Positions 1-64,000 of a DNA stretch of 64,000 nt are shown here, one piece after another. The position numbers were made by a program, and so were the translations under genes. Positions within the stretch are counted from its first letter, which is position 1; each line of letters starts with the position of its first letter. The notes beneath the pieces are model-generated. The model was not told the origin of the DNA and did no database searches. It worked only from the letters and a program-made list of their open reading frames with translations. Where the stretch lies: positions 157,218 through 221,217 of IMG/VR virus record IMGVR_UViG_3300035181_000471; one strand, 5' to 3'.

Positions 1-2
1 CT

Positions 3-332
3 TGTCCTAAATGCGGAGCCGAAGCCGCATACCTAGCAATCCCCACCAGTATTTCTCTTGGAAGATCCACATTTTCTGAAGCTCCAATTGATGTAATGAT
101 TGGAAAAGATTCAGATAGGCGCTGGGAAGACATCAATAAGAGGCAAGAAGTCCGAGACAAGGTAAGAAAAGAAACTGGATCACAAGGTCTTTCCATGACC
201 GGAAGAGGGGAGTTCACTCCTGTAACCGAGGATACCAAAGCCAAGAGAGCCGAAAGTGTGGAAGTTTTGTCTCAGTCGGGGCATAAGCAAACCTTCGATT
301 CTCCAGCCGATCAGAAAATCCTAGGAGCATAA
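3..332 (+). CDS. 5'-truncated zinc-ribbon (FmdB-like) protein
   Basis: The frame is open from the window edge and reads CPKCGAEAAYLAIPTS... in frame with ORF 96-332. A CPxCG knuckle followed by a charged tail fits the second half of an FmdB-type ribbon. Confidence 0.55.
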   Translation, partial: CPKCGAEAAYLAIPTSISLGRSTFSEAPIDVMIGKDSDRRWEDINKRQEVRDKVRKETGSQGLSMTGRGEFTPVTEDTKAKRAESVEVLSQSGHKQTFDSPADQKILGA

Positions 333-347
333 GTGGAAGAGAATTAA

Positions 348-368
348 ACTTTCTAATCCTTATTTTGA
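348..368 (+). promoter_or_regulatory. candidate phage late promoter (ACT-N15-TGA)
   Basis: ACTTTCTAATCCTTATTTTGA lies upstream of the sheath gene; the same spacing recurs before about 10 late genes. Confidence 0.5.
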
Positions 369-430
369 ACGAAATCTATCTAAGGGCTTTTGGAAAATAG
401 TCGCAAATTAGACCTCAAGGGAGAAAAAAC

Positions 431-3400
431 ATGGCACTTTTCGATCAGTACACAGAACCAGGAGTCTACACCCGTGAATCGGCGGACGCTCCTGGTGTCA
501 TCCTATTCGGTGACCTTCGTATTCCTATCTTCATCGGAGAGGGAGTCGAGGAATTCACCAATAAGAATGTGACCCTCCACAGAGGTTCTAGTTCTGTGGC
601 CGATGATCTAGTGGTCAAGGAAAACATCACTGACCAGCTTTACAACGAGAGCAACATCTACAGTCCCACTCGCTCCTTCCAGCTAACTTACTTTCCTGTT
701 GTTAAGGGTGATGGAACTGGAACCACCACTTCCCAGCCTACCGACATCACCGTCCTAGCTAACGGAGTTCCAGCCGCCGTAACCTCCCTAAACGGCGTTA
801 CTGGTGAGCTAATGCTCCACGACATCTACGGTGCTGATACCACCCTAGAAGTCACCTACTACTTCAAGCGCAAGGATACTTACTTCGCTAACGAGAATGT
901 GTCTTCTCAGGTTCCTACCTTCGCTACTTGGACACAGCAGGCCAACCTCGTCCTATCGCTAACTAACCCTGGCGCTCTAGGTAACAATGTCACCCTAGCT
1001 CTAACCAAGGTCACTCCCACCTCTGATGCACTAGCTGTGTCTGGTATCGGAACTGACTCCATCTCCATCGAGCTACAGCGCACCGCTAAGGCAATTGCTG
1101 TTGGCCTACCCCTAACCTTCAATGCCGCTGGTAAGACCATCACCAGAGCTACTGGAACTTGGCCTGCTGAGGGTGTTAAGATTGGTGACTCCATCACCCT
1201 ATCCGGTTTCGGAACTTCCGCCAACAACAAGGTTGTGACTGTATCTGGTGTGACTGACACCACCCTAACTGTGGCTGAGGTTCTAACCAACGCTACCACT
1301 GAAGTTGGAACTGTCTCCCTAATCGCAGTCAGATCCCTAACTGACCTAAAGAACCTAGTTCTTTCTGGAATCACCACCCTATCTGCTGGTGACCTAACCG
1401 TTGTTTCTCTAACTTCCGGTTTCGAAAATCTAGGTGCAACCGCCGCTTCCGCCTCCTTCTCCGGTGGTGCTGGACCCTCCTCTAACACCGTCTTTAAGGT
1501 AGCCCACACTCCTATCGTAGATGGTGCCAACGGTGGTGTTGTAACTTCCAACGCCTCTAAGGTTCAGGCTACTGTGAACGGGCTACCTGCTCCTATCGTA
1601 GCTGTTGATGGTCCTAACGGCCTAGTCACTCTAGCCTCCTCCGTGGTTGCTGGACAAACTGTGCTTCTAAGCTACTACTCCAACAACTATCAGGACACCT
1701 ACGAGCTTCTACCCTCTTCCAATGTCACCAGCATCTCTAATGTCGGTTACGGTCCTGACCGTGCTGATTTCGTAAACGGTGTTGATTATGTTCTAGAGAA
1801 CCTAGCTAACGGTTCCAGCCGCATCCAGTGGGGAGCTTCTGCCTCCGTTGCTACCGGAACTTGGACTGCTGGCTTCACTCCTTTCGATGCCTCTGTAGTC
1901 ACTACCACTCTAATTGACGAGAAGGTATACATGCAGCCTGTTCAGGGTGAGGTCAATGGCAAGAACGCCATCTTCACTCTAGCTGACAGCCCTGTTGATG
2001 GTTCTGGCCTCTCCAGAACTACTAACGATCCTGCTCTAGTTCAGATCTACATCGGCGCAAACCCTGTAGCCGCTCTAGCCGCTGGTGCTGTTCGCGTCAT
2101 TCAGGTCGTCGGGGCTAACCGCACTGTCAAGCTCTACAATCCTCCTGCATCTGGAACCGTCTACGCTTCCTACTACAGAAGCGCACTAAACGACCACAGC
2201 TACACCTTAACTGTCGGAACCCCCGGAATCACCGGACAGGGAACCTACAAGATCTCCAATGAGCTAGGTGCTGTTATCGCTCCAATCGTTGCTGGTGCTT
2301 CTGCTGTAAGCGAAGCCGCAAACTTCGCTTCTACCGGAATCGTATGGCCTATCAACAACGCCCTATCCGTTCCCGACCTCTCCACCACTCCTGGTGTAAG
2401 CCCTGATGAAACCATCACTCTCACCTTCCAGGATGACAGCCTTCAGTTCACCGTAACTCCTGCTGTCCAGGCCACTGCCAAGGACACCTCTGGAGCCGGA
2501 ACCAATGCCGCCATTCAGTTCCGCACCACTACCGCTTCTTCCGCTCCTAACGGTGTTGTGACTGTAGTGCTACAGGCTGGTGCTGGCGTTGCTGACGCAG
2601 TTGCCATCACTGGTGGTGGAACCAACGCCATCGTGGTCAACATCCTAAAGAATGGTGGAACTGTCTCCAGAACCCTACAGGAGATCATCAACCTATTCGC
2701 TACTTACCCCACCAGCACCCCCCTTGGTGGATTGATCATCTGCGAAGCCGCTCCTGGATCTGGCCTAAGCCTAACCGCTAACGCTGTTCCTACCTCTGGT
2801 GGCCCCATTGCCTTCACTGGCGGTGTGACTCTTGTTCAGACCCCCTACGCTATCCGCTACAAGGTGACTTCTTCCAGAACCACCACCAACCAGACCGCTG
2901 ATGGAATGGGCCTAACTGGTGGAGTACACACTCCTTCCTACCTCAACTACTCCGGTGGTGGAACTCCTGTAGGAGCCGATGGTTACCTAGATCAGACTTA
3001 CATTGATGCCGCAACTGGTGTCAAGTTCACCATCGTCAACCCAACTGACGCTCTAAGCTTCGGTTACACTTCCCTGCCCTCCCCTTCCTACCACTACCGT
3101 CCAGGTGACACCCTAACCTTCACCGTGAACAAGGCTACTGCTCGTTATACCTCTTCTGTCCCCACCGTCAGCATCCCTGGCCTAAAGGTCAAGGTAGCCT
3201 CTACCTACGGAATGAAGGCCGCTGACACCGCAGTCATCACCACCTACAACAAGGCTGGTAATGAGCCCTCAATCGGTGACTTCTACTATGCAAGCTATAC
3301 CGTGGCTAAGAGCGAGAGTGACATGGGTCTAAAGATCTACACTAACCCTGTAGACGCTTACGCTCAGTACGGTGATCCTAACCCAACCAACAAGCTATCC

Positions 3401-4321
3401 CTAGCTACCCGCCTCTTCACTCAGAATGGTGGACAGATCTTCGGATGCATCCAGGTTGCTAAGGAAGTTGGCCTAGAGACTGCCTCTGACCAGGCTTTCA
3501 TGACCGCAATCGCTTCTCTAGCAACTCCTCTACCCGGCACTGATCGTAAGGCCGATATGATTCAGCCTCTAACCACTTCTCCAGTGGTTGTACAGTATCT
3601 AAATCGTCACCTTCTAACCCAGTCCTCTCAGCGTAACTCTGGAGAAGCCACCGCAGTTTACGGCTTCGACTACTACGCAACCCCCGACACCATGAGAAAC
3701 TCTGCCCGTTCCATTAAGTCTGATCGTATGATCGCCGTTGGAACCCCCGGAGCCATCCTAGAAATTGATGTCGCTGGTAAGACCGCTGAGTTCGCTGTCG
3801 GTGGTGAGTTCCTCGCCGCTGGTATGGTCGGAATGATGATCAACCCCGCAATTGATGTTGCTACCACTCTAACCAGACAGAACCTAGTTGGTTTCAGCCG
3901 ACTCATCAAGAGATACGATGGTCCTACTATGGATCAGATGGCCTCTGACGGTGTTACCTGCATCCAGGAGAACAACGGCGCCTTCCAGGTTCGTCACTGG
4001 ATCACCACTGATAACTCCAGCCCCCTCAAGAGAGAGCCTACTTCTCGCTTGATCGTTGACTACACTCGCAAGATCGTTCGTAGAAACCTAGATCAGTTCA
4101 TTGGTCGTAAGCTAATGCAATCCACCATGAACTCTGTCTCCATCGTAGCCTCCTCTACTCTAAAGGCCCTAGTGGAACAGGAGATCATCGAAGGCTTCAA
4201 GAATCTCGTAATCGAGAGAGATCAGGCCGATCCTACTGTTCTTCATGTGAGGTTCTCCATGAAGCCCATCTTTGCTCTGCTCTACATTGATGTGGCTCTA
4301 ACGGTCTCCACCAAGCTATAA
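431..4321 (+). CDS. contractile tail sheath protein with large inserted domains
   Basis: N-terminal Y-x-x-PGVY-T-R-E and a sheath-type C-terminus (RLIVDYTRKIVRRNLDQFIG...DPTVLHVRFSMKPIFALLYIDV). Preceded by an AGGGAG RBS; 1296 aa. Confidence 0.92.
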   Translation: MALFDQYTEPGVYTRESADAPGVILFGDLRIPIFIGEGVEEFTNKNVTLHRGSSSVADDLVVKENITDQLYNESNIYSPTRSFQLTYFPVVKGDGTGTTTSQPTDITVLANGVPAAVTSLNGVTGELMLHDIYGADTTLEVTYYFKRKDTYFANENVSSQVPTFATWTQQANLVLSLTNPGALGNNVTLALTKVTPTSDALAVSGIGTDSISIELQRTAKAIAVGLPLTFNAAGKTITRATGTWPAEGVKIGDSITLSGFGTSANNKVVTVSGVTDTTLTVAEVLTNATTEVGTVSLIAVRSLTDLKNLVLSGITTLSAGDLTVVSLTSGFENLGATAASASFSGGAGPSSNTVFKVAHTPIVDGANGGVVTSNASKVQATVNGLPAPIVAVDGPNGLVTLASSVVAGQTVLLSYYSNNYQDTYELLPSSNVTSISNVGYGPDRADFVNGVDYVLENLANGSSRIQWGASASVATGTWTAGFTPFDASVVTTTLIDEKVYMQPVQGEVNGKNAIFTLADSPVDGSGLSRTTNDPALVQIYIGANPVAALAAGAVRVIQVVGANRTVKLYNPPASGTVYASYYRSALNDHSYTLTVGTPGITGQGTYKISNELGAVIAPIVAGASAVSEAANFASTGIVWPINNALSVPDLSTTPGVSPDETITLTFQDDSLQFTVTPAVQATAKDTSGAGTNAAIQFRTTTASSAPNGVVTVVLQAGAGVADAVAITGGGTNAIVVNILKNGGTVSRTLQEIINLFATYPTSTPLGGLIICEAAPGSGLSLTANAVPTSGGPIAFTGGVTLVQTPYAIRYKVTSSRTTTNQTADGMGLTGGVHTPSYLNYSGGGTPVGADGYLDQTYIDAATGVKFTIVNPTDALSFGYTSLPSPSYHYRPGDTLTFTVNKATARYTSSVPTVSIPGLKVKVASTYGMKAADTAVITTYNKAGNEPSIGDFYYASYTVAKSESDMGLKIYTNPVDAYAQYGDPNPTNKLSLATRLFTQNGGQIFGCIQVAKEVGLETASDQAFMTAIASLATPLPGTDRKADMIQPLTTSPVVVQYLNRHLLTQSSQRNSGEATAVYGFDYYATPDTMRNSARSIKSDRMIAVGTPGAILEIDVAGKTAEFAVGGEFLAAGMVGMMINPAIDVATTLTRQNLVGFSRLIKRYDGPTMDQMASDGVTCIQENNGAFQVRHWITTDNSSPLKREPTSRLIVDYTRKIVRRNLDQFIGRKLMQSTMNSVSIVASSTLKALVEQEIIEGFKNLVIERDQADPTVLHVRFSMKPIFALLYIDVALTVSTKL

Positions 4322-4328
4322 GGAATCA

Positions 4329-4362
4329 AAATCAGGGGGAGCTTAAAACCTCCCCCTGATTT
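4329..4362 (+). terminator. 13-bp hairpin after sheath gene (terminator or mRNA-stabilising stem)
   Basis: AAATCAGGGGGAG / CTCCCCCTGATTT inverted repeat with a short U tract. Confidence 0.65.
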
Positions 4363-4376
4363 CCTACCGAGGAACT

Positions 4377-4814
4377 ATGAAGATCCATCCCGTTATTCAG
4401 CACTTGAATTCAGTTGTAACTGTCACCCTACAGGCTAGTTTCGTGGGTGATGCAAACGACTCCACTGATAAACAAAGAATTACATCTTATGGTGATCCAA
4501 AGGTTAATATGGCAGGAGATTTCATTGATCCTGTTGGTGGGGTTTTCACTTTCTCATTTCCCGTGTCTGAGTATTACAAGGGAGTGACCACTGAGTTATC
4601 CAATTACTCCGTTAGATTTATGACTCAGCTTCCTGCTGGCGTACCCGGTCAGGTGGCACCGACTCAGGGACCACTCGACTGCATTACCTCAGATCCAATC
4701 CTAGCCGCAACCACATGGTCTACCGTCATGGGAACCAGGATTGGTGCCACCCTTACCACTCTAAGAGCTAAAACTCCAGCCACATTAACCACACTTCCTG
4801 ATGCTACTGTATAA
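4377..4814 (+). CDS. hypothetical virion-associated protein
   Basis: 145 aa with GAGGA RBS, located between the sheath and tube genes. Confidence 0.6.
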   Translation: MKIHPVIQHLNSVVTVTLQASFVGDANDSTDKQRITSYGDPKVNMAGDFIDPVGGVFTFSFPVSEYYKGVTTELSNYSVRFMTQLPAGVPGQVAPTQGPLDCITSDPILAATTWSTVMGTRIGATLTTLRAKTPATLTTLPDATV

Positions 4815-4826
4815 GGAGCTAGAAAA

Positions 4827-6182
4827 ATGCAATCGAATATGATGAGAAAAAGGGCCTTACAAGAAGCCAAGAAGTGTCCTGACTGTGAGAGTCAGGGTCA
4901 TGCTTGTGCAAAACACAACACTGTTGTAAGAGCGTTGGACCTACCTCAGTCTAAGAGTGCCATGCCCTCTAAGGAATATGAACAGGATAAGACCTACCAA
5001 GACAAGGGTTCCGAAACTGATTTACAAGTCAACATTCAAGGTGCCGTTAGTCCTGCTAAGGGAGTACTAGACTACATCAAGCAGAAGCGTGTTGCACTAG
5101 AACAAGTTCTACAAACCAGAGGTGAGGCAGCAGTAGTCACCATGGCTTCTAAAGATCTTGCTGAGACTGTCCCCGGTGTAGCCAACACCAACACCAGCCT
5201 GCTAGGTGGAGTAATCGCCAAATATCTAATCCAACTAACACAGAAGGCCAAAGGCCAGAAGGTGACCCCCGCTTTTAACGACAGCCAATTTCTACAAGAA
5301 ATCGAACCAATCCTAGAAAGGAAACACGCCTCCATGAACACCGCTGGAAAGAACCTAAAAGACAAGTCTGAGGAAGAATTAGAAGAGATGGAATCTTCTG
5401 ATAAGGCCAATAAGACCAAGATGAAGAGACAGCCAGAAGGTGACAAGAAGGCTTCCTCGAAGCTAGCCGCCGAAGGTGGAGCAGAGGACGAAGAAGAGAC
5501 TGAAGAGCAAACTTCTGTTGATTCAGCCGTGGTTGCCCTACTCGATTCCTGTAAGAACGAGTGGACCAATCTAGGTGAGCCTGTCAATCCTTCCACTTGG
5601 CCCAAGGAAATTGAAAGAGCCATTCTCAACCTAAACGACTCTATAATCAAAGCCATTGAGTCAACCGAGAGTAAGCTCATCGAGGGTGAGTTCTACTCTA
5701 AGAATGTTGACGAAGGTGTAAGCTCTGCTGGTGGTGGGTCTGCCATGATGAACGATCTATCTGTAGCTCCCGCTGAAGAAGGTGTAAATGGCGTCACCAA
5801 TGATGAAGTTGTAGAGGAAGCTCCTTTAGACAACGAGATCAAGGCCAAGAAGTCTTCCAAGACTGCCGCCGCTGATATCACCTCCACCGAAACCAAAAAG
5901 GCCCTCAAGTTCGTCGAAGATCTTCAGGAAAAAGTTGCCGCTCTGTTCTTCGACTATAAAAAGACCGTAGAAGCCACTAATAATTCTGCTCTAGTCAAGT
6001 CTGCTGGAGAGGATCTAGTTCGCCTCAAGACCAAGCTCAGCGAAGTAGAGAAGGTAATGAGCAAGCAGTTAACCGTTCTATCCGAGGCCGAGGAGTCCAC
6101 CGAGAAGCAGAACAAAGAAAACGCCAAGTCTTCAAAACAGTCATCCAAGTTTATGGGCCTATCTCTTGCCTCTGAAGAGTAA
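4827..6182 (+). CDS. K-x-A-motif protein, putative internal head/cargo protein
   Basis: 451 aa with a CPDC knuckle, acidic and coiled segments, and linkers KKASSKLAA and KKSSKTAAA; AAGGAG RBS. Confidence 0.6.
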   Translation: MQSNMMRKRALQEAKKCPDCESQGHACAKHNTVVRALDLPQSKSAMPSKEYEQDKTYQDKGSETDLQVNIQGAVSPAKGVLDYIKQKRVALEQVLQTRGEAAVVTMASKDLAETVPGVANTNTSLLGGVIAKYLIQLTQKAKGQKVTPAFNDSQFLQEIEPILERKHASMNTAGKNLKDKSEEELEEMESSDKANKTKMKRQPEGDKKASSKLAAEGGAEDEEETEEQTSVDSAVVALLDSCKNEWTNLGEPVNPSTWPKEIERAILNLNDSIIKAIESTESKLIEGEFYSKNVDEGVSSAGGGSAMMNDLSVAPAEEGVNGVTNDEVVEEAPLDNEIKAKKSSKTAAADITSTETKKALKFVEDLQEKVAALFFDYKKTVEATNNSALVKSAGEDLVRLKTKLSEVEKVMSKQLTVLSEAEESTEKQNKENAKSSKQSSKFMGLSLASEE

Positions 6183-6227
6183 TTAAAGGAAACTGCATTT
6201 TAATTTCTATGAAAGAGGAGTAAATAT

Positions 6228-6908
6228 ATGGCAGGCACATCTGACAGCTACCTTTACAGACAAGGCGCTTCCGCCCAAACGAAGTCTGTAATTTCTAGCC
6301 GCTTTAAAATTTTCAGTCATGTCGCTGGAGTGGGTAAGTTCGTGAAGATGGGTGTGACCACCTCCTTCAACATTTCCGAGTCCAAGAACATTGACACCAT
6401 TCGTGGTCTAGGCTATGGCGATCAAATTGCCGAGCTAGTCCCTGGCGTAACCCAGCCTATGTCCTTGACGATCAATCGTCACGCTCTCTACCTAGCCAAT
6501 ATCATGCAGATGTTCGGTTATAAGGCCGGAGCATCTGGACTAGTCCGTTCCCTCAAGCACCACAAGTGGCCCTTCGACATCAAGACCGAGATCGTGTTTT
6601 CTGAGCTAGCTTCAGAAGCCAAGGATACCGGACAGGCTCAGACTGCCGATGTTCCCTCTGAGGGTGGCCTAAACAATCTAGGAAACCCCGGCCTATACGC
6701 CATTGTAACCGTATACGAAGGTTGCTGGATGTCCAACTACTCCACCGCTTATCAGGTTGAGCAGGCCGCTGTATCTGAAGATGTGACTGTAATGGTCTCC
6801 GATGTCTTCGATGCTAACGGTTCCGTCTACGGTGAATTCATTGATTCCGGTCTAAATAAGGGTGATGCCACTGGCCGCTCCTTGAGACTAGCCAACGAAC
6901 CCAGATAA
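6228..6908 (+). CDS. tail tube protein
   Basis: 226 aa downstream of the sheath. Motifs IRGLGYGDQIAELVPG, WPFDIK and YEGCWMSNYSTAY...VSEDVTV match the myophage tube fold pattern. Confidence 0.85.
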   Translation: MAGTSDSYLYRQGASAQTKSVISSRFKIFSHVAGVGKFVKMGVTTSFNISESKNIDTIRGLGYGDQIAELVPGVTQPMSLTINRHALYLANIMQMFGYKAGASGLVRSLKHHKWPFDIKTEIVFSELASEAKDTGQAQTADVPSEGGLNNLGNPGLYAIVTVYEGCWMSNYSTAYQVEQAAVSEDVTVMVSDVFDANGSVYGEFIDSGLNKGDATGRSLRLANEPR

Positions 6909-6924
6909 CCAACAAAAACCGATG

Positions 6925-6957
6925 AAAGGCCCCTCATAAAATAGAGGGGCCTTTTTC
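6925..6957 (+). terminator. intrinsic terminator
   Basis: AAAGGCCCCTC / GAGGGGCCTTT stem followed by a T run. Confidence 0.85.
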
Positions 6958-6999
6958 ATAATAAACTGACTATTGCACTCTTTAAGTGAACGGTAGTAT

Positions 7000-7773
7000 A
7001 TGTCAAAAACCAAAATAGCCGACATCAACGACATCATAGAAATCCCTGGGAACAAGCTGTTCGACAACGGTCTTTGTGTAGATGCTGGTCTACCTCCGCT
7101 TACAGATAGTGCAGAAGGCACGGTAGTTGTAAGCTCCCTACTCAAGAAAAAGGGGGATTTAAATGAAGAACTCACGAAGAACCGCACTTACTACGACAAG
7201 ACTTACCAGACTGCACCAGGGCGTGATGGCGGTAACCCATTTGCTTCAAAACGAAATGAAGAGGATCAGTTACAGACTCAAGCAGACCCGCAGACGCATG
7301 ATCATAAACCTCTCCGTTCTTCTGAGGATAAGGCGTGGATGGGATCTATGGGCATAAAGCAATCGGAGTACCATAAAGATCCCGATGAGCTTCCCCCTAG
7401 GGAAGACCTTAGAAACTATAGTGCTGAGGGGATCAAGAAAGAAGTTCTAGAAGAAGATCGTGATTTAGAGAAAACCTCCTCCTTATTAATTGGATCATTC
7501 AATCATACCGTTGATACAAAAAGAGCCGCTGTAAAAGTTGCATCTGTAAAATCGTTAAGAGCATTCGTAACTCCTACTAATATCAAGATTCACGACCAAC
7601 ATCTAGTTGTCAATCTTCCAAGAACTGCCTCTCGTGACATCGAGTTTGATTCCAAGAAGCTATCCGCTATCGAAAATGAAATCTCCAGGGCTTTAAATGT
7701 GAGAGCTAAATACGCTCATTTTATGGTGTCCTCGTCCTATGACGGTGTGGCGTTGGAGTTTCTCTTATGCTAA
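7000..7773 (+). CDS. hypothetical protein (K-x-A motifs)
   Basis: 257 aa preceded by the late motif at 6969-6989; contains KRAAVKVAS and RTAS. Confidence 0.6.
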   Translation: MSKTKIADINDIIEIPGNKLFDNGLCVDAGLPPLTDSAEGTVVVSSLLKKKGDLNEELTKNRTYYDKTYQTAPGRDGGNPFASKRNEEDQLQTQADPQTHDHKPLRSSEDKAWMGSMGIKQSEYHKDPDELPPREDLRNYSAEGIKKEVLEEDRDLEKTSSLLIGSFNHTVDTKRAAVKVASVKSLRAFVTPTNIKIHDQHLVVNLPRTASRDIEFDSKKLSAIENEISRALNVRAKYAHFMVSSSYDGVALEFLLC

Positions 7774-7879
7774 ACCGAGCTAAACTAAGTTCCAGGATCT
7801 ACTCTGATGATTATAGGGCTAGAATGAAAGTAGCCCCAAAACTTAGAAGGGAAAGAGAAGCCCTCTTGAAAGTGTAACC

Positions 7880-8743
7880 ATGCCAATCAACAAAACCGCA
7901 ACAGCCGTGTTAACTGACCCAATCTATTCTTTGAATGATTGGAACAAGCTTCATGGGCCAAAAGCCTTCGGCCAGAAGACCGCAGGCTTCAGCAAATTTG
8001 CTGGCAATACCTCCAAGTATCTTCTTTCGCATGTCACCATCATGTCTTCTGTCATGACTGAGAACGAGCCTGATGACTACCTCATCAAGCCTGAGTGTTC
8101 TTATCTAGTCAACCAGAATGAAGATGGTTGGGAAAACGAAGTTCTCAAGATGTCCTACAGATCCTTCGTAGGAGCTTTTAACTTCCTTGAACACATGCAG
8201 AACAGAAAGCAATCCAAAGGTCACATTATCGACTCCGTTCTCAGAAAGATCAGCATCACTGGGGATGTCTGGGTCTATTTCGTAGATCTCTTGGTTGCAA
8301 CTGACCTAGCTCACGAAAAGCTTGTGAGTCAGATCAGAAATGGCGAAGTAAAATATCTCTCGATGGGATGTGTCACCGATCTAGTTATCTGCTCATATTG
8401 TGGACACAGAGTTACTGAGGATGGAAATTACTGCAACCACCTATCATACAATAAGGGGCAGTTCATCCCTGACGACGATGGTGTGTCTAGAAGAGTGGCC
8501 GAGCTTTGTGGTCACAAATCCCTACCCAACGGTGGCGTAAAGTTCGTTGAAGCCTCATGGGTAGAGATTCCCGCTTTCCCTGGAGCCGCTGTAAGAGAAA
8601 TCATTGCAGACTCTTGGGAGGGTCCAAAGACCGCTTACACCAAAGACGCAGAAGAGCTAGGAAGGCGTAAAGCCGCATCTTCATTGATTCTACCCGGAGC
8701 CGATGCTACTGATGCCGCCTTTAATAGATTGCTTATGAGGTAA
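7880..8743 (+). CDS. prohead (capsid maturation) protease with Zn-binding insert
   Basis: NFLEH...SKGHIIDS, KYLSMGC, CSYCG...CNH insert, and FVEASWVEIPAFPGA. This is the assemblin/HK97-type protease pattern, and the gene sits directly upstream of scaffold and capsid. Confidence 0.85.
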   Translation: MPINKTATAVLTDPIYSLNDWNKLHGPKAFGQKTAGFSKFAGNTSKYLLSHVTIMSSVMTENEPDDYLIKPECSYLVNQNEDGWENEVLKMSYRSFVGAFNFLEHMQNRKQSKGHIIDSVLRKISITGDVWVYFVDLLVATDLAHEKLVSQIRNGEVKYLSMGCVTDLVICSYCGHRVTEDGNYCNHLSYNKGQFIPDDDGVSRRVAELCGHKSLPNGGVKFVEASWVEIPAFPGAAVREIIADSWEGPKTAYTKDAEELGRRKAASSLILPGADATDAAFNRLLMR

Positions 8744-8823
8744 ACTATTAAAGCTATGCAATATTTAAACTTTTAATGTCTTTAAAGAAGAAGTCGAATT
8801 TCAAATAACCAGGAGTCTTCAAC

Positions 8824-10116
8824 ATGACCGCAAAACCTTCACTAAGAGAAAGAATCGCTACCCTAAAGGCCGAGAAAGAAGCCAAGACCGCCGCTTCTGC
8901 TTCCAAATTCTCTGCTAAGGAAGCAAAAACTCGTGTAGCCGCTTCTTGGACAATCGCCAAGACCCTACTTCCCTCCGCTCCTAGCGAAGTGCAGTATAAG
9001 TTGGCTTCTTCCCTACTAGGGAACTCCACCAATGCTTTGACCGCCATCGTGCGTCAGGCCGCTGTAAATGCTCACTGGACCAAGGTCGCAGAGAAGTTCG
9101 AAGAGATGCACAAGGTCGAACTAAATGAGCTAATCGAAGACCCCTCTCTTCTCAGCAAGATGCAGAATGAAGTTGAGAAAGAGCTAAAGGGCGAAGCCAA
9201 GAATGCTTCTGCTAAGTGTGAGTGTGGTAAACCCGGTTGCCCCGAGTGCAACCCTAAGACTGCAAAGGCTAAAAAGGCCGAAGGTGAGAACAAGCCCATT
9301 GAGAACAAGCCCATTGAGGATAATGAAATCAAGGAACCCGAAACGGAAGTCCCCGCTCCTTCAGTTGAAGACTCCTCTATGGAAGACTCCTCTATGGAAG
9401 ACTCCTCTAATGAAGCTGACGCCGATGCCTCTGATGCTCCCGTTTCTCCTGCCGAGAACAAAAAGGACATTCTAGTAGAGCAGATTCAGACCATTAAGGA
9501 TGATGTTGCCGCTCTAGAGGAAGAAGTAACTGAAGGCGAGGAACTTGACTTCTCTGCCATCTTCGATGAAGAGGGAATGGAAGACAAGGCTGACAATCTA
9601 GCCAATGAGAATGAGGATTTTGATGGCGACATCGAAGCTTCTGGTGAAGGATTCTTCACTCCCTCTGATGCTGGTGATCTAGAAGGCGCAATGGACGCTG
9701 ATGGCATGGACTTCGCTGACGCTTCTGACTTCTTCTCCCACTCCGCCTCCGTAGACTCTATGGATGGCTTATTCGCTGGTGAAGCCAAGACCGCCGCTAA
9801 GGATGATGTCATTGCTCCTGGTGAGATGGGTGACAAGATCGTAAGCAAGGGAAATGTGGATGATGCTGAGTCGGACCACGAGGACAACATCCTATTCGAA
9901 ATCCTAGGCGATATCAAGTCTGTTGCTTATGAAGATGGCGAGTATAAGAGAACCACTGAGCCTAAGTTTGAGAAGGCTGCTTCTGCCAAGCCTGCTCCTG
10001 CTGTGAAGCGCCCAATTCGTTCCCTAGGTAATGTGAAGACTGCCGCTCCTTCACAAAGCGTTGAGAAGACTGCACTGGCTTCTCTAGTCTTCCCCGATGA
10101 CGAACTCTTCGGATAA
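8824..10116 (+). CDS. capsid scaffolding protein
   Basis: Lies between protease and capsid genes. Coiled-coil N-terminus, very acidic centre, many KTA/KxA sites, hydrophobic C-terminal LVFPDDELFG. Confidence 0.7.
   Translation: MTAKPSLRERIATLKAEKEAKTAASASKFSAKEAKTRVAASWTIAKTLLPSAPSEVQYKLASSLLGNSTNALTAIVRQAAVNAHWTKVAEKFEEMHKVELNELIEDPSLLSKMQNEVEKELKGEAKNASAKCECGKPGCPECNPKTAKAKKAEGENKPIENKPIEDNEIKEPETEVPAPSVEDSSMEDSSMEDSSNEADADASDAPVSPAENKKDILVEQIQTIKDDVAALEEEVTEGEELDFSAIFDEEGMEDKADNLANENEDFDGDIEASGEGFFTPSDAGDLEGAMDADGMDFADASDFFSHSASVDSMDGLFAGEAKTAAKDDVIAPGEMGDKIVSKGNVDDAESDHEDNILFEILGDIKSVAYEDGEYKRTTEPKFEKAASAKPAPAVKRPIRSLGNVKTAAPSQSVEKTALASLVFPDDELFG
9286..9408 (+). repeat. in-frame 15-nt tandem repeats in scaffold
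   Basis: GAGAACAAGCCCATT x2 (ENKPI) and GAAGACTCCTCT(ATG) x3 (EDSSM). Confidence 0.85.
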
Positions 10117-10133
10117 ACAACACAAATCAAGTT

Positions 10134-10169
10134 AAGTTGAGGCCCTGGGAAACTGGGGTCTCAACTTTT
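10134..10169 (+). terminator. intrinsic terminator
   Basis: AAGTTGAGGCCC...GGGTCTCAACTT stem followed by a T run. Confidence 0.8.
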
Positions 10170-10312
10170 ATAGACACAAATTTAAAGTAAAAGTACAAGT
10201 AAAGAAGAAATAAAATTAGCAATCCTATATTACATGAGACTTATCTCCTTGTGATCTTGCACTGTGCTGATCCGGTAAGCCTCGACCAAAATTTCTATAG
10301 GAGATACTTATT

Positions 10313-10807
10313 ATGTATCTTGAGTTGGAATACTACGGCCAGAACGATGGCATGACCATCCCTGATGTAGTCCTAACTGGCGATCCTGGTGTTGATAACG
10401 CAACCCTAACCGCTGGCGGCTATAACAGTGGTGCGCTCGTGTCCGTTAAGGCTGGCGTCACCAACAATGCCAATGGCATTGTTATCAATCCCTTCATTGG
10501 AACTTCTTCCACTGAAGTCCCCTACGGCTTCCTGCTTCTAGGTGCTGGACAGTTCTCTTCCTCCATTACCCCCTCCGGTTCTGGGAAGACCCCTGTTGTT
10601 CGCGCTCTACCTAAGTTCAAGCTACCTTCTTCTCAGGTAGACGGTGCTGGTACTGCTGGACTAGGCAAGTACATCTACGGTTCTCAGGTTACTGCTGGGA
10701 AGGTTTCGTTTGCCCCCGGAACTAACAACGGGCTAACCCCCGTGGGTATCTGCACCCACCTCATTACCGCTGCTGAGCCTTGGCTTGGCGTGTCTTCGTT
10801 GCTATAA
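10313..10807 (+). CDS. head decoration/cement protein
   Basis: 164 aa, Gly-rich and beta-type, immediately upstream of the capsid gene; AGGAG RBS. Confidence 0.65.
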   Translation: MYLELEYYGQNDGMTIPDVVLTGDPGVDNATLTAGGYNSGALVSVKAGVTNNANGIVINPFIGTSSTEVPYGFLLLGAGQFSSSITPSGSGKTPVVRALPKFKLPSSQVDGAGTAGLGKYIYGSQVTAGKVSFAPGTNNGLTPVGICTHLITAAEPWLGVSSLL

Positions 10808-10822
10808 GAGGAGATAACTACT

Positions 10823-11728
10823 ATGGCTACTCTATCCCGCACCCAAGCACAGACCGCTCAGCTAGGTCAGATCCTAAAGACCGCCGCTGGCCGTCAGAAA
10901 CTTGCCGCCGCTCTCGGACCTTCGCTCCGTAGACGCCGCGACTATATGTCCATCGCTCGTAAGGCCCTCATGGTTGAAACACTACCTGATGGCGCACTAC
11001 CAATCTACGACAAGGAATTCGATGAAACTGGTCGTTCCTTCGTTGAAGCATTCGTAGTAGGTGAGCAGGGTGGCGACATCGTGAAGTTGGCTAACCCCCT
11101 TCGCGTAACCGTCCCCACCTTCGAAATCGCCTCCAACCCAATGATTCCTATCACTCAGATCAAGGAGCGTAGATTCGACATCGTTTCTCGCGCCCTAAAT
11201 CTAGCAAAGGCTGAAATTGGCGCTGCTGAAGATGGTTTCGTGTTCAACCTCTTCGATACGATTGCTACTGCTGCCAACGGCAAGGCTACCAGCGATCCTA
11301 TCTACAATGTGAACTACCCCCTATCTGGTAGCATCACTCCTGATGCTATGGCCGATCTATTCGGACAGGTCCAGAGACATGACAACTCCGTTGCCTATGT
11401 ATTCGTCAATCCCCGCGATTACACTGACTTCCTCAAGTGGCATGACTCCACCCTAGACCGTGAGACCCAGAGACACCTACTCAAGACTGGTATCATGGGC
11501 TACCTCTGGGGCGCAACCGTCCTACAGAGCAGAAAAGTGGGCTACGGCTCAGTTTATGTCCTAGCTGACGCTGAGTTCCTAGGCGTAATTCCTGAGAGAG
11601 TTCCTCTCACAGTGCTTTCTGCTGATCGCCCTGACCTCCGTCAGATCGGTTTCAGCGTCTTCGAAATCGCTGGATTCCTCGTCTTCAACCCCTCTGGCGT
11701 TCAGAAGATGATCGTAACTCGTCCCTAA
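10823..11728 (+). CDS. major capsid protein (HK97 fold)
   Basis: RDYMSIARKALMVETLPDGALPIYD, VPTFEIASNPMIPITQIKERRFDIV...AEDG, GIMGYLWGATV, and C-terminal GFSVFEIAGFLVFNPSGV. Strong RBS and a downstream terminator. Confidence 0.9.
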   Translation: MATLSRTQAQTAQLGQILKTAAGRQKLAAALGPSLRRRRDYMSIARKALMVETLPDGALPIYDKEFDETGRSFVEAFVVGEQGGDIVKLANPLRVTVPTFEIASNPMIPITQIKERRFDIVSRALNLAKAEIGAAEDGFVFNLFDTIATAANGKATSDPIYNVNYPLSGSITPDAMADLFGQVQRHDNSVAYVFVNPRDYTDFLKWHDSTLDRETQRHLLKTGIMGYLWGATVLQSRKVGYGSVYVLADAEFLGVIPERVPLTVLSADRPDLRQIGFSVFEIAGFLVFNPSGVQKMIVTRP

Positions 11729-11750
11729 TCAATACCTAGGGATCTAAGAT

Positions 11751-11776
11751 AAGGCCCCGCTTCGGTGGGGCCTTTT
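11751..11776 (+). terminator. intrinsic terminator with cUUCGg loop
   Basis: AAGGCCCCGC-TTCG-GTGGGGCCTT-TT. Confidence 0.9.
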
Positions 11777-11833
11777 CCATTGCAGTTAATTTTTTTCTCA
11801 ATATTTGCAGTAATAAACCATGAAGGAGCTTAT

Positions 11834-12454
11834 ATGCAGAAGCAGTATGTCAGTAACCACACAGTCAATTTCTCGGACTTTAAATTCTTTGTCCGTCCAG
11901 GGGATGTTTGTGTGCATAACGAGGCCACAAATGACTTCGTGATCTACCGTAATGGCGACCTAGTTGCTACCCTCAAGACCTCAGTCATGGCTCTCAAGAG
12001 CATGATGACCCCAGAGACCAACTATTTCTCTGAGATCAAAGAAGATGCTGTCCCCAATGTTGTTGTCGTAGATGACGCTCCTGGCGACGATAAGATCACC
12101 CTTATTAACGAGCTAGCCTCCAAAGGTCTAGATGACCTGGAAGCTGGTAATGTCACTTCTCAGGAGGACGCCAAGCTCAAGCTTTCCAAGTTTTCTGTGG
12201 AAGAAGAGGGGACCGATGAAGATCTTGCCGATGACGAAGAGGGCACAGAGACTACTGGAGTGGCAGTTGCCACCGAAGAAAAGGGTGTGACCGTAACTCA
12301 GGTAGATCTTAATGAGGAAGCTATCGTCCAAACCATTCCCAGTGATCTAGCTCCCCCAGTCAAGGAAGTCATCGTAACTAAAGACCCTGATAAGATCAAA
12401 GCTATCGCTGAGGCTCAGAAGGCTAAGGCCGCTAAGAAACCCAAATCTAAGTAA
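11834..12454 (+). CDS. hypothetical protein (acidic centre, basic tail)
   Basis: The ORF-track start at 11765 lies inside the terminator; ATG 11834 has an AAGGAG RBS. Confidence 0.65.
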   Translation: MQKQYVSNHTVNFSDFKFFVRPGDVCVHNEATNDFVIYRNGDLVATLKTSVMALKSMMTPETNYFSEIKEDAVPNVVVVDDAPGDDKITLINELASKGLDDLEAGNVTSQEDAKLKLSKFSVEEEGTDEDLADDEEGTETTGVAVATEEKGVTVTQVDLNEEAIVQTIPSDLAPPVKEVIVTKDPDKIKAIAEAQKAKAAKKPKSK

Positions 12455-12488
12455 ATTGACTTTCCCTTACATTTGTAGGTGGTAAGTT

Positions 12489-13235
12489 ATGGCCGAAACT
12501 GAGCAGAAACCAAGAATGTGGATGAGTATACCCCTCCAACACTTGGCTTCTAAAAAATACAAAGTAGCCTTCTCCATCAAGGAGTTAGCACAAGCTTCAA
12601 ACGATTTTTCTAAGAAGTATGTGGGTGGATGCACACCATCACTAATCAAGTCCGAGCCTAAGAAGCTCTTCATGCACTATAGGGTTACCTGCACCAAGGC
12701 CGATTCAGACCCCAAGGGTCATGAAGTCAGGGTGCAGTTTGACCTTTCTAAGATCGACACCTCCTCTACCATCAACAATCTAGATGTGAGAGTGTCGTGT
12801 AGTTGCCCAGCTTTCCTATACTGGGGCGCTCAGTGGAATTTGAATTCCCTCGATTCTTTAGAGGGTGTGCCTCGTCCTGAGCTAAAGGCTCCAACCGAAC
12901 AGCTTGAAAAGCGTGACACATACTTCATTTGCAAACATATCAAGGTGGTTAGTGACAGAATCACTCCAGCTATCGGTAATGTTCTTAATAGAATCAAGGA
13001 CAGGCTCAGACTTGAGAAGATCCGTGATGATAGAGAGCAGGAACTAGCTGATAAGAAGTTAAGACAACAAGAGCAGGAAACCAAACAGCAAGAACCAGAG
13101 AAGCCTCAGCCACAAGAGCAAGCATCTCCAGCTACTCCCCCTAAGCCCAAGAAGCCGCCTGTGAAGCCTGATAGGGGGCATCTTGACATGGGACAGAGCA
13201 AACCGTCCAGGACAAGACCTGGGGTCATTAACTAA
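12489..13235 (+). CDS. SWIM zinc-finger domain protein
   Basis: VRVSCSCPAFLYWG...FICKHI matches the CxC...CxH SWIM pattern; Gln/Pro-rich tail. Confidence 0.75.
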   Translation: MAETEQKPRMWMSIPLQHLASKKYKVAFSIKELAQASNDFSKKYVGGCTPSLIKSEPKKLFMHYRVTCTKADSDPKGHEVRVQFDLSKIDTSSTINNLDVRVSCSCPAFLYWGAQWNLNSLDSLEGVPRPELKAPTEQLEKRDTYFICKHIKVVSDRITPAIGNVLNRIKDRLRLEKIRDDREQELADKKLRQQEQETKQQEPEKPQPQEQASPATPPKPKKPPVKPDRGHLDMGQSKPSRTRPGVIN

Positions 13236-13246
13236 GCGAGAAAGCC

Positions 13247-13669
13247 ATGCACGAATTACTTGTCAAGAAAGCCGCCCCTTTAAGCGATGATGCCAAAGAC
13301 CGCCTTGGTCAGCATGGTGATGTCGTAGTTGAGGAGAGGGCTATCGGTGATTACGAATTCTTCCTGGTTCAGAACCGTTATATGCGTTATGTCCAGTTAG
13401 GTATGCAAAGAGTGGGTCAGGACATGACCAATATTGAGGAGCAGACAACCAAAATCCCTCAAGAAAAAGGAAAATTTTCTATGAGTGAACTGAAAAGTTT
13501 GCTCAATGAGTGGGTATTTGAATATGAGAAGATCCTGATTGGGACTTACGAACCTAGAAAACGAGCATTCTACGCTAAGATTATCAGGGCGCTAGGATTC
13601 AAATTAGGCGAGATGATGGTGGCCGGACATTCAGTCCTGGTCCTCAACGAACCCGCCGATAGCGAGTAA
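13247..13669 (+). CDS. hypothetical protein (N-terminal KKAA motif)
   Basis: 140 aa starting MHELLVKKAAP. Confidence 0.55.
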   Translation: MHELLVKKAAPLSDDAKDRLGQHGDVVVEERAIGDYEFFLVQNRYMRYVQLGMQRVGQDMTNIEEQTTKIPQEKGKFSMSELKSLLNEWVFEYEKILIGTYEPRKRAFYAKIIRALGFKLGEMMVAGHSVLVLNEPADSE

Positions 13670-13727
13670 GTCCTTCCATAAAACAGACTTTCAGAATCTT
13701 AAGATGTAGGATTAACAAGGAGTCTAT

Positions 13728-13925
13728 ATGGCTAAAATTGCCGCTACAGATAACACCGCTATGAACAAGCTCTTCGCCCTTGAAGCCACCAAAGCTGGCA
13801 GTAAGGTCGCCGCTGGAGATGTTCAGGCATTCGAAGATCACAAGGACTATGTATCCACCCTAGAGTCCATCCTCAGCGATGACAAGAAGACCTCTTGGTC
13901 CCCCAACGATCTTCTACTAGACTAA
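13728..13925 (+). CDS. small K-x-A-motif protein
   Basis: 65 aa, AAGGAG RBS, late motif at 13687-13707; MAKIAA and SKVAAG. Confidence 0.65.
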   Translation: MAKIAATDNTAMNKLFALEATKAGSKVAAGDVQAFEDHKDYVSTLESILSDDKKTSWSPNDLLLD

Positions 13926-13940
13926 AGATACGAGGTTCAA

Positions 13941-16253
13941 ATGACTCGTAATCTTCTAGATGCCCTGATTACGGCAACATCCGAGGTCTCCGTGAAAACT
14001 GGTTATTTACAGCCAGGGGATATGGCCGTTGCCGCTAACGGTAAGGCTTTCGTGGTTACCGCTTCTCGTTCTATGGGTAAAAAGAACACCTACAAAGTCG
14101 CCTTTGAAGACGGCACTGAGGTTCCCCTAGAAGGCGATGGAGTGATGACTTTTGAAGACATGGGCGCAGAGAATTCTCCCATGGAAAAACTTTCAACGCT
14201 GCATAAACTGGCGTTGAATCCTGACTTTGATCTTTATGTAAAAACCTCCATCTCGGACCACAACCTCCCAATTGATGAAGATGTCAATTGGGCTAAGTGG
14301 CTTGAAGCTACCTACAGAATGATGGTGGCTCCAACTAACGATGAAGTGAGAGATGAAGCCATTCACCATATGCTTATCGAAAATCTATTCAGGTACGATG
14401 CCCTGGCTAGGTTCGATGCTTCAAGACTCCCTGCCTCTATTCAAGCCCTGCCAGTTGAGAAGCAAGTGTCTTCTTACCTGAAGGGTTATTTCCTTAAGCA
14501 GAGATCTGACTGCGTTGAGTGGGTCAAAAAGACTTACGCAACGGGTAAAGAAATGCTCGTCATGGACGATGCTGACGGTAGCGAAGCCTTCATTAACAGC
14601 CCTGAATACTCCGAGGCCGATTCTGGTTTTGAGGGCTCCATCTCTAAGATGGACACAGAGAAATTCAGAAAGTCCTTCCTGCACTTCCTAGAGAATGGTG
14701 CTGGGCTAACCCACAAGAAAACAAAAGAGAAGGTTGCACTTCTTCTCAACTTGATCCTAGACACTCCTGCTACCAAGCCTGGAGAGATTATTCAACGACT
14801 CGCTGATCAAGCTGAGGTGTCGCACTCCACAGCTACCAAGCTATTCTTCACTACGCTTCCTCCTCTAATTGAAAAGTTTATGAAGACTCCTGAGGGTGCT
14901 TCATTGAACAGTGAGAAACAACCCTCTGTAGCTAAGCATTCTAATTTGGAGGACTCCTCGATGCGTAAATCCCGTTTTGCAAAAAGTAAGCAAGCTGAAG
15001 CTGATAAATGCCCTCAGTGCGGCCAGAATCTAGTAAATGGAATCTGCCCTACCTGTAAGGACAAGGCTGACAAGGCCGCTAAGGAACAGTCCAAGGCTCT
15101 AAATACCCAGCAACAGCCTGAAAAGACTGGTCCCCAGGTCAAGTCTTACGGCTCCGTAACCGCTGGTAACAAGGCAGCTAGAACTGAAGGAACCCCTTCT
15201 GCATGGTCCGTAGATAACAATAGAGTTCTACCCTCCAAGGACGGTGAACCCGAAGGTCCAAAGATCAAGATCAAGGCTTCTACTGATAAGTATGCCACCT
15301 TCCGTCACCTAGCTGAAGAGGAGGCTCCCGCAATTTCTGAGGCTCTAGTAGAACTTTCTCAGGCTTTCGCTACTCTAGCTGAAGCTTCTGAAGCTCTAGT
15401 AGAGAATCTAGACCTAGCCCCTATTCCCGAAGAGGGCTCTATTAAGGATAAGGTCGCTTCTCGCAAGAAGTTCGCATCCACCCTTAAGAAGCTAGCCGAA
15501 GAAGCACCTGATAAGGTTGAAGAGGCCGTCAAGGAACTTTACAGTTCTCTAGATGAGATCGCTTCGGCTATGGAAAATCTAGCTTCTAACCTAGGTATTG
15601 ATCTAGTCAGTGAAGAATCTGAGTTGGATGAAGAAGTCCATGATGAGCTAGCTGATACCCATGACACTGAAGAAGTTGTTGAAGAAGTTGACAACTCTGA
15701 AGTGCCTGAGGATGTTCAGATTGATGGTGCCGATGCTCCTGCTATCCTGGATGAGTTTGTCGGTGAGAACAAAAAGAGCAAAGAAGCAATTAAGAAGCTT
15801 CACACTGAAAAAGGGAAAGAAATTGAGTACGGTCCTGGTGGAAAGGTAAAATGCCCTTACTGCAATACCTGGAAGAAGGCTCAGGAACCTTGCCCTAACT
15901 GTGGTAATAAAGAAGCCTCTCTACGCGAGAGAATCATGGCCCGTAGAGCCGCCAGAACTAAGACCGCCGCTCAAGTAGTCTGCAATACCGAGTCTGGTGG
16001 CGTGTGGACCAAGTATGAAGCTGGGGATGATGAAGCCATTATGAAGGCTTGTGAGGGTACCAAGTGGTCCCTTTGTGACCCAAGAATGGCCGCTGAGTAT
16101 CTAGCTAAAGGTCCTCTATTCATCTTGTCTGAAGGCCCCGAATCCTTCGCTGTGTATGATCCCACCAGAGACATCATTTACGATGTGGATGATGCCGAGA
16201 CTGACTTCTTTGATGAGGAACTAGCAGAACTAAAAACCTGCCTAGGCCAGTAA
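13941..16253 (+). CDS. multidomain polyprotein: SH3/KOW-like, sigma-factor-like, zinc ribbons, helical repeat, WC-type domain
   Basis: 770 aa; segments separated by KLA, KQA, KFA, KEA and KTA motifs (see findings). Confidence 0.6.
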   Translation: MTRNLLDALITATSEVSVKTGYLQPGDMAVAANGKAFVVTASRSMGKKNTYKVAFEDGTEVPLEGDGVMTFEDMGAENSPMEKLSTLHKLALNPDFDLYVKTSISDHNLPIDEDVNWAKWLEATYRMMVAPTNDEVRDEAIHHMLIENLFRYDALARFDASRLPASIQALPVEKQVSSYLKGYFLKQRSDCVEWVKKTYATGKEMLVMDDADGSEAFINSPEYSEADSGFEGSISKMDTEKFRKSFLHFLENGAGLTHKKTKEKVALLLNLILDTPATKPGEIIQRLADQAEVSHSTATKLFFTTLPPLIEKFMKTPEGASLNSEKQPSVAKHSNLEDSSMRKSRFAKSKQAEADKCPQCGQNLVNGICPTCKDKADKAAKEQSKALNTQQQPEKTGPQVKSYGSVTAGNKAARTEGTPSAWSVDNNRVLPSKDGEPEGPKIKIKASTDKYATFRHLAEEEAPAISEALVELSQAFATLAEASEALVENLDLAPIPEEGSIKDKVASRKKFASTLKKLAEEAPDKVEEAVKELYSSLDEIASAMENLASNLGIDLVSEESELDEEVHDELADTHDTEEVVEEVDNSEVPEDVQIDGADAPAILDEFVGENKKSKEAIKKLHTEKGKEIEYGPGGKVKCPYCNTWKKAQEPCPNCGNKEASLRERIMARRAARTKTAAQVVCNTESGGVWTKYEAGDDEAIMKACEGTKWSLCDPRMAAEYLAKGPLFILSEGPESFAVYDPTRDIIYDVDDAETDFFDEELAELKTCLGQ

Positions 16254-16272
16254 TATACGAAAAAATGCATTT

Positions 16273-16307
16273 AACTTCGGGGATTGAATAAGTCCCTGAA
16301 GTTTTTT
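16273..16307 (+). terminator. intrinsic terminator
   Basis: AACTTCGGGGA / TCCCTGAAGTT stem followed by a T run. Confidence 0.8.
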
Positions 16308-16368
16308 GTTTAAAAATAAGTATCAATAGATGAGCGAGTAGTTAACTTGCAAGAACGAGGTATACTTA

Positions 16369-16983
16369 ATGGCGTCACCTGATGTGGGGATTTACGGGAT
16401 AGAGAATACGATAACTGACAAATGGTATATCGGATCTTCGGTTGAACTTAGTAAGAGGTTCAGTAGGCATCTATGGGAGTTGAGGTCTGGTAGACACCAC
16501 TCCGACAAGCTTCAAAGATCATTCGATAAGCATGGTGTTAAGGCATTTGATTTCAAGTTACTAATGGTCTGCTCCAAAGAGGATCTTGAGTTCTATGAGT
16601 CGAGAGCAATCAAGGCTTATAGGGGGTTTACCGATGGCTATAATGTCGCGGCTGAGGCTAAGGGGGGATTTATGCGAGGTCGTAATTGGCCCGAAGCTAC
16701 CAAGGCCGCTAGGATTGAAGAGATGAAGACGCGCAGAATGACAGAGGAACAAAAGACAAAAATCTCTGAGCTTAAAAAGGCTGAGTGGTCTAACCCAGAA
16801 ATTCACGAAGCTAGATCAGCGAGTATGCGTAAGCCCAAGAGTAAAGAGGGTGCCGCTAACATTGCCGCCGCCTCATTGAAACGCTTGCGTGACCCAGATC
16901 CGGCTCAAGTTGAAGCTAGGCGTCAGAACTTACTTAAGGGCTGGGAAACCAGGAGAAATAATAAAAGACAAGGGAGTCTTTAA
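16369..16983 (+). mobile_element. free-standing GIY-YIG homing endonuclease
   Basis: GIYGIEN...WYIGSS..LSKRFSRH...LQRSFDKHG..AF...E...GYN, followed by a basic NUMOD-like C-terminus. Confidence 0.88.
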
Positions 16984-17717
16984 TGGCTGAGAACTCGCCG
17001 TACTTCGAGTCAATTGTAGCTGATAGAGCATTACTATTAGATCCAGAAGACTACCAGGGTGACCACACCCTTTCCCTAGAAACCCAAGCCGACATCGTAG
17101 CGCAAGACATAGCGTCTTACATCTTCGAAAATTTTAGAGACTTTTTAAAGATCCTTAAATTTCTCTCACCAGAAGATCAGGAACTTTTACTCGGCTATTA
17201 CATCCTATCCAAAACCCAGTGGAGTTTAGCCAGAATTCACAATTCCACTCAAACCATCTGTAGCTTTAAACTTCGACTCGCCGTAAAAAAGCTCGGGACT
17301 TACATGCTCCTTGGAGTGCCAACGGCAGAGAAGATTAACGAGATCCTAGAGAAGTTTGGTAGAACGAATTTCAATGAAGAGGTCCGACTCGCTGACCTAA
17401 TCGACTACTACGCCAAGACTCGTTCGTTTAAAACCGTTGCCTCCCATTTCAAGGTCAAGAGACCTGATGTGAGAAGGGCTATGAGTAGTCTTGCTAAGGA
17501 ACTGATGGATCAGAGAGACATTCACATGATGGCCTTGGGTGCTTTCGTATTCGGATTAATCGACAAAGCATCGGCTCAAGGCAAGGGTTTATCGGCCAGA
17601 GAGAAGGCAAAAATTTGTCCCATCTATCGCAGAGACCCACCCATTCTAGGGGAATTCCAAGTCAATGTTCAGGATTCCGACTTTGAGCATCTCTTAGTAA
17701 CCAAGGCTAATTATTAG
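16983..17717 (+). CDS. sigma-70 region-4-like / double HTH DNA-binding protein
   Basis: LKFLSPEDQELLLGYYILSKTQWSLARIHNSTQTICSFKLRLAVKKL resembles sigma region 4; second HTH-like segment RSFKTVASHFKVKRPDVRRAM. Confidence 0.6.
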   Translation: MAENSPYFESIVADRALLLDPEDYQGDHTLSLETQADIVAQDIASYIFENFRDFLKILKFLSPEDQELLLGYYILSKTQWSLARIHNSTQTICSFKLRLAVKKLGTYMLLGVPTAEKINEILEKFGRTNFNEEVRLADLIDYYAKTRSFKTVASHFKVKRPDVRRAMSSLAKELMDQRDIHMMALGAFVFGLIDKASAQGKGLSAREKAKICPIYRRDPPILGEFQVNVQDSDFEHLLVTKANY

Positions 17718-17769
17718 AACTGCTCTCATTTTAAAACTTTCAGCCTCTAGTATAGAGCGGAGTCATGCA

Positions 17770-18048
17770 ATGCGTTCCAAAAATAATCAAATCCATTACC
17801 TAGGAAGAGTTAAGTCTACCATTCCTCCTGCGGAAAAAGGTGCTAAACAAGCCGCTTCTATGGGCCTTGTAAGGATCGCTGGGAATGTTTTTGAATGTCC
17901 TAGCTCTAAGGATTTATGGAAGGTTGAGGGTTCCAAGGTCATTCGACTATCCTCATCTGAGGTAGATAATGACGAATCCCTCAAGCCTGCGAATAAGGCG
18001 AATCCTTCCAAGTTCTTGAAAGACATTCTAGCTGAACTAGAGCTATAA
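17770..18048 (+). CDS. hypothetical protein
   Basis: 92 aa, GGAG RBS, late motif at 17736-17756; KQAAS. Confidence 0.6.
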   Translation: MRSKNNQIHYLGRVKSTIPPAEKGAKQAASMGLVRIAGNVFECPSSKDLWKVEGSKVIRLSSSEVDNDESLKPANKANPSKFLKDILAELEL

Positions 18049-18058
18049 GAGAGACAAA

Positions 18059-19366
18059 ATGACCAAACCAAAATACGCCGTTACCTCCCTGTTAGACCAG
18101 TTTCTTGAAGAGACTGAGCCTGACTATAACGCTTTGGGACTAAAAGGCCCCAAGGCTATCGGTGACCAATTCAGGGAACTCTCAGCCGATGAAGCTGATT
18201 TCGGTTTCCTAGATGGCATTGCTGGACACTCCAGACACCAGACCGCCCTTGGTCACACCTCCAGTTACACGCCTCGTCAGCTAAATAGAAGCACTGATGA
18301 GACCAATGACTCCGTGCTTGGTGAGGCTACCCAGTCCTTCCAAAAGGCCGAGAACACTGATTACGAGAAAAAGGGGCTTAACGAAAGTGAAATTCACAAT
18401 CGTCTGAAGCTCCTTTTGAATTTAGGGTTCACTCCTGAGAAGATCGCTGGCTTCATTAAGTCTGCTGATCTAAAGGTATTTGACACCTCTCAGTCCCTTG
18501 GCACCTTCATTCAGGATTACGCTCCCGGCCTAGGTCTAGCCTACATCGAACCCAATTTTTACATGCAGTCTTGTGATCAGTCTTTCGCCAAGATTCAGAA
18601 AGAAGGCAAGCTAAGAGCAATGGCCGTTAAGAAGGTTTCTGCTTGTGAAGGTTGCGCCAAGCTCAAGAATGGTAATTGCAATTTATACCGCAAGCCTGTA
18701 GTAGCCAATGCCTCCGAGTTAACTACCGTAGTAAAGGCAGAGCTAGAGAAGAAGAATATCAAGTCAGCCTCCCTCAAGGAAGGTCTAGCCAAGCTAGCAT
18801 CCAATGAGAAGGTTGCTCAGCCCTCCATCACCGCTATGCAAAATACTGGCACCGTAAGAACTGCTGGTGACAAGACTGCAATGATCAAGAAGGAAGCTTC
18901 TGTTGCTGAGATCGGAGCCGCTATTACCGCTGGCATTCCTGTTCAGAAGGTATTCAAGCAAGCCGCCGCTCAGTATGGTAAGATCTCCGCTATGGCCGCT
19001 GTAAAGCGTTATATCGCCTCCCTAAAGGGTTCCAAGGCCAAGGTTGTTATCGCCGCTCTAGACTGCTCTTACCTTAAGGGTAAGCTAGCATCCACCAATG
19101 CAATCATTGGTGAGTCCAAGTGTGCCTCTTGCTCTTACAGAGGCGGGATGCACTGTGGCTTGACTGGTGGAACTCTTCTATCCTTCCCTGGAATGAACAG
19201 AGTCGCAACCAACAAGATTTCCCACAGCACTGAGACCGATGGTCGTTCCGTTCTATTCGAATACGAGATGCTTGATACCAACGAAGATGTTCCTCTAACG
19301 ATTGACGAAGATAGAACTGATACCGATGTCGAGTTGACAACCACTTCTAAGATTGATGTAGAATAA
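18059..19366 (+). CDS. K-x-A-motif protein with two Cys-rich repeats
   Basis: C...CEGC...C and C...CASC...C duplicated units; KSAS, KLAS, KTA and KEAS motifs. Confidence 0.6.
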   Translation: MTKPKYAVTSLLDQFLEETEPDYNALGLKGPKAIGDQFRELSADEADFGFLDGIAGHSRHQTALGHTSSYTPRQLNRSTDETNDSVLGEATQSFQKAENTDYEKKGLNESEIHNRLKLLLNLGFTPEKIAGFIKSADLKVFDTSQSLGTFIQDYAPGLGLAYIEPNFYMQSCDQSFAKIQKEGKLRAMAVKKVSACEGCAKLKNGNCNLYRKPVVANASELTTVVKAELEKKNIKSASLKEGLAKLASNEKVAQPSITAMQNTGTVRTAGDKTAMIKKEASVAEIGAAITAGIPVQKVFKQAAAQYGKISAMAAVKRYIASLKGSKAKVVIAALDCSYLKGKLASTNAIIGESKCASCSYRGGMHCGLTGGTLLSFPGMNRVATNKISHSTETDGRSVLFEYEMLDTNEDVPLTIDEDRTDTDVELTTTSKIDVE

Positions 19367-19857
19367 TGAGCGATGATACTCTTGTCGTTATAGACGATTC
19401 GGATGAGATTCCGACCCTGCTGACTAGCATCCCCGCTAATCGTATGGTTGAAATCCTGGATCTAATTGAAGATCCACTAAAACCCGTATCCGATATCAAC
19501 CGCATTATTGCACAAGAGATCGCCGCAGTAACCGGGGAAATGGCATCACTCACCCAGTCTAATGCTTACAAGCTAGCCATCCTCAAAGAGCAAGTCAGAG
19601 CTTTGAGAGAGTTAGCCAAAACACTAGTAGAAAACGAAGTTCTATCCAAGAAGGATATCCTAAACTTCGATGGACCTAAGTTCCAATTCGTTTTCCAAGA
19701 AATTACTTCCAGCTTCAAGAAAGCGATGAAAGATTCTGGAGTTTCTGAAGCCTCTGCAAATGATGTTCTCCGTAATTTCAGAGACATCATGGCAGCTAAG
19801 GAAGTAGAACTACGCAAGGCCACTGAGAAAGTGGAATCAACCTTCATTTTGAAATAA
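19366..19857 (+). CDS. hypothetical helical protein
   Basis: 163 aa, translationally coupled (TAATG overlap). Confidence 0.6.
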   Translation: MSDDTLVVIDDSDEIPTLLTSIPANRMVEILDLIEDPLKPVSDINRIIAQEIAAVTGEMASLTQSNAYKLAILKEQVRALRELAKTLVENEVLSKKDILNFDGPKFQFVFQEITSSFKKAMKDSGVSEASANDVLRNFRDIMAAKEVELRKATEKVESTFILK

Positions 19858-19863
19858 GGGGTA

Positions 19864-22800
19864 ATGATGAGTAATGTTCAAAAGTCTTTCACTACAATGG
19901 GTCTACAGGCCGTTCTTGGTGCTGTAACCAATGCAGTCATTGAGGCCGAAAAGAAGGCCAAGAGTTCCAGGGAGATTCAGTCCCTAGACATCCTTCGTCC
20001 AGGACTTCGCCAGGATCTATACATTGGCAAGCTAATGGTCGTTCCTTACAATGTCATGGAAGATGTCAGCAAGGTTCCCCTACCTCTACTCAAAGGCGCT
20101 ACCCTAAGTCTATTTGATGGTGAGGAAGCCTCCTGCCTAGAAGCTCATAGACTAGCTGAGACCGAATTCGATGAGCTAGAGCCTAAGGACTTCGTAACCT
20201 ACAAGGATAAGGTCTTCCGTGATGAAGATGGTAAACTGGGGTGCCTCTGTGTGTTCCTACCCGCTTGGTCTAATCCTCGTGATTACGCTGGCTTCCGCTT
20301 TGTCAAGGACGCCACTAAGCTAGAGCAGTTGATTCGTCACTTAGTATTCTCCGCTTATTTCAAGCCTTCTCTCTCCGCAATGTTCGACATTCTAGAAGAG
20401 GACCAGCTAAAGCTTGACGCCGTAAACATCCAGCACGAACACATGGGGCCAATGTCTGAACTAATGGCTAAATCCAACACCTACCCTGTGCTTGAGAGCG
20501 GTGCTACAAAGACCGCTGGGGTGGCTAGGAAGCCTCTATTGAGGTTTGCTGCATCCGAGATCAACTCCATTAAAGAGGAGTTCCTAAGCCCCGAAGAGAA
20601 GGCTGTAATGGATCAACTATCTGAAGCTGTGGTATCCAAAGCTTCTTCTTTATCTGATGGGCCTACGGGTCACACCTATAATCACAGCAATGGCATAGTC
20701 CCTCAAAGAGGCGGCTATAATGACAGACCAGCGTCAGAGCCAGTAACCAACGCCTGCCGTAAATGCAATGAAAGCCTAGACGGAAATAAGAGTGATTACT
20801 ATTGCGATAAGTGTAACATGCCTCTCAAGAAGTATGCTGAAGGTGAGGAGCCAGTAGAGGCTTCCATGATGCGTATTGGTGACGAGGATGGCGCTGTTGT
20901 ATCCGGCCCTAACACAGATGAAGATCTAATCATTGCCATCGCCAAGGATGCAGAAGACCTAGTATCCGAGAAATATCTAGCTTTGGGAGACTCTCTGGAC
21001 CTAGTTGAGAATGTCGATTCCGGCGCTTACGATCTGGCTCTTGAAGAGGCTATTTACGAAATCATGGAAAAGAAGTCCATTCCTTACCATGATGCCGAGG
21101 AAGTTGCCGCTAAGGTCAAGGAGTACTTGACTGAAGAATGGGACGGAGAGACCACTGAAGGATGGGACGAAGAGAAGGTAGACGGACTAGACCCCGAGCT
21201 AGAAGCGGAACTAAACAGTGTCTACGGTGATCCCGACATTGACATTGATGCTGAAGAATCCAAGACCTCTTCCAAGAAAGTTGCATTCATTGACTTTTTC
21301 GGTAAGTGTGAGAAGTGCGGCGCTCTAGTTGGTGTCCCCCCAGGTTCCGCTCCCGAGGGTCATGCGATCCTCTGCCCCAAGTGCCAGGGTGGGGATAACG
21401 ACCCCAAGAAGACTTCTTCCAAGAAGAAGGCCGGTAATCCTACCGCTGGGTCCGTGGGTAACCACAAAGCTGAGCCTAAGAAGGCTACTCCTACTTCTTG
21501 GTCTGTAGATAACACTAGACCTGAACCCTCTACTCTTCCTCAGGAAACCACTGAAGAGCAGATCGAAGCCAAGGAAAAGACTACCCCCAGTATTAATACT
21601 TCCGTATCTGCAAGCCTAAAGTTCGCTAAGGCCACTGAATACTTTGATGTGGTAAGAGAAGAACTACAAGAGCCCGAAGAAGCTGCCGTTACTGATGACT
21701 CCGGCCTAGATGTCCCAACTGAAGTCCAGACTGCCGCCGATGTTCTCTCTGAGGATTTCGCTGGTCAGAGGGGCCTAGGCTCCAAGCCTGACTATGATTC
21801 TGAAAAGTCGGTTGGTGCCATTGAGCCAGAGGACGCAGAGAAAGAGCCTAAGAAGACTCCAGAAGATGTGGAGAGAGAACTAAATTCTCCCGCTGAAGAG
21901 AAGCCAGAGCCTAAGAAGACTCCAGAAGATGTGGAGAAGGAACTGGACGAGCCTAAGCCTGAGGAAAAGGCCAAGGAAGAGAAAGAAGAGCCCACCCCTA
22001 AGCAGGGCGGATTAAAAAAAAAATTAAATAAAGAGGCTATCACCTACCAGCATCCTGGTGACGGACTTCACGCTCTAGACATGGATCAGGAGGATGTTCT
22101 TCTCCGTCCAGAGTCTCTCAGCGCCCCCAAAATTAGCAAAAAGAAGCTAGCCTTTGACTGGGCCACTCCTGGACAAGTTCTAAGAGAATTCCAGCCTGGA
22201 TTATACAATCAGCTTCAGGATCAAATGCACGACAGGGATGACTACTTCCCCGTAGAAGAGTCCATGAATAAACCAACCTCTCATCCAGGAGAGCCTAGCC
22301 GTGATGAGAGCAATGCAGAAGAAAAGCACACGCTAACTTCTCCCGGCCTAGTATCTACTGAATCCGGTGGCGGAACCCCTCTTCGCTCTCAGGAGAGAAA
22401 CATCCGTGGACCCTTCTTCATGGATCAGTTCTACAAGATTCACGCTGATATTGCTCCTGCGAACTTGACCGTGAAGTCCTCCTCCCTGAAGACGGCATCC
22501 AACGAAGAGAAACAGAGCTTAGTCTCTGACTACCTCCTCAAGCTTTCTGCTGAGATCGGGTCTTCCCTACTAGCCGCTTGCATGGTAACTGACAAGCCTT
22601 CATTCGTTGGAGTCCCAACTGAAGGAACTATCGACCTAAGCAATGGTTGGACGGAAATGAACTCCATGTTTGCAACTGCAAATCCTATGGTTGCACAGCT
22701 TAAGTCACTATTTGAATCCATCTCCGATAGTGAACTTTCTGATGCTATTAATGACGCTTGGTCTCAAGCCGCAGTATGGAAAAGCTCTGGAATCCAGGCA

Positions 22801-22893
22801 TTCTTATACGAAGTCTTCGTCAGAATCGAATCTGTTGATACCGAAACCATGCTAGTCAAATACAAGTTCATAACCAGCCTAAAAGAAAAGTAA
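19864..22893 (+). CDS. large K-x-A-segmented polyprotein, putative head cargo
   Basis: 1009 aa with two CxxC-CxxC ribbons, acidic segments, and linkers KTAG, KKYA, KTSSKKVA, KTSSKKKAG, LKFA, KKLA, LKTAS. Confidence 0.6.
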   Translation: MMSNVQKSFTTMGLQAVLGAVTNAVIEAEKKAKSSREIQSLDILRPGLRQDLYIGKLMVVPYNVMEDVSKVPLPLLKGATLSLFDGEEASCLEAHRLAETEFDELEPKDFVTYKDKVFRDEDGKLGCLCVFLPAWSNPRDYAGFRFVKDATKLEQLIRHLVFSAYFKPSLSAMFDILEEDQLKLDAVNIQHEHMGPMSELMAKSNTYPVLESGATKTAGVARKPLLRFAASEINSIKEEFLSPEEKAVMDQLSEAVVSKASSLSDGPTGHTYNHSNGIVPQRGGYNDRPASEPVTNACRKCNESLDGNKSDYYCDKCNMPLKKYAEGEEPVEASMMRIGDEDGAVVSGPNTDEDLIIAIAKDAEDLVSEKYLALGDSLDLVENVDSGAYDLALEEAIYEIMEKKSIPYHDAEEVAAKVKEYLTEEWDGETTEGWDEEKVDGLDPELEAELNSVYGDPDIDIDAEESKTSSKKVAFIDFFGKCEKCGALVGVPPGSAPEGHAILCPKCQGGDNDPKKTSSKKKAGNPTAGSVGNHKAEPKKATPTSWSVDNTRPEPSTLPQETTEEQIEAKEKTTPSINTSVSASLKFAKATEYFDVVREELQEPEEAAVTDDSGLDVPTEVQTAADVLSEDFAGQRGLGSKPDYDSEKSVGAIEPEDAEKEPKKTPEDVERELNSPAEEKPEPKKTPEDVEKELDEPKPEEKAKEEKEEPTPKQGGLKKKLNKEAITYQHPGDGLHALDMDQEDVLLRPESLSAPKISKKKLAFDWATPGQVLREFQPGLYNQLQDQMHDRDDYFPVEESMNKPTSHPGEPSRDESNAEEKHTLTSPGLVSTESGGGTPLRSQERNIRGPFFMDQFYKIHADIAPANLTVKSSSLKTASNEEKQSLVSDYLLKLSAEIGSSLLAACMVTDKPSFVGVPTEGTIDLSNGWTEMNSMFATANPMVAQLKSLFESISDSELSDAINDAWSQAAVWKSSGIQAFLYEVFVRIESVDTETMLVKYKFITSLKEK
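21843..21937 (+). repeat. in-frame direct repeat (EPKKTPEDVE x2)
   Basis: AGAGCCTAAGAAGACTCCAGAAGATGTGGAGA occurs twice. Confidence 0.85.
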
Positions 22894-22902
22894 GGGGACA
22901 AC

Positions 22903-23238
22903 ATGGAAAAGAAAGCCACCATTCCAATGCTGGGCAATCTAAAGTTTGCTAGCGATGTAGCTGAGTATCTATACACTCTTGAATTTGATAGATCCATTGG
23001 GTTGCCGGAGGATATCGGCTGGCACGGACTCTATGTTGGTGACTTAGCTGATGGTGCTGGGTTTGACCAGTTAACAACTGCTGATCAAGAGGCCCTAAAA
23101 ACTGCATCAGCCGCCATCCTAATGGAAGACGAACATCACTTTGTAGACGCTGAATTTTTCGATGACGAGCAGGAAGCCAAAAGAACCTGGGAAGACATCG
23201 AAGATAGTTATTACGACTTTTATGATAAGAGATCATAA
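22903..23238 (+). CDS. small acidic protein (KKAT, KFAS motifs)
   Basis: 111 aa with GGGGA RBS. Confidence 0.6.
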   Translation: MEKKATIPMLGNLKFASDVAEYLYTLEFDRSIGLPEDIGWHGLYVGDLADGAGFDQLTTADQEALKTASAAILMEDEHHFVDAEFFDDEQEAKRTWEDIEDSYYDFYDKRS

Positions 23239-23247
23239 GGAGCTAAG

Positions 23248-23844
23248 ATGTACGAACTTAAACCAGGACATATCCTCTTAGCTGAGAAAACTAGAGGATG
23301 GAAACTCTCTAACTTCTTCCCATTTGCAATTCGACTTATCACTGGCAACAAAATCACTCATGTTGCCATAGTAGAGTCTTGTGATTTAAATTCTGTCTCC
23401 TACTGGGACGCCAACTCTGGTAAGGGAGTAAAATGTTCTCTAGTTCCCAACATGGAAAATTCAAAAGAAGGCGGTCTACTACTAGCCAACGATATGGTTG
23501 TAACTAAGGTCGCGGAGCTTCCACTTATTGATAGCATTCATGTTAGTGCTATTATAAATGAACTTCATTTGCTTGAAGGCTCTAAGTATAATTATGCCAG
23601 TATTCTTACATTAATGAAAGACCACATTCTAAGACAATTCTACACTCTACCTACCACAAAACCAGATTCAAGTTTTGGTAGAAAGTTCACTTGCTCTCAG
23701 CTTGTGACCCACCTTCTTTTGAAGGCCGGATTCCCTTTCTCCAGGCTATTTACGACCGTGACTTACCCAGCCCTAGTAGAGCCAGATAATTTCACAACCG
23801 CTCCATTCGTGGTTATTCCCCTCTCTGAATTAAAGAGGGGTTAG
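23248..23844 (+). CDS. permuted papain-like (YiiX/NlpC-P60) amidase/peptidase
   Basis: LKPGHILL...THVAIV...G.KYNY...FTCSQLV...VEPDN. His precedes Cys, the permuted NlpC/P60 order. Confidence 0.8.
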   Translation: MYELKPGHILLAEKTRGWKLSNFFPFAIRLITGNKITHVAIVESCDLNSVSYWDANSGKGVKCSLVPNMENSKEGGLLLANDMVVTKVAELPLIDSIHVSAIINELHLLEGSKYNYASILTLMKDHILRQFYTLPTTKPDSSFGRKFTCSQLVTHLLLKAGFPFSRLFTTVTYPALVEPDNFTTAPFVVIPLSELKRG

Positions 23845-26800
23845 CACGATTGAGTATAGCGAGGGTTCATTGGCGATGATAGCCCATGCCGTTCCAGCTA
23901 CATTCCCCCAATCAGAGACATAAGAAACTTGATCAGGAAGCAGGGAGTAGGCCCAACCATAATCTGGCATTCTATTGGGTAGGATTCCATTGTTAATCGT
24001 AACAATGGTGCTACTGTTTGATCCCAGCTTTCTGGCTAACAGTTCATATTGGAATGTGCCCTCTGACCAAGGATACGGGGATACTCCTGGGTATCCTCTG
24101 TCTGGTAGGTAGGGGACAAAGCCAGTTACAAGACCCACCGTCATTCTGAAGGCAAGAGCGTTAATGGATGCGGCTGTAGCTTTGGCAGTCTCTCCAGCGG
24201 CCAGTAAGAACATGGCTCCCCAAGTGTTTAAGTCCAGTGCATCAGCCGTATCTGGTGTTCCGTTGAACCCCTGGTAAAAACGCTCGGCATCTGCATTCCA
24301 AAGTTCTGCTACAATGGCTGTTTTCAGGCTGTTAGCTTCCGTGGTGTAAGAAGACACTCCTGTTACATGACCACAAGCCTGAAGAGCAAAATAGCAATCA
24401 ATGTTATGCTCGGTTGAGAACCAAGCAATAGGAGCGTTAGCGTAAACATCATTAGTGTAAACACCCCTGCCACCCTTAATCAATTGGTGGGGACCGACTG
24501 TAGCTTTGTCCTGTAGGAGTCTGTCTACACCCGCACGAGCAGCAGTAGTGGCCGCAGTTGCAAACTGTCCTTCAGGCATTAGATGAGCGTAAAGAAGGAG
24601 AGCGTAGCAACACCAAGCGTGAGCGCCAGTCCTATAGTAAGGATCAACACTTAACCCAGTAGTTGCATCAAAGCTGAAATACCACTCCTTAGAGGTTGAA
24701 TCTTGCGCTTTGATGAGCCATTCAGCGAGGAAGTCTGGTGTGTTAGGGTCTTGAACTTTGTAAGCCAATGATGCAATCAAGGCAACTGCCTGATCGTAAG
24801 CGTAGCATCGGTTACTCAGAGAGGCATACGCAGAATCGGTTGGAGGAATAATGTAGCTTCTAACCAAACCGCCATGATTTCTAGTGATCTCTGCGCGACT
24901 TCCAGGTGTTCCTGAAGCGGCTACGAGCTTTGCCGTGTAATCACCATCTAGGTAAGTCCAGGGTCTATTTCCGGTAGACCAAGTTTGATTGGTCAATGCT
25001 GGTACGGTGTCGATGTAGTATTCGATGTCCGTCTTTTTCCAAAGTTCAACTGCGTAATTTGGGTCGATAGATGCGGTGTAATCAGTGGTGGCAACCAAAG
25101 TATAAACAAAGTTACCCGTGCCAGTCCATTTGAGGGTTCCAGTGCCAGTGCTTTGAGCCAGAGTGACGGTAGCTCCGCTTAATGTGTAATCGGTCACTGA
25201 AGCCGTGCCACCAGTCGGAGTTGGTATAAAGCTAGTTCTAACTGTACCAAGCTCCACTTGAGGGTGACTAAATCTAATGGTTCCAGTTCCAGCCGCTACA
25301 GTGCCAATACCACAACGCAAGGTTGTAGCACCACTAGTTGCTCCAATTGTTAGTATTGTAGTAAGTATCCCAGTAGTTAAAGTTCCTGCTGCTGTTCCAG
25401 ATGGATTAGCTGGGCAAACAGGGTAAGTTATTGTGCCACTGGGGAGGGCACCACCAAGAACTTCCTGGGCAGTCAAACCACCAGAAACCGCCTCGACTAA
25501 CATGGAAAAACAGTAAGAAGTATTTGCATTCAGTGTGACTGTCTGGCTAAGGTAAGGTCTCTGCGCCGTAGCCGTTTGAGTGTAGGCTGTTCCAGGTCCA
25601 CCCAAAGTAGAGGCACCAGGAGTGGAAGTTCCAGTCGCAGTTGGTTGAGTCCATCCAGTTGGGGCCGCGCCTCCTCCCGTTAATAAAGAGTTCCAGAAGC
25701 TATTGGTTCTTGAAGTGGGGAGGAGCGGAATAGTCCCCTGCCAATCCGTGCGAGTTAGGGTACTGATTGTTGGAGATTGACTTGTTAACCCACCTAATGC
25801 CGTAAGGGTAAACGAAGTGCCGGAGCCACTAATAACTTCGTTTGTAAAGGATAGTGGCTGACTGGTTCCTTCTCCGAATTTCAGAAGCTTTGCAACTTTG
25901 TATCCAGCAGAGGCGTTAGCTATCGACCAATGCCCACTACCATCTAGCACGGAGTAGTAAGGTAGGGTAGGGTATTCCACATTAGCCACAATATCAAATG
26001 CAAGAACTCGGTAAAGTGGATAGTCGGTTACTACAACGCCTGAAACAGAACCAGCAATGGGGCCAGTGTAAGCGTCAGAGTAGCTACCTGAAAAAGATAC
26101 GGACCCTGTAAATGGAGCCGTGTAGTTAGGTGCGGTCCAATTACCTCTACCGGCAAAACTATTTGGAGTTGTGTGAGTGTAGGAAATGTCGTAACCTGGA
26201 GTTGCATTCAGAGCTTTTGTCTGGTTCAAGATCCACTTTCGTTCTTGGTAGAACCCGTTCCAGTTGATCAGGTCAGACAGGTCAGTTGAAGCGTAGTAGT
26301 TGCTGAAGTCTGCGTAAGCCTGATCCTGAACGAAGTCCAAGTGAAGAAAGACATTAGCTTCAATGTAAGAACCCTCTTCAGGTACAAACGATACGGTGAC
26401 TCTACCAGAACAGTATTGAATGGCCTTAGGCTCTAAGCGAGAGTGAGGGTAGATGGTAGTCGTGCCAAACTCATTAGCGTCCACAATGGCTTCATTCACA
26501 ATGATTCCAGTCAGGCTAGTGTCACCAGTCATATAACCAGCAACCGTTACAGTTAGATTATTACCAACGAAGCCAGAGAAGGTGATAGAGTCTCCGATCT
26601 TTACTCCGTCTTCCGGCCAAGATCCCAAGGAACGGATGATGGTTTTGGTGGAAGCATCAAAAGTTAAATTGCCAGTATCCAAGACTCTTGTTGGGGAGAA
26701 GTTGTCTAGCAGGGCATTCATGTCACCCTGGATGAACGACATCCATACAGTAAAGGGATTAGTTGACTGATCGAATATCGTCAAGCTAGTGGCTGAGGTT

Positions 26801-27078
26801 AGAATGACAGACTCTCTTGGGAACTCAATGGTGGCTCCGCGATTATCGCCTCTGCCCTCAGTGGCCCAGGAAGCCATCTGGAGGGGATCTAGAACCCCAT
26901 TAATATAGTGCTTTCCATCGAAGCTAAAACCAGTTAACCCTAGAGTTGGGTTGAAAAACGCATCGTTGTCTTCTACACGGATTACACAGGAAGCCGTGGC
27001 TCCGCTTCCAAACATCTGCTGTAGTCCCGTGGAGTCCAGGGACGAAGAAGAAATCAAGGGTGGAAAAGTGTTAACCAT
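23830..27078 (-). CDS. virion/fibre protein with C-terminal (alpha/alpha)6 glycosidase-like domain
   Basis: 1082 aa with a Thr/Gly-rich carbohydrate-binding-like centre (PQVELGTVRTSFIPT). C-terminus YAYDQAVA...TGAHAW...STEHNID...LWN...RFYQG...ALD.NTW...WSEGT. Has its own AGGAG RBS and late motif. Confidence 0.65.
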   Translation of the reverse strand: MVNTFPPLISSSSLDSTGLQQMFGSGATASCVIRVEDNDAFFNPTLGLTGFSFDGKHYINGVLDPLQMASWATEGRGDNRGATIEFPRESVILTSATSLTIFDQSTNPFTVWMSFIQGDMNALLDNFSPTRVLDTGNLTFDASTKTIIRSLGSWPEDGVKIGDSITFSGFVGNNLTVTVAGYMTGDTSLTGIIVNEAIVDANEFGTTTIYPHSRLEPKAIQYCSGRVTVSFVPEEGSYIEANVFLHLDFVQDQAYADFSNYYASTDLSDLINWNGFYQERKWILNQTKALNATPGYDISYTHTTPNSFAGRGNWTAPNYTAPFTGSVSFSGSYSDAYTGPIAGSVSGVVVTDYPLYRVLAFDIVANVEYPTLPYYSVLDGSGHWSIANASAGYKVAKLLKFGEGTSQPLSFTNEVISGSGTSFTLTALGGLTSQSPTISTLTRTDWQGTIPLLPTSRTNSFWNSLLTGGGAAPTGWTQPTATGTSTPGASTLGGPGTAYTQTATAQRPYLSQTVTLNANTSYCFSMLVEAVSGGLTAQEVLGGALPSGTITYPVCPANPSGTAAGTLTTGILTTILTIGATSGATTLRCGIGTVAAGTGTIRFSHPQVELGTVRTSFIPTPTGGTASVTDYTLSGATVTLAQSTGTGTLKWTGTGNFVYTLVATTDYTASIDPNYAVELWKKTDIEYYIDTVPALTNQTWSTGNRPWTYLDGDYTAKLVAASGTPGSRAEITRNHGGLVRSYIIPPTDSAYASLSNRCYAYDQAVALIASLAYKVQDPNTPDFLAEWLIKAQDSTSKEWYFSFDATTGLSVDPYYRTGAHAWCCYALLLYAHLMPEGQFATAATTAARAGVDRLLQDKATVGPHQLIKGGRGVYTNDVYANAPIAWFSTEHNIDCYFALQACGHVTGVSSYTTEANSLKTAIVAELWNADAERFYQGFNGTPDTADALDLNTWGAMFLLAAGETAKATAASINALAFRMTVGLVTGFVPYLPDRGYPGVSPYPWSEGTFQYELLARKLGSNSSTIVTINNGILPNRMPDYGWAYSLLPDQVSYVSDWGNVAGTAWAIIANEPSLYSIVLTPL

Positions 27079-27177
27079 AGAGACCGTTACTCCTACTAAA
27101 GTGTTTGAAAGTAGTTCTTCCAGCCAGAAACGAACTTCTGACTTCTTTTTTGAGCGTCTTTATGTTGAGGCTGATGA

Positions 27178-30100
27178 ATGACTAAGAGATATCCCCCTGC
27201 TTCAGTTAGCAGAACACTAGATCCCGCAGGTAGGAGCTTTACTACCGTTGTCGGAAAACATGACCGCAGATTAACTGATGCGGATATTAACCTTATCCAA
27301 GATATCCAGGATTATAAAAACTACAAAAAAGTAGACAATGACATCTTTTCTGGAATGATGGGCTACCAGCCGTTTATCCTCAATCCAACCAAGGAAAACT
27401 CCTTCACGGTGCCCGCCTTCGATGTCATGTTTAACGGTGAAGTGGTTACAATCGGTGGAAACAAGTCCTCGGATTTGAAGTCTAACTTGGTTACTCTCCC
27501 CGCTCCTCGGTCCAGGGGACCTATCAATAACGAAGAAGCTGGCCTATTCATCGTCTACTTAGAACTCTGGTATCGTGGCTTAGACCCCACTACTGGCGAT
27601 GGCTACCAGGTATCCGGCTCCCAGAACTTCATCTACCCTAACGGCTGTATTGAAGCCGATGCATCTCAGCTAATCCCTGACGATGCCATCGACCCATTCC
27701 AGGGGCTAAACACTACCTCTAGAAGCCAGATTCAGTGGGCCATTCGTGTGACCCCAGTGTCTCTATTCTACGACTTCTCCAAGTACCGCTTCGGCCTAGA
27801 CCCAGGCGCTAACTTGGCCTATGAGACTATTTTTGGAAGAGCCTTCCTACCATCTCCGCCAGAGACAAGTTCTCTAACCTATGCATTCAAAAACATGGGA
27901 ACCATCAATGGTGACTATGGCCTATGGAGAGCCGGAGATGGTGAGGTTGTCCCCGCCATTCCAACACTCGATGGTTATACCTACGCAATGCCTATGGCTG
28001 TGGTCTTCCAGAGAAACACTGGTCTATTCGATCAGGCTCTAAACCCATTCGGTTGCGGAGCCAATGTCGCTGACTCTTCTGGCACTCTAGCCACTATTTC
28101 AGGCCGTTACGACAGAAAATTTGCTGATGCCATCTATGACTCTGACATTGTAGACACCAGAATGACTGTATCTCTACAGGGTTATGACTGGGGTAAACTA
28201 CTAAATAATTCCTTCGCAGATCTCGTGGGTGGAGACACCAACCTAAAGATCTCCAGAGGCGAAACCCCAGGTAACCTACCTGTGGCCGTGGCTTCTAGAC
28301 CTTCCTACACCGTTGCAATCAGCCCAACTACGATGGCTAACACCGATAATCAGGGTGTGTTTGACGGCTACATGAACGGTTTCGGAACTGATGACCGTGT
28401 TTACTACACCACCAAGTCTTTCTCTGTCTCCAACAAGGCTGTAGGCATCAACGGGGCTAGATGGGAGAAGGGTGACGCAATCCAGCTAGACCTTTCCGAA
28501 CTAGCCGCTACCACCGCTCCTGTAGTAGCTTATGTACTGACCCAGGCGCTAGTCTTACAGATTGATGGTTCTAATTCCTTTGAGCCTGTCATGCTTCTAA
28601 ACGGACAGATCGAAGTAACCGGAATCGGGTCTAGACAAGTAGTTGTTAAGATTCTACAGGATCTAAAGAACACTCCTTATGACCCAGGTCTCCAGGATTT
28701 ATATGTGACCATCGGAGTTCGCTACGGGGTTCAGGTGGCCGCTACTGGCATCTCTGGATACTCTACAGTAAAGACCCCATTCTCCATCGAGGGCGGCGCT
28801 CTATTCGATTACGAATCCCTAAAGACCCTACCAGTATTCGGCATTTCCGACTTCAGAACAACGAAGAATTTCTCTGCTGGAGACCTACAACTTGTCTCCT
28901 ACAACCCTCAGTATTCCAACAAGGTATTCGGAACTAGAGCAGAAGTTATCGTAGCCGCTGAGGATGGAAGCGAAGATGTCCAACCCACCTATACCCACAC
29001 TACCTACAGTATCCCAAGATTAGGGCTAGCTGGTGTCTACACAGGACTCTATGTAGTGAAAGCTAGGGACCAAGTTTCTGGTAAGAGCTACACGGTCATC
29101 AGCAATGAAATCTTTGATGAAACCATTAGCGTTGTTCTAAACGGATCTATCCCAGCGCACACTAGCGTTGTGTTATCCGTCCTACTAGACAAGACTACGC
29201 AGATGGGTTACAACGCACCCGTCAAGGCTATTACTGGAATCAAGGAAACTGTCATTATCGGAAACATTTCGAACTCAAGCTTTGAAACCGATAATAGAGT
29301 CAAGATCGTATCCAAGAAGATTGTTGGTGGAAACTATGTTATTCTGCTTGCCTCCAACAACTGTGTTCTCTCTGGTATCTCTGGTGATGATAACAACAAA
29401 TTCCTCTTCATTGAACAGGTACAAGAGGGGGAGGGTGGGCCACCAGCTACTTCTTATACTTCTTGGCCTATTGCTTCTGCTAGTTTCACTAATGCATTCG
29501 TCACTTTGACTGTCCCCATCTCTGCCAACGGTTTAAGCATCAACCTAGACAGTAGCAAGTTCTTCCTAGTCGGTGCTATTGCTCCAGCCCTCGATCCTCA
29601 GTCCTCACTAGTCTTCACTTTCGACTACATCCCCTACCAGGGAGAGGGCGAGACTGATAGAGAATACTCCTTCATTCATTCTGATGAGCTAGCTCACATT
29701 ACTACTAACGGAACAGGTGCCGCTCCTATTGTCGGTCTAAAGGATGTCTACCCTTACAATCGTGAACTTCCTATGGCTACCATTCTTCCTTCTCAGCCAA
29801 CTTGGGATGATGCTGAATTGAACAACCAAGCCGTATCTGGTTACTTTGATAGTAATTATGATGCAAAGAAGTTTTCCAATGTTGAACATACTTTTGCCAC
29901 CCCCTTGAAGACAAATGACTTTATTGAACCAGTAGCTAGCTGGAGAAGAAAGAAAATCAAGCTTTCCACCCCATCCGGTCGTGGTTTCGCTAAGGCGTTC
30001 CCTCATGTTGGCTTCGCTATTCGTCCTCCTGCACCAAAAGCAGTCCAGGGAAACCCTGTTCTAGCCACTACCGGAGCCATCTACCTCTATGTAAACAACG

Positions 30101-31008
30101 CTTCTGGTAATGACTCTTACGATGGATTCACACAAACTACACCTAAGAGAACTATTAAGTCTGCTATGGCTGCACTACCTCCAGTGCTTCAGCATCCCTG
30201 CTACATCTTCTTAGTCTCTACCGCAGTCCCCTACAAGATGAAGTCCCTGAAGTCTCAGCTAGGCGCAGCTAAGCTAGGTGACGGTGAGATCACTCCTATT
30301 AATCGCTACTGCTTGGATAGCATCGCCTTCTCCGTCCAGGACGAAGGACGCCTCTATGTTGGGAGAGAACCTAATGCAACCGACTATGCCATCATTGATG
30401 CAACTGATTTCGTAGCATTCGGTGATGGACCAACCTCGGCCTTCGTAGTTGACAACACTAGAGTTGTATTCAACGGAATCAAGTTCGTTGGGTTCAGAGA
30501 TGCTGCCGTATACGGTGTGTCTTCTTCCATCGAATTGGTTGATTGCTGGTTCAACGGTAACTTGGTTTCCGGTTCGTTCTACAACGGATGCAATGTTACA
30601 GCCTCTCGTTGCAAGATCGACCTCCAGCCCTCAGCAACCGGATTCATTGTATCTAACTCAGATCTTCTCGCCTCCAGCACCGCTCTTACCGCTATCTCCC
30701 CCAAGGTTAACGCCTTCTATGTGGTCGAGAGATCTGGCAGCTTGACCCTATCCAACCACAAACCAACGGAAGAGACTAATCTAGCCATTGATGTGTGGAA
30801 TCCTGACACCTCTCAGTTCGTTACTCAGTATGAAACAGTAGTGCTTGGGAAGTTGAGCAGTTCTGTTATCTGTGAGCAAACTTTCGCTTCGAATGGTGCT
30901 GCCAAGTTGCAGTCCAACTCCACCCTAACCAAGCCAGTAACCGTGACCTCATTTACCGGAGGCGTGTCCACTGATTCTAGTGCTGTGGTCACAACAGATG
31001 TTTCTTAA
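27178..31008 (+). CDS. baseplate/tail-fibre structural protein with C-terminal beta-helix
   Basis: N-terminal SRTLDP...LTDADINLIQD is typical of myophage baseplate/fibre proteins. LYVNNASGNDSYDG...PKRTIKSA is followed by beta-helix-like repeats. Confidence 0.7.
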   Translation: MTKRYPPASVSRTLDPAGRSFTTVVGKHDRRLTDADINLIQDIQDYKNYKKVDNDIFSGMMGYQPFILNPTKENSFTVPAFDVMFNGEVVTIGGNKSSDLKSNLVTLPAPRSRGPINNEEAGLFIVYLELWYRGLDPTTGDGYQVSGSQNFIYPNGCIEADASQLIPDDAIDPFQGLNTTSRSQIQWAIRVTPVSLFYDFSKYRFGLDPGANLAYETIFGRAFLPSPPETSSLTYAFKNMGTINGDYGLWRAGDGEVVPAIPTLDGYTYAMPMAVVFQRNTGLFDQALNPFGCGANVADSSGTLATISGRYDRKFADAIYDSDIVDTRMTVSLQGYDWGKLLNNSFADLVGGDTNLKISRGETPGNLPVAVASRPSYTVAISPTTMANTDNQGVFDGYMNGFGTDDRVYYTTKSFSVSNKAVGINGARWEKGDAIQLDLSELAATTAPVVAYVLTQALVLQIDGSNSFEPVMLLNGQIEVTGIGSRQVVVKILQDLKNTPYDPGLQDLYVTIGVRYGVQVAATGISGYSTVKTPFSIEGGALFDYESLKTLPVFGISDFRTTKNFSAGDLQLVSYNPQYSNKVFGTRAEVIVAAEDGSEDVQPTYTHTTYSIPRLGLAGVYTGLYVVKARDQVSGKSYTVISNEIFDETISVVLNGSIPAHTSVVLSVLLDKTTQMGYNAPVKAITGIKETVIIGNISNSSFETDNRVKIVSKKIVGGNYVILLASNNCVLSGISGDDNNKFLFIEQVQEGEGGPPATSYTSWPIASASFTNAFVTLTVPISANGLSINLDSSKFFLVGAIAPALDPQSSLVFTFDYIPYQGEGETDREYSFIHSDELAHITTNGTGAAPIVGLKDVYPYNRELPMATILPSQPTWDDAELNNQAVSGYFDSNYDAKKFSNVEHTFATPLKTNDFIEPVASWRRKKIKLSTPSGRGFAKAFPHVGFAIRPPAPKAVQGNPVLATTGAIYLYVNNASGNDSYDGFTQTTPKRTIKSAMAALPPVLQHPCYIFLVSTAVPYKMKSLKSQLGAAKLGDGEITPINRYCLDSIAFSVQDEGRLYVGREPNATDYAIIDATDFVAFGDGPTSAFVVDNTRVVFNGIKFVGFRDAAVYGVSSSIELVDCWFNGNLVSGSFYNGCNVTASRCKIDLQPSATGFIVSNSDLLASSTALTAISPKVNAFYVVERSGSLTLSNHKPTEETNLAIDVWNPDTSQFVTQYETVVLGKLSSSVICEQTFASNGAAKLQSNSTLTKPVTVTSFTGGVSTDSSAVVTTDVS

Positions 31009-31046
31009 TTTCTAATTTGCATCCCTTTAGAAGAAGCAGGTAACTA

Positions 31047-34000
31047 ATGGCCTTAACGCTAACCCCCATCATTCTCTCTGAACAAAACAGAGTTTTTCCT
31101 TTAACCTCAGAATCTACAGGGGTTACGATTCGATTAGCCACTGGCAGTTCCGGTGAAATTGGAACTATCAAGGTGGAGGGGTTCGCTCCTCCTATCGCAA
31201 ATCTGGATTGGAGCATCTATCAGAACCCTTCTTGGGTCACTCTAGAGGTAGATTCCTCCGACCCATCCTTGGTCCATCTCCGCTACACCAACGCTACTCC
31301 AAATCCTCAGGGCCTGCACCAATTCTTCGTAAGTGTTAATGATGGAAACTCTATCATTAGGTACCCTATTGCTATTGATGTCAAGAAGCCTTTCTACCTA
31401 TCCGTGTTATCTCCTAGGACTGACACCATTGATCTAAGAGCTTATGACGCCGGAACTGCTGTCACCACTATTAAAGCATACGGTCAGTCTGATAGGGAGA
31501 TTACCTCTGGTGATGTGTGTTTCCTACCTCCTGTCCTTCCTGACGGTTTGGAGTTCCTAACGGGTCTCGGCAATGAGGCAGTAATCCAGGTAGCCCAACC
31601 TTCCGCTTCCGATGCCTCTGGTGGTGTAAAGGTTGTAACTCCTTACTCCCAGGTCATTCAGGTTCAGGCTTACCAGCCTGGATCAATGTATGACATTCCT
31701 AATGATCCTGTCAGAACTTATACAAAGAACATCACCCTCAATGTCAATACCTCGCTACCCGGAACCTTCGGGTCTGCTGTAACTTGCTCTTACGATGACA
31801 CCAACAATTACTTCGTGCTAAAGGCTGTTACTTCCTTTGCGCTAGGCGAACCTAAGGCACTAACCTACGCTTGGTCTGCCACTGGGACCGGAACCGGAGT
31901 AATGACCGGAGCTACCACTGACACAATGCACTTTGCTCCTAATGTTGCCTCGGGAGCCGTCACTTTCCACCTAGATATTAAGGACGCCAATAACGGCAAT
32001 GTGCTTCTACAGCACTACGATATTGGACCCATGAATGTTTGCAACGCTGGATCTGACGGAGCAACCTGGGAGGCTAACAACGCCTTGAAGCTCTGGGCCA
32101 CTGCTCCAGTTGTATCCGGTGCTGCTGGAGAACCTGTGTCTATCACCATCGCTGGTGATCCTGGTGTAGCTAGCGTGGTAGTTTCGTTCTCTGTGTCAGG
32201 AAGTGGAATCACCGCTCCAGGCAACATCACCCTTCTAAACGGTGTACCACAGACCCTCATCCTCAATGTCCCAGGTGGAGCCACCAACAAACAGAAGTGG
32301 ACCCTTACCGCTAATGGAACATCCGGGTCTGCTACTGGGCAAGCTAGGGTTGTTATTGAAAGTGCCGGAACTCCCGCTCTTTTGGTATCCGCCTCTAATT
32401 CTTCTATCGTCCAGGACACCGGGAGCCTAATCAACCCATCCATAATGACTGCCGCTTACCCAACCCTAAGCACGGTTATTCCAGGCGTGGACTTCTATCT
32501 AGTGAACGCTCCTGCTGGGTTGAAGCTAGGGCAGGACGGGGTTATCACTGGTGGATCGCTTTTCAATACAGTAGATGATTCTGCTTTCTCCTTCAAGGTC
32601 ATGGCTGTCAAGCCTGGGTACTCACCTAGCTACTTGAACATGACCCTAGATGTCACTACAAGTGCAACACCTATCGAGTTCAGCAAGTTCTTCTCTTCTG
32701 TCACCAACACCACGGACAATTCCCCATTCACTCTTTCCTGGCGCTACCCTGAGACTACCGCCTCCCTATGGCTTCAGAAGAATGTAGAAGCTCCCGTAGA
32801 GGTTGTTTCCAATGCCTCTGCTACCGTAGTCGGGGACTCACTATTCTCCCTAACCGGAACTAACTTCTACGGAACCGCTTACTCTACACCTTTGGTTGTC
32901 ATCTCCGACACCGCCGCGAATCTGACCAAGCTCCCTTCTGCAAAGACTTCGGCTGTCATCGACATGAATAACAAGATGACAATCAAGTGGAGTCCTGATC
33001 CAATCAATAACCTCTACAATCTCTACAAGGGATGGTCGATCACCTACAAGAAAAATGGTGGGTCTGTTCTAGCTCTACCTAACGCTGACACCATCATCAC
33101 TGGACTAGAGGACGCCACTGGAACTCTCTCTACCAGAGTGTTCTCCTATCAGATGGGTCCAGACAACATCGCTCTATCCATGAAGGCTTTGTCTGCCAAT
33201 CGTGTAGCCATCGGAGATTCCGATGCTTGGAGTCACCTCCTAGACTTCCCACCTGTCCTAACCCCCACCACCTTCACCCTGGACAAGACTACTGCCAAAC
33301 TAGGGGAGCCTGTAACTATCTCTATGGACAGCGGCTACATTGGTGGATCTGCTTGGAGAGTTCGTTACGCAGAGGGTAAGGCTACTGAGTGGCTACCTAC
33401 CTCTTTGAAGACCAGCACTCATGTCTTTACTACTCCTGGACCTCAGACCATCACTATCGAAATCGAGTCTGATTTCTCCGTAGAAAAGCCTCCTGTCTCT
33501 CTACAAAGAACTATGACTCTTTCTCTATTTGTAGAGGATGAGCAGTTCCTAGTCAGCAATGCTAATGCAAGTGTTATAGGTAACATCGGTATAGGTGGAG
33601 CAGAAGGATTTGAAGTCACCGATTCCTCCTCTGGAACCTACAGCAGAGAGCCTTACGAAGTCATCACTAGATCCATTGTTAAGGATGAGCAAACTCAGGA
33701 AGTCAAACTCCTCATCGCCACTTCCAGAAACAACAACGCCTCCTCTGCTCTAGGAACTATGGCTCTCGATGTCTTCCCAATCCAGGGTAGACCTCATATG
33801 AAGAACCTAGTTCTTCCAGCACTAAACCTAAACGGTAACACTGGGCTTGTTTCTTCTGTAAAGATCGTTTCTGAGTCGCTGCCTGACGCCGTAGTCGGAA
33901 AGCCTATGCCTGAAACCCAGCTTCAGGTATCTGGTGGAACTGCACCTTACGACTGGTATTCCAGCAATCTACCTCAGGGTCTAGTCCTCAACACTGACGG

Positions 34001-37000
34001 CACCCTATCTGGAACCCCAATGCTGATGGGTGTTTACACCATTGACTTCTCTGTCAAGGACTCCACTTCTCCTGCATACATCGACAGCAGAACTCTAGTC
34101 TTCTCTGTAAAGAGCGACATCGCAATCAGCGAGGTTTCTGCTCCTACCGCTAAGGTCGGAACTTTCTACTCTCACACCATCGCTTCCTTGGGTGGCCTAG
34201 CCCCATTCTCTTGGAGACTTGCTAACGGTGAGCTACCAATCGGTCTAAGCATCGAACCTTCTTCTGGTAAGATCCTAGGTCTACCCTGCACCTACAATTC
34301 TACTACTGACTTCACAAAGAACTTCCTCTTCACTCCTGAAGTTACTGACTCCATTGGAGCAAAGGCATCCAAGCAACTCTATATGTCTCTAGCCCCTGCC
34401 GATCTAACACTAGGTAGCATGGATCAGTCGATCATCTACAAGGATGAGGATGCCAAGTTTGCCATCCCTGTTTACGGTGGACAATCCCCTTACCATCTCG
34501 CTTCCTTCACCTCTGATGGAACAATTGGTAGTGATCTGACCCTCAAGACTCCTGAAGTCATTAACGCTGTATCCGAACTAACTCCTAGTCTCCTAGTGAT
34601 CACCACTGGGGACCAGATCTTCAACCCACAGGGAACTCCTGTAGCTGGTGTCTACCCAACTCCTTACAATGTTTCGTTCTCCGTAGATGTTGCTGGTGGA
34701 GTCCCAGGTTACAGACTTTCTATTGACACTTCCAACCCTAGCTTAAACACTCTACCTAACGCTGATATCATCGGTAATGTGGTAACTGGAACTGTCACCG
34801 CAGATGGTCACTACACTGTGAACATCAAGGTTGTGGATTCTGATGGATTCGGAGTCTCTTACTCCAAGGTTATCAGAGTAACCACCAACGACAACAGCAC
34901 TGAAGCCTACTCCACCACTCTTGAGTTTGTAGGTGTAAAGAAGAACGGTTCTAACAACACTGCCACCTGGACCTTCAGAAAACTATCCGCTCTACCCAAC
35001 ATCCTGAAGGATGTCCCCTACAAGAACCTCGCTGACACCGCTGAATTCTATGGTCTAGCCCTCTGGGACAACGATCTAAATCAGCCAGCACAGGCTCTAG
35101 CTCTCCCAATCACCGCTGGTAAGCTAAGCACCTCCGTACAGGGTGGTGCAGAGGGTCAGTATGCCGCTCTAGGTATCTCAGCTTTTACACCTTCTTGGAC
35201 CATCACCACTGAAGGAACTGGCGTATTCAATGTCGCTGGGTCTCTACCAATCGGCTACGGAACCTCTGGAACTGCCTCTGGACCTTACGCATTCTTCCTC
35301 TTTGCAGACAGCACCGCAGGGGCAGGAATCCCAGTCATAAACCAGAAGATCTCCAAGGTCACTGACCCTACCTTCGGAATCCTAAGCGACTACCAGATTG
35401 GAACCATCACCCTCTACTCTGTAACTGGTGACCCTCTCTACTCTAAGTCCATGTTCATCTACTGCTCTGACTCTGGAGACAACACTACTTCTACTCCTGT
35501 AGTCGAGGTCACTTCTACCAGAACTCAAACCATTGAAGGCGACATCTACGATCCTCTCTCTGCCACCTACAATAGCTCTGAGGCTCGTCACTTTGAGTAT
35601 CCACTAACTGCCGCCTCTGGTGCCGCTCCCTATGTCTTCACCGTTAAAGATGGTTCCACCCTACCTGGAGCTTCAATCGGCGTAGCTAACGGGGTTCCTA
35701 CACTAATGGTCCCCAGCACTTCACCAATATACACTGGAACCACCTCAGCCTCTTATGTGGCTTATGTAGCCGCTACAGATAAGAATGGCATTGTGTCTCA
35801 GACAGCCACCATCAATGTCAACTATGTCCCCAAGACCGCCTCTACTAACCCAGTTCAGATTGTGGGTGTCACCTATCTCCAGGACATCGCAGTCACCGAT
35901 CCGACCTTCCGTGGTTATACTGGTGCCGATCTAGGTGTTCTAGACATGATGATGTGGGCTAACCAGGATGTCACTTGGAGCCTACCTCCTTCCGAGAAGG
36001 CAGATCACGAATCTCATGGAATCGTGTTCATCACCAAGCCTGACAACTCCTTCCAGATTGCTGGAACTCCCAATGTTGCTCAGAGATACATTTTCAATGT
36101 CACCGCAACCGCTGTGGGCGCTGGGTCTGATACTCGCGTGGTCTACCTAGACATCGTTGATCCTATCGTCACTATCCAAGGACCAACCTCTCCTCTAACC
36201 CTAAACGCCAAGTATAACTATGCCACCAACCACTCTGTAATGAAGGTGAGCATCGAAGGGTACAAGGTCGGAACTTGCCCTGTGGTTCTAGTCACTAACT
36301 TGGGAACCTTGAACCCCGTTCCAACCAATGTCAACATTACCAGTGACATGGGAATGGGTCATCTCGGAAACCCTGCTTACGCTCAGAAATGGGATGCCTA
36401 CTATGACTTCTCTACCACCGTATCCGGTGCTGGAGTTCTAACCACTACTGGTGGGGTTGCAACCACTCCTTACCCCTTCTCTGCTGCCGCTACAACTCTC
36501 GTGGCAAAGGGAATTGTCCAGCCTGTAGTCCATGTGTCTGAATACGCTACCACCTTCCTACCTGCTCCTCCTCTCACCATCACTGGCGGAACTGCACCTT
36601 ACACCTACACCGTATCCTCCATTTCAAACCCAACTAACTTCACTATCTCAGGTGGGCAGCTTGCCATGCTAATGAATAGCGTATCTCCGACTAACCAGCC
36701 TGGAGCTTGTGATGTCACCTACACCGTAACCGATAGCTCTACTCCTACTCAGACTGTTGTCTCTACCGCAGGAAATGTCAGTGTCATCGTAGATGCTGAA
36801 AGCTACATCTCTGCTGCCTTCCCCACAAAGGAATGGGTCTACACCGCAGGAGCATCCACCTTCCCACTCTATCAGGTCATCCAACCTAAGTTGGGTCACA
36901 AGCCTTATCAGTGGACCATCACTAGCGTTGATTTCTCTGCTATTAGCGGGGGCATGACCGGACTAGTCCACAAGTCTAGCACCAACAGCATTCTATCCAT

Positions 37001-37232
37001 CAACACCAGCACTTCGGACTATAGCATCAAGGACTTCACCAGCACCGATGTTCTATACGAAACCACTCCTGGAACTTGGGTAGCCACTCCAACTGGATTG
37101 CTATACTCCCACGCTTGGTCCTCTATCGTCCCAACCCCAGGCCGCTATGTAATCCCCATTGGCGTCACCATCACCGATGCCAAGGGAATCTCAGTCGCCG
37201 GAACCACTTCTGTTACCCTGATTGTTCCTTAA
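31047..37232 (+). CDS. giant Ig-like (putative Ig/He_PIG, PKD) repeat virion fibre protein
   Basis: 2061 aa with repeated GGxAPYxW...LPxGLxL...G.LSGTP units and a PKD-like STHVFTTPG. Confidence 0.75.
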   Translation: MALTLTPIILSEQNRVFPLTSESTGVTIRLATGSSGEIGTIKVEGFAPPIANLDWSIYQNPSWVTLEVDSSDPSLVHLRYTNATPNPQGLHQFFVSVNDGNSIIRYPIAIDVKKPFYLSVLSPRTDTIDLRAYDAGTAVTTIKAYGQSDREITSGDVCFLPPVLPDGLEFLTGLGNEAVIQVAQPSASDASGGVKVVTPYSQVIQVQAYQPGSMYDIPNDPVRTYTKNITLNVNTSLPGTFGSAVTCSYDDTNNYFVLKAVTSFALGEPKALTYAWSATGTGTGVMTGATTDTMHFAPNVASGAVTFHLDIKDANNGNVLLQHYDIGPMNVCNAGSDGATWEANNALKLWATAPVVSGAAGEPVSITIAGDPGVASVVVSFSVSGSGITAPGNITLLNGVPQTLILNVPGGATNKQKWTLTANGTSGSATGQARVVIESAGTPALLVSASNSSIVQDTGSLINPSIMTAAYPTLSTVIPGVDFYLVNAPAGLKLGQDGVITGGSLFNTVDDSAFSFKVMAVKPGYSPSYLNMTLDVTTSATPIEFSKFFSSVTNTTDNSPFTLSWRYPETTASLWLQKNVEAPVEVVSNASATVVGDSLFSLTGTNFYGTAYSTPLVVISDTAANLTKLPSAKTSAVIDMNNKMTIKWSPDPINNLYNLYKGWSITYKKNGGSVLALPNADTIITGLEDATGTLSTRVFSYQMGPDNIALSMKALSANRVAIGDSDAWSHLLDFPPVLTPTTFTLDKTTAKLGEPVTISMDSGYIGGSAWRVRYAEGKATEWLPTSLKTSTHVFTTPGPQTITIEIESDFSVEKPPVSLQRTMTLSLFVEDEQFLVSNANASVIGNIGIGGAEGFEVTDSSSGTYSREPYEVITRSIVKDEQTQEVKLLIATSRNNNASSALGTMALDVFPIQGRPHMKNLVLPALNLNGNTGLVSSVKIVSESLPDAVVGKPMPETQLQVSGGTAPYDWYSSNLPQGLVLNTDGTLSGTPMLMGVYTIDFSVKDSTSPAYIDSRTLVFSVKSDIAISEVSAPTAKVGTFYSHTIASLGGLAPFSWRLANGELPIGLSIEPSSGKILGLPCTYNSTTDFTKNFLFTPEVTDSIGAKASKQLYMSLAPADLTLGSMDQSIIYKDEDAKFAIPVYGGQSPYHLASFTSDGTIGSDLTLKTPEVINAVSELTPSLLVITTGDQIFNPQGTPVAGVYPTPYNVSFSVDVAGGVPGYRLSIDTSNPSLNTLPNADIIGNVVTGTVTADGHYTVNIKVVDSDGFGVSYSKVIRVTTNDNSTEAYSTTLEFVGVKKNGSNNTATWTFRKLSALPNILKDVPYKNLADTAEFYGLALWDNDLNQPAQALALPITAGKLSTSVQGGAEGQYAALGISAFTPSWTITTEGTGVFNVAGSLPIGYGTSGTASGPYAFFLFADSTAGAGIPVINQKISKVTDPTFGILSDYQIGTITLYSVTGDPLYSKSMFIYCSDSGDNTTSTPVVEVTSTRTQTIEGDIYDPLSATYNSSEARHFEYPLTAASGAAPYVFTVKDGSTLPGASIGVANGVPTLMVPSTSPIYTGTTSASYVAYVAATDKNGIVSQTATINVNYVPKTASTNPVQIVGVTYLQDIAVTDPTFRGYTGADLGVLDMMMWANQDVTWSLPPSEKADHESHGIVFITKPDNSFQIAGTPNVAQRYIFNVTATAVGAGSDTRVVYLDIVDPIVTIQGPTSPLTLNAKYNYATNHSVMKVSIEGYKVGTCPVVLVTNLGTLNPVPTNVNITSDMGMGHLGNPAYAQKWDAYYDFSTTVSGAGVLTTTGGVATTPYPFSAAATTLVAKGIVQPVVHVSEYATTFLPAPPLTITGGTAPYTYTVSSISNPTNFTISGGQLAMLMNSVSPTNQPGACDVTYTVTDSSTPTQTVVSTAGNVSVIVDAESYISAAFPTKEWVYTAGASTFPLYQVIQPKLGHKPYQWTITSVDFSAISGGMTGLVHKSSTNSILSINTSTSDYSIKDFTSTDVLYETTPGTWVATPTGLLYSHAWSSIVPTPGRYVIPIGVTITDAKGISVAGTTSVTLIVP

Positions 37233-37272
37233 TAAAATAATCAGGTTTCTGCTCCTATATTGAGGATCATAG

Positions 37273-40200
37273 ATGGCCGCTCAAACTATTAAACTTGTAA
37301 CCACCGGGGGCCAAGCCCCCTACACTTATTCTATCATTCATGATAACCTAACTACTCTCCCTTTGCCTTCCTATCCTCAGCCTGGAAATGCTAGTTACGC
37401 TACAGTTAGCTTCAATATGGGTAGCTCTGAAATCGTAGTTGACGCCACCAATGTCAACCCCGGAACCTACAAGCTCCACCTAAATATCACTGACTCCACA
37501 ACCCCTGTAGCCAAGATCACTACCAAAGTTATCACCATCAAGGTCTTGAACATTACCAAATTTGCCATCCTAAACGAATCTGAATCAGTCATTCCAGGTA
37601 GCTTCCCCTACCAAGGCTATGTCTTCCTAGAAGCCTCTGGAGCCACTGGAGCCGTGACTTGGAGCATTATTGATTCCATGACCACCCTCCCTGGAGCCGC
37701 AATCACCACTGACGGTTTCGGTAATTTAGTAGTGGCCTACTCAACTAGCCAGTATGGTGACTTCACTTTAGGACTCCAGGCTAAGGACAGTTTCAAGACC
37801 GTAACTCGCACCCTCACTATTAGTGTGATCGCTCCATCTGCCTACAAGTTAGTAGACGGTCAGGTCGAAGTAGTTTTTAGTGACGCAGGATACACCGAAG
37901 GAACTCACACCTTCAGTGTCAATGTAACTGACTCTCAATCCTCTCCCGCCTCCACCGCTCGCTCCTTCGAATACCTACTTCAGCCAGCTATCTCTACAAT
38001 CCATGTCCCCCAATCCTTCGTAAAATACTGGCACATGGACGATACCAATGAGGTCTATTTCCCCATCACTGGAACCTTATCAGGGCTTTCCATCAAGGAT
38101 TCTAGCGGAACCTTCTCCAATGGAGTGACCTATAGCGTAGAGGGTGCCGCCAGAAGAATCAAGTTCTCAGGGCCTCCAACTGTAGCCGAGAACTCCCAGC
38201 TTGTCATCCCAATTAACTTGCAGTTTAGTAACACTATCGTTGCCTCTGTGTCCAAAACTTTCACAGTGCCAGCTTTCGATGGTGCCTATGACGAGTCATC
38301 TATCTCCAGCAGTTGCTACACTAGACCTCTAGTGTCGGGTGAGTTCTTCTCTCTAAACCCCCAGAAACCTTACTACAACTCCCCCAGCATTGAGCGTCAC
38401 ACTTGGACCGCCAGAGTAGCGTCTGGGAACACCCTCCCTCAGGGCTTGAGCTTGGATGCCAACACCGGACTTATCTACGGAAAGCTTCTAGCTACGACTC
38501 CTCAGACTACATCTATCGAGTTCGTGGACCCCAACACAAAGCTCGTTAAGGGAATCATTGTCATTCACTTTGACATCGTAGCTTACGATTTCTCCTTGGT
38601 TGAAACCCTCTCGGCGGGTGCCGTGTCTTTCCCCTACACCGGATTGATCTCCACCACCTCTAATTCCGATCTGCTAGACGCCACTCTTTACTCTGGCACT
38701 CTCCCAAGTGGCCTAACCTTGGGCGTGTCAAGAACTCTAGCAACTGGTATTCTAACTTTCAACCACACACTATCCACTATCGCTAGAGCGGGTGGAAGTT
38801 GGGTTGATGATGCCGTTCACATTGGTAGCCAGCTTGTGTTCTCTGGCTTCACTACCACCGCAAACAACAAAACCTTCACCGTTACAGATGTCACTCCCTC
38901 CACTATTACCGTAGCTGAAAATGTTACCCTAGCTACTGAAACTGGTGTGGTTACTGCTAAGACTAAGGCTGTTATCTCTGGAACTCCAACTGAGTCCGGT
39001 CACTTCGACCTCTGGATTAAGGTGAGAAATGTGGATGGTAAAATCGGGCTCCTATACAAGAGGTTTGAAGTATCCTACTCCACTCCGCTCTCGGTTATCA
39101 CCACCTCACTCCCAACTCTAACCAATCAGCCTTATGCTGGAGTTCTAAGCGCAGTAGGTGGAACTGGCGTGTTCACTTGGAGCCTAAATTCCGGCTCCCC
39201 CGCACTCCCCGCTGGCATTACCCTATCCTCTTCAGGACTCCTAAGCGGAACTTACGCAGGGTCATCCTACAACCAGAACATCGTAGTGAAAGTTGTGGAC
39301 TCTAAGGGTGCATCGGCTACCGCCACTTTGAACTTCGCATTCAGCAACACTCTATCGGTCTCTACCGCAAGCATCCCCAAGATCATTCGTGGAGAGTACT
39401 ACTCTTTCACCTTGAAGGCATACGGCGGAACCGGAACCTACTCTAACTGGACTGTCACCGCTGGTGGGAGCTTACCATCAGGCATCACCTTAAACTCCGC
39501 TGGCGTCCTAAGCGGATTCGTAGCTACTGGAACTGCTTACACTCCAGCCAACTTGACTTTCACCGTTACCGACTCCTCTGCCGCCACCTCCAATAAGGTT
39601 CTAGCAGTAGGTGTGGCTGACGCCGCATCTGTTCTAGCTATTGACACTTCGGGAATCGGGGTGATCAGCAAGGGTAGCAACTATCAAGGTGTCATGAAGG
39701 TTTCCATCGGAGCCTCCACCGCTGTCGGCCCTTTCCACTGGGAAATCGCTCCTGGATCGCCTAACCAGCTTCCCACTGGCTTAGTTCTATCTGCCAACAC
39801 CACTGACTCCGGCATGACTGCCTTCATCTCTGGAAAGTGCATCTTAGCCCTAAGCAACTACTCGGTAAAAATCAGAGTAGTTGATGCAAATGGTCTATCT
39901 GCCACCACTTACATTCTTCTTTCCTCTGTTCCAAGTGTCACTATCTCCACCAAGGCACTATCTCAGGGTAAGGTAACTGAGGCATACACTCAGACCATTC
40001 TAGGTGACAGCGCCAATCTACCGATCACCTTCAGCCTAGACACCCCTCCTACCCTTCCAGCAGGTATGTCATTCAACTCCTCTGGAGTCCTATCTGGGAC
40101 ACCCTCTGGTGTGTATAACAACACCATCAATGTGAGACTCACCGATGCTCTCAATGACTATGTTGTTAAGCCTCTCCTCCTAGTTGTGAAGAACTCTAAT

Positions 40201-40923
40201 CTAGTCCTAACCACCACAAGCATCCCCACCATTTCAAGCGGCAAAGATTGGTCATACACTCTAACCGCCACTGGTAGCGCCGGAGGCTTTAAGTGGAGTA
40301 TCTCTCCTGATTCTACCGTTGGGTTACCTTCCAATGTGCAGTTGAATGAAACAACTGGTGTACTTTCCACTACTGGAACGAACTCTCTAGGAGTTCGTTC
40401 CATTATCTTCAGAGTCACAGACGCAGACGGAACTCACACCGACAAGGCCCTCTCTATGACTGTGGTTGCCAGCCAAGCCATCACCGCTGGACCTGACTAC
40501 ATCAACGGAACCACTCATGGCTATCTCGGTTATGTGAGACAGGACATCGCTTCCTTAACTTCTCAGATTCTACCTAGAAGCTCTAAGTCCTTCTACGCAA
40601 TTCTAACCAATTTTGCATCCACTTCCTTGACCCAGATTTCAGTATCAACTTCAGACCCAGCAGTCACCGCTGTAGCCGAAGCCATGACTGCTTCCGAGGT
40701 TCTAATTAACATCACTCAAGTCCCTGCCAGCACTCTAGGGGACAACACCTTCACCCTCACAATTGTTGATAATGCCACACCAATATCAGCAGTTTTGAAG
40801 TATAAAGTAATTGAAGGAAGAGATGTTAAGGTAACTCTACTAGATGGGTCTACACTTCCTGTCCAGTCCTTCACAGCCGAAGGTTGGATTGGAAGACCCC
40901 AGCCCTCACCAACCACCGCATAA
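37273..40923 (+). CDS. putative-Ig (He_PIG) repeat virion fibre protein
   Basis: 1216 aa with many LPxG[LI][TS]L...G.LSG repeats. Confidence 0.78.
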   Translation: MAAQTIKLVTTGGQAPYTYSIIHDNLTTLPLPSYPQPGNASYATVSFNMGSSEIVVDATNVNPGTYKLHLNITDSTTPVAKITTKVITIKVLNITKFAILNESESVIPGSFPYQGYVFLEASGATGAVTWSIIDSMTTLPGAAITTDGFGNLVVAYSTSQYGDFTLGLQAKDSFKTVTRTLTISVIAPSAYKLVDGQVEVVFSDAGYTEGTHTFSVNVTDSQSSPASTARSFEYLLQPAISTIHVPQSFVKYWHMDDTNEVYFPITGTLSGLSIKDSSGTFSNGVTYSVEGAARRIKFSGPPTVAENSQLVIPINLQFSNTIVASVSKTFTVPAFDGAYDESSISSSCYTRPLVSGEFFSLNPQKPYYNSPSIERHTWTARVASGNTLPQGLSLDANTGLIYGKLLATTPQTTSIEFVDPNTKLVKGIIVIHFDIVAYDFSLVETLSAGAVSFPYTGLISTTSNSDLLDATLYSGTLPSGLTLGVSRTLATGILTFNHTLSTIARAGGSWVDDAVHIGSQLVFSGFTTTANNKTFTVTDVTPSTITVAENVTLATETGVVTAKTKAVISGTPTESGHFDLWIKVRNVDGKIGLLYKRFEVSYSTPLSVITTSLPTLTNQPYAGVLSAVGGTGVFTWSLNSGSPALPAGITLSSSGLLSGTYAGSSYNQNIVVKVVDSKGASATATLNFAFSNTLSVSTASIPKIIRGEYYSFTLKAYGGTGTYSNWTVTAGGSLPSGITLNSAGVLSGFVATGTAYTPANLTFTVTDSSAATSNKVLAVGVADAASVLAIDTSGIGVISKGSNYQGVMKVSIGASTAVGPFHWEIAPGSPNQLPTGLVLSANTTDSGMTAFISGKCILALSNYSVKIRVVDANGLSATTYILLSSVPSVTISTKALSQGKVTEAYTQTILGDSANLPITFSLDTPPTLPAGMSFNSSGVLSGTPSGVYNNTINVRLTDALNDYVVKPLLLVVKNSNLVLTTTSIPTISSGKDWSYTLTATGSAGGFKWSISPDSTVGLPSNVQLNETTGVLSTTGTNSLGVRSIIFRVTDADGTHTDKALSMTVVASQAITAGPDYINGTTHGYLGYVRQDIASLTSQILPRSSKSFYAILTNFASTSLTQISVSTSDPAVTAVAEAMTASEVLINITQVPASTLGDNTFTLTIVDNATPISAVLKYKVIEGRDVKVTLLDGSTLPVQSFTAEGWIGRPQPSPTTA

Positions 40924-40932
40924 AGGTAAATC

Positions 40933-43140
40933 ATGATCGCACCTCAAGTTAATTTACAGGGACAGACAATTTACCAGTATTACCTTCCTCTCCTAGAGGG
41001 TGAAGCGGGGCAAGTCTATGTGAACAACGGCACCCTAGGGCAGATCAATTTCGATTATTACAATGGGATTACTCCTAGTGTTGCAGACGCTCTAAGTAGC
41101 GGAGTTATTAGAATTTCAAGTGATTCAGATGCACTCCACCAGGGGCGCATAAAGCTAGCCACTTATGGCTCCGGTGTGAGGCTTGAATACACAGGAGCTA
41201 AGTGGGCGGATGTAGCCCAGAGTCTACCTCCCCAATTCAATCTCAATATTGAAGAGGAGGACATCGTTTGGTACGCCCCCGGCAGCGGCTTTGATCTTTC
41301 TGCCATCTCTCTGCCTCTCGTAGTTCCTCCCAATACTCCTACTGGTCCTACCTACGAGTATTCGGGTGGAAGCAAGCTACAGATCAAGGTGTTCCCTCTA
41401 GTGTCCCCTGAGGTGGCTTCAGTCAGTCCTACTGTTCTAGCTGGCGGAGCTACCCAGGACATCACTGTCACCCTTAAGAGGCCCTTACACCCAACTCAGA
41501 CTCCTACTGTGGCCTTCCAGTCTGCCTCGGGTCTTTTAACCTTTAACGGGGCTCCCAGAGTCAATAAAAACGCCTCGGGTGGGATCGTGTCTTGGACCAT
41601 TTCTGTCACCGCCTCTTCTTCCGCCGCTTCCTCTGTCGCAGTCACAATGACCGCCCAGGATGCCGCACTACACTACCTAAGCGGAGATGTGATAGTAACT
41701 CAGGCTTACAATTACACACCCACTCCAATCAATCTTCCAGCCATGTCGATTAGCAAAGCTATCGCCACTCAGCCGCTAGCTATTACTTCCGTGCAAGCTG
41801 TTGGTCCAGACTCCGCTTATGGAGTGGCCGCTACCGATGGGTGGACTGCTACCGCTAGCGGTCAGCAAGCATTCGCCGGTAAGATCGTTGTAACCGCTAC
41901 TGTGTCCTCCCCTGCTAATAACTTCAGTAGCGGATCAGTTATTGCGAAAGCAACCGGAACCACGGCCCGTATCACTCTAGGAACTGCTTCACTTAAGGGT
42001 AGTCCCTATGTCGGAAACAACTCCTCCGGCACAACCCTTTACTACCAGGACTACTACATGGTCGTGGATACCGGACTTCTACTCACTAGAGACCAGTCTT
42101 ATGACATCGGATTCTCTGCTGTAGCTGATGGAGTTACCACTACTTCCTGGATTAATAATGTCTTTGTAAATCAGAACCTAACTAAGCAGTTCACTTCCTA
42201 CAATATGACTGTGAACTTCAGTGGAGCAGCCAGTTACACCGCAGTTGGTATCCCAGCATCTACATGGGTGGCGTCTTCAACTGGAACTTCTGGTGCAGTT
42301 CCCTCCTTGAATGGCGGAGCTTCTTTTGGAATCCAAGAACTCTGGGGCTACAAGTCAGCAGGAGCTTCTTTTGATTCTATCTTGAAGCAAGAGCTTCGTG
42401 TCACTGGCCCTGGAAAGACTGATGAACTCGTCAAGTCTGTTACTGCCAGAGACCCCAATGGCTACCTGGAGATCGCAAATGTTGACACCTCTGCGTGGAC
42501 CGCTGGCTATTACGATTTTGTGTTCAGAATCTACTCTAAGGCTACCACTTACTCCTTCGATGGAGTAAACCAGGGTTACATCGACACTCCCGCTCAGTCG
42601 TTTAGAGTCGCCCACTCCACTGGTGGTGGAGGAGGGTGTTTCGCTGGCAAAACCTATGTCATGACCGTTGATGGTCCCAAGACCATTGATAGCATCAAGG
42701 TTGACGCACTAGTGATGTCGGCCTCTGATGTTGACTTCCAGGCTGGCAACTTCACTCTAACTCCCAAGAAGACTTTGGCAGTTCTAGTCCACGATGATAG
42801 AGCTTACGAAACCGTCAATCTAAACGGAATCCTAACCACTCCAGAGCATCCTTGGGCCACCTCTGATCGTGAATTCACTGAAGTCTCCGAGATGACGGAC
42901 GCCTCCCTAGTAATGTCCGTAGATATCCTACACAATGAAACATACCCTGTTTCAGCGATTCAGATTCCCGGCCCAGACCTAGAAACCGTATACAACCTAA
43001 CTATCGAGGATACTCATACTTACTTGGTTGCCCCCAGTATATTCGGACCTTGGTATCTTGTCCACAATGCCAAGAAGATCGAGTATAAGACACTATGGGA
43101 TATGAACAACCCCGAAGTTAATATCAATAACACGGTGTAA
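40933..43140 (+). CDS. fibre/receptor-binding-like protein with C-terminal Hint domain
   Basis: Beta-rich body, then GGGGG-CFAGKT...TTPEHPW...TVYNLTIEDTHTYLV...LVHN-AKK. Confidence 0.8.
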   Translation: MIAPQVNLQGQTIYQYYLPLLEGEAGQVYVNNGTLGQINFDYYNGITPSVADALSSGVIRISSDSDALHQGRIKLATYGSGVRLEYTGAKWADVAQSLPPQFNLNIEEEDIVWYAPGSGFDLSAISLPLVVPPNTPTGPTYEYSGGSKLQIKVFPLVSPEVASVSPTVLAGGATQDITVTLKRPLHPTQTPTVAFQSASGLLTFNGAPRVNKNASGGIVSWTISVTASSSAASSVAVTMTAQDAALHYLSGDVIVTQAYNYTPTPINLPAMSISKAIATQPLAITSVQAVGPDSAYGVAATDGWTATASGQQAFAGKIVVTATVSSPANNFSSGSVIAKATGTTARITLGTASLKGSPYVGNNSSGTTLYYQDYYMVVDTGLLLTRDQSYDIGFSAVADGVTTTSWINNVFVNQNLTKQFTSYNMTVNFSGAASYTAVGIPASTWVASSTGTSGAVPSLNGGASFGIQELWGYKSAGASFDSILKQELRVTGPGKTDELVKSVTARDPNGYLEIANVDTSAWTAGYYDFVFRIYSKATTYSFDGVNQGYIDTPAQSFRVAHSTGGGGGCFAGKTYVMTVDGPKTIDSIKVDALVMSASDVDFQAGNFTLTPKKTLAVLVHDDRAYETVNLNGILTTPEHPWATSDREFTEVSEMTDASLVMSVDILHNETYPVSAIQIPGPDLETVYNLTIEDTHTYLVAPSIFGPWYLVHNAKKIEYKTLWDMNNPEVNINNTV
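42637..43068 (+). other. Hint (bacterial intein-like / pretoxin-HINT type) autoprocessing domain
   Basis: Block A CF, block B TxxH (TPEH), block F VYNL and block G HN are all present. No endonuclease insert; the +1 residue is Ala. Confidence 0.88.
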
Positions 43141-43143
43141 CGG

Positions 43144-43755
43144 ATGAGTAAATATGCTAGAGTAGGTGCCCCGTTTAACTTCCTTGGACATATGTCCTTG
43201 GACCAGAAGAATGCGTTCTATTCTTGGCTCGACTCAAAGAAAGCCAACTTTGCTCCAATCCAAGAGTTCCACCAGATTCGATCCCAGCAATTGAGAAAAA
43301 CTGCTGGACTTTTGGAAGATTTTTACGCCTCGGAAAAGTTGAAACCATCCTTTGCTAAAGCTCCTTGGGAACCGGGGCCGCAGGGCTATTTCCCTTATAC
43401 TCAAAGGGATGATCAGCAACCAGCCGTCCTAGTTCAGCGAATTAAAGAACGAGTGAAAGAACAACTTCAACATGATGACGAAGCCGTATTTTGGATGAAC
43501 TGGCTTAGGACTCACATTGAAAAGCAAGAGGATATGGCTCAGATTGCTAGCGAAGCTTCGGCAGAAATTACCGCCTTGAAGAAAGAATTGGACGCTCTGT
43601 TTGATGGGGGGACCTACGACGCAGTATTAGTTAAAGATACGAAAGTTTATCGTGTCCATCAACTTGATGATCCAACAGAAACGGAAATGAAACGAGTGGC
43701 CTATGACGCCTCGGACAAAAATGGGTATACCATCAAAATGCCAGAGGGGGTGTAA
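43144..43755 (+). CDS. hypothetical protein (baseplate region)
   Basis: 203 aa, coupled to the next gene by TAATG. Confidence 0.6.
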   Translation: MSKYARVGAPFNFLGHMSLDQKNAFYSWLDSKKANFAPIQEFHQIRSQQLRKTAGLLEDFYASEKLKPSFAKAPWEPGPQGYFPYTQRDDQQPAVLVQRIKERVKEQLQHDDEAVFWMNWLRTHIEKQEDMAQIASEASAEITALKKELDALFDGGTYDAVLVKDTKVYRVHQLDDPTETEMKRVAYDASDKNGYTIKMPEGV

Positions 43756-44507
43756 TGAGCTATGATTTTGATGTAAGAAATAAAGCCTGTGACCACCTCC
43801 AAACAAAGGAGCGCCAAACTTTATCTGATGATCTAAGAACCTTAGTTAACATCAATCACCCCGAGTGGGGTATTCGTGGTGCTGTAGCTTCGTCCTCTAC
43901 CGTTAAACTTTATATGAATGGTGTGGAGATACCATCCGGCCATGCTCAGTATGCTTGGAGTTTAGTCCCAGATTTGGATGCCTTGGGGGACAAACGCTAT
44001 AAAATCATGTTTGCCAATCAATTACGCTTTACTCAAGCCATTTTTGAAGTCAGCTACTTTACTGCGCCAGCTTACTGCTTGAAGTGCAACGGCTATACCC
44101 AGACTAATGACTTTACCATTAGTTCTCAGGGTTCGTTTGTCCATGTAACCGACCACAACAAGCTCATTCAAAGAGTGATGAAGTTCCTTCTATCCTCGTC
44201 TTGCCCCTTCTATCCTCGGTTCACATCTCGGCTAAAGGAATTTATTGGAAGGAAATTTGGCTTATCTCTTACAGAGGAGGACATTTCTTACGAATGTATC
44301 ACGGCTCTGGAGAACATGAGAAACATTCAAGTTACCCAAAAGAATGTGCAACTCCTGTCCCCAGAGGAAATTCTAAGGAATGTAGAGTCGGTAGATTCCA
44401 AAAGAGATTCAGTAGACCCCACCATCGTAAAAACACAAATTCGCGTTTCCTCCTACGGGCCTGATAGAGTAAATCCTCTAAACTTCGCCATCAGAACAAA
44501 AAATTAA
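43755..44507 (+). CDS. baseplate wedge protein, gp25-like C-terminal domain
   Basis: VTDHNKLIQRVMKFLLS...PFYPRFTSRLKEFIG...EEILRNVESV...DPT; located upstream of the baseplate J-like gene. Confidence 0.72.
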   Translation: MSYDFDVRNKACDHLQTKERQTLSDDLRTLVNINHPEWGIRGAVASSSTVKLYMNGVEIPSGHAQYAWSLVPDLDALGDKRYKIMFANQLRFTQAIFEVSYFTAPAYCLKCNGYTQTNDFTISSQGSFVHVTDHNKLIQRVMKFLLSSSCPFYPRFTSRLKEFIGRKFGLSLTEEDISYECITALENMRNIQVTQKNVQLLSPEEILRNVESVDSKRDSVDPTIVKTQIRVSSYGPDRVNPLNFAIRTKN

Positions 44508-44516
44508 GGATACTCC

Positions 44517-47500
44517 ATGTCAGTTGTTCCAGTAGCCCTACTCTCTAAGTTAACCCTGATCAAGCCAGCCCTCAATGGGACTCTAGTGTCCGTGGACTCA
44601 GGAGTTCTACCTATTGTTGTCGATGCTGATATCAAAACGATTCAGGTGTCGGTTGCTATCGAAGGTGTTGTAACTACGGCGTCTACTTGGGAAACTGTGG
44701 GCGGTAAGCGTAGATTCACGCTATCTCCAGTAATTCTACCAACCATCTCCCCCATCAAGATCACCTTGACTGGGAGAGATTTCGATGTTGCTAATCCTCC
44801 CGCTGTCGGACCCTGGAAAGTAACTCCAACTCTTGCCTTTGAATACATCTACTCTCAGTCCACTACACTACCCTCCATCACGCCTCCAAGCGGAGTCAAG
44901 ATTTACAGAGGTGCATCTAGCTGTAAGGTGGAGTGGGTTAAGCCTGATGAACTTACAGGGTTTCTAGGGGTTCGTGTGCAGGTTAGCACCGACCCCACAG
45001 GTGTCAATGTTCCCTATGTTCAGCTTGGTGGTTTGATTTCTGGAGTATCTAGAAGCACAAATAGTGTGATCTCCTCCAATTCAACAACCGCAACCGACTC
45101 CGTTGACACTTCCAAGGTGACAATCACAACTGTTCAGTCCACTATTCCAATCAATTTCTCCCAGGTTGTTGTCGATAAACTAGCTGTAGGTAACGCAGAT
45201 AAATTCTATGTAGTCCTATCCTCAGTTGTCCAAGATCCTGAGTCTAACCACATCTACGAGTCGAACTTCAACGGACCATTTACCTGTGGTTTCGTGGATT
45301 TAAGACAGGTATCCCCAACCGATTTCCTGACTGTCCAGCAGAAAGAAGAAATCGCTCTACGCTTAATCACAGCTACTACCCAGAATTACCCTGACCTAGA
45401 TCTAACTCCTCGCTCCGAGTTACGAGATGTTTTAATTGACCCCATCTCCCTAGAGCTTTCAGAGCAATCGGTTCGTGAGTGGTTTGGTAGGGTCTCTACT
45501 TCAATCTCGGCTCTAGCTACCCTCGATGACTACGATGGTGATGGCTTCTCTGATCCTCTTGCCTCCAATCCCTACAAGCCAATCATTGCTAGAGCTTGGA
45601 ACATGAATGAGGCGGATACTCAGACTTTGATTGACAAGCAGTTTGATATTATTGGCGAAAGAGCCGGATTGTATCGTGGCGGAGCAACCTCCGCTATCGT
45701 AACTATGACCCTCTACACCTACTCTAAGCCTTCTTCTAGAGTTTCTATTGACGCTTCAACTACTCAAGTAAGCTCTATCGCTGATTCGGATACCGCTGCC
45801 TTGACCTTCTATTGCCGTGGTTCTGTGGTTATTGACCCAGGCTCCGCTGACTCACTCTATGACCCTGTTAAGGGATGGTGGGCTGTTCAGCTTCCATTCG
45901 AATGCGCCATCACTGGTAGCGTTGGAAATGTCGGAGTTGGGACCATTCGCCAGCCTATTTCTGGCACTCCTTCTGGATGGCTTTGCACCAATCAGACTCC
46001 TGCTGATTTCGGTAGCGATGGAGAACTCAACGCTAGATACGCTGAAAGGATCAAGGACAGGCTTGTGGTCGGAATCGACTCAGGTAGACGCCTTGGTTAT
46101 TTGAACACGGCTAGGGCCATCCCAGGTGTTATTAGCGCCAATGTAGTGGCCTCCGGTGATCTAGAAATGCTCCGCGACTGGGATGATCTCAGAAAGAAGC
46201 ACACCTACGGGACCGTTGATGTGTATGTCAGAGGAACCTCCTCTTCACAGCAGACTGAAATCGTGCCGTTCTCTTACGAGACTAAAGCCACTCCTGGTGA
46301 TGTTTCAACTTACCAGATTTCCGACTACATCTCTCGTGTGTTTGATACCTCCAACATTGGTAAGAAAGAACCCAGACTCCAGTTCAAGGTCAGAGACTTT
46401 GATAAGTGGGGCTACCCAATGGTGGCAATCATTGACATGATCGCTTCAGGTAACAGTGGTGTGGTTCATCTCGGAACCCAGAGGGTTAAGATTGATGCCT
46501 CCAATGGTCTAATTAGCCTTGACCCAAACGAAGCGGTGTACAAGATCAAGAATGCTGGAACTACGGGTGAATACAAAGAAGATTACACCATCAACGGTGT
46601 CGTTATCAACAATCAAGCTTTCATCGCCTCCCTAGCATCCTCTGTCGTTGAATACAGAGTGGCTCCAAGACTCGCTTCTCCTCTTGCCTATGTCCCCTCT
46701 AACCAGCCTGTAACCAGTGTGTCTACGGTAACTGGTAGTGCAGATAGAACTGGCGTAATCCCCGCCTCTAATCTTCGTTTGATCAAGAGAGATGACCCAC
46801 TTCTTGAGGGTTTCTCTAGCAGATCCACAGACCAAATTCGCGTGGATTCCTACACTTTGGTAAGCCCACCCTTGGTCAAGACCATTCAGTTCACTGGGAA
46901 AGAACTACCAACTGGAAGTTTGAAATTCACTTCTAAGAAGATCACCAGAACCAGTGGGTCTTGGACCACCGATGGTGTACAGATTAACGACACAATCTTC
47001 ATTTCAGGTGTTGCTAGCAATAACGGCGCATTCACTGTAACCACTGTAACCCCAACCGCCATCACTACCCTTGAGGCTTTAGTTGCTGACGGTCCCGGCG
47101 CTCCCGATCAAGCTGGTAAGGTTCTGCTTGTCCCTGTAGTGCCTATTGACACTGGTATGGTGCTAAACTCTACTGGAAACATTTGGTCTGTAAGAAGTGC
47201 CGATTCCTCCATCGTCTACTCTTACGGAACCGCATCTACTGGTAACGACTACACAATTGTCCCATTGGATCGCTATGGCAATTACGGCATTCGTCTTCTA
47301 AGCACTTCTAGAACTCCCGAGAAGATTCTAGCTGGCCTATCTTTAAATCTGGATACCGATATCCTAGTATCTTACGATAAATATAGCCTAACTGAGTTCT
47401 GTGGAATGGTAGAGGAGACTCTTCTAATCTCAGGTTCAACCCCAACTCAGTTATCTCACAACGGATTCATCAAGAACATATGGGTTCCTGAAAGCTACGG

Positions 47501-48563
47501 CTACACCACACTATCTATGGATGGCTGGAATCTAGACCCTCTACAATGCACTCCAAACAGCCTATGTGCCGAGGGTGTATCCAAGGCAGATCGTTACATC
47601 AAAGTCACCTACAATAACTTGCTGATGAAGCAGGGACAGGACTACACCCTAACCGTCGATCCCGTATCTGGACAGGCTGCTATTACAAGAGTCATGACAG
47701 GTAGAATCCCTCAGGACTCTGCTTACATCACTGTAATGTATTTCGCACACGAGCCTTTCTCCGTGACCTCCTCTTACCCTGGATACATCAATCAGGTCGT
47801 GAACTCTATTGAAACCATGCGTCATGCCGCTGGTGACATCCTAGTCAAGAACATGGTTGGTAACGCCGTAGATGTGGACATGACAGTGGAGATCAATTCT
47901 AACGCCGCCGCTGATGTCATGGATGCCAGAATCAGAACTACAATTGGAGTAGTGCTAGATAACGCCAAGGGCCGTTTAACTCAGTCCGAGCTTATCAGAC
48001 AAGTCAAGAGTCTCAATGGAGTGTCAAACATCCTAGTCCCTCTGACCAAGTTCGCAAAGTCTAATGGAGCCTACAATGTAGGAGTTGTAATCCCCACTGG
48101 CACTTCCTGGACTATTGCCAAGGATGATGCCCTATTCGCTGGTAGGGCCGTCAGTCTTCCTAGCAATTCCTGGATTACCAGCGAGAGGGTTTTGATCGAC
48201 AACACCCTCCCCTCCGGTGGATTGAAGGACTCCTTCGTGGGTCTACTCTATGAAGGTGAATCCTACAAGCGCACTTTCTCCATCGAGGAGTTCGGTAACG
48301 CTGGACCTGGAGCTTTCTATATCATCGGAGCCGATGACTACTTCATGGACGGAACCATTAAGGTTTTCACCAACGATGTCGGAAGAGTTTTAATCTCCCT
48401 CAAGGAAGATGTGGCTGGCAAGGTTAACTACACTCCATCCTATAGCTCCTACAGAGTTACCTATCAGGTATGGGAAGACGGTGGAACCAAGGACATCACC
48501 CTATCCCCAACCGAGTATCTAAAGGCTGGAAGAATTACAATCAATTATCTGATGGCACAGTAA
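44517..48563 (+). CDS. baseplate J/gp6-like wedge protein with insertions
   Basis: DLTPRSELRDVLIDP, GERAGLYR...A, C.ITGSVGNV, TN......GSDGE...YAERI, ARAIPGVISANV, GTVDVYV, L.QSELIRQVKSLNGV. Confidence 0.85.
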   Translation: MSVVPVALLSKLTLIKPALNGTLVSVDSGVLPIVVDADIKTIQVSVAIEGVVTTASTWETVGGKRRFTLSPVILPTISPIKITLTGRDFDVANPPAVGPWKVTPTLAFEYIYSQSTTLPSITPPSGVKIYRGASSCKVEWVKPDELTGFLGVRVQVSTDPTGVNVPYVQLGGLISGVSRSTNSVISSNSTTATDSVDTSKVTITTVQSTIPINFSQVVVDKLAVGNADKFYVVLSSVVQDPESNHIYESNFNGPFTCGFVDLRQVSPTDFLTVQQKEEIALRLITATTQNYPDLDLTPRSELRDVLIDPISLELSEQSVREWFGRVSTSISALATLDDYDGDGFSDPLASNPYKPIIARAWNMNEADTQTLIDKQFDIIGERAGLYRGGATSAIVTMTLYTYSKPSSRVSIDASTTQVSSIADSDTAALTFYCRGSVVIDPGSADSLYDPVKGWWAVQLPFECAITGSVGNVGVGTIRQPISGTPSGWLCTNQTPADFGSDGELNARYAERIKDRLVVGIDSGRRLGYLNTARAIPGVISANVVASGDLEMLRDWDDLRKKHTYGTVDVYVRGTSSSQQTEIVPFSYETKATPGDVSTYQISDYISRVFDTSNIGKKEPRLQFKVRDFDKWGYPMVAIIDMIASGNSGVVHLGTQRVKIDASNGLISLDPNEAVYKIKNAGTTGEYKEDYTINGVVINNQAFIASLASSVVEYRVAPRLASPLAYVPSNQPVTSVSTVTGSADRTGVIPASNLRLIKRDDPLLEGFSSRSTDQIRVDSYTLVSPPLVKTIQFTGKELPTGSLKFTSKKITRTSGSWTTDGVQINDTIFISGVASNNGAFTVTTVTPTAITTLEALVADGPGAPDQAGKVLLVPVVPIDTGMVLNSTGNIWSVRSADSSIVYSYGTASTGNDYTIVPLDRYGNYGIRLLSTSRTPEKILAGLSLNLDTDILVSYDKYSLTEFCGMVEETLLISGSTPTQLSHNGFIKNIWVPESYGYTTLSMDGWNLDPLQCTPNSLCAEGVSKADRYIKVTYNNLLMKQGQDYTLTVDPVSGQAAITRVMTGRIPQDSAYITVMYFAHEPFSVTSSYPGYINQVVNSIETMRHAAGDILVKNMVGNAVDVDMTVEINSNAAADVMDARIRTTIGVVLDNAKGRLTQSELIRQVKSLNGVSNILVPLTKFAKSNGAYNVGVVIPTGTSWTIAKDDALFAGRAVSLPSNSWITSERVLIDNTLPSGGLKDSFVGLLYEGESYKRTFSIEEFGNAGPGAFYIIGADDYFMDGTIKVFTNDVGRVLISLKEDVAGKVNYTPSYSSYRVTYQVWEDGGTKDITLSPTEYLKAGRITINYLMAQ

Positions 48564-48581
48564 TAGGAAGTAGGGGAACCA

Positions 48582-49718
48582 ATGCAAGATGTAACCAAGG
48601 CTTACGAAAAGACTAGAGAAGACCTTATTCAATATGAGGACTCTGAGTTTCGTCAGCTTATCGCTAATGTTCCCAATTTCTACATCTCCCGTAATGACCA
48701 AACAATGTGGGGCAGACACCTAAGAAATGTCGCCGCAGAGCTAGGCCGTCTTGAATTTTACCACGCATACGACATCGTAGGTAAAGACCCCCGTTTCTTA
48801 AATCCCGCAGATGCCAAAAGACAGTGGGAAGGCCCTTTATTCATTAATCGTAACTACCCTGGAGTTACCGGATACGATCAGGACTACAAGAACCTTGTCA
48901 TTGATCTGCTCAAGGCTTACACCAAGGGGGCAACCACAGCATCCATTAGTGCCATTCTAACCGCTTACACTGGACAGCCAACTCTAGTAGAAGAACTATT
49001 TAAGAAGATCGGTAAGACCTCTGATGTGAGTGACCGCAACACCTTGAAGATCAGTGTTCGTGCAGTTGGACTACCCGATTCCGCTATCAACGCTACCAAT
49101 ATTTCTTGGCTACAGAACATCACTAGCGATCTTTATTCCGCAGTTGACAAGGCTAAGCCAGCCCATGTAGGTGTGGATCTCGGTGTCGCCGTTGGTCCTA
49201 TTGAGGATGTCAGTGTATTTATCACTGGCAGATTCGGCATCACGGATGAACTCAGAATCATTGCTCAGGTGGTCGAACACAGCAAGCTTGATGACCCTAT
49301 TTATCAAGCGCCGTTCCTCGATGGCACCACGCCAAACACCGGATTGGCCTCAACCTCTATCGTATTCTTCTCCCCCGCCTCTGGCCCTGTTGGTCAGGAA
49401 GTCAATGTCTACGGAGCCGGGTTCACGGGGGCCACTCAGGTCAAGGTTAATGATATTATTCTATTCCCAAGATCTATCAGCAACCCCAACGGATTCCTAC
49501 TACTTGGGGATGGTCAGCTAGTCTTTAACATCCCAGTTAACGCTACCACCGGACCAGTAGTCATCTCTACTCCAACCACCAGCATTGAAAGCCCAATTGA
49601 CCTCATTATCCAGGATGGACCTCTAACCTATGCCTCCCGCCCCGGAGCCGTGTCCCCCAACATCTCTAAGGTTTGGGAGATCAAGGGCGAGAAGCTAGAT
49701 ACCTTCAATTTGGACTAA
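48582..49718 (+). CDS. baseplate wedge (tail protein I/gp7-like) with IPT/TIG domain
   Basis: DQDYKNLVIDLLKAYTKGAT..SI and KAKPAH; C-terminal FSPASGPVGQEVNVYGAGFTGATQVKV...IPVNATTGPV. Confidence 0.75.
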   Translation: MQDVTKAYEKTREDLIQYEDSEFRQLIANVPNFYISRNDQTMWGRHLRNVAAELGRLEFYHAYDIVGKDPRFLNPADAKRQWEGPLFINRNYPGVTGYDQDYKNLVIDLLKAYTKGATTASISAILTAYTGQPTLVEELFKKIGKTSDVSDRNTLKISVRAVGLPDSAINATNISWLQNITSDLYSAVDKAKPAHVGVDLGVAVGPIEDVSVFITGRFGITDELRIIAQVVEHSKLDDPIYQAPFLDGTTPNTGLASTSIVFFSPASGPVGQEVNVYGAGFTGATQVKVNDIILFPRSISNPNGFLLLGDGQLVFNIPVNATTGPVVISTPTTSIESPIDLIIQDGPLTYASRPGAVSPNISKVWEIKGEKLDTFNLD

Positions 49719-49755
49719 ATAGCTAATTTGAGAGTCTATATTGAAGGCGTCATCC

Positions 49756-51816
49756 ATGAAGCAAGCATTCATTAGCGAGAAATATGGGACTCTCACACTG
49801 AGCGTCCTCAGGGATGCCAATCCCCGTATGCAGATTACCGTGGACCTAGGTCTACCTACCTTTCCACAGTTCTCGCTAACTTTACCATTCCCTGAGACAG
49901 AAGCTCTAAACTCCAACTATATCTTCAGTTGTGGAGTAGCTCTTCTCGTTGAACAAATGCATATCTTCTTGAATGAGAGGGGATTCGTTGAGACCGTCAT
50001 TGTGGGTCTCATGGAAAGCCTTTATCTAGCCTTAGAGCAATACAAAGTGGAAAACAAGGAAGCCTTTGAGGAGGGAGATCCTTGTGAGGTTCATGAAGTT
50101 AAATTCGGCGTGTCCGTTGACTTCTATAGGGAAGTCCAGGAACACCTAGTATCCAATAAACAAGCCGCTCCTTATGTGAACCATGCCAAAGAGTTTGAGC
50201 TTCGTCTGAAGAAAAGACAGATGGATAAGTCCCAGGAGACAAAGGCCAAAGAAGAAGCTGGGGAGATCATTAGCCGCTTCAAGAACAATATCTATAAGAA
50301 CACACCCGGTCAGCTATTCGTGACCCTCTATGACCGTAATGGGAAGCCTGCTGGTGTTGCTAGAGTGACTAATCAAGGCTTGACCAAGTTTGCTGAGGAG
50401 AAGGAAGCCGCTACCTGGAAAAACTTCGTCCGTGGTGAATACTGGCTTAACTCCGACAATGGTCACTACATGGACTGCCAGACTGGTGACTACAACCACG
50501 AGTCCTATGCACAAGAGACAATTATTTGTGGTCGCTGGGATGATATCAAGCAAGCCTTAGAGGAGAACTATCTCAGATTAAAATCCATGAACCCGGATTT
50601 AGTGGCTAGGGAAACTGGAGTGGAGATCGAAGAGTTAGCAGAGGAGTGGAGGGAAATAGCTTCCGTTAATGACCCCCTAACTAATGCAGTCGCTTGGGAT
50701 TTCCAATACACTTCCTTATGGACCTCACTACCAGAGCAAGAACAGAACGAGCTATTCAATAACGATTACGAGCTTTACAGGAGAGATATTCGTTACTTCT
50801 TCATGAAGCATTATAATGAGATCAGAGTTATCAACAATAACTTCGAAGTATGGAAACTCACATCTCAGAACATGAATGCTATCACCTCTTTCATCCTAGA
50901 GATGGCTGGGGATCGCCTAGATAACTCAGCCGAGTTAATGATCGAAGAAGTTTCAACTAAGCGTTGGGCTTCCGTCCCATTGGGCGAGTTTCTCAACATG
51001 AAACATCCTGGACAAATGTGGAGAGCGCATGGAACTGTGTTGGCTGGTAAGGTCGCCTTCGCTGAGTTCAGAGCTAAAGAGCTAGAGGTTGGAGATTATT
51101 ACACCTCTCCTGAGAACCAAGCGGATACCATGAAGGTCTTAACCAAGGACATGAAGAACGGCTTTGTGTTTCTTGAGGTCGAAATGGCCGATGGAGAGCA
51201 GAAGAGTATTCGTTACGATGCCAATAAGATCCTTTATCTAGGCCGTAGCTTCGCAAAGACAGGACTATTTAACCCCGAAACTTTCACCTTCTCTAGAACC
51301 CAATTCTCCAACAAGCCCCTACCACGAGGGATGTATAAGTTCAAGATGGATGAGGAAAAGAAGACCATCTATCAAGAGTCTATCCAACTCCCTCCCCCAG
51401 AGCCAGAACACCGCGCCAGCAAGACTGCCGCTGAAAATGTATACATGGTTGACGAGGGTGATGGCACTCCTCAGTTCTTAAACATTGAGCTAGAGAGTCG
51501 TTTCGGAAACTGGCATCTTCGTGTTAAGGATAGTGCTGAAGCTGAATGGATCATCGCTGACATTGAGCTAGACTCTATTGATCGTCCAATGACGGCCAAG
51601 GGTAAGAACTCATGGGACCTTGAAAGGGATCTAAAGAGCAAGATTGATTGGCATTATATCATGCTAAAGAAAGACCTGAAGAGAGAGATTGAGTCAGGCC
51701 ACAAACCAAAGTATACATACCATGATCTAGAGCTTGATAATGCAAGACTTATACAGGAAATGATCTATGAGGTGGAACGACATCTCGGACCTGAACAACC
51801 AAAAACGAGGTGGTAA
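49756..51816 (+). CDS. K-x-A-segmented multidomain protein, putative head cargo
   Basis: Likely start MKQAF; linkers KEAF, KQAA, KFAE, KEAA, KVAF and KTAA. Includes an SH3-like segment (AKELEVGD...). Confidence 0.6.
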   Translation: MKQAFISEKYGTLTLSVLRDANPRMQITVDLGLPTFPQFSLTLPFPETEALNSNYIFSCGVALLVEQMHIFLNERGFVETVIVGLMESLYLALEQYKVENKEAFEEGDPCEVHEVKFGVSVDFYREVQEHLVSNKQAAPYVNHAKEFELRLKKRQMDKSQETKAKEEAGEIISRFKNNIYKNTPGQLFVTLYDRNGKPAGVARVTNQGLTKFAEEKEAATWKNFVRGEYWLNSDNGHYMDCQTGDYNHESYAQETIICGRWDDIKQALEENYLRLKSMNPDLVARETGVEIEELAEEWREIASVNDPLTNAVAWDFQYTSLWTSLPEQEQNELFNNDYELYRRDIRYFFMKHYNEIRVINNNFEVWKLTSQNMNAITSFILEMAGDRLDNSAELMIEEVSTKRWASVPLGEFLNMKHPGQMWRAHGTVLAGKVAFAEFRAKELEVGDYYTSPENQADTMKVLTKDMKNGFVFLEVEMADGEQKSIRYDANKILYLGRSFAKTGLFNPETFTFSRTQFSNKPLPRGMYKFKMDEEKKTIYQESIQLPPPEPEHRASKTAAENVYMVDEGDGTPQFLNIELESRFGNWHLRVKDSAEAEWIIADIELDSIDRPMTAKGKNSWDLERDLKSKIDWHYIMLKKDLKREIESGHKPKYTYHDLELDNARLIQEMIYEVERHLGPEQPKTRW

Positions 51817-53423
51817 TGTTTCGCTTTAAAAATTTCTTTCTAACTGCGGCGGCTTCTCAGGCTAAGAAGGATGCGCTTGTAAAAAAATATAAACTTGACC
51901 CGCAAGTCGTGGATAAGTTGGCCGACATTGACCCAACTCCGAATGGCGAATTCACGGACTGGTTATGCCGTGAAGCGTCCAGAACTCATCTCCCAGGCTT
52001 ACGCCAGTTAAGCGAGATCAATACATATCTACAAGAGTATATCAAGCTCAAGCGTAATCCTGAATGGAAGGGCGAGAAGAATGTCCTAAACCTGTCTTAT
52101 GATGCCTTCAAGACTTTGATAGAGGCAGCATCTCGTGAGGACTACTCTAAGAAACAAAAGGTTAGAGACATTGAAGAGAATGCCAAGAAGTATATCAGAG
52201 ATGGCGTCAACTACCTAGGCAAAGTCGAGGGAGCTTACTGCTATCAAATATTGACTCCTGAAGCATCACAAGTCATGTCAGCAGGAACTCATTGGTGTAC
52301 TCAAAGTGAGAGCTATAGTAAGAGCTACTTATCGGACGGCAGACTCTATGTCTTCACTAAATCTGGAAGTCAGAATTCTTATGGTAACGACAAATACGCT
52401 CAGATTTATGTATCAGAAAACAGGATCGAGGGGGAACTGGCTAGTGGCAATGACATAACCTCAAACAATACCTGGGGTTTAGTGTTCAATGACGAAACCT
52501 TAAAATTTATGGAGTTTTTAGGCCAATTCGATGGTCTAGTAAAGAAGGGTCTAGAAGAAGGTAAAATCCGTGTAAAATCGGGAGCCGCCAGAGAGTGCCA
52601 CGAGTGCGGTGGGGAAATTGATGAAGATGACGACGATATTAGAACAGATGATGATGGTAACTACTATCACACAGACTGCTACTATGATCGTTATTCATCT
52701 TGTGAAAATTGCGGGAATGAGATTGACAGAGAGAACGACTACTACGCATATACCGATGACGGCTTTTTTTGCTCTGACTGTTCTAGGCATTGCCCTCATT
52801 GTGATGAAAGCTATAGAACTGCTGGTAGAGGAGCCACCGATTTTTACGATGTTAACTTAGAAGGAAGGGAGCTAGCCGTGTGCGAAAGCTGCTTCATGCA
52901 TGACTTCTACAGTTGTGCTAGCTGTGGTGAGGGCTTTGAGCAGGGTACCAATATGGAGTTCAATGGTGATGAAGTTTGCCCTAGTTGCTTTGCCAAAGAG
53001 TGGGATGAAGACACTGGTAGCATCATAGACGCTTGGGTAGAGTCTGAAGGTCTAGGTGACACCATTAAGGCAGAAGTTATAGCTTATGCTGAGAAACGCT
53101 TCCAGGAGATAAAATTAGCTGTAGTTTACCCATACTATGAGAAGATGAAGAAGGAAGGCTATCTCTACGACTGGAACGATGTAGACCTAGCAACAGCACT
53201 AGAGTTTGTCCCCCCAGGCCAAGAGCAGGCATTAGAGGCTCTTCGTAAGATGGTGAAGGCACCCTTGGACTACATTCTAGAGAAGCTTCCAGAAGCCATA
53301 AGAGAGGACGCTCACCCCAATGAAAAGTGGGACGCCAGCGAGATTGTCTCCTGGCTTGAAGACAACGGAATCATCGAAGACGATCAGTATCAAAATAACC
53401 TAGTAGAACTCCTGGTTGACTAA
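51816..53423 (+). CDS. DPT/WCT-family protein with four tandem zinc ribbons
   Basis: IDPTPNGEFTDWL...GTHWCTQ...YL..GRLYV, followed by CHEC/CENC/CPHC/CASC repeats. ATG overlaps the previous stop. Confidence 0.7.
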   Translation: MFRFKNFFLTAAASQAKKDALVKKYKLDPQVVDKLADIDPTPNGEFTDWLCREASRTHLPGLRQLSEINTYLQEYIKLKRNPEWKGEKNVLNLSYDAFKTLIEAASREDYSKKQKVRDIEENAKKYIRDGVNYLGKVEGAYCYQILTPEASQVMSAGTHWCTQSESYSKSYLSDGRLYVFTKSGSQNSYGNDKYAQIYVSENRIEGELASGNDITSNNTWGLVFNDETLKFMEFLGQFDGLVKKGLEEGKIRVKSGAARECHECGGEIDEDDDDIRTDDDGNYYHTDCYYDRYSSCENCGNEIDRENDYYAYTDDGFFCSDCSRHCPHCDESYRTAGRGATDFYDVNLEGRELAVCESCFMHDFYSCASCGEGFEQGTNMEFNGDEVCPSCFAKEWDEDTGSIIDAWVESEGLGDTIKAEVIAYAEKRFQEIKLAVVYPYYEKMKKEGYLYDWNDVDLATALEFVPPGQEQALEALRKMVKAPLDYILEKLPEAIREDAHPNEKWDASEIVSWLEDNGIIEDDQYQNNLVELLVD

Positions 53424-53785
53424 TGAGTGTCTTATCCCCCATCCTTCGCTTAGCCCAGGACAACACGCTTTTGTTCTGGTGCCCCGGCTGTAACGAATGC
53501 CACGGAGTAAAGGTTGGAGATGGCCCCGGCCCTAGGTGGGCTTGGAACACTGACCCTACTAAACCCACTTTCACCCCCTCTATTTTAGTAAGATCAGGAC
53601 ATTATATGCCAGATCATAAAGGAGAATGCTGGTGTGACTATAATAAACTATATCCTGAGGACTTAGGTGGTTATAAATGCTCTGTATGTCATTCATTTAT
53701 ACAAGAAGGTAGTATAATTTTCTTGGATGACTGCACTCATACACTAAGAGGTCAGACAGTCCCTCTACCAGAATGGACAAACTGA
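53423..53785 (+). CDS. DUF6527-like Cys/His metal-binding protein
   Basis: FWCPGC..CH...W.WN....PTFTPSILV...CHSFI..G.I.FL.DCTH.L.GQTV.LP. Confidence 0.7.
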   Translation: MSVLSPILRLAQDNTLLFWCPGCNECHGVKVGDGPGPRWAWNTDPTKPTFTPSILVRSGHYMPDHKGECWCDYNKLYPEDLGGYKCSVCHSFIQEGSIIFLDDCTHTLRGQTVPLPEWTN

Positions 53786-53934
53786 TGAAAGGCTACAGAT
53801 TAGACGGCTACACACCAATGACCCAGGAAGAGATTGACGCTTGGGATGACAGAGAAGAACGCCTAAAACTGGGTAGATTCCCGCAAAGTCAGTATAGTAA
53901 AGAGGGTGAGAATAGCCACCACTATGAAGAATAA
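53785..53934 (+). CDS. small hypothetical protein (49 aa, not in ORF track)
   Basis: TGATG coupling; MKGYRLDGYTPMTQEEIDAWDDREERLKLGRFPQSQYSKEGENSHHYEE*. Confidence 0.5.
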   Translation: MKGYRLDGYTPMTQEEIDAWDDREERLKLGRFPQSQYSKEGENSHHYEE

Positions 53935-53988
53935 CAACGATTGATCAGGAATCTTATTCCCGTATCTATGATAGATAGAGGACTCTAA

Positions 53989-56784
53989 ATGAAACTTAGT
54001 GCATTGACTCTCTTAGCCGCCATTTCTGATGGGAAGAAGCGTATTCTAATGGACCGCTATGGTGCCACAGAAGAACAGCTAACCATTGTAGATGCCGCAG
54101 ACCCAACATCCTCCGGCACATATGCTGAGTGGATTACTCGTTCCTGGCTTAACCAGCACCTAATCAACCTTCCTGAAGACACCGCTATTGTCCGTGCTGA
54201 CCTAGGTAAGTTCAATCGTGTTAAGAATAAGGCTGAGTGGGGACAGAACTCCAAGGATGTAATGACTTACAATCCCGAGAGACTTCGTGCCGCCCTACTC
54301 ACCGTAACTGAGCCAAAGGCTGAAGGCATCCCTGATGTCTCCGCTGAAGTCCTCATTGATGACGGAACTTACATTATGTGGAAGGTCACCACCGTAGCTG
54401 ACGCTATGGCGCTATCCGCTAAGTCCGGTTGGTGTACAAAAGGCGAGAATATGGCTTCTCATTACCTAAAGGAAGCTCCTTTATACACCGCATTCAAGAA
54501 CGGTGAGCCTCTCTTCCAGTATCACTCTGGCGGAACCACCGGACACCCCCAGTTCATGAACCGCTTCAACTCCACCATGCAGTCTGCAAAGATCATGAAT
54601 GCTGAAGCTTACGACCTCATCTCAAGAGTTCCAAACCCAGATCCCGACCTTGTTACCGTTCTAGAAAAGTTCAAGGCTCCTAACCTATCTGAAGCTGAAA
54701 CCTTCTCCTACCTCAAGGATGTCCTCGCCACCAATCCAGAGTTCGCTAAGGGAAACAAAGAGTTTCAGGAACTAGAAAGAAGGTTCCTTGAGCAGAGATA
54801 CAAGATCTTCGATGAAGAAGAGCTAGTGGCCCTCATCGACAAGTATGGGCGCACTGGAGAAGTCGTATCCAAGTTCCTTGAGGACAACCCAAGAGTCCGT
54901 GGTATCATCAAGAAAATTGAAGACACCCCCGACTGGGCCGCTCTCTGTAAGGCTATGGAGAACAATGAAACCTTTGACGAGAACGAAAAGAAGATCATCT
55001 TTAAGATCCCTGGCCTATTCTCCAAGGTATTCGCCAAGTTCTCAGCCGCTAATAATTTTGATGCTGAAGTTGCTACACTAAAGTCTCTGATCAAAGAAGG
55101 TAAGGACACAGAAGCCTACGAGCTAGCCAACAAGCTAGTCAAGCTCCTAGGAAGTGGATTCCAAGAGCAGAGATACCGTTACTACAATGACCCTCAGGGA
55201 ACCATACCTTGCATTAAGAACTCTGCTGGCTATGCCGCCGTTCAGAAATACAAAGACATCATCATCAACATGGTTCGTCCTTTGATGGCCTCCACTCTAA
55301 CCAACATCGCCAATAAGGGTCTCGGTCTAACCGAACTAGCCAAGGAACTAAATGAAGCCATCGACAAGATCCAATCTGCCGCTAACAACGACAACAAAGT
55401 AATTGAGTGGTGCAACAAGCGTAGAAAGGAAATCCTAGTCCCTGCGGCTAAGGCTTCCGTAGCTGAGGCTGTTGCTAGTGCCTCTACTTTAACCGATCTA
55501 GCACAGGTCATGGGAACTGTTGAGCGCAATCTAGATCAAGCTCATATCAACTGGCAGGAAAAAAACGAAATCAAGGAAGAGATCAAAACCAATTCCATCA
55601 TCCCTAGGATCAAGGAAGAGTTTGATGCTATCACCAACTCCTCTGCTGGGAAGTCCTTCGAAGAGCTAGCCAAGGAATTCAAGGACAAGTATAACGAAGT
55701 CATCGGTGTATTCAGATACGACAGCACTATCGAAGGTGTCCTTGCCTCTATCGGTAAGGAAATGCTAACTGCTGGCCTAACCACCGATCTTGCCACTGTT
55801 CCTAAGTTGAAAGCCGTCACTGACAGACTCGACGCTCTAGACCTAGAGACCTTCCACTGGGCCGAGCGTATTGCTGAGAACCGCAAGGCTGAGATTCGTG
55901 CTGAGCGAGATGCCAAGGCACAGGCTCGTGGTGAGGCTCGTGGAACTGGTGATACCACAGTAAGAACTCGCTACGCTCCAAAGAAGGAGCTAGAGACTTA
56001 CTACAATCTAATGAGAGCATGGCAACACAACCCTGACACGGTAGCTCGTGGCGAGAAGCCTAAGCTCTCTGACAGGGGAGAAACATTCCTAATTACATCT
56101 CCTACTATCAATCTTAGTGACGCAATCACCTACTTCAAGGAGCAGGGTAAGACCTCTCCAGAATTAGAAGCCAAGATTCTAGCTTCCAATAATCTCAGTG
56201 CTGGTATTTCCTACTTGAGAGAGGTAAAGAAGGAAGCATGGCCTGAGCTAGCCGAGAAAATTCTTGATTATGGTTTTGATTCCGAATACGCCAAGGCTTA
56301 CAAGGAAGTAGTCTTCAAGGACAAGGAATGGCCTGAACAGAAAGCCAAGGCTGTTGCGGCGTTCACCAATGATTCCGTAGCTCAGAACCACTACCTCATC
56401 AATGAGATGAAACAGTATAATGATAAGAACAACGAGGGAGCCAAGTGGGGCCTTCTAGAGAAGAAAGCCTTAGACTTCCTATCCTCTGGTCAGTTCGACA
56501 GCATCAGACACGCTTGGTGGGTGAATGATCGCTTCTTTGAACCTCTCCTCGCCTATGTCAAGTCTACCAAGAGCCGTCTAGATAAGAAGCTAGAAGAGAA
56601 GGTCTGTGAGAAGAATGAAGACTTCGCCACCAAGTATCTCTTCACTCTAATCCCCAAGGATAAGATCTCTGAGATCATCGAAAAGTATTCCGCCGCAACT
56701 GAGGCATCAGAAAAAGCCAAGACTTCTTCGCACCACTTTAACCTCTTCGCCGCACTAATGAAGGAATTGGAGAACTACCTATGA
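53989..56784 (+). CDS. DPT/WCT-family protein with long helical region and WPE repeats
   Basis: ADPTSSGTYAEWI...KDVMTY...SGWCTK...HYLKEAPLY; C-terminal Y...(W)PE repeats. Confidence 0.7.
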   Translation: MKLSALTLLAAISDGKKRILMDRYGATEEQLTIVDAADPTSSGTYAEWITRSWLNQHLINLPEDTAIVRADLGKFNRVKNKAEWGQNSKDVMTYNPERLRAALLTVTEPKAEGIPDVSAEVLIDDGTYIMWKVTTVADAMALSAKSGWCTKGENMASHYLKEAPLYTAFKNGEPLFQYHSGGTTGHPQFMNRFNSTMQSAKIMNAEAYDLISRVPNPDPDLVTVLEKFKAPNLSEAETFSYLKDVLATNPEFAKGNKEFQELERRFLEQRYKIFDEEELVALIDKYGRTGEVVSKFLEDNPRVRGIIKKIEDTPDWAALCKAMENNETFDENEKKIIFKIPGLFSKVFAKFSAANNFDAEVATLKSLIKEGKDTEAYELANKLVKLLGSGFQEQRYRYYNDPQGTIPCIKNSAGYAAVQKYKDIIINMVRPLMASTLTNIANKGLGLTELAKELNEAIDKIQSAANNDNKVIEWCNKRRKEILVPAAKASVAEAVASASTLTDLAQVMGTVERNLDQAHINWQEKNEIKEEIKTNSIIPRIKEEFDAITNSSAGKSFEELAKEFKDKYNEVIGVFRYDSTIEGVLASIGKEMLTAGLTTDLATVPKLKAVTDRLDALDLETFHWAERIAENRKAEIRAERDAKAQARGEARGTGDTTVRTRYAPKKELETYYNLMRAWQHNPDTVARGEKPKLSDRGETFLITSPTINLSDAITYFKEQGKTSPELEAKILASNNLSAGISYLREVKKEAWPELAEKILDYGFDSEYAKAYKEVVFKDKEWPEQKAKAVAAFTNDSVAQNHYLINEMKQYNDKNNEGAKWGLLEKKALDFLSSGQFDSIRHAWWVNDRFFEPLLAYVKSTKSRLDKKLEEKVCEKNEDFATKYLFTLIPKDKISEIIEKYSAATEASEKAKTSSHHFNLFAALMKELENYL

Positions 56785-57350
56785 GTCTAACGGACAGCGT
56801 TACCCCAATTAGAAAGGGTCACATTAGGATCTTTGAAGAGGGTAATCCTTCCAACATCCTATATGAGAACGACAATGCTATCTGCAACGGAGCCTCTTGG
56901 CTCTTCGCTAGAATGTTCGCCAACATCAATGAGCCTCAGAATGGGGTATGGGGTCTAGCTGTAGGCGCTGGTGATTCTACATGGCCTGCTAACAACCAGC
57001 CAGATGCCATGCCTACCCAGACTGCCATTATCACCCCAATCGCCCGTAAGCCCCTGTCTAGCGCCAAGATGGTCGATGCCAATTTCAATCAGGTAGAGCA
57101 TTCCACCTTAGTTGAGTTCCAGACCGTTCTAAACGCAACTACAGATAACCTCCTGATTCCCATCAGAGAGATGGGTCTAATCGGTGGCGGGACCGCTGGC
57201 ACGGATATGATGAACCAGATCAACACCCCCTTCTTTGATCCAACCAACCCAAACAACAATAGCGCCGTTCTAATCAACTACAAGACCCTCCCTCCCCTTC
57301 TCCTACCTTCCGGTATTAACTTTGTGTTCTCTTGGACCCTCGCATTTTGA
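56781..57350 (+). CDS. tail-collar/baseplate-type structural protein
   Basis: N.I.N....LFA...GLAVGAG...IARKP...IREMGLIGG...LINYKT......FSWTLAF, a pattern seen in myophage collar/baseplate proteins. Confidence 0.65.
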   Translation: MSLTDSVTPIRKGHIRIFEEGNPSNILYENDNAICNGASWLFARMFANINEPQNGVWGLAVGAGDSTWPANNQPDAMPTQTAIITPIARKPLSSAKMVDANFNQVEHSTLVEFQTVLNATTDNLLIPIREMGLIGGGTAGTDMMNQINTPFFDPTNPNNNSAVLINYKTLPPLLLPSGINFVFSWTLAF

Positions 57351-57393
57351 CCAAAAATACAAACTTTCAGTATTGTTGTATACTGGAGTGTTT

Positions 57394-58500
57394 GTGCCAA
57401 GAACAAAAGAAGCTCAGAAGTTATATCTAGAAGCTAAGAGAAATGAAACCCCGCCTGAGGGTCAGCTATGTGAAAATGGCTGTAACTCATTGGCGGGGTT
57501 TCACCTTATGCGTAGCATCAAAACAGAAACCGGGACAATTATTAGGTGGTTCTGGTGTTGTTCCAACCACTACAGAAAATGTCCTGCCAAACTCAAAAAG
57601 GCTGAAGAAGCCCGAACCGCCACTTCGCTAGCTAAGTATGGTGTAGCTCATCATATGCAGCTAGCCGAGACTATTGAAAAACGAGATAAGACATCTGTTA
57701 AACTCTTCGGAGTTTCTCATGCCATGAAGCTACCTGAAGTAATAGAACGAAAGCATCAAACCGAAATAAAGAATAATGGAGACCTGGGTCAAAGTTACAG
57801 GACTAGATCGGCGGCTCTCATGGACACTCACGGAGTGGAGAACATCTCCCAGGTTCCTGGTGTAGCAGAGAAGATACAAGAGTCTATCCTACAGAGGTTT
57901 GGGGGTTACTTCTCCTCTAACGAAGAGTGGAAGCGCCAGTATAAGGAGGTCACTGGTTATGAACACCCCAGGCAAAGACCGGAGGTTGAAGCGCAAAGAG
58001 CCTTGACTTGTATTCAAAGATATGGGGTTAAATACCCTCTTCAAATAGGGGTATTTAGACAGAAAGCCAGGGCTACATTCTTAAGGAAATACGGCGCTCC
58101 CCATCCAATGCAGTCACCAGCTTTCTATTTTGCTAAGCTGAGAAACGGGTATAAATGGAAGCCCTTTACTTATCCAAGCGGACGAGTCATAAACACTCAA
58201 GGATATGAATCTTTGATCATTCAAGAGCTTCTAGATTCAGGAGTCCAAGAAGAAGACATCTATGTTGGGTTAGAATGCCCCAACTTCGAATACTCATTTG
58301 AAGGCAAAGAGCGTAGATATTACCCTGATATCTATGTAAAGAGTCAGAATTTAATCATTGAGGTTAAGTCTACTTACACCTATCAAAGAAATTACGAGCT
58401 AAATCAAGCTAAGAAAGCTAGCATAAAATCTGCTGGTTATGAGTTTCAATTTAGAGTTAAGCACCCTAACCGTCTGCAAGAAACTACTTTAATCAACTAA
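57394..58500 (+). mobile_element. putative homing endonuclease: (K/R)YGV repeats plus PD-(D/E)xK nuclease domain
   Basis: Repeats KYGVAH, LFGVSH, THGVEN, RYGVKY and KYGAPH; C-terminal QGYE...RRYYPDIY...IIEVKS. Likely GTG start at 57394 after GGAG. Confidence 0.7.
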
Positions 58501-58529
58501 TAGACTCTCAGTATAGAAGGGAGACCAGC

Positions 58530-58634
58530 ATGGCTCTAGACGGAAAGAACAGCAAGAAGATCATCAAGAAGAAAGTTACCAAGCGCAAGAAGACCTCGCC
58601 TAGAGGTAAAAAGGTTAAGAAGCACGAGAGATAA
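58530..58634 (+). CDS. 34-aa highly basic peptide (not in ORF track)
   Basis: MALDGKNSKKIIKKKVTKRKKTSPRGKKVKKHER*, with late motif at 58496-58517, GGGAG RBS and a downstream terminator. Confidence 0.7.
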   Translation: MALDGKNSKKIIKKKVTKRKKTSPRGKKVKKHER

Positions 58635-58649
58635 TCAGGCATCTCCGTA

Positions 58650-58697
58650 AGAAATCCCCTCCAGTCCGAGTATTATATGGGTGGAGGGGATTTTTCT
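58650..58697 (+). terminator. intrinsic terminator
   Basis: AAATCCCCTCCA / TGGAGGGGATTT stem followed by a T run. Confidence 0.75.
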
Positions 58698-58866
58698 ATC
58701 GTTGAGGGCGGGATCGAGTCCTGGTAAGTGACCCCCGCGCCCCCAGCCGCCTCAACCCTAGCTACAAAATTAAGTGGCGTCAGCCACCGCGAAAATTTAG
58801 AGTGATTTACATCACACCGTATTCTATCCCCCAAGAGCAGTTCATCAAGACAGGAGTGCCAGACCC

Positions 58867-59091
58867 ATGCCGATGGTAGAGTTCTCATGCAAGTGTGGTC
58901 ATAACTGGATAGAGGAGGTGCAGGTAGCCCCTGTAATGTCCCTTCAATTCCTGGTTGCCAACCCATGCATTGAATGTGGCAATATGCCTTATCGCGCCGA
59001 GAGAAGACCATCCAGGGACTTCTACAAGGATAGGGACGCCATGAATGCGAAAGACATAGCGATAGCGAAAAGCCTGGGAATTAAGTTATAG
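58867..59091 (+). CDS. FmdB-like zinc-ribbon protein
   Basis: MPMVEFSCKCGHNW...PCIECG; AGGAG RBS. Confidence 0.65.
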   Translation: MPMVEFSCKCGHNWIEEVQVAPVMSLQFLVANPCIECGNMPYRAERRPSRDFYKDRDAMNAKDIAIAKSLGIKL

Positions 59092-59114
59092 CCATCTCTT
59101 TATAGGGAGGCTAT

Positions 59115-59444
59115 ATGGAAGAAGGCTTGACAATGCGACACCTTACCGGGGACAAGTACGAAGTGTCTCTAGGAGGATGTAAAGCCATAATCGAATTTCA
59201 TCATGGCTATGTAGAGGTCAAGGTAATCACCTCTGAAAATAAGCGTAAGGGCGAAGCCCGACAGCTACTCCTTAAATTGAAGGACCGCTACGGTCATGTC
59301 GAAACGGAATCATGCATAGACTCAAGCATAGCCGCCGAGGGAGCCCAAGGAGCGGAACCCTTTTGGCAAGCCATGTTGAATGAAGGCGTGGTAAGATTAG
59401 TAGGAACGATGGAAGGCAGAACACTACGGAGCAAACATGAGTAG
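59115..59444 (+). CDS. GNAT-like acetyltransferase
   Basis: NKRKGEARQLL (motif A, R-x-x-G-x-A) and AEPFWQAM; GGGAGG RBS. Confidence 0.55.
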   Translation: MEEGLTMRHLTGDKYEVSLGGCKAIIEFHHGYVEVKVITSENKRKGEARQLLLKLKDRYGHVETESCIDSSIAAEGAQGAEPFWQAMLNEGVVRLVGTMEGRTLRSKHE

Positions 59445-60558
59445 TAACAATCTAAACTGGTCTGACTTAATCAAGTTAGCTCATGGCTTCGACATCGAAG
59501 CAGCGGCATCAGAGGCGAAGAAGAACGCTTTGGCAAAGAAGTATGACATGCCTCTTGAGGATGTTAATGCTTGCTCTGAAATTGACCCAACACCTAATGG
59601 TGAATATACCGAATGGCTATGTAAGGAACTGAAGCGTGATGAGTTGGGGTTTGATCGTATCCCAGCCCATGACATCACAACGCATCTAGTCATATTCAGC
59701 AGGCTAAAGAACTCCCCAGAATTCAGGAATGCTTGCGCTAAGCACATCTATTCAATGGATATCAACAAGTATGACTTGTCCGAGTTTCTGGTGAAGATGA
59801 AAGAAGCAGAGAGCTTAGTGAGTAAAAATCAGAGGATAAAAAATGTCCTGACCAAAAGCCTACTATGGTCCGGTGAGTTTGAAGGGCATAAGATCGAGGT
59901 ATTCAAATTTGAGTCCAATGAGGAAGCTTACGCTCTTATCTCTGGTGGCCCTAGCCTGAGTCGTCATTTTAACCCCTCTCCACAAACTTCCTGGTGTACC
60001 ACCCAAGAAGATACCGCCAGGGACTACCTAGAGGAAGGTGACGCCTACATCATCCGTGTGGACGGCAAGAACTATTGCAACCTCCATGAAGGTTCCTCAC
60101 AATGTATGGATAGTGCAAACCGCTCTTTCGCTACTAACCGCGTGATCAAAGACCCCATCGTAGAATTCGCCATAGAGGAGGCCAAGATCCATCTGGAATA
60201 CTTCAAGACCAGCAATGGCAATGTGCCAGAATGCTCTGAATGTCATGAAGCCCTTGGAGGTAAAGTTTATCTCGATACCAGGGAGGCATACGGGGAGGAA
60301 AAATTCCTATGCCAGAGATGCTTTGAGACCCTTTGGGTTAAAGACATTCAAGCATTCATCAGGGATCTCCCATCAGAGTACTTCGTTGAGCCTAAGACTT
60401 ACGAAAACGAGTATAAATGGATTCAGGCTCTATGGGAGCTAGACGGCAAGGAGCCAGGGGGACGCAATTTTTGGAATCCTGAGGATGTCAAGCAAGCACT
60501 AGAGCAGATGGGTGTGTATAGCGAAGCCATTTACACCGGACCAATAACCACAGAGTAG
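59437..60558 (+). CDS. DPT/WCT-family protein with one zinc ribbon
   Basis: IDPTPNGEYTEWL...DINKY...TSWCTT...ARDYLEEG; CSEC...CQRC. Confidence 0.7.
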   Translation: MSSNNLNWSDLIKLAHGFDIEAAASEAKKNALAKKYDMPLEDVNACSEIDPTPNGEYTEWLCKELKRDELGFDRIPAHDITTHLVIFSRLKNSPEFRNACAKHIYSMDINKYDLSEFLVKMKEAESLVSKNQRIKNVLTKSLLWSGEFEGHKIEVFKFESNEEAYALISGGPSLSRHFNPSPQTSWCTTQEDTARDYLEEGDAYIIRVDGKNYCNLHEGSSQCMDSANRSFATNRVIKDPIVEFAIEEAKIHLEYFKTSNGNVPECSECHEALGGKVYLDTREAYGEEKFLCQRCFETLWVKDIQAFIRDLPSEYFVEPKTYENEYKWIQALWELDGKEPGGRNFWNPEDVKQALEQMGVYSEAIYTGPITTE

Positions 60559-60571
60559 GTCCAACGATTTT

Positions 60572-61264
60572 CTACTTGATCTCTATAGCACCGACTGGTT
60601 TGTTCGTGGCGCATGATTGCATTAGCTGGCTTATGTAGCTAGCTCTCGTTTGCCCTGCCTGCTTCCACTTCAAGATTTTCGTGACTGGGGTATTGGCATA
60701 ATGAGCTAGATTAGGAAACTGATCCAATATGTCGTAAGCCACAGGTGCAGGCATGTCGTGGATCATTTCTTTGTCAGTCATGTCAGGATAACGGTCAATG
60801 TAGTCATTGATCCAATCCACGGACTCTGGTTTCAAGTAAGAGTATTCCCCAGACTGTAGCATATCGCTTAGGTGGTCTTCATCAATTTCGATATTGGCGG
60901 TCAGGTTGCGGCCATCCACAACAGCAACGAATAGAGCGGGTGGAATTTGATCTTTTTGACTATCGAAGACCAGATCTTCTTGACTATCGAAGACCAGATC
61001 TAGTGGAGCGGCTCTGTCTCCAGCGTAGCCTAGAGCCATAGCTAGATTAATGGTGAGGTAGACGGCCTCTTGAGGTTGCAAGGAAGCTCCCCATCTCTCC
61101 CCACGCTTAGGATCAATCGTGAGCCCTTCAGCTAGGATCTTCCTGGCTAGGTCATCATGGCAGTTCGCAATGCCGTGGTAATAGGTTTCCGCCTTATGGA
61201 TGTCCATTGGTGGGGGAGTGGCTCTGCGGTTTAATCTGGCCTTCATGGTTAGGAGCTTGGACAT
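60572..61264 (-). CDS. ADP-ribosyltransferase-fold (HG...VYLT...A..YA) protein
   Basis: YYHG...KILAEGL...AVYLTINLAMALGYA. Likely start MSKLL at 61264, after GAGG and a late motif. Confidence 0.55.
   Translation of the reverse strand: MSKLLTMKARLNRRATPPPMDIHKAETYYHGIANCHDDLARKILAEGLTIDPKRGERWGASLQPQEAVYLTINLAMALGYAGDRAAPLDLVFDSQEDLVFDSQKDQIPPALFVAVVDGRNLTANIEIDEDHLSDMLQSGEYSYLKPESVDWINDYIDRYPDMTDKEMIHDMPAPVAYDILDQFPNLAHYANTPVTKILKWKQAGQTRASYISQLMQSCATNKPVGAIEIK
60956..61001. repeat. 24-nt-period in-frame tandem duplication (DLVFDSQ x2)
   Basis: TTGACTATCGAAGACCAGATCT occurs twice. Confidence 0.85.
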
Positions 61265-61299
61265 AGTGTGCCTCATATAAGGGAGGGGAAGTTCATGAC

Positions 61300-61630
61300 C
61301 TTTAAAATGCATAGATTGAAATCCCCAGGAAAAATTTTCAAATTTTTTTTGACCCTACTTTGTTTCAAGGTGTGAAAGATTTTGACCTTTTATTCAGGGG
61401 GGGGGGGGTATAACTGATTAGGAATACTTAAAATGCATAGATTGAAAATTGGTTTTGAATAAGGACATTTAACGACCCACCCCCACCCCCTCCAAAAAGT
61501 CAAGCCTTTTTTCACAATCGACCTCTTTTTTTGACCATAGTCACAAGTGGCCCTAAAAAATTTCTAAATTTTTGTTGACCTCAGTATACTCACTCCTCCA
61601 AATATTTTCACCTTCAACTTCGTTGACCTT
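61300..61630. other. non-coding junction with direct repeats, A/T tracts and G/C runs (possible terminus, pac site or origin)
   Basis: TTAAAATGCATAGATTGAAA at 61302 and 61428; G12 at 61397-61408; C-rich tract at 61476-61493; several TTGACC copies. Confidence 0.45.
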
Positions 61631-61712
61631 GAGATCCGTTGACATTGTGATCGCCTGCATTATGGTTGGCTGGAACTTTCTAGTATGATCCTGGAGATCC
61701 CCCAGTATAATA
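61608..61712 (+). promoter_or_regulatory. repeated early promoter/operator module, copy 1
   Basis: TCCGTTGACATTGTGATCGCCTGCATTATG ... GATCCCCCAGTATAAT upstream of ORF 61732. Confidence 0.6.
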
Positions 61713-61731
61713 GGAGTGGAGGGATATACCT

Positions 61732-61860
61732 ATGCCTACTAAGCCAGGGTCCACCTATAAGCCATTGACCGATAAAGAATTGGCTAAGCTCTTGAAGCAG
61801 GAGCAGAAGGATGCCAGTCGTTGCAACAAGGCCATGCGTAGGCGGGAGCGGGAGAAGTAG
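61732..61860 (+). CDS. small basic hypothetical protein (42 aa, not in ORF track)
   Basis: GGAGG RBS; MPTKPGSTYKPLTDKELAKLLKQEQKDASRCNKAMRRREREK*. Confidence 0.6.
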   Translation: MPTKPGSTYKPLTDKELAKLLKQEQKDASRCNKAMRRREREK

Positions 61861-62045
61861 TGTCTAGCCACGAAAGACGAACCCGCATCAACTGGCTACT
61901 CGATAACCGTTGGGATAGGCGTGTCCCTGGTAATGATCGTAGACAAGAACAGAATCCACTTATGCGATACCTAAAGATGCCAGTAGGGATTATCCTGAGG
62001 CGACATCTTGATATGTTCTTGTATTGGTATAAGCATCTAGCCTAA
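61860..62045 (+). CDS. small hypothetical protein (Arg-rich, DRR repeats)
   Basis: GTG start overlapping the previous stop; 61 aa. Confidence 0.45.
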   Translation: MSSHERRTRINWLLDNRWDRRVPGNDRRQEQNPLMRYLKMPVGIILRRHLDMFLYWYKHLA

Positions 62046-62047
62046 GG

Positions 62048-62138
62048 TCACCTTCAACTCCGTTGACATTGTGATCGCCTGCATTATGCCACAATCTTTC
62101 AATCCCCTGGTGTGATCCTAGTGATCCCCAGTATAATA
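62048..62138 (+). promoter_or_regulatory. repeated early promoter/operator module, copy 2
   Basis: Identical 30-mer at 62059-62088 and GATCCCCAGTATAAT upstream of ORF 62156. Confidence 0.6.
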
Positions 62139-62155
62139 TGGTGAAGGGAATATCT

Positions 62156-62308
62156 ATGCGTCCAGCTACACTCGTCTACTTCCTTGGCGTCCTACTCCTA
62201 GGTCTGGGTATCGCCACAGCCGCTAAGGAACTCGCCGCCATCCCTATCACTGTAGGTATTGGCTGTATCATCGCCGCCTTGTTCAAGCATTTTGAGAGGG
62301 CTAACTAA
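62156..62308 (+). CDS. small two-TM membrane protein (50 aa, not in ORF track)
   Basis: MRPATLVYFLGVLLLGLGIATAAKELAAIPITVGIGCIIAALFKHFERAN*. Confidence 0.6.
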   Translation: MRPATLVYFLGVLLLGLGIATAAKELAAIPITVGIGCIIAALFKHFERAN

Positions 62309-62397
62309 TGAAACCTGTATCCGAATGGCAGAAGGGATTCTATGCGGGGCTTGGTATATGGGCCTTGTCTATCCTGCTATCATGGCTGGGGAGGTAA
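62308..62397 (+). CDS. small one-TM peptide (29 aa, not in ORF track)
   Basis: TAATG coupling; MKPVSEWQKGFYAGLGIWALSILLSWLGR*. Confidence 0.55.
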   Translation: MKPVSEWQKGFYAGLGIWALSILLSWLGR

Positions 62398-62398
62398 C

Positions 62399-62590
62399 AT
62401 GGACACTAATGATACTGTATTCGTAAAGGTTCTAGCCAAGACGCTTGGAGAAGAGGCTACCAAGGAGCTTAAGCAGAGTGTAGATTTTGCTAAGCAAAAG
62501 GACTTTTCAGAGGCTAATTATCACGCCGGTATAGCTCTAGGATTGACGAGAGCTAATGATTTGATGACTGAGTTGTTCGTGAGACAATAG
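62399..62590 (+). CDS. small hypothetical protein
   Basis: A GGAGGT RBS favours the start at 62399 (MDTND...) over 62342. Confidence 0.6.
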   Translation: MDTNDTVFVKVLAKTLGEEATKELKQSVDFAKQKDFSEANYHAGIALGLTRANDLMTELFVRQ

Positions 62591-62599
62591 GAGATACGC

Positions 62600-62788
62600 A
62601 TGAGATGGATTAAAAAACCACAAGCAAAGCTAGGTGATACGCGTACCCTTTGTCGATTCCTATGGACCCCAAAGACCATCGGCCTAGAGGTTAGATGGCT
62701 AGAGAAGGCTACATGGAAAGAGATGTATGCCCGGAACCCTCTAACCGGGGCTACATACTGGAAGCCTTTCGATTGGGTCTTGTATTAG
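62600..62788 (+). CDS. small Trp-rich hypothetical phage protein
   Basis: AGGAG RBS; MRW...GDTR....FLWTPKTI..EVRWLE. Confidence 0.65.
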   Translation: MRWIKKPQAKLGDTRTLCRFLWTPKTIGLEVRWLEKATWKEMYARNPLTGATYWKPFDWVLY

Positions 62789-62836
62789 ACTTCTTAGATA
62801 CAGACACAAAGCCATACCCATACTAAGGAGCCTAAC

Positions 62837-63214
62837 ATGAGCCTATCCAATTTCCAGCTATACCTTCTACTGGAAGAACTAGACAAGAGGATGAAACCAC
62901 TCAAGGATGCTGTGGATAAACATCCCTCCTTGACTCAGATGGATATGCTACAAGCCGCTCATGATACTGGCAGGCTGATGGGTATACTACAGACTAAGGC
63001 TCTCATTACAGATATGATGAATGAGGCTGAGGACAAGAGGCGGATAGAACTAGAGAAGTTCAAGGAGAGTCATCAGGTATTAGATCCATGCGATGAACAA
63101 GTTCTTTCAAGTCATCCAACACCTCAAGCTCCTTGGGAATATGGTAACAGTGCATTCGATGAATCAGCTAAGATGACCACGGAGATGGATGACCACGGAG
63201 ATGGATGCTCATAG
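62837..63214 (+). CDS. hypothetical protein
   Basis: AAGGAG RBS; 125 aa. Confidence 0.65.
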   Translation: MSLSNFQLYLLLEELDKRMKPLKDAVDKHPSLTQMDMLQAAHDTGRLMGILQTKALITDMMNEAEDKRRIELEKFKESHQVLDPCDEQVLSSHPTPQAPWEYGNSAFDESAKMTTEMDDHGDGCS

Positions 63215-63417
63215 CAGACCAGGAGAGGGTGCCTTAGACCATTTTAATAGGTTGAAGAGGATGAATGACTGGCAACGGCGATAGCAAATAGCGCCTAGCA
63301 TATCTCGGGAAGCAAGTCAAGCGAAGCTTAAGGTGCCTAGCAAATTTGTTAAAAGGTGTTCATCCATACCATACATCATTTCAATATGCAAGTGAAATCG
63401 TTGCAGACTGGCTTGCA

Positions 63418-63521
63418 ACATTGTGATCGCCTGCACTTTGAGGATATTACAAATGGAATGTGGATGATTTTCCCTAGGTGGGAATGCAATTATTTGTGAT
63501 CGCTTGCATTTTGAGGATATT
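63418..63521 (+). repeat. two further copies of the TTGTGATCGCYTGCA operator-like box
   Basis: TTGTGATCGCCTGCACTTTGAGGATATT at 63421 and TTGTGATCGCTTGCATTTTGAGGATATT at 63494. Confidence 0.8.
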
Positions 63522-63672
63522 CCAAGAACTGTTTTTTCATGGGGGTTTTGTGGGAGTGGAAAAAAGTGGGTGGGATCGGCCTAAAATGGACCAAAATCTA
63601 GTATCAAGAAACTGAATCGGCATCTCCGTTCCTGACAGTGCTAGTAGAAATGAATTCTAAAAGGAGCTACAC

Positions 63673-63906
63673 ATGGCAAGATACAGTCGAGAGATTTCAA
63701 TTGACGATTACCTAAAGCGTTTCCCTGATAGCCAGATTACTCGCACTCAACTTGAGGCAGGGTTGAAGTGGAAGCAGGCTGGTTTCCCCTGTAGAACCTG
63801 TGGGGAAAAGATCTGGGCGTATGGTTCTGCTGGTATAGGGGAAGCTTCCTGTTTCACTTGTCTTACTGGTGAAGCTGATGCCTCTGGGGATCTGGAGATT
63901 AAGTAA
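63673..63906 (+). CDS. small zinc-finger protein
   Basis: CRTCG...CFTC; AAGGAG RBS. Confidence 0.65.
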   Translation: MARYSREISIDDYLKRFPDSQITRTQLEAGLKWKQAGFPCRTCGEKIWAYGSAGIGEASCFTCLTGEADASGDLEIK

Positions 63907-64000
63907 TGAGTGAAGCATCCGACTACCTGAGAGAAGCTCTTGCTGACGATCCTAAGGGTCTGAAGGCTCTCAAGCATATAGAGGACCAACTCGATAGCTT
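63906..64000 (+). CDS. 3'-truncated hypothetical protein
   Basis: TAATG coupling; MSEASDYLREALADDPKGLKALKHIEDQLDS runs off the window edge. Confidence 0.5.
   Translation, partial: MSEASDYLREALADDPKGLKALKHIEDQLDS

Follow-up and report, generated by a model that had tools for sequence, protein, structure and literature searches.

Locus and gene neighbourhood

The window, a stretch of 64 000 nucleotides from the virus record IMGVR_UViG_3300035181_000471, contains a tail/baseplate module with He_PIG giants, a baseplate protein and Baseplate_J. Among these genes lies an ORF for a 735-aa protein, the 3′ end of which encodes a Hint domain and a short tail (Table 1). An earlier note on this DNA had read the C-terminus as five glycines, a complete 144-aa Hint (C1, TPEH, VYNL, HN) and a 23-aa tail beginning with Ala, and the ORF agrees in every element. 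GC content was 0.44–0.50 over the Hint-coding part, compared with 0.45–0.55 in the gene; base composition is not anomalous and therefore gives no sign of recent foreign origin.

Table 1. Features of the Hint-bearing gene and its flanking ORFs (window coordinates, protein residue numbering).
Feature	Position	Strand	Basis
1216-aa He_PIG Ig-array protein, upstream	37273..40923	+	Pfam He_PIG
Whole gene, fibre-like virion protein with C-terminal Hint module, 735 aa	40933..43140	+	ORF list; nine orthologues in syntenic tail/baseplate modules
Conserved N-terminal domain, ~residues 1–110	40933..41262	+	AF2 segments; YYLPLLE start kept in orthologue alignment
Ig-like beta-sandwich domains, three to four, residues 147–560	41371..42612	+	AF2 secondary structure; Foldseek matches to Ig/FnIII strings
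GGGGG linker, G564–G568 (codons ggt ggt gga gga ggg)	42622..42636	+	sequence; residues 563–566 pLDDT <50
Hint domain, C569–N712, 144 aa	42637..43068	+	Pfam PT-HINT; 2LWY profile match; structural matches to inteins/BILs; five invariant residues
Block A, CFAGKTYV, starting at C569		+	sequence
Cys569 (codon tgt)	42637–42639	+	ORF
Block B, TTPEH	42835–42849	+	sequence
TPEH, T636–H639	42838–42849	+	ORF
Block F, VYNLTIEDTHTYLV	42988–43029	+	sequence
V686, first residue of VYNL	codon starts 42988	+	ORF
Block G, GPWYLVHN	43045–43068	+	sequence
H711–N712 (HN)	43063–43068	+	ORF
23-aa tail, AKKIEYKTLWDMNNPEVNINNTV, predicted disordered	43069..43137	+	pLDDT 35–52
Ala713 (+1 after HN)	43069–43071	+	ORF
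Stop codon TAA, after 22 further residues	43138–43140	+	ORF
203-aa ORF, downstream	43144..43755	+	synteny

In the AlphaFold2 (AF2) model, the N-terminal domain, probably the attachment end of the protein, is followed by a disordered Pro-rich linker (residues 110–145) and then by a string of Ig-like sandwiches that match Ig/FnIII arrays in Foldseek. Residues ~430–520 are the most variable and indel-rich of this part in the orthologue alignment. The earlier note had called the protein a fibre outright. Its place in a tail/baseplate module and its modelled elongated, repetitive architecture make a tail fibre of an uncultivated jumbo myophage plausible, as does the natural fusion P0013, one part of which is homologous to the upstream 1216-aa protein (27% identity over 1300 aa, E 3e-71) and another to the Hint protein. 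The fusion joins the N-terminal end of the Hint protein to the Ig-array protein, and the two probably belong to the same fibre.

The downstream 203-aa ORF has a homologue of 190–213 aa as the next gene in every orthologous phage, has no match in Pfam, PHROG or NCBIfam, and may lie outside the Hint mechanism. In the window and in contig L002 it is in frame with the Hint gene, with only TAA CGG in between. Stop read-through was considered and dropped: of the other orthologous contigs, three have this ORF overlapping or in a different frame. The same structural module also holds an ORF for a GIY-YIG homing endonuclease.

Identity of the Hint domain

The C-terminal domain is a genuine Hint, with a match far above chance. 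Pfam PT-HINT (PF07591) matched residues 564–735 at E 3.7e-6 with 27.7 bits, a borderline score equal to the cut-off of 27.7; PT-HINT was also above cut-off in a whole-genome Pfam scan and reached 38.9 bits on the orthologue P0002. Matches to Pfam Hint (PF01079) were weak, as were those of Intein_splicing and Hom_end_hint to relatives. A profile built from three orthologues retrieved 4655 proteins at E ≤ 1e-3 among 1.84 billion, and its best solved-structure match by sequence in the PDB was a bacterial intein-like domain, Clostridium thermocellum BIL4 (2LWY, E 2e-9). The AF2 model of residues 569–712 has a pLDDT of 77–93 per 10-residue block, and its structural neighbours (Foldseek, target-normalised TM) include the NpuDnaB intein (4o1r, 0.81), the BIL 2lwy (0.76), the NrdJ-1 intein (8ubs, 0.73) and the Tetrahymena BUBL BIL2 (6y75, 0.72). 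The domain thus unites a profile match at cut-off, the Hint fold, and Cys1 with the TxxH of block B, the features that define the Hint superfamily. Under the A-type definition of PMC7765530, it would be a BIL-type Hint, combining Cys1, HN, the lack of a +1 nucleophile and a variable, non-housekeeping host protein, with sequence comparison made to one solved BIL, 2LWY. N- and C-cleaved products are reported to predominate in BIL domains that lack a +1 nucleophile (PMC7664689, PMC7765530).

Conservation across orthologues

We analyzed nine orthologues, all from syntenic jumbo-myophage tail modules. Their N-terminal parts share only 29–55% identity, yet C569, T636, H639, H711 and N712 are identical in 9/9, which bears out the earlier reading of a Hint with its full catalytic set. 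The position after HN is free (A, M, K, M, K, R, K, S and I across the orthologues), and Cys, Ser or Thr occupies it in 9 of 43 non-redundant subfamily members. The earlier statement that a canonical +1 nucleophile is missing therefore holds beyond this one protein; canonical splicing is excluded as the selected function, and the domain falls with BIL-type Hints. Two features had escaped the earlier note: the tail is part of the Hint module, and conservation beyond HN is limited to a basic residue (K/R at +1/+2, 38/43 members). The tails themselves range from 4 to 23 aa with unconserved sequence, and their length differs even inside a single 90% cluster (P0053–P0164). The tail goes with the Hint and not with the host protein; it is short, disordered and fast-evolving.

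The junctions before Cys1 read GGGGG, FGGGG, GTGGG, AWIGG, GGGGS, GGTGS, SIAQA, TGSGS and STLP, and Gly is the commonest −1 residue across the wider Hint clade. The stretch is Gly/Ser-rich, but poly-Gly as such is not conserved; its behaviour is therefore that of a flexible linker whose −1 residue is small, which weakens the suggested resemblance to a ubiquitin-like Gly terminus. The predicted scissile bond is Gly568–Cys569.

One displaced copy serves as a natural control. P0007, an orphan Hint downstream of the orthologue P0003 in a related phage, is still an ORF but no longer fused to a fibre. It retains the fold motifs, but Cys1 is gone, the block B His is Gln, the block F Asn is Ala and the terminal Asn is Asp; the catalytic set therefore survives only where something can be cleaved. 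Hint-less orthologues were not found in protein, viral or metagenome searches. A word-indexed protein search with the whole protein and an N-terminal profile (8000 most word-sharing candidates scored) returned only the protein itself and two orthologues, a viral-contig scan for Hint-less orthologues only identical copies, and a metagenome scan one further orthologue, identical to P0005 and with its Hint. A useless C-terminal appendage could vanish by a single stop codon, and retention of the Hint across deep divergence argues for use. Among GenBank phages, the gene had no DNA match, and protein-level matches were weak and confined to hypothetical proteins of two Ruminococcus phages; these searches found no cultured phage with a close copy of the Hint protein. 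PHROGs and NCBIfam gave no match for the protein either.

A short-tail subfamily on unrelated hosts

Three sequence features set apart the Hint subfamily to which the domain belongs: the motif GP[WFY]xxLVHN, a basic residue (K/R) at +1 or +2, and a tail of 4–23 aa. The motif occurs in 52/70 short-tail Hints vs 2/182 long-tail Hints. In a Hint tree, short-tail Hints form one group (3 label changes vs 38 in shuffles), and the domain groups with C-terminal cap Hints, apart from three-stretch endonuclease-bearing inteins. Members form the very C-terminal end of phage tail proteins that are unrelated to one another, and also of some bacterial proteins; the catalytic residues for N- and C-terminal cleavage are kept across the subfamily.

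Among the phage hosts, P0050 occupies the gpH slot as a P2-type tail fibre; tail-fibre PHROGs match its N-terminus, and its locus has no separate gene for a fibre chaperone after it. Other hosts include Big_7/Big_13 Ig arrays in myophage tail modules and a protein in one other phage structural block, and viral GpJ-type clusters carrying a Hint were found in the ESM Atlas. The Hints of P0050 and P0011 had no match among GenBank phages. Comparison of the host loci revealed no conserved neighbour gene common to the different hosts. We also considered, and rejected, a phage-only distribution: P0080 lies among ordinary bacterial genes, P0047 on a 1.29-Mb contig, and small bacterial proteins away from any phage context also carry members of the subfamily.

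Relation to known self-processing domains

The closest overall likeness is to the A-type BIL domains reportedly described by Amitai and colleagues in 2003 and by Dassa and colleagues in 2004. Shared are a mini Hint fold, Cys1, the block B TxxH, the C-terminal His-Asn, the lack of a conserved +1 nucleophile, and variable, non-housekeeping hosts of extracellular type. By analogy, autocleavage at both the N- and the C-terminal junction would be expected (PMC7664689, PMC7765530). By contrast, the fibre Hint is strictly terminal, with 4–23 residues after it, and is carried by phage tail and fibre proteins, and the GP[WFY]xxLVHN motif with K/R at +1/+2 separates it from long-tail and tandem Hints. 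PT-HINT is the best Pfam family, and a Gly-rich junction and a K after HN are common to many PT-HINT-type matches, but here the host is a virion protein with neither a toxin domain nor an immunity gene, followed by syntenic baseplate-module genes. Canonical class 1 inteins differ in that Ala713 occupies +1 in place of Cys, Ser or Thr, no intein-less host was found, and the would-be C-extein consists of 4–23 unconserved residues.

Hedgehog proteins share the G/CF cleavage junction, the N-S acyl shift and the principle of a C-terminal autoprocessing domain that frees the N-terminal part. They lack a terminal His-Asn, and their nucleophile is cholesterol, which a sterol-recognition region provides; the fibre Hint has an invariant HN and is followed by no folded region. 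The Tetrahymena BUBL BIL2 (6Y75/6TMM) is likewise a BIL-type Hint, and its use of the N-junction thioester is the closest known support for ligation; BUBL BIL2 is also reported to be activated by Zn (PMC8616854). In BUBL, however, the flanks are ubiquitin-like, whereas here the N-flank is an Ig-like sandwich with an unconserved Gly run, and the C-flank is a 23-aa peptide with no second Ubl. Peptidase_S74 of endosialidases, tailspikes and T5 pb1-type fibres shows the same placement, at the extreme C-terminus of fibres and spikes and recurrent on unrelated N-terminal parts, and may share the same logic of a domain that is used before or during assembly and then removes itself autocatalytically. 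The folds are unrelated, with a Ser-Lys dyad in a trimer on one side and a Cys thioester plus Asn cyclisation in the Hint on the other, and the fibre protein has no S74 (PF13884-type) match in Pfam or PHROG. The resemblance is one of function and position, and chaperone activity of the Hint would be its counterpart.

Proposed processing and alternative explanations

We hypothesize that the Hint is an autonomous, catalytically intact, self-excising module of BIL type that caps the fibre C-terminus as a transient assembly aid, a reading we regard as probable. The last 172 residues would comprise a Gly linker, the 144-aa Hint and a short basic tail at the distal end of an Ig-like fibre. Cys569, assisted by T636 and H639 of block B, would attack the Gly568 carbonyl in an N-S acyl shift to form a thioester, and Asn712 would cyclise with help from His711 and cut off the tail. 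Because there is no +1 nucleophile, canonical trans-esterification would not follow, and mainly water would resolve the thioester, leaving a mature protein of ~568 aa that ends in ...STGGGGG and a free Hint. The Hint would serve as a transient, self-removing C-terminal cap or as a folding or assembly aid at the distal fibre end, a functional analogue, in another fold, of S74, the intramolecular chaperone found on tailspikes and fibres. Of the options raised in the earlier note, we favour a removable assembly chaperone. Several points count against a cap. The Ig-like sandwiches are modelled as independent, with no obvious need of help to trimerise, and the analogy to S74 may therefore fail. Simple hydrolysis also leaves unexplained both the conservation of the basic residue at +1/+2 and the retained C-terminal cleavage of a functionless tail. 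As the subfamily also occurs on non-phage bacterial proteins, the role would not be fibre-specific. A complex prediction of the distal sandwich (415–563) with the Hint and tail (569–735) scored 0.01, a result that bears in neither direction on a docking cap.

The thioester at Gly568 could instead be attacked by an amine and not hydrolysed, giving covalent transfer in cis or in trans, an outcome we consider possible but doubtful. In cis, the attacker would be the α-amine arising from Asn cyclisation or the ε-amine of the conserved +2 Lys (K714/K715), and the tail would become joined to the fibre in a BIL-type splicing that dispenses with a nucleophilic side chain. A study of such ligation by BIL domains (Aranko and colleagues, 2013) is cited in PMC7664689. 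In trans, the fibre would be accepted by a second virion protein, through a Lys or its N-terminus, or by a host-surface nucleophile, in an ATP-free, BUBL-like conjugation. Transfer would give a purpose to the basic +1/+2 residue and to an HN pair that is strictly kept despite a functionless-looking tail, and, as modelled, the flexible Gly linker and disordered tail could bring both ends together. The structural neighbours include 2lwy as well as the BUBL BIL2, which sets a precedent by reportedly making a Lys isopeptide and passing its N-flank to other proteins without ATP (PMC8616854). On the other hand, a tail that is unconserved, as short as 4 aa and variable inside a 90% cluster makes tail attachment hardly a selected outcome, the absence of a conserved neighbour gene shared by the different hosts is contrary to a dedicated acceptor, poly-Gly is not conserved, and published BIL domains give mostly cleavage products (PMC7664689). 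A related reading, which we hold to be unlikely, is that the Hint is kept as a thioester source at the fibre tip and not as a disposable cap, the C-terminus of the fibre being captured covalently by an amine or hydroxyl in BUBL-like virion conjugation. The acceptor would be a Lys of another virion protein, cross-linking the tail with neither enzyme nor ATP, or a host-surface nucleophile, making adsorption covalent and irreversible; the basic residue after HN would act as an internal acceptor or a catalytic helper.

Three further readings carry less weight. That the Hint is never cleaved and stays on the virion as a distal tip, for instance as a binding or adhesion module with a Hint fold, would suit its modelled place, with no folded domain of the fibre-like protein after it, and the persistence of the catalytically dead, stand-alone P0007 suggests that the fold could have a use of its own. 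Yet a binding domain should vary at its surface and would not need Cys1, TxxH and HN, which are invariant in nine divergent orthologues and kept across the subfamily, with catalytic decay only in the unfused copy; we consider this reading highly improbable. We give scarcely any credence to a selfish or degenerating mini-intein whose tail is a C-extein remnant with the +1 nucleophile lost by mutation. Phage genomes are intein-rich, the GIY-YIG ORF lies in the same structural module, and intein-like blocks and the weak Intein_splicing and Hom_end_hint matches in relatives fit such an origin. But the 144-aa mini Hint has no endonuclease domain, no Hint-less alleles turned up in the searches above, the tail is unlinked to the host protein and follows a pattern common to Hints on unrelated proteins, the tree places the domain with C-terminal cap Hints and not with endonuclease-bearing inteins, and it was kept across deep divergence even though, if useless, its loss through a single stop would be harmless. 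A PT-HINT of polymorphic-toxin type that releases a short peptide as a C-terminal effector is close to refuted, with no domain after the Hint: the best Pfam family, ESM Atlas structural neighbours that are PT-HINT plus nuclease-toxin proteins, and the likeness of the orphan Hint after P0003 to displaced cassettes of polymorphic toxin loci point towards it, but only 4–23 disordered, unconserved residues follow HN, neither a toxin domain nor an immunity-like gene pattern is present, and the host is a virion tail component.

Significance

Among C-terminal domains that remove themselves from phage fibres and spikes, the S74 intramolecular chaperone is the one known so far, alongside chaperone caps that are separate proteins. 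In the literature searched, where coverage was incomplete and an earlier description elsewhere is possible, we found no description of a Hint at the C-terminus of a phage tail fibre. A second, unrelated self-processing fold at the same fibre position would represent convergent design in virion assembly. The module is carried in turn by a jumbo-phage Ig-like fibre, by a P2-type fibre, by Big_7 arrays and by GpJ-type proteins. In practical terms, it is a compact (144 aa), naturally terminal and predicted self-cleaving tag, a candidate for thioester generation and tag removal, with an N-junction that tolerates many sequences (e.g. GGGGG, GSGS, IAQA, STLP). If the thioester does ligate, a phage tail would for the first time be reported to contain an enzyme-free covalent conjugation step. 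For BIL domains, the biological role has been vague since 2003, and a function as a removable cap would give them a concrete, testable job.

Results

The earlier note had described a fibre protein ending in five glycines, a complete Hint domain carrying C1, TPEH, VYNL and HN, and an Ala with a short tail. On reading the DNA, we found every one of these elements where it had placed them, with a Hint of 144 aa and a tail of 23 aa (see table). Its interpretation of the protein as self-cleaving or self-ligating is supported in part. The Pfam family PT-HINT matched the C-terminal piece at its curated cut-off (27.7 bits, E 3.7e-6) and an orthologue clearly over it (38.9 bits), and a three-sequence profile matched the solved bacterial intein-like domain 2LWY (E 2e-9). 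In an AlphaFold2 model built from nine orthologues, the Hint domain reached pLDDT 77–93 per 10-residue block, and Foldseek aligned mini-inteins and BIL domains to the model (target-normalised TM 0.72–0.81). By profile and model, a chance pattern is excluded. From N- to C-terminus, the model shows an N-terminal domain followed by a Pro-rich linker that is disordered, then several Ig-like sandwiches in a string (residues 147–560), a hinge (563–566, low model confidence), the Hint and a disordered tail; the predicted complex of the distal sandwich with the Hint scored 0.01, which speaks neither for nor against docking.

Features of the window (window coordinates)
Feature	Coordinates	Strand	Remark
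Large sheath protein	431-4321	+	
Prohead protease	7880-8743		
Major head protein	10823-11728		
GIY-YIG-type homing endonuclease ORF	16369-16983	+	phrog_314, E 1.7e-30
Enoyl-CoA hydratase-like ORF	23248-23844	+	phrog_1128
Tail-fibre gene	23830-27078	-	
He_PIG Ig-repeat giant	31047-37232		ORF here; He_PIG detected on orthologues
He_PIG Ig-repeat giant	37273-40923		He_PIG match
Hint protein ORF	40933-43140	+	735 residues encoded
G564-G568 (GGGGG)	42622-42636	+	DNA reading
Cys569	42637-42639	+	DNA reading
TTPEH block	42835-42849	+	DNA reading
VYNL	start 42988	+	DNA reading
GPWYLVHN	43045-43068	+	DNA reading
Ala713, then 22 further residues and TAA	from 43069	+	DNA reading
203-aa ORF	43144-43755		
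250-aa baseplate protein	43755-44507		
1348-aa Baseplate_J protein	44517-48563		

The window covers the final 64 kb of a viral contig from IMG/VR (221 kb, completeness estimate 77%) and holds a jumbo myophage's structural module. Its sheath protein is unusually large (1296 aa), and sheath PHROGs match only the last ~330 residues. The homing endonuclease ORF is free-standing within the structural gene block; the enoyl-CoA hydratase-like ORF converges on the tail-fibre gene, the sole large minus-strand gene of the block, and overlaps its end. On contig L007, from the orthologous phage of P0006, an IS605 OrfB / Cas12f-like TnpB gene (3104–4165, minus strand) lies between two He_PIG giant genes and is not present at the corresponding site of the window. 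The 203-aa ORF shares its frame with the Hint protein, separated by TAA CGG only (43138–43146), as it does on the related contig L002; conserved read-through is nevertheless unlikely, since this relation is not kept in three other orthologous contigs. The 1984-aa orthologue P0013 is a natural fusion of homologues of the upstream 1216-aa He_PIG Ig-array protein and of the Hint protein, which suggests that the two window proteins follow one another in a single fibre, whose far end would probably be the Hint. To call the Hint protein a fibre is reasonable, not proven.

An exhaustive profile search combined with local profile searches yielded nine full-length orthologues, which are encoded in a common gene order, on contigs reaching 227 kb in length, and whose N-terminal parts are 29–55% identical. 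C569, T636, H639, H711 and N712 are invariant in their alignment, indicating that selection acts on the machinery for N- and C-terminal cleavage alike. The +1 residue varies freely (A, M, K, M, K, R, K, S, I), so a nucleophile there is not selected for. The -1 residue (G, G, G, G, S, S, A, S, P) and the junctions (GGGGG, FGGGG, GTGGG, AWIGG, GGGGS, GGTGS, SIAQA, TGSGS, STLP) are equally varied, and the poly-Gly is therefore a flexible linker, not a recognition element that is conserved; its proposed likeness to a ubiquitin-like GG is not borne out. The tails (4–23 residues) have a basic residue at +1 or +2 as their sole conserved feature.

Directly after the gene of the orthologue P0003 lies that of P0007, a stand-alone 139-aa Hint lacking the first ten Hint residues, Cys1 among them. 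It has replaced the block B His by Gln, the block F Asn by Ala and the terminal Asn by Asp, while retaining the fold motifs, including GPWYLVH. P0007 shares 48–49% identity with the Hints of the window protein and the orthologue P0002 but only 30% with that of P0003, whose own Hint is nearest to that of the orthologue P0010 (47%) and whose N-terminal part is nearest to the window protein (55%). The simplest reading of these sequences is that the C-terminal cassette was swapped in this phage and the old Hint left behind, resembling the displaced orphan cassettes of polymorphic-toxin loci. Once unfused, the orphan apparently lost exactly its catalytic residues, which supports autoprocessing as the reason why fused copies are maintained.

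Among the best 150 profile matches, the motif GP[WFY]xxLVHN occurs in 52 of 70 Hints lying ≤30 residues from the C-terminus, versus 2/182 with longer sequence behind them or in tandem arrays. Short-tail Hints formed one group on a 231-domain tree (41/43 rows, SH-aLRT 93; 3 label changes needed versus 38 in shuffles). The 43 non-redundant subfamily members have tails of 4–23 residues (median 10), with K/R at +1 or +2 in 38 and C/S/T at +1 in nine. Tail length and sequence both differ inside one 90% cluster, so the short tail is evidently part of the Hint module rather than of the host protein. Tandem Hints fall in a large separate tree group (98 domains): P0009, P0014, P0015, P0019, P0021, P0068 and others carry 3–5 complete domains in direct succession, with junctions like HN-K-GG-CF. 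P0034 (361 aa), closely related to the P0017 Hint, has two tandem C-terminal Hints (GPWYWVHN-KIQYPTG-CVPAGT...AHN, then a 14-aa tail).

Subfamily hosts are mutually unrelated proteins. In a P2-like prophage within an Acidobacteria MAG, P0050 (L010 10001–11737) is encoded behind gpI, in the gpH (fibre) slot; tail-fibre PHROGs match its N-terminus, and ten glycines precede Cys1. No gpG-type fibre-chaperone gene lies behind it, the next gene on L010 encoding a ResIII helicase. Three further hosts (P0016, P0020 and P0023) are Big_7/Big_13 Ig arrays, the last one within a myophage tail module; P0155 is located in another phage structural block, and the ESM Atlas contains viral clusters, of 131 and 70 members, in which a Hint is joined to FNIII-A_GpJ or Phage-tail_3. 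The subfamily also occurs outside phages (P0080 amid ordinary bacterial genes; P0047 on a 1.29-Mb contig), and none of the cultured phages in GenBank has a close copy.

Discussion

The Hint residues present are the class 1 intein set without the +1 nucleophile. A-type BIL domains keep His-Asn, lack that nucleophile, sit in variable hosts and are processed mainly to N- and C-cleaved products (PMC7765530, PMC7664689). With His-Asn present and the nucleophile missing, the window domain fits this definition, and sequence and model place it as a Hint superfamily member predicted to behave like an A-type BIL. Assignment as an intein was rejected because the +1 nucleophile is missing, and a Hedgehog-type Hog identity was likewise rejected. 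The match to A-type BILs leads us to propose that Gly568-Cys569 would undergo an N-S acyl shift, Asn712 cyclisation would free the tail, and water would mainly resolve the thioester, giving a mature fibre of ~568 aa and a free Hint.

A tip domain that does not cleave is contradicted by the invariant catalytic residues, and a toxin-releasing PT-HINT that frees an effector by the lack of any domain behind the Hint. Decay of a selfish mini-intein is contradicted as well: the Hint is retained over deep divergence, the tail tracks the Hint and not the host protein, and no Hint-less orthologue was found in protein, viral or metagenome searches of limited sensitivity.

Hydrolysis alone leaves unexplained both the conserved basic residue after HN and why C-terminal cleavage of a functionless tail is kept. 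Covalent capture of the thioester has real precedents, and the Lys conserved at position +1 or +2 could be an acceptor. Tetrahymena BUBL BIL2, a structural neighbour by Foldseek, makes an isopeptide bond to Lys and passes its N-flank to other proteins ATP-free (PMC8616854), and the reference list of PMC7664689 cites a C. thermocellum BIL for ligation in the absence of nucleophilic side chains. The tail varies too much, however, for its attachment to be the outcome under selection, and the different hosts examined share no conserved partner gene alongside the module. We regard ligation as a whole as rather unlikely, and its trans form, with a virion or host target, as improbable. The two features that hydrolysis leaves unexplained also weaken the cap or assembly aid that we favour, as does the lack of an obvious chaperone need in Ig-like sandwiches. 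The role proposed for the Hint module would be analogous to that of the intramolecular chaperone Peptidase_S74, on a different fold. The literature searched held no description of a terminal Hint subfamily on phage tail proteins. By its sequences, a new and recognisable Hint subfamily is used as a terminal module on such proteins, and its position and recurrence suggest that it would cap the distal end of fibre-like proteins, or aid assembly there, and remove itself.

What the first reader, a model, noticed from the sequence alone, without database searches (positions are those of the whole stretch)
51816..60558. Expanded DPT...W...WCT paralogue family with interchangeable C-termini
Seen: 51816, 53989 and 59437 share an N-terminal domain (xAAxS..KK..L..[KR]Y...DPT..G.[YF].[ED]W...F/Y.[KR].K....[DN][IV]..Y...WCT.....YL....Y). 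A partial fourth copy ends the 13941 polyprotein (GTKWSLC...AAEYLAKGPLFI, ~15970-16253). The C-termini differ: four Zn ribbons, one Zn ribbon, or a long helical region with WPE repeats. Each begins with a short leader ending in AA. Inference: a cargo/effector family in which a conserved domain with a possibly catalytic Cys (perhaps PcfJ-related) is fused to variable targeting modules.
Basis: partly seen in the sequence, partly recalled or inferred. Interest (0 to 1): 0.6.

Follow-up and report, generated by a model that had tools for sequence, protein, structure and literature searches.

The report
Expanded PcfJ-like W-C-T domain family
Three neighbouring genes of an uncultured jumbo phage share a ~200-residue domain with an invariant Trp-Cys pair; it belongs to a huge, unnamed phage family distantly related to PcfJ, whose members probably help the phage take over the host, though its chemistry is unknown.

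Summary
The three genes (51816-53423, 53989-56784, 59437-60558) share an N-terminal ~200-aa domain (BLASTP E 9e-24 to 9e-10). The partial copy at the end of the 13941 gene is also real (profile E 1.2e-11), but it has only the α/β core and lacks the Cys. The 221-kb phage genome holds four more copies outside the window, giving 8 copies in 6 genes.

The domain is absent from Pfam and PHROGs. It still defines at least 5,807 clusters (50% identity) in public data. W-C is invariant in the 185 aligned copies.

Structure and language-model searches link it to PcfJ-like proteins, but the PF14284 HMM never matches it. No solved structure matches.

Family members occur in four forms:
- solo domains;
- the domain followed by variable C-termini (Zn ribbons, helical W-x-E repeats, MIB_HERC2);
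- tandem polyproteins;
- one module inside giant polyvalent proteins with ART, PARP, 2H/Acb1 and GNAT domains.

The PA5oct homologue was detected in virions by mass spectrometry. Here the genes follow the baseplate module.

Best reading (inferred): a phage effector-type module with a Cys-centred working site, possibly carried in the virion. The biochemistry is unknown.

The parts
51816..53423 (+). Paralogue 1 (P0001, 535-537 aa). W-C-T domain at aa 8-225 (nt 51831-52484), WCT at nt 52293-52301. Four Zn ribbons at aa 263-393 (nt ~52596-52990). Acidic helical tail.
   Evidence: the ESM Atlas gene call starts at the ATG at 51816
53989..56784 (+). Paralogue 2 (P0002, 931 aa). W-C-T domain at aa 5-210 (nt 54001-54618), WCT at nt 54430-54438. 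About 720 aa of C-terminal region, read as helical from its composition and not modelled, with two WPE motifs and no Cys pairs.
   Evidence: 64% identical full-length orthologue in a syntenic relative
59437..60558 (+). Paralogue 3 (P0003, 373 aa). W-C-T domain at aa 17-245 (nt 59485-60171), WCT at nt 59992-60000. One Zn ribbon at aa 266-295. Short tail.
15942..16208 (+). Partial, Cys-less copy: the α/β core only, at the C-terminus of the 770-aa head-module protein P0004 (gene 13941-16253). KWSLC at nt 16062-16076 stands in place of WCT.

Best explanation
The three genes are paralogues built on one autonomous domain of about 200 aa. The domain has two lobes. The helical lobe carries D-P-T...Y..W...L..F..LK...DI..Y. 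The α/β lobe carries G-T-x-W-C-T...Y-L..G-P-L-Y.

It is a distinct W-C-T branch of the PcfJ-like superfamily. The branch has no Pfam or PHROG model, yet it is very common in large phages.

This jumbo myophage has expanded it to 8 copies in 6 genes by duplication, fusion into a three-unit polyprotein, and exchange of C-terminal modules.

Inferred mechanism. The domain is a working module of phage host-takeover or counter-defence proteins, the same class as the modules of 'polyvalent proteins'. Its site is centred on the invariant Trp-Cys plus conserved Asp41, Lys81, Asp91 and Tyr173. The site would either catalyse a reaction or bind a host ligand. The Zn ribbons and helical repeats would add partner or nucleic-acid binding.

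The three window copies sit directly after the baseplate genes. They are probably made late and may be carried in the virion to act at the start of the next infection.

Shown: paralogy, family size, conservation pattern, fusion partners, and the link to PcfJ-like folds.
Inferred: virion carriage, early action, and a functional role for the Cys.
For: Paralogy.

Family size: 5,807 cluster representatives at E<=1e-3 and 1,714 at <=1e-10.

Conservation in 185 copies: W162 and C163 100%, Y173 98%, D41 97%, W51 97%, D/N91 99%, K81 85%.

The model is confident (pLDDT 85).

PcfJ link:
- Foldseek on BFVD gives probability 1.0 hits, several annotated PcfJ-like.
- The ESM Atlas finds PcfJ clusters by features, and TM 0.56 to a cluster that is 95% PcfJ.
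- hhalign aligns the register around the Cys (E 0.04) and scores above 40 of 40 column shuffles.
- One protein combines a true PcfJ domain with two W-C-T domains.

Effector company: ART-PolyVal, PARP, cREC_REC, 2H/Acb1 and GNAT occur in the same polypeptides. Iyer et al. 2017 propose that such proteins, and solo forms of their domains next to structural genes, act in early invasion.

Solo proteins of 215-260 aa exist. The domain therefore works on its own.

Virion link: the PA5oct homologue EST35_0205 (E 9e-19) is annotated structural by ESI-MS/MS and follows what reads as the large terminase gene (my reading of the ORF, not scanned).

The window copies follow the Baseplate_J and Ig-domain giant genes on the same strand. 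That position is conserved in a relative.
Against: - No biochemical datum exists for this family or for PcfJ.
- No conserved His or Asn accompanies the Cys. T164 is V or I in 17% of copies.
- The copy in P0004 lacks the Cys.
- Other copies sit in non-structural surroundings: next to a UvrD-like helicase, near SNF2 and actin-like genes, and among small hypothetical genes in CcrBL9 and SCTP-2. Virion carriage cannot be general.
- The PA5oct virion preparation also contained 7 'virion-unrelated enzymes'.
- The four metagenome runs that hold the phage are DNA only, so there are no RNA data.
Confidence: 0.45

Rival explanations
1. The conserved domain is a trafficking or packaging handle, as in polymorphic toxins or the T4 capsid-targeting sequence. 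It would recruit whatever is fused behind it into the capsid or the ejection route. The variable C-termini would be the actual cargo or effectors.
For: The domain starts within the first 40 residues in 123 of 159 family proteins. The C-termini are highly variable and include enzymes. Each unit of the three-unit polyprotein begins with the domain. The PA5oct homologue is virion-associated. A Cys-less core ends a protein of the head module.
Against: Solo domain-only proteins are common. The domain lies internally, after or between enzymes, in giant polyvalent proteins. Up to five tandem copies occur in one polypeptide. An invariant W-C with conserved Asp, Lys and Tyr is more than a docking handle would need. 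Several copies lie far from structural genes.
Confidence: 0.2
2. These are intracellular, non-virion proteins, for example regulators or nucleic-acid-binding factors of replication or transcription. The Zn ribbons would bind DNA or RNA, and the W-C-T domain would be an interaction or enzymatic module used inside the infected cell only.
For: P0006 is adjacent to a UvrD-like helicase, and so is the P0001-like gene of a relative. P0005 lies near an SNF2 helicase and an actin-like gene. SCTP-2 copies sit beside a sigma-factor-like gene. Many members carry Zn ribbons (23 of 159).
Against: The three window copies sit at the end of the baseplate/tail block on the same strand, and this position is conserved. 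The PA5oct homologue was found in virions. The fusion partners are typical of injected polyvalent proteins.
Confidence: 0.25
3. They are purely structural virion components, such as accessory baseplate, tail or head proteins, with no enzymatic or effector role.
For: The genes lie next to baseplate genes. PA5oct annotates its homologue as a 'structural protein'. The partial copy sits in a head-module protein.
Against: Copy number and C-termini vary freely between close relatives. The domain is fused to ART, PARP, 2H and GNAT enzymes. It occurs in non-structural regions and as solo small proteins. It has no similarity to any known structural fold.
Confidence: 0.1

Closest known systems
PcfJ-like proteins (Pfam PF14284; e.g. 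Brochothrix phage A9 gp163, Acinetobacter phage ME3 PcfJ-like protein)
   Same: Both have an α/β core with one conserved Cys in a G-x-x-[aromatic/His/Asn]-C-[V/T]..Y motif, followed by G and a β-strand. Foldseek and ESM-Atlas neighbours are PcfJ-annotated. Both occur in phages and mobile elements, have unknown function, and co-occur in one polyprotein.
   Different: PF14284 never scores on this family, and the family profile does not hit true PcfJ proteins. The motif is W-C-T rather than [H/N]-C-V. This family has an extra N-terminal helical lobe with D-P-T...W. In A9 and ME3 the PcfJ domain is C-terminal, whereas here the domain is mostly N-terminal.
Domains of 'polyvalent proteins' (Iyer, Burroughs, Anand, de Souza, Aravind 2017, PMC5512222), including the uncharacterised LPD1-40
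   Same: The W-C-T domain occurs inside multi-kilodalton proteins together with ART-PolyVal, PARP, cREC_REC and 2H/Acb1. It also occurs in solo form next to structural genes, the pattern that paper describes for LPDs.
   Different: No LPD family appeared in any of the Pfam scans; whether Pfam holds the LPD models is from memory, not checked. The paper does not mention PcfJ. The window proteins are not themselves polyvalent: they have one conserved domain plus Zn ribbons or helical repeats.
Head-packaged, injected phage proteins such as T4 Alt and the internal proteins
   Same: The genes are late and lie beside baseplate genes (the paper's remark on Alt). They form a paralogous family. A homologue was detected in virions.
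   Different: There is no sequence or fold relation. No capsid-targeting sequence or protease site was recognised. Injection is not shown.

Membership tests
PcfJ (Pfam PF14284) | Match to the PF14284 HMM above its gathering score (25 bits) | tested here: not met
   No hit at E<=10 in the whole genome. None for the 7 own copies. None among 96 family members. None in SCTP-2, CcrBL9 or PA5oct. The control worked: A9 scored 78.8 bits and ME3 51.5 bits.
PcfJ (Pfam PF14284) | Conserved Cys motif (x-C-V..Y) in an α/β core, in the same register | tested here: inconclusive
   hhalign aligns β-strand, helix, G..WCT..Y..G and strand with G..NCV..Y..G over 46-47 columns. E is 0.036-0.04, and the score of 18.5 exceeds 40 of 40 column shuffles (maximum 17.3).
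PcfJ-like superfamily (structure level) | Predicted fold resembles that of PcfJ-annotated proteins | tested here: met
   Foldseek on BFVD gives probability 0.99-1.00 and E 4.7e-5 to 1.7e-3 to three 'PcfJ-like protein' entries, plus weaker hits to about ten more. The ESM Atlas gives TM 0.56 to a cluster that is 95% PcfJ, and 28 of 30 named feature hits fall in the PcfJ-bearing set. TM scores in BFVD are low (0.26-0.40).
Polyvalent proteins (Iyer et al. 2017) | Two or more domains of disparate biochemical activity in one polypeptide | tested here: not met
   P0001-P0003 contain only the W-C-T domain plus Zn ribbons or helical repeats. Distant family members do meet the criterion.
Polyvalent proteins (Iyer et al. 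2017) | Delivered into the host together with the DNA | not testable with these tools
   The only evidence is indirect: the PA5oct homologue was found in virions by MS.
Capsid-targeted, protease-processed head proteins (T4 CTS type) | N-terminal propeptide removed at a prohead-protease site | not testable with these tools
   A prohead protease gene is present (7880-8743), but its specificity is unknown. The 'AA' leader is part of the domain's first helix and recurs internally.
Zn-ribbon / LIM-like fingers (C-termini) | Paired CxxC...CxxC ligand sets | tested here: met
   P0001 has 7 CxxC plus HxxC. P0003 has 2 CxxC. Pfam gives only weak Zn_ribbon_8 and LIM hits (E 0.03-0.14).

The most novel reading that the evidence does not exclude
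The W-C-T domain is a new class of Cys-dependent enzyme or covalent trap. Phages would deploy it, partly from the virion, against host conjugation-type or nucleotide-signal immunity. Circumstantial hints: a BubE-type (DUF6527) isopeptidase gene overlaps the stop codon of paralogue 1; MIB_HERC2 domains and RING/LIM-like Zn fingers occur in family members; and the domain is fused to Acb1/2H, cREC and ART domains. If this holds, the jumbo-phage expansions would be an arsenal of differently aimed copies of one catalytic head.
Probability: 0.07. Interest if true: 0.85.

Novelty: new variant of a known kind. Interest (0 to 1): 0.5.

Why it matters
A domain with an invariant Trp-Cys has no family model and no known function. 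Yet it is found in thousands of phage protein clusters. It is repeatedly expanded in jumbo phages: 8 copies here and at least 5 in Salicola phage SCTP-2. It is also embedded in polyvalent proteins next to known counter-defence enzymes.

Defining it as a family would annotate many 'hypothetical' phage genes. It would also give PcfJ-like proteins their first testable functional hypothesis. A cultivable model exists: the PA5oct group has a single copy that was detected in the virion.

Tried and rejected
- Pfam and PHROGs on the four proteins: no meaningful hit.
- megablast of the region and tblastn of the P0001 and P0006 domains against GenBank phages: no match. Only the PA5oct copy used as query found isolates.
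- PF14284 searched directly in this genome and in three phages that carry the family: nothing.
- A Cys-His or papain-like dyad is rejected, because no His is conserved.
- A Sec signal-peptide reading of the 'leader ending in AA' is rejected, because the same motif opens internal repeats.
- Shared C-terminal tail between P0001, P0003 and the P0005 units beyond the Zn ribbons: not significant.
- P0002 and P0006 C-termini: unrelated to each other, and no Atlas lead for the P0002 C-terminus.
- Promoter and terminator scan: fewer sites than in shuffles, so uninformative.
- Literature: no paper on PcfJ-like function was found.
- Sequencing runs: DNA contigs only, no RNA, no variants of note.
- Complex prediction and the second structure job were not used, because no specific binding claim is made.
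Full report
**Setting.** The window is bases 157218-221217 of a 221,217-bp IMG/VR viral record, classed linear with a CheckV completeness estimate of 77%. It is a jumbo myophage. It has a 1296-aa tail sheath gene (431-4321), a prohead protease (7880-8743) and a major head protein (10823-11728). It also has a long same-strand block of giant Ig-domain proteins, a PT-HINT protein and a Baseplate_J protein (27178-51816). Identical DNA is present in contigs of four sediment or microbial-mat metagenome runs; two of these may be the source of the record. No RNA run holds it. No GenBank phage is similar at the DNA level.

**Observation.** The three ORFs translate without stops. Their N-terminal ~200 residues align pairwise with E 9e-24, 1e-11 and 9e-10.

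The C-termini are as described. P0001 has four Zn ribbons, P0003 has one, and P0002 has none and carries two WPE motifs.

The 'partial fourth copy' is weak pairwise (E 0.011). With a profile of 185 family copies it scores E 1.2e-11. It is only the C-terminal α/β half of the domain, and the Cys is not in register (K-W-S-L-C).

**More copies.** A profile search of the whole genome found four further copies outside the window.
- Three are tandem in a 1562-aa protein (genome 21352-26040, minus strand).
- One is in a 518-aa protein next to a UvrD-like helicase gene.
- Each unit of the 1562-aa protein repeats the P0001 plan: domain, then Zn ribbon(s), then a helical stretch.

The total is 8 copies in 6 genes. 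It is therefore the start of the domain, not a signal.

**Family.** Pfam and PHROGs have no model for the domain. The word-indexed search found ten close relatives in related large phage contigs. An exhaustive HMMER search with a 16-sequence profile found 5,807 cluster representatives at E<=1e-3 and 1,714 at <=1e-10.

Among the best 159 proteins:
- the domain starts within the first 40 residues in 123;
- 23 proteins have 2-5 copies.

Solo proteins of 215-260 aa also exist.

In 185 aligned copies, W162 and C163 are invariant. Y173 (98%), D41 (97%), W51 (97%), L74 (97%), D/N91 (99%), P42 (92%) and K81 (85%) follow. No His is conserved.

Among isolates the family occurs in the PA5oct group of Pseudomonas jumbo phages (one copy), Caulobacter phage CcrBL9 (one copy) and Salicola phage SCTP-2 (at least five copies).

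**Fold and relation to PcfJ.** AlphaFold2 with the 16-row alignment gives pLDDT 85. The model has a helical lobe (residues 10-125) and an α/β lobe (two strands, a helix, a loop bearing W-C-T, a helix, then three strands).

Three lines link the domain to PcfJ-like proteins:
- In BFVD, 21 viral proteins match at E<=1e-3. They include the PA5oct 'structural protein', SCTP-2 and CcrBL9 proteins, and several 'PcfJ-like protein' entries.
- The ESM Atlas finds PcfJ-bearing clusters, both by language-model features (28 of the 30 best named hits) and by structure (TM 0.56).
- hhalign against a small alignment of genuine PcfJ domains (A9, ME3 and five relatives) aligns the strand, helix, G..WCT..Y..G and strand with G..NCV..Y..G. 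E is 0.04, and the score beats 40 of 40 column shuffles, but only narrowly.

Against membership, PF14284 itself never scores on this family. The family profile does not hit the A9 or ME3 PcfJ proteins either. One metagenomic protein carries a true PcfJ domain and two W-C-T domains side by side.

I therefore place the domain as a separate branch of a PcfJ-like superfamily, not as a member of Pfam PcfJ.

**Company it keeps.** Of 96 shorter family members, 10 carry MIB_HERC2. In addition, 49 of 159 proteins have W-x-E helical repeats and 23 have Zn ribbons.

Of 30 long members, 4 carry ART-PolyVal and 2 carry PARP. Others carry GNAT, 2H/LigT/Acb1, cREC_REC, LRR or WG repeats. Three were examined in detail:
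- In a 2521-aa protein the order is PARP-like, cREC_REC, ART-PolyVal, then the W-C-T domain.
- In a 3650-aa protein two W-C-T domains precede an Acb1/2H domain.
- In a 2733-aa protein ART-PolyVal comes first and two W-C-T domains follow.

These are 'polyvalent proteins' in the sense of Iyer et al. 2017. That paper proposes that such proteins enter the host with the DNA. It also notes that their uncharacterised domains occur solo next to structural genes. The paper does not mention PcfJ.

**Context of the window copies.** The three genes follow the baseplate block on the same strand. In the closest relative, a 47-kb NCBI contig, the order is the same:
- PT-HINT, Baseplate_J-sized and 986-aa genes come first.
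- A P0001 orthologue follows (73% identical in the domain).
- A P0002 orthologue follows (64% identical over the full length; the first 60 residues are nearly identical).
- A third family member follows. It shares only the domain with P0003 (30% identity) and has a different, longer C-terminus.

The locus is thus conserved while the third position varies.

Between the paralogues lie several other genes:
- a DUF6527 gene that overlaps the P0001 stop codon (53423-53785; E 7e-10);
- a 189-aa gene with a weak baseplate-wedge hit;
- a DUF7487/TnsA-like homing endonuclease (57322-58500).

DUF6527 is the BubE serine isopeptidase of bacterial ubiquitination-like operons. The DUF6527 and endonuclease genes are absent from the relative.

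The PA5oct homologue (E 9e-19) follows what reads as the large terminase gene and is annotated structural by ESI-MS/MS. That study also lists 7 'virion-unrelated enzymes' among its 93 virion-linked gene products. Copies in CcrBL9, in SCTP-2 and elsewhere in this genome lie in non-structural surroundings.

**Interpretation.** Shown:
- a real, expanded paralogue family with exchangeable C-termini;
- a very large, unmodelled domain family with an invariant W-C;
- a superfamily-level link to PcfJ-like folds;
- recurrent fusion to counter-defence and host-modifying enzymes.

Inferred:
- The domain is itself a working module, either an enzyme or a specific binder centred on the Cys pocket. Solo forms, internal positions and tandem copies argue against a mere tag.
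- The window copies are late genes and may be carried in the virion.

I put about 0.45 on this combined reading. The rivals are a packaging handle (0.2), intracellular non-virion factors (0.25) and purely structural proteins (0.1).

The shared region aligns significantly, and it matches no known purely structural family.

**Novelty and score.** This is a new variant of a known kind: a distinct, unnamed branch of the PcfJ-like superfamily and a component of polyvalent proteins. The function remains unknown. Interest is 0.5. The family is large and tractable (PA5oct has one copy), and an invariant Cys invites experiment, but nothing here overturns current ideas.

Noticed in passing
window 53423-53785 (+): A 120-aa gene whose start overlaps the stop codon of paralogue 1 matches DUF6527 (PF20137; E 7e-10, 39 bits against a cut-off of 23.6). 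This family was recently shown to be BubE, a Ser-His isopeptidase of bacterial ubiquitination-like (Bub/6E) operons (preprint 10.1101/2024.11.21.623953). It has Cys pairs and HSF...CTH motifs. It may be a phage counter-measure to Ubl-conjugation defence. It is absent at this place in the closest relative.
   Followed up: partly
window 57322-58500 (+): A DUF7487 (E 4.5e-67) / TnsA-like homing-endonuclease gene lies between paralogues 2 and 3. The syntenic relative lacks it and has a Pyr_excise gene nearby instead. It is probably a mobile insertion in a variable spot.
   Followed up: partly
window 431-4321 (+): The tail sheath gene is unusually long (1296 aa). Only the last ~330 residues match sheath models (phrog_2839 E 5e-25; Phage_sheath_1C).
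   Followed up: no
window 40933-43140 (+): A 735-aa protein in the baseplate/tail block has a C-terminal Pretoxin-HINT domain (E 7e-5, just below the cut-off). The feature is conserved in the relative (PF07591 on the 729-aa gene).
   Followed up: no
window 13941-16253 (+): A 770-aa head-module protein (P0004) has an acidic, probably coiled-coil middle (inferred from composition and a weak SbcC-like PHROG hit), two Zn ribbons and the Cys-less W-C-T core at its end. It may be a scaffold or an internal head protein.
   Followed up: partly
outside the window: genome 26869-27966 (-), locus L029:873-1967: A phage-encoded actin-like protein of the Volactin family (PF25216, E 9e-46; weak MreB and FtsA hits) lies two genes from the three-unit W-C-T polyprotein. 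An SNF2 helicase lies at genome 16573-18585.
   Followed up: no
outside the window: genome 21352-26040 (-), locus L008: A 1562-aa protein is made of three P0001-like units in tandem. Relatives have two-unit versions of 889-1233 aa. Whether it is processed into units is unknown.
   Followed up: partly
window 51816-57350: The phage is present, identical over this stretch, in contigs of four sediment or microbial-mat metagenome runs from four studies; two may be the source. Other contigs in the same samples match only the short stretch that encodes W-C-T (52273-52309), so paralogues or relatives co-occur.
   Followed up: partly
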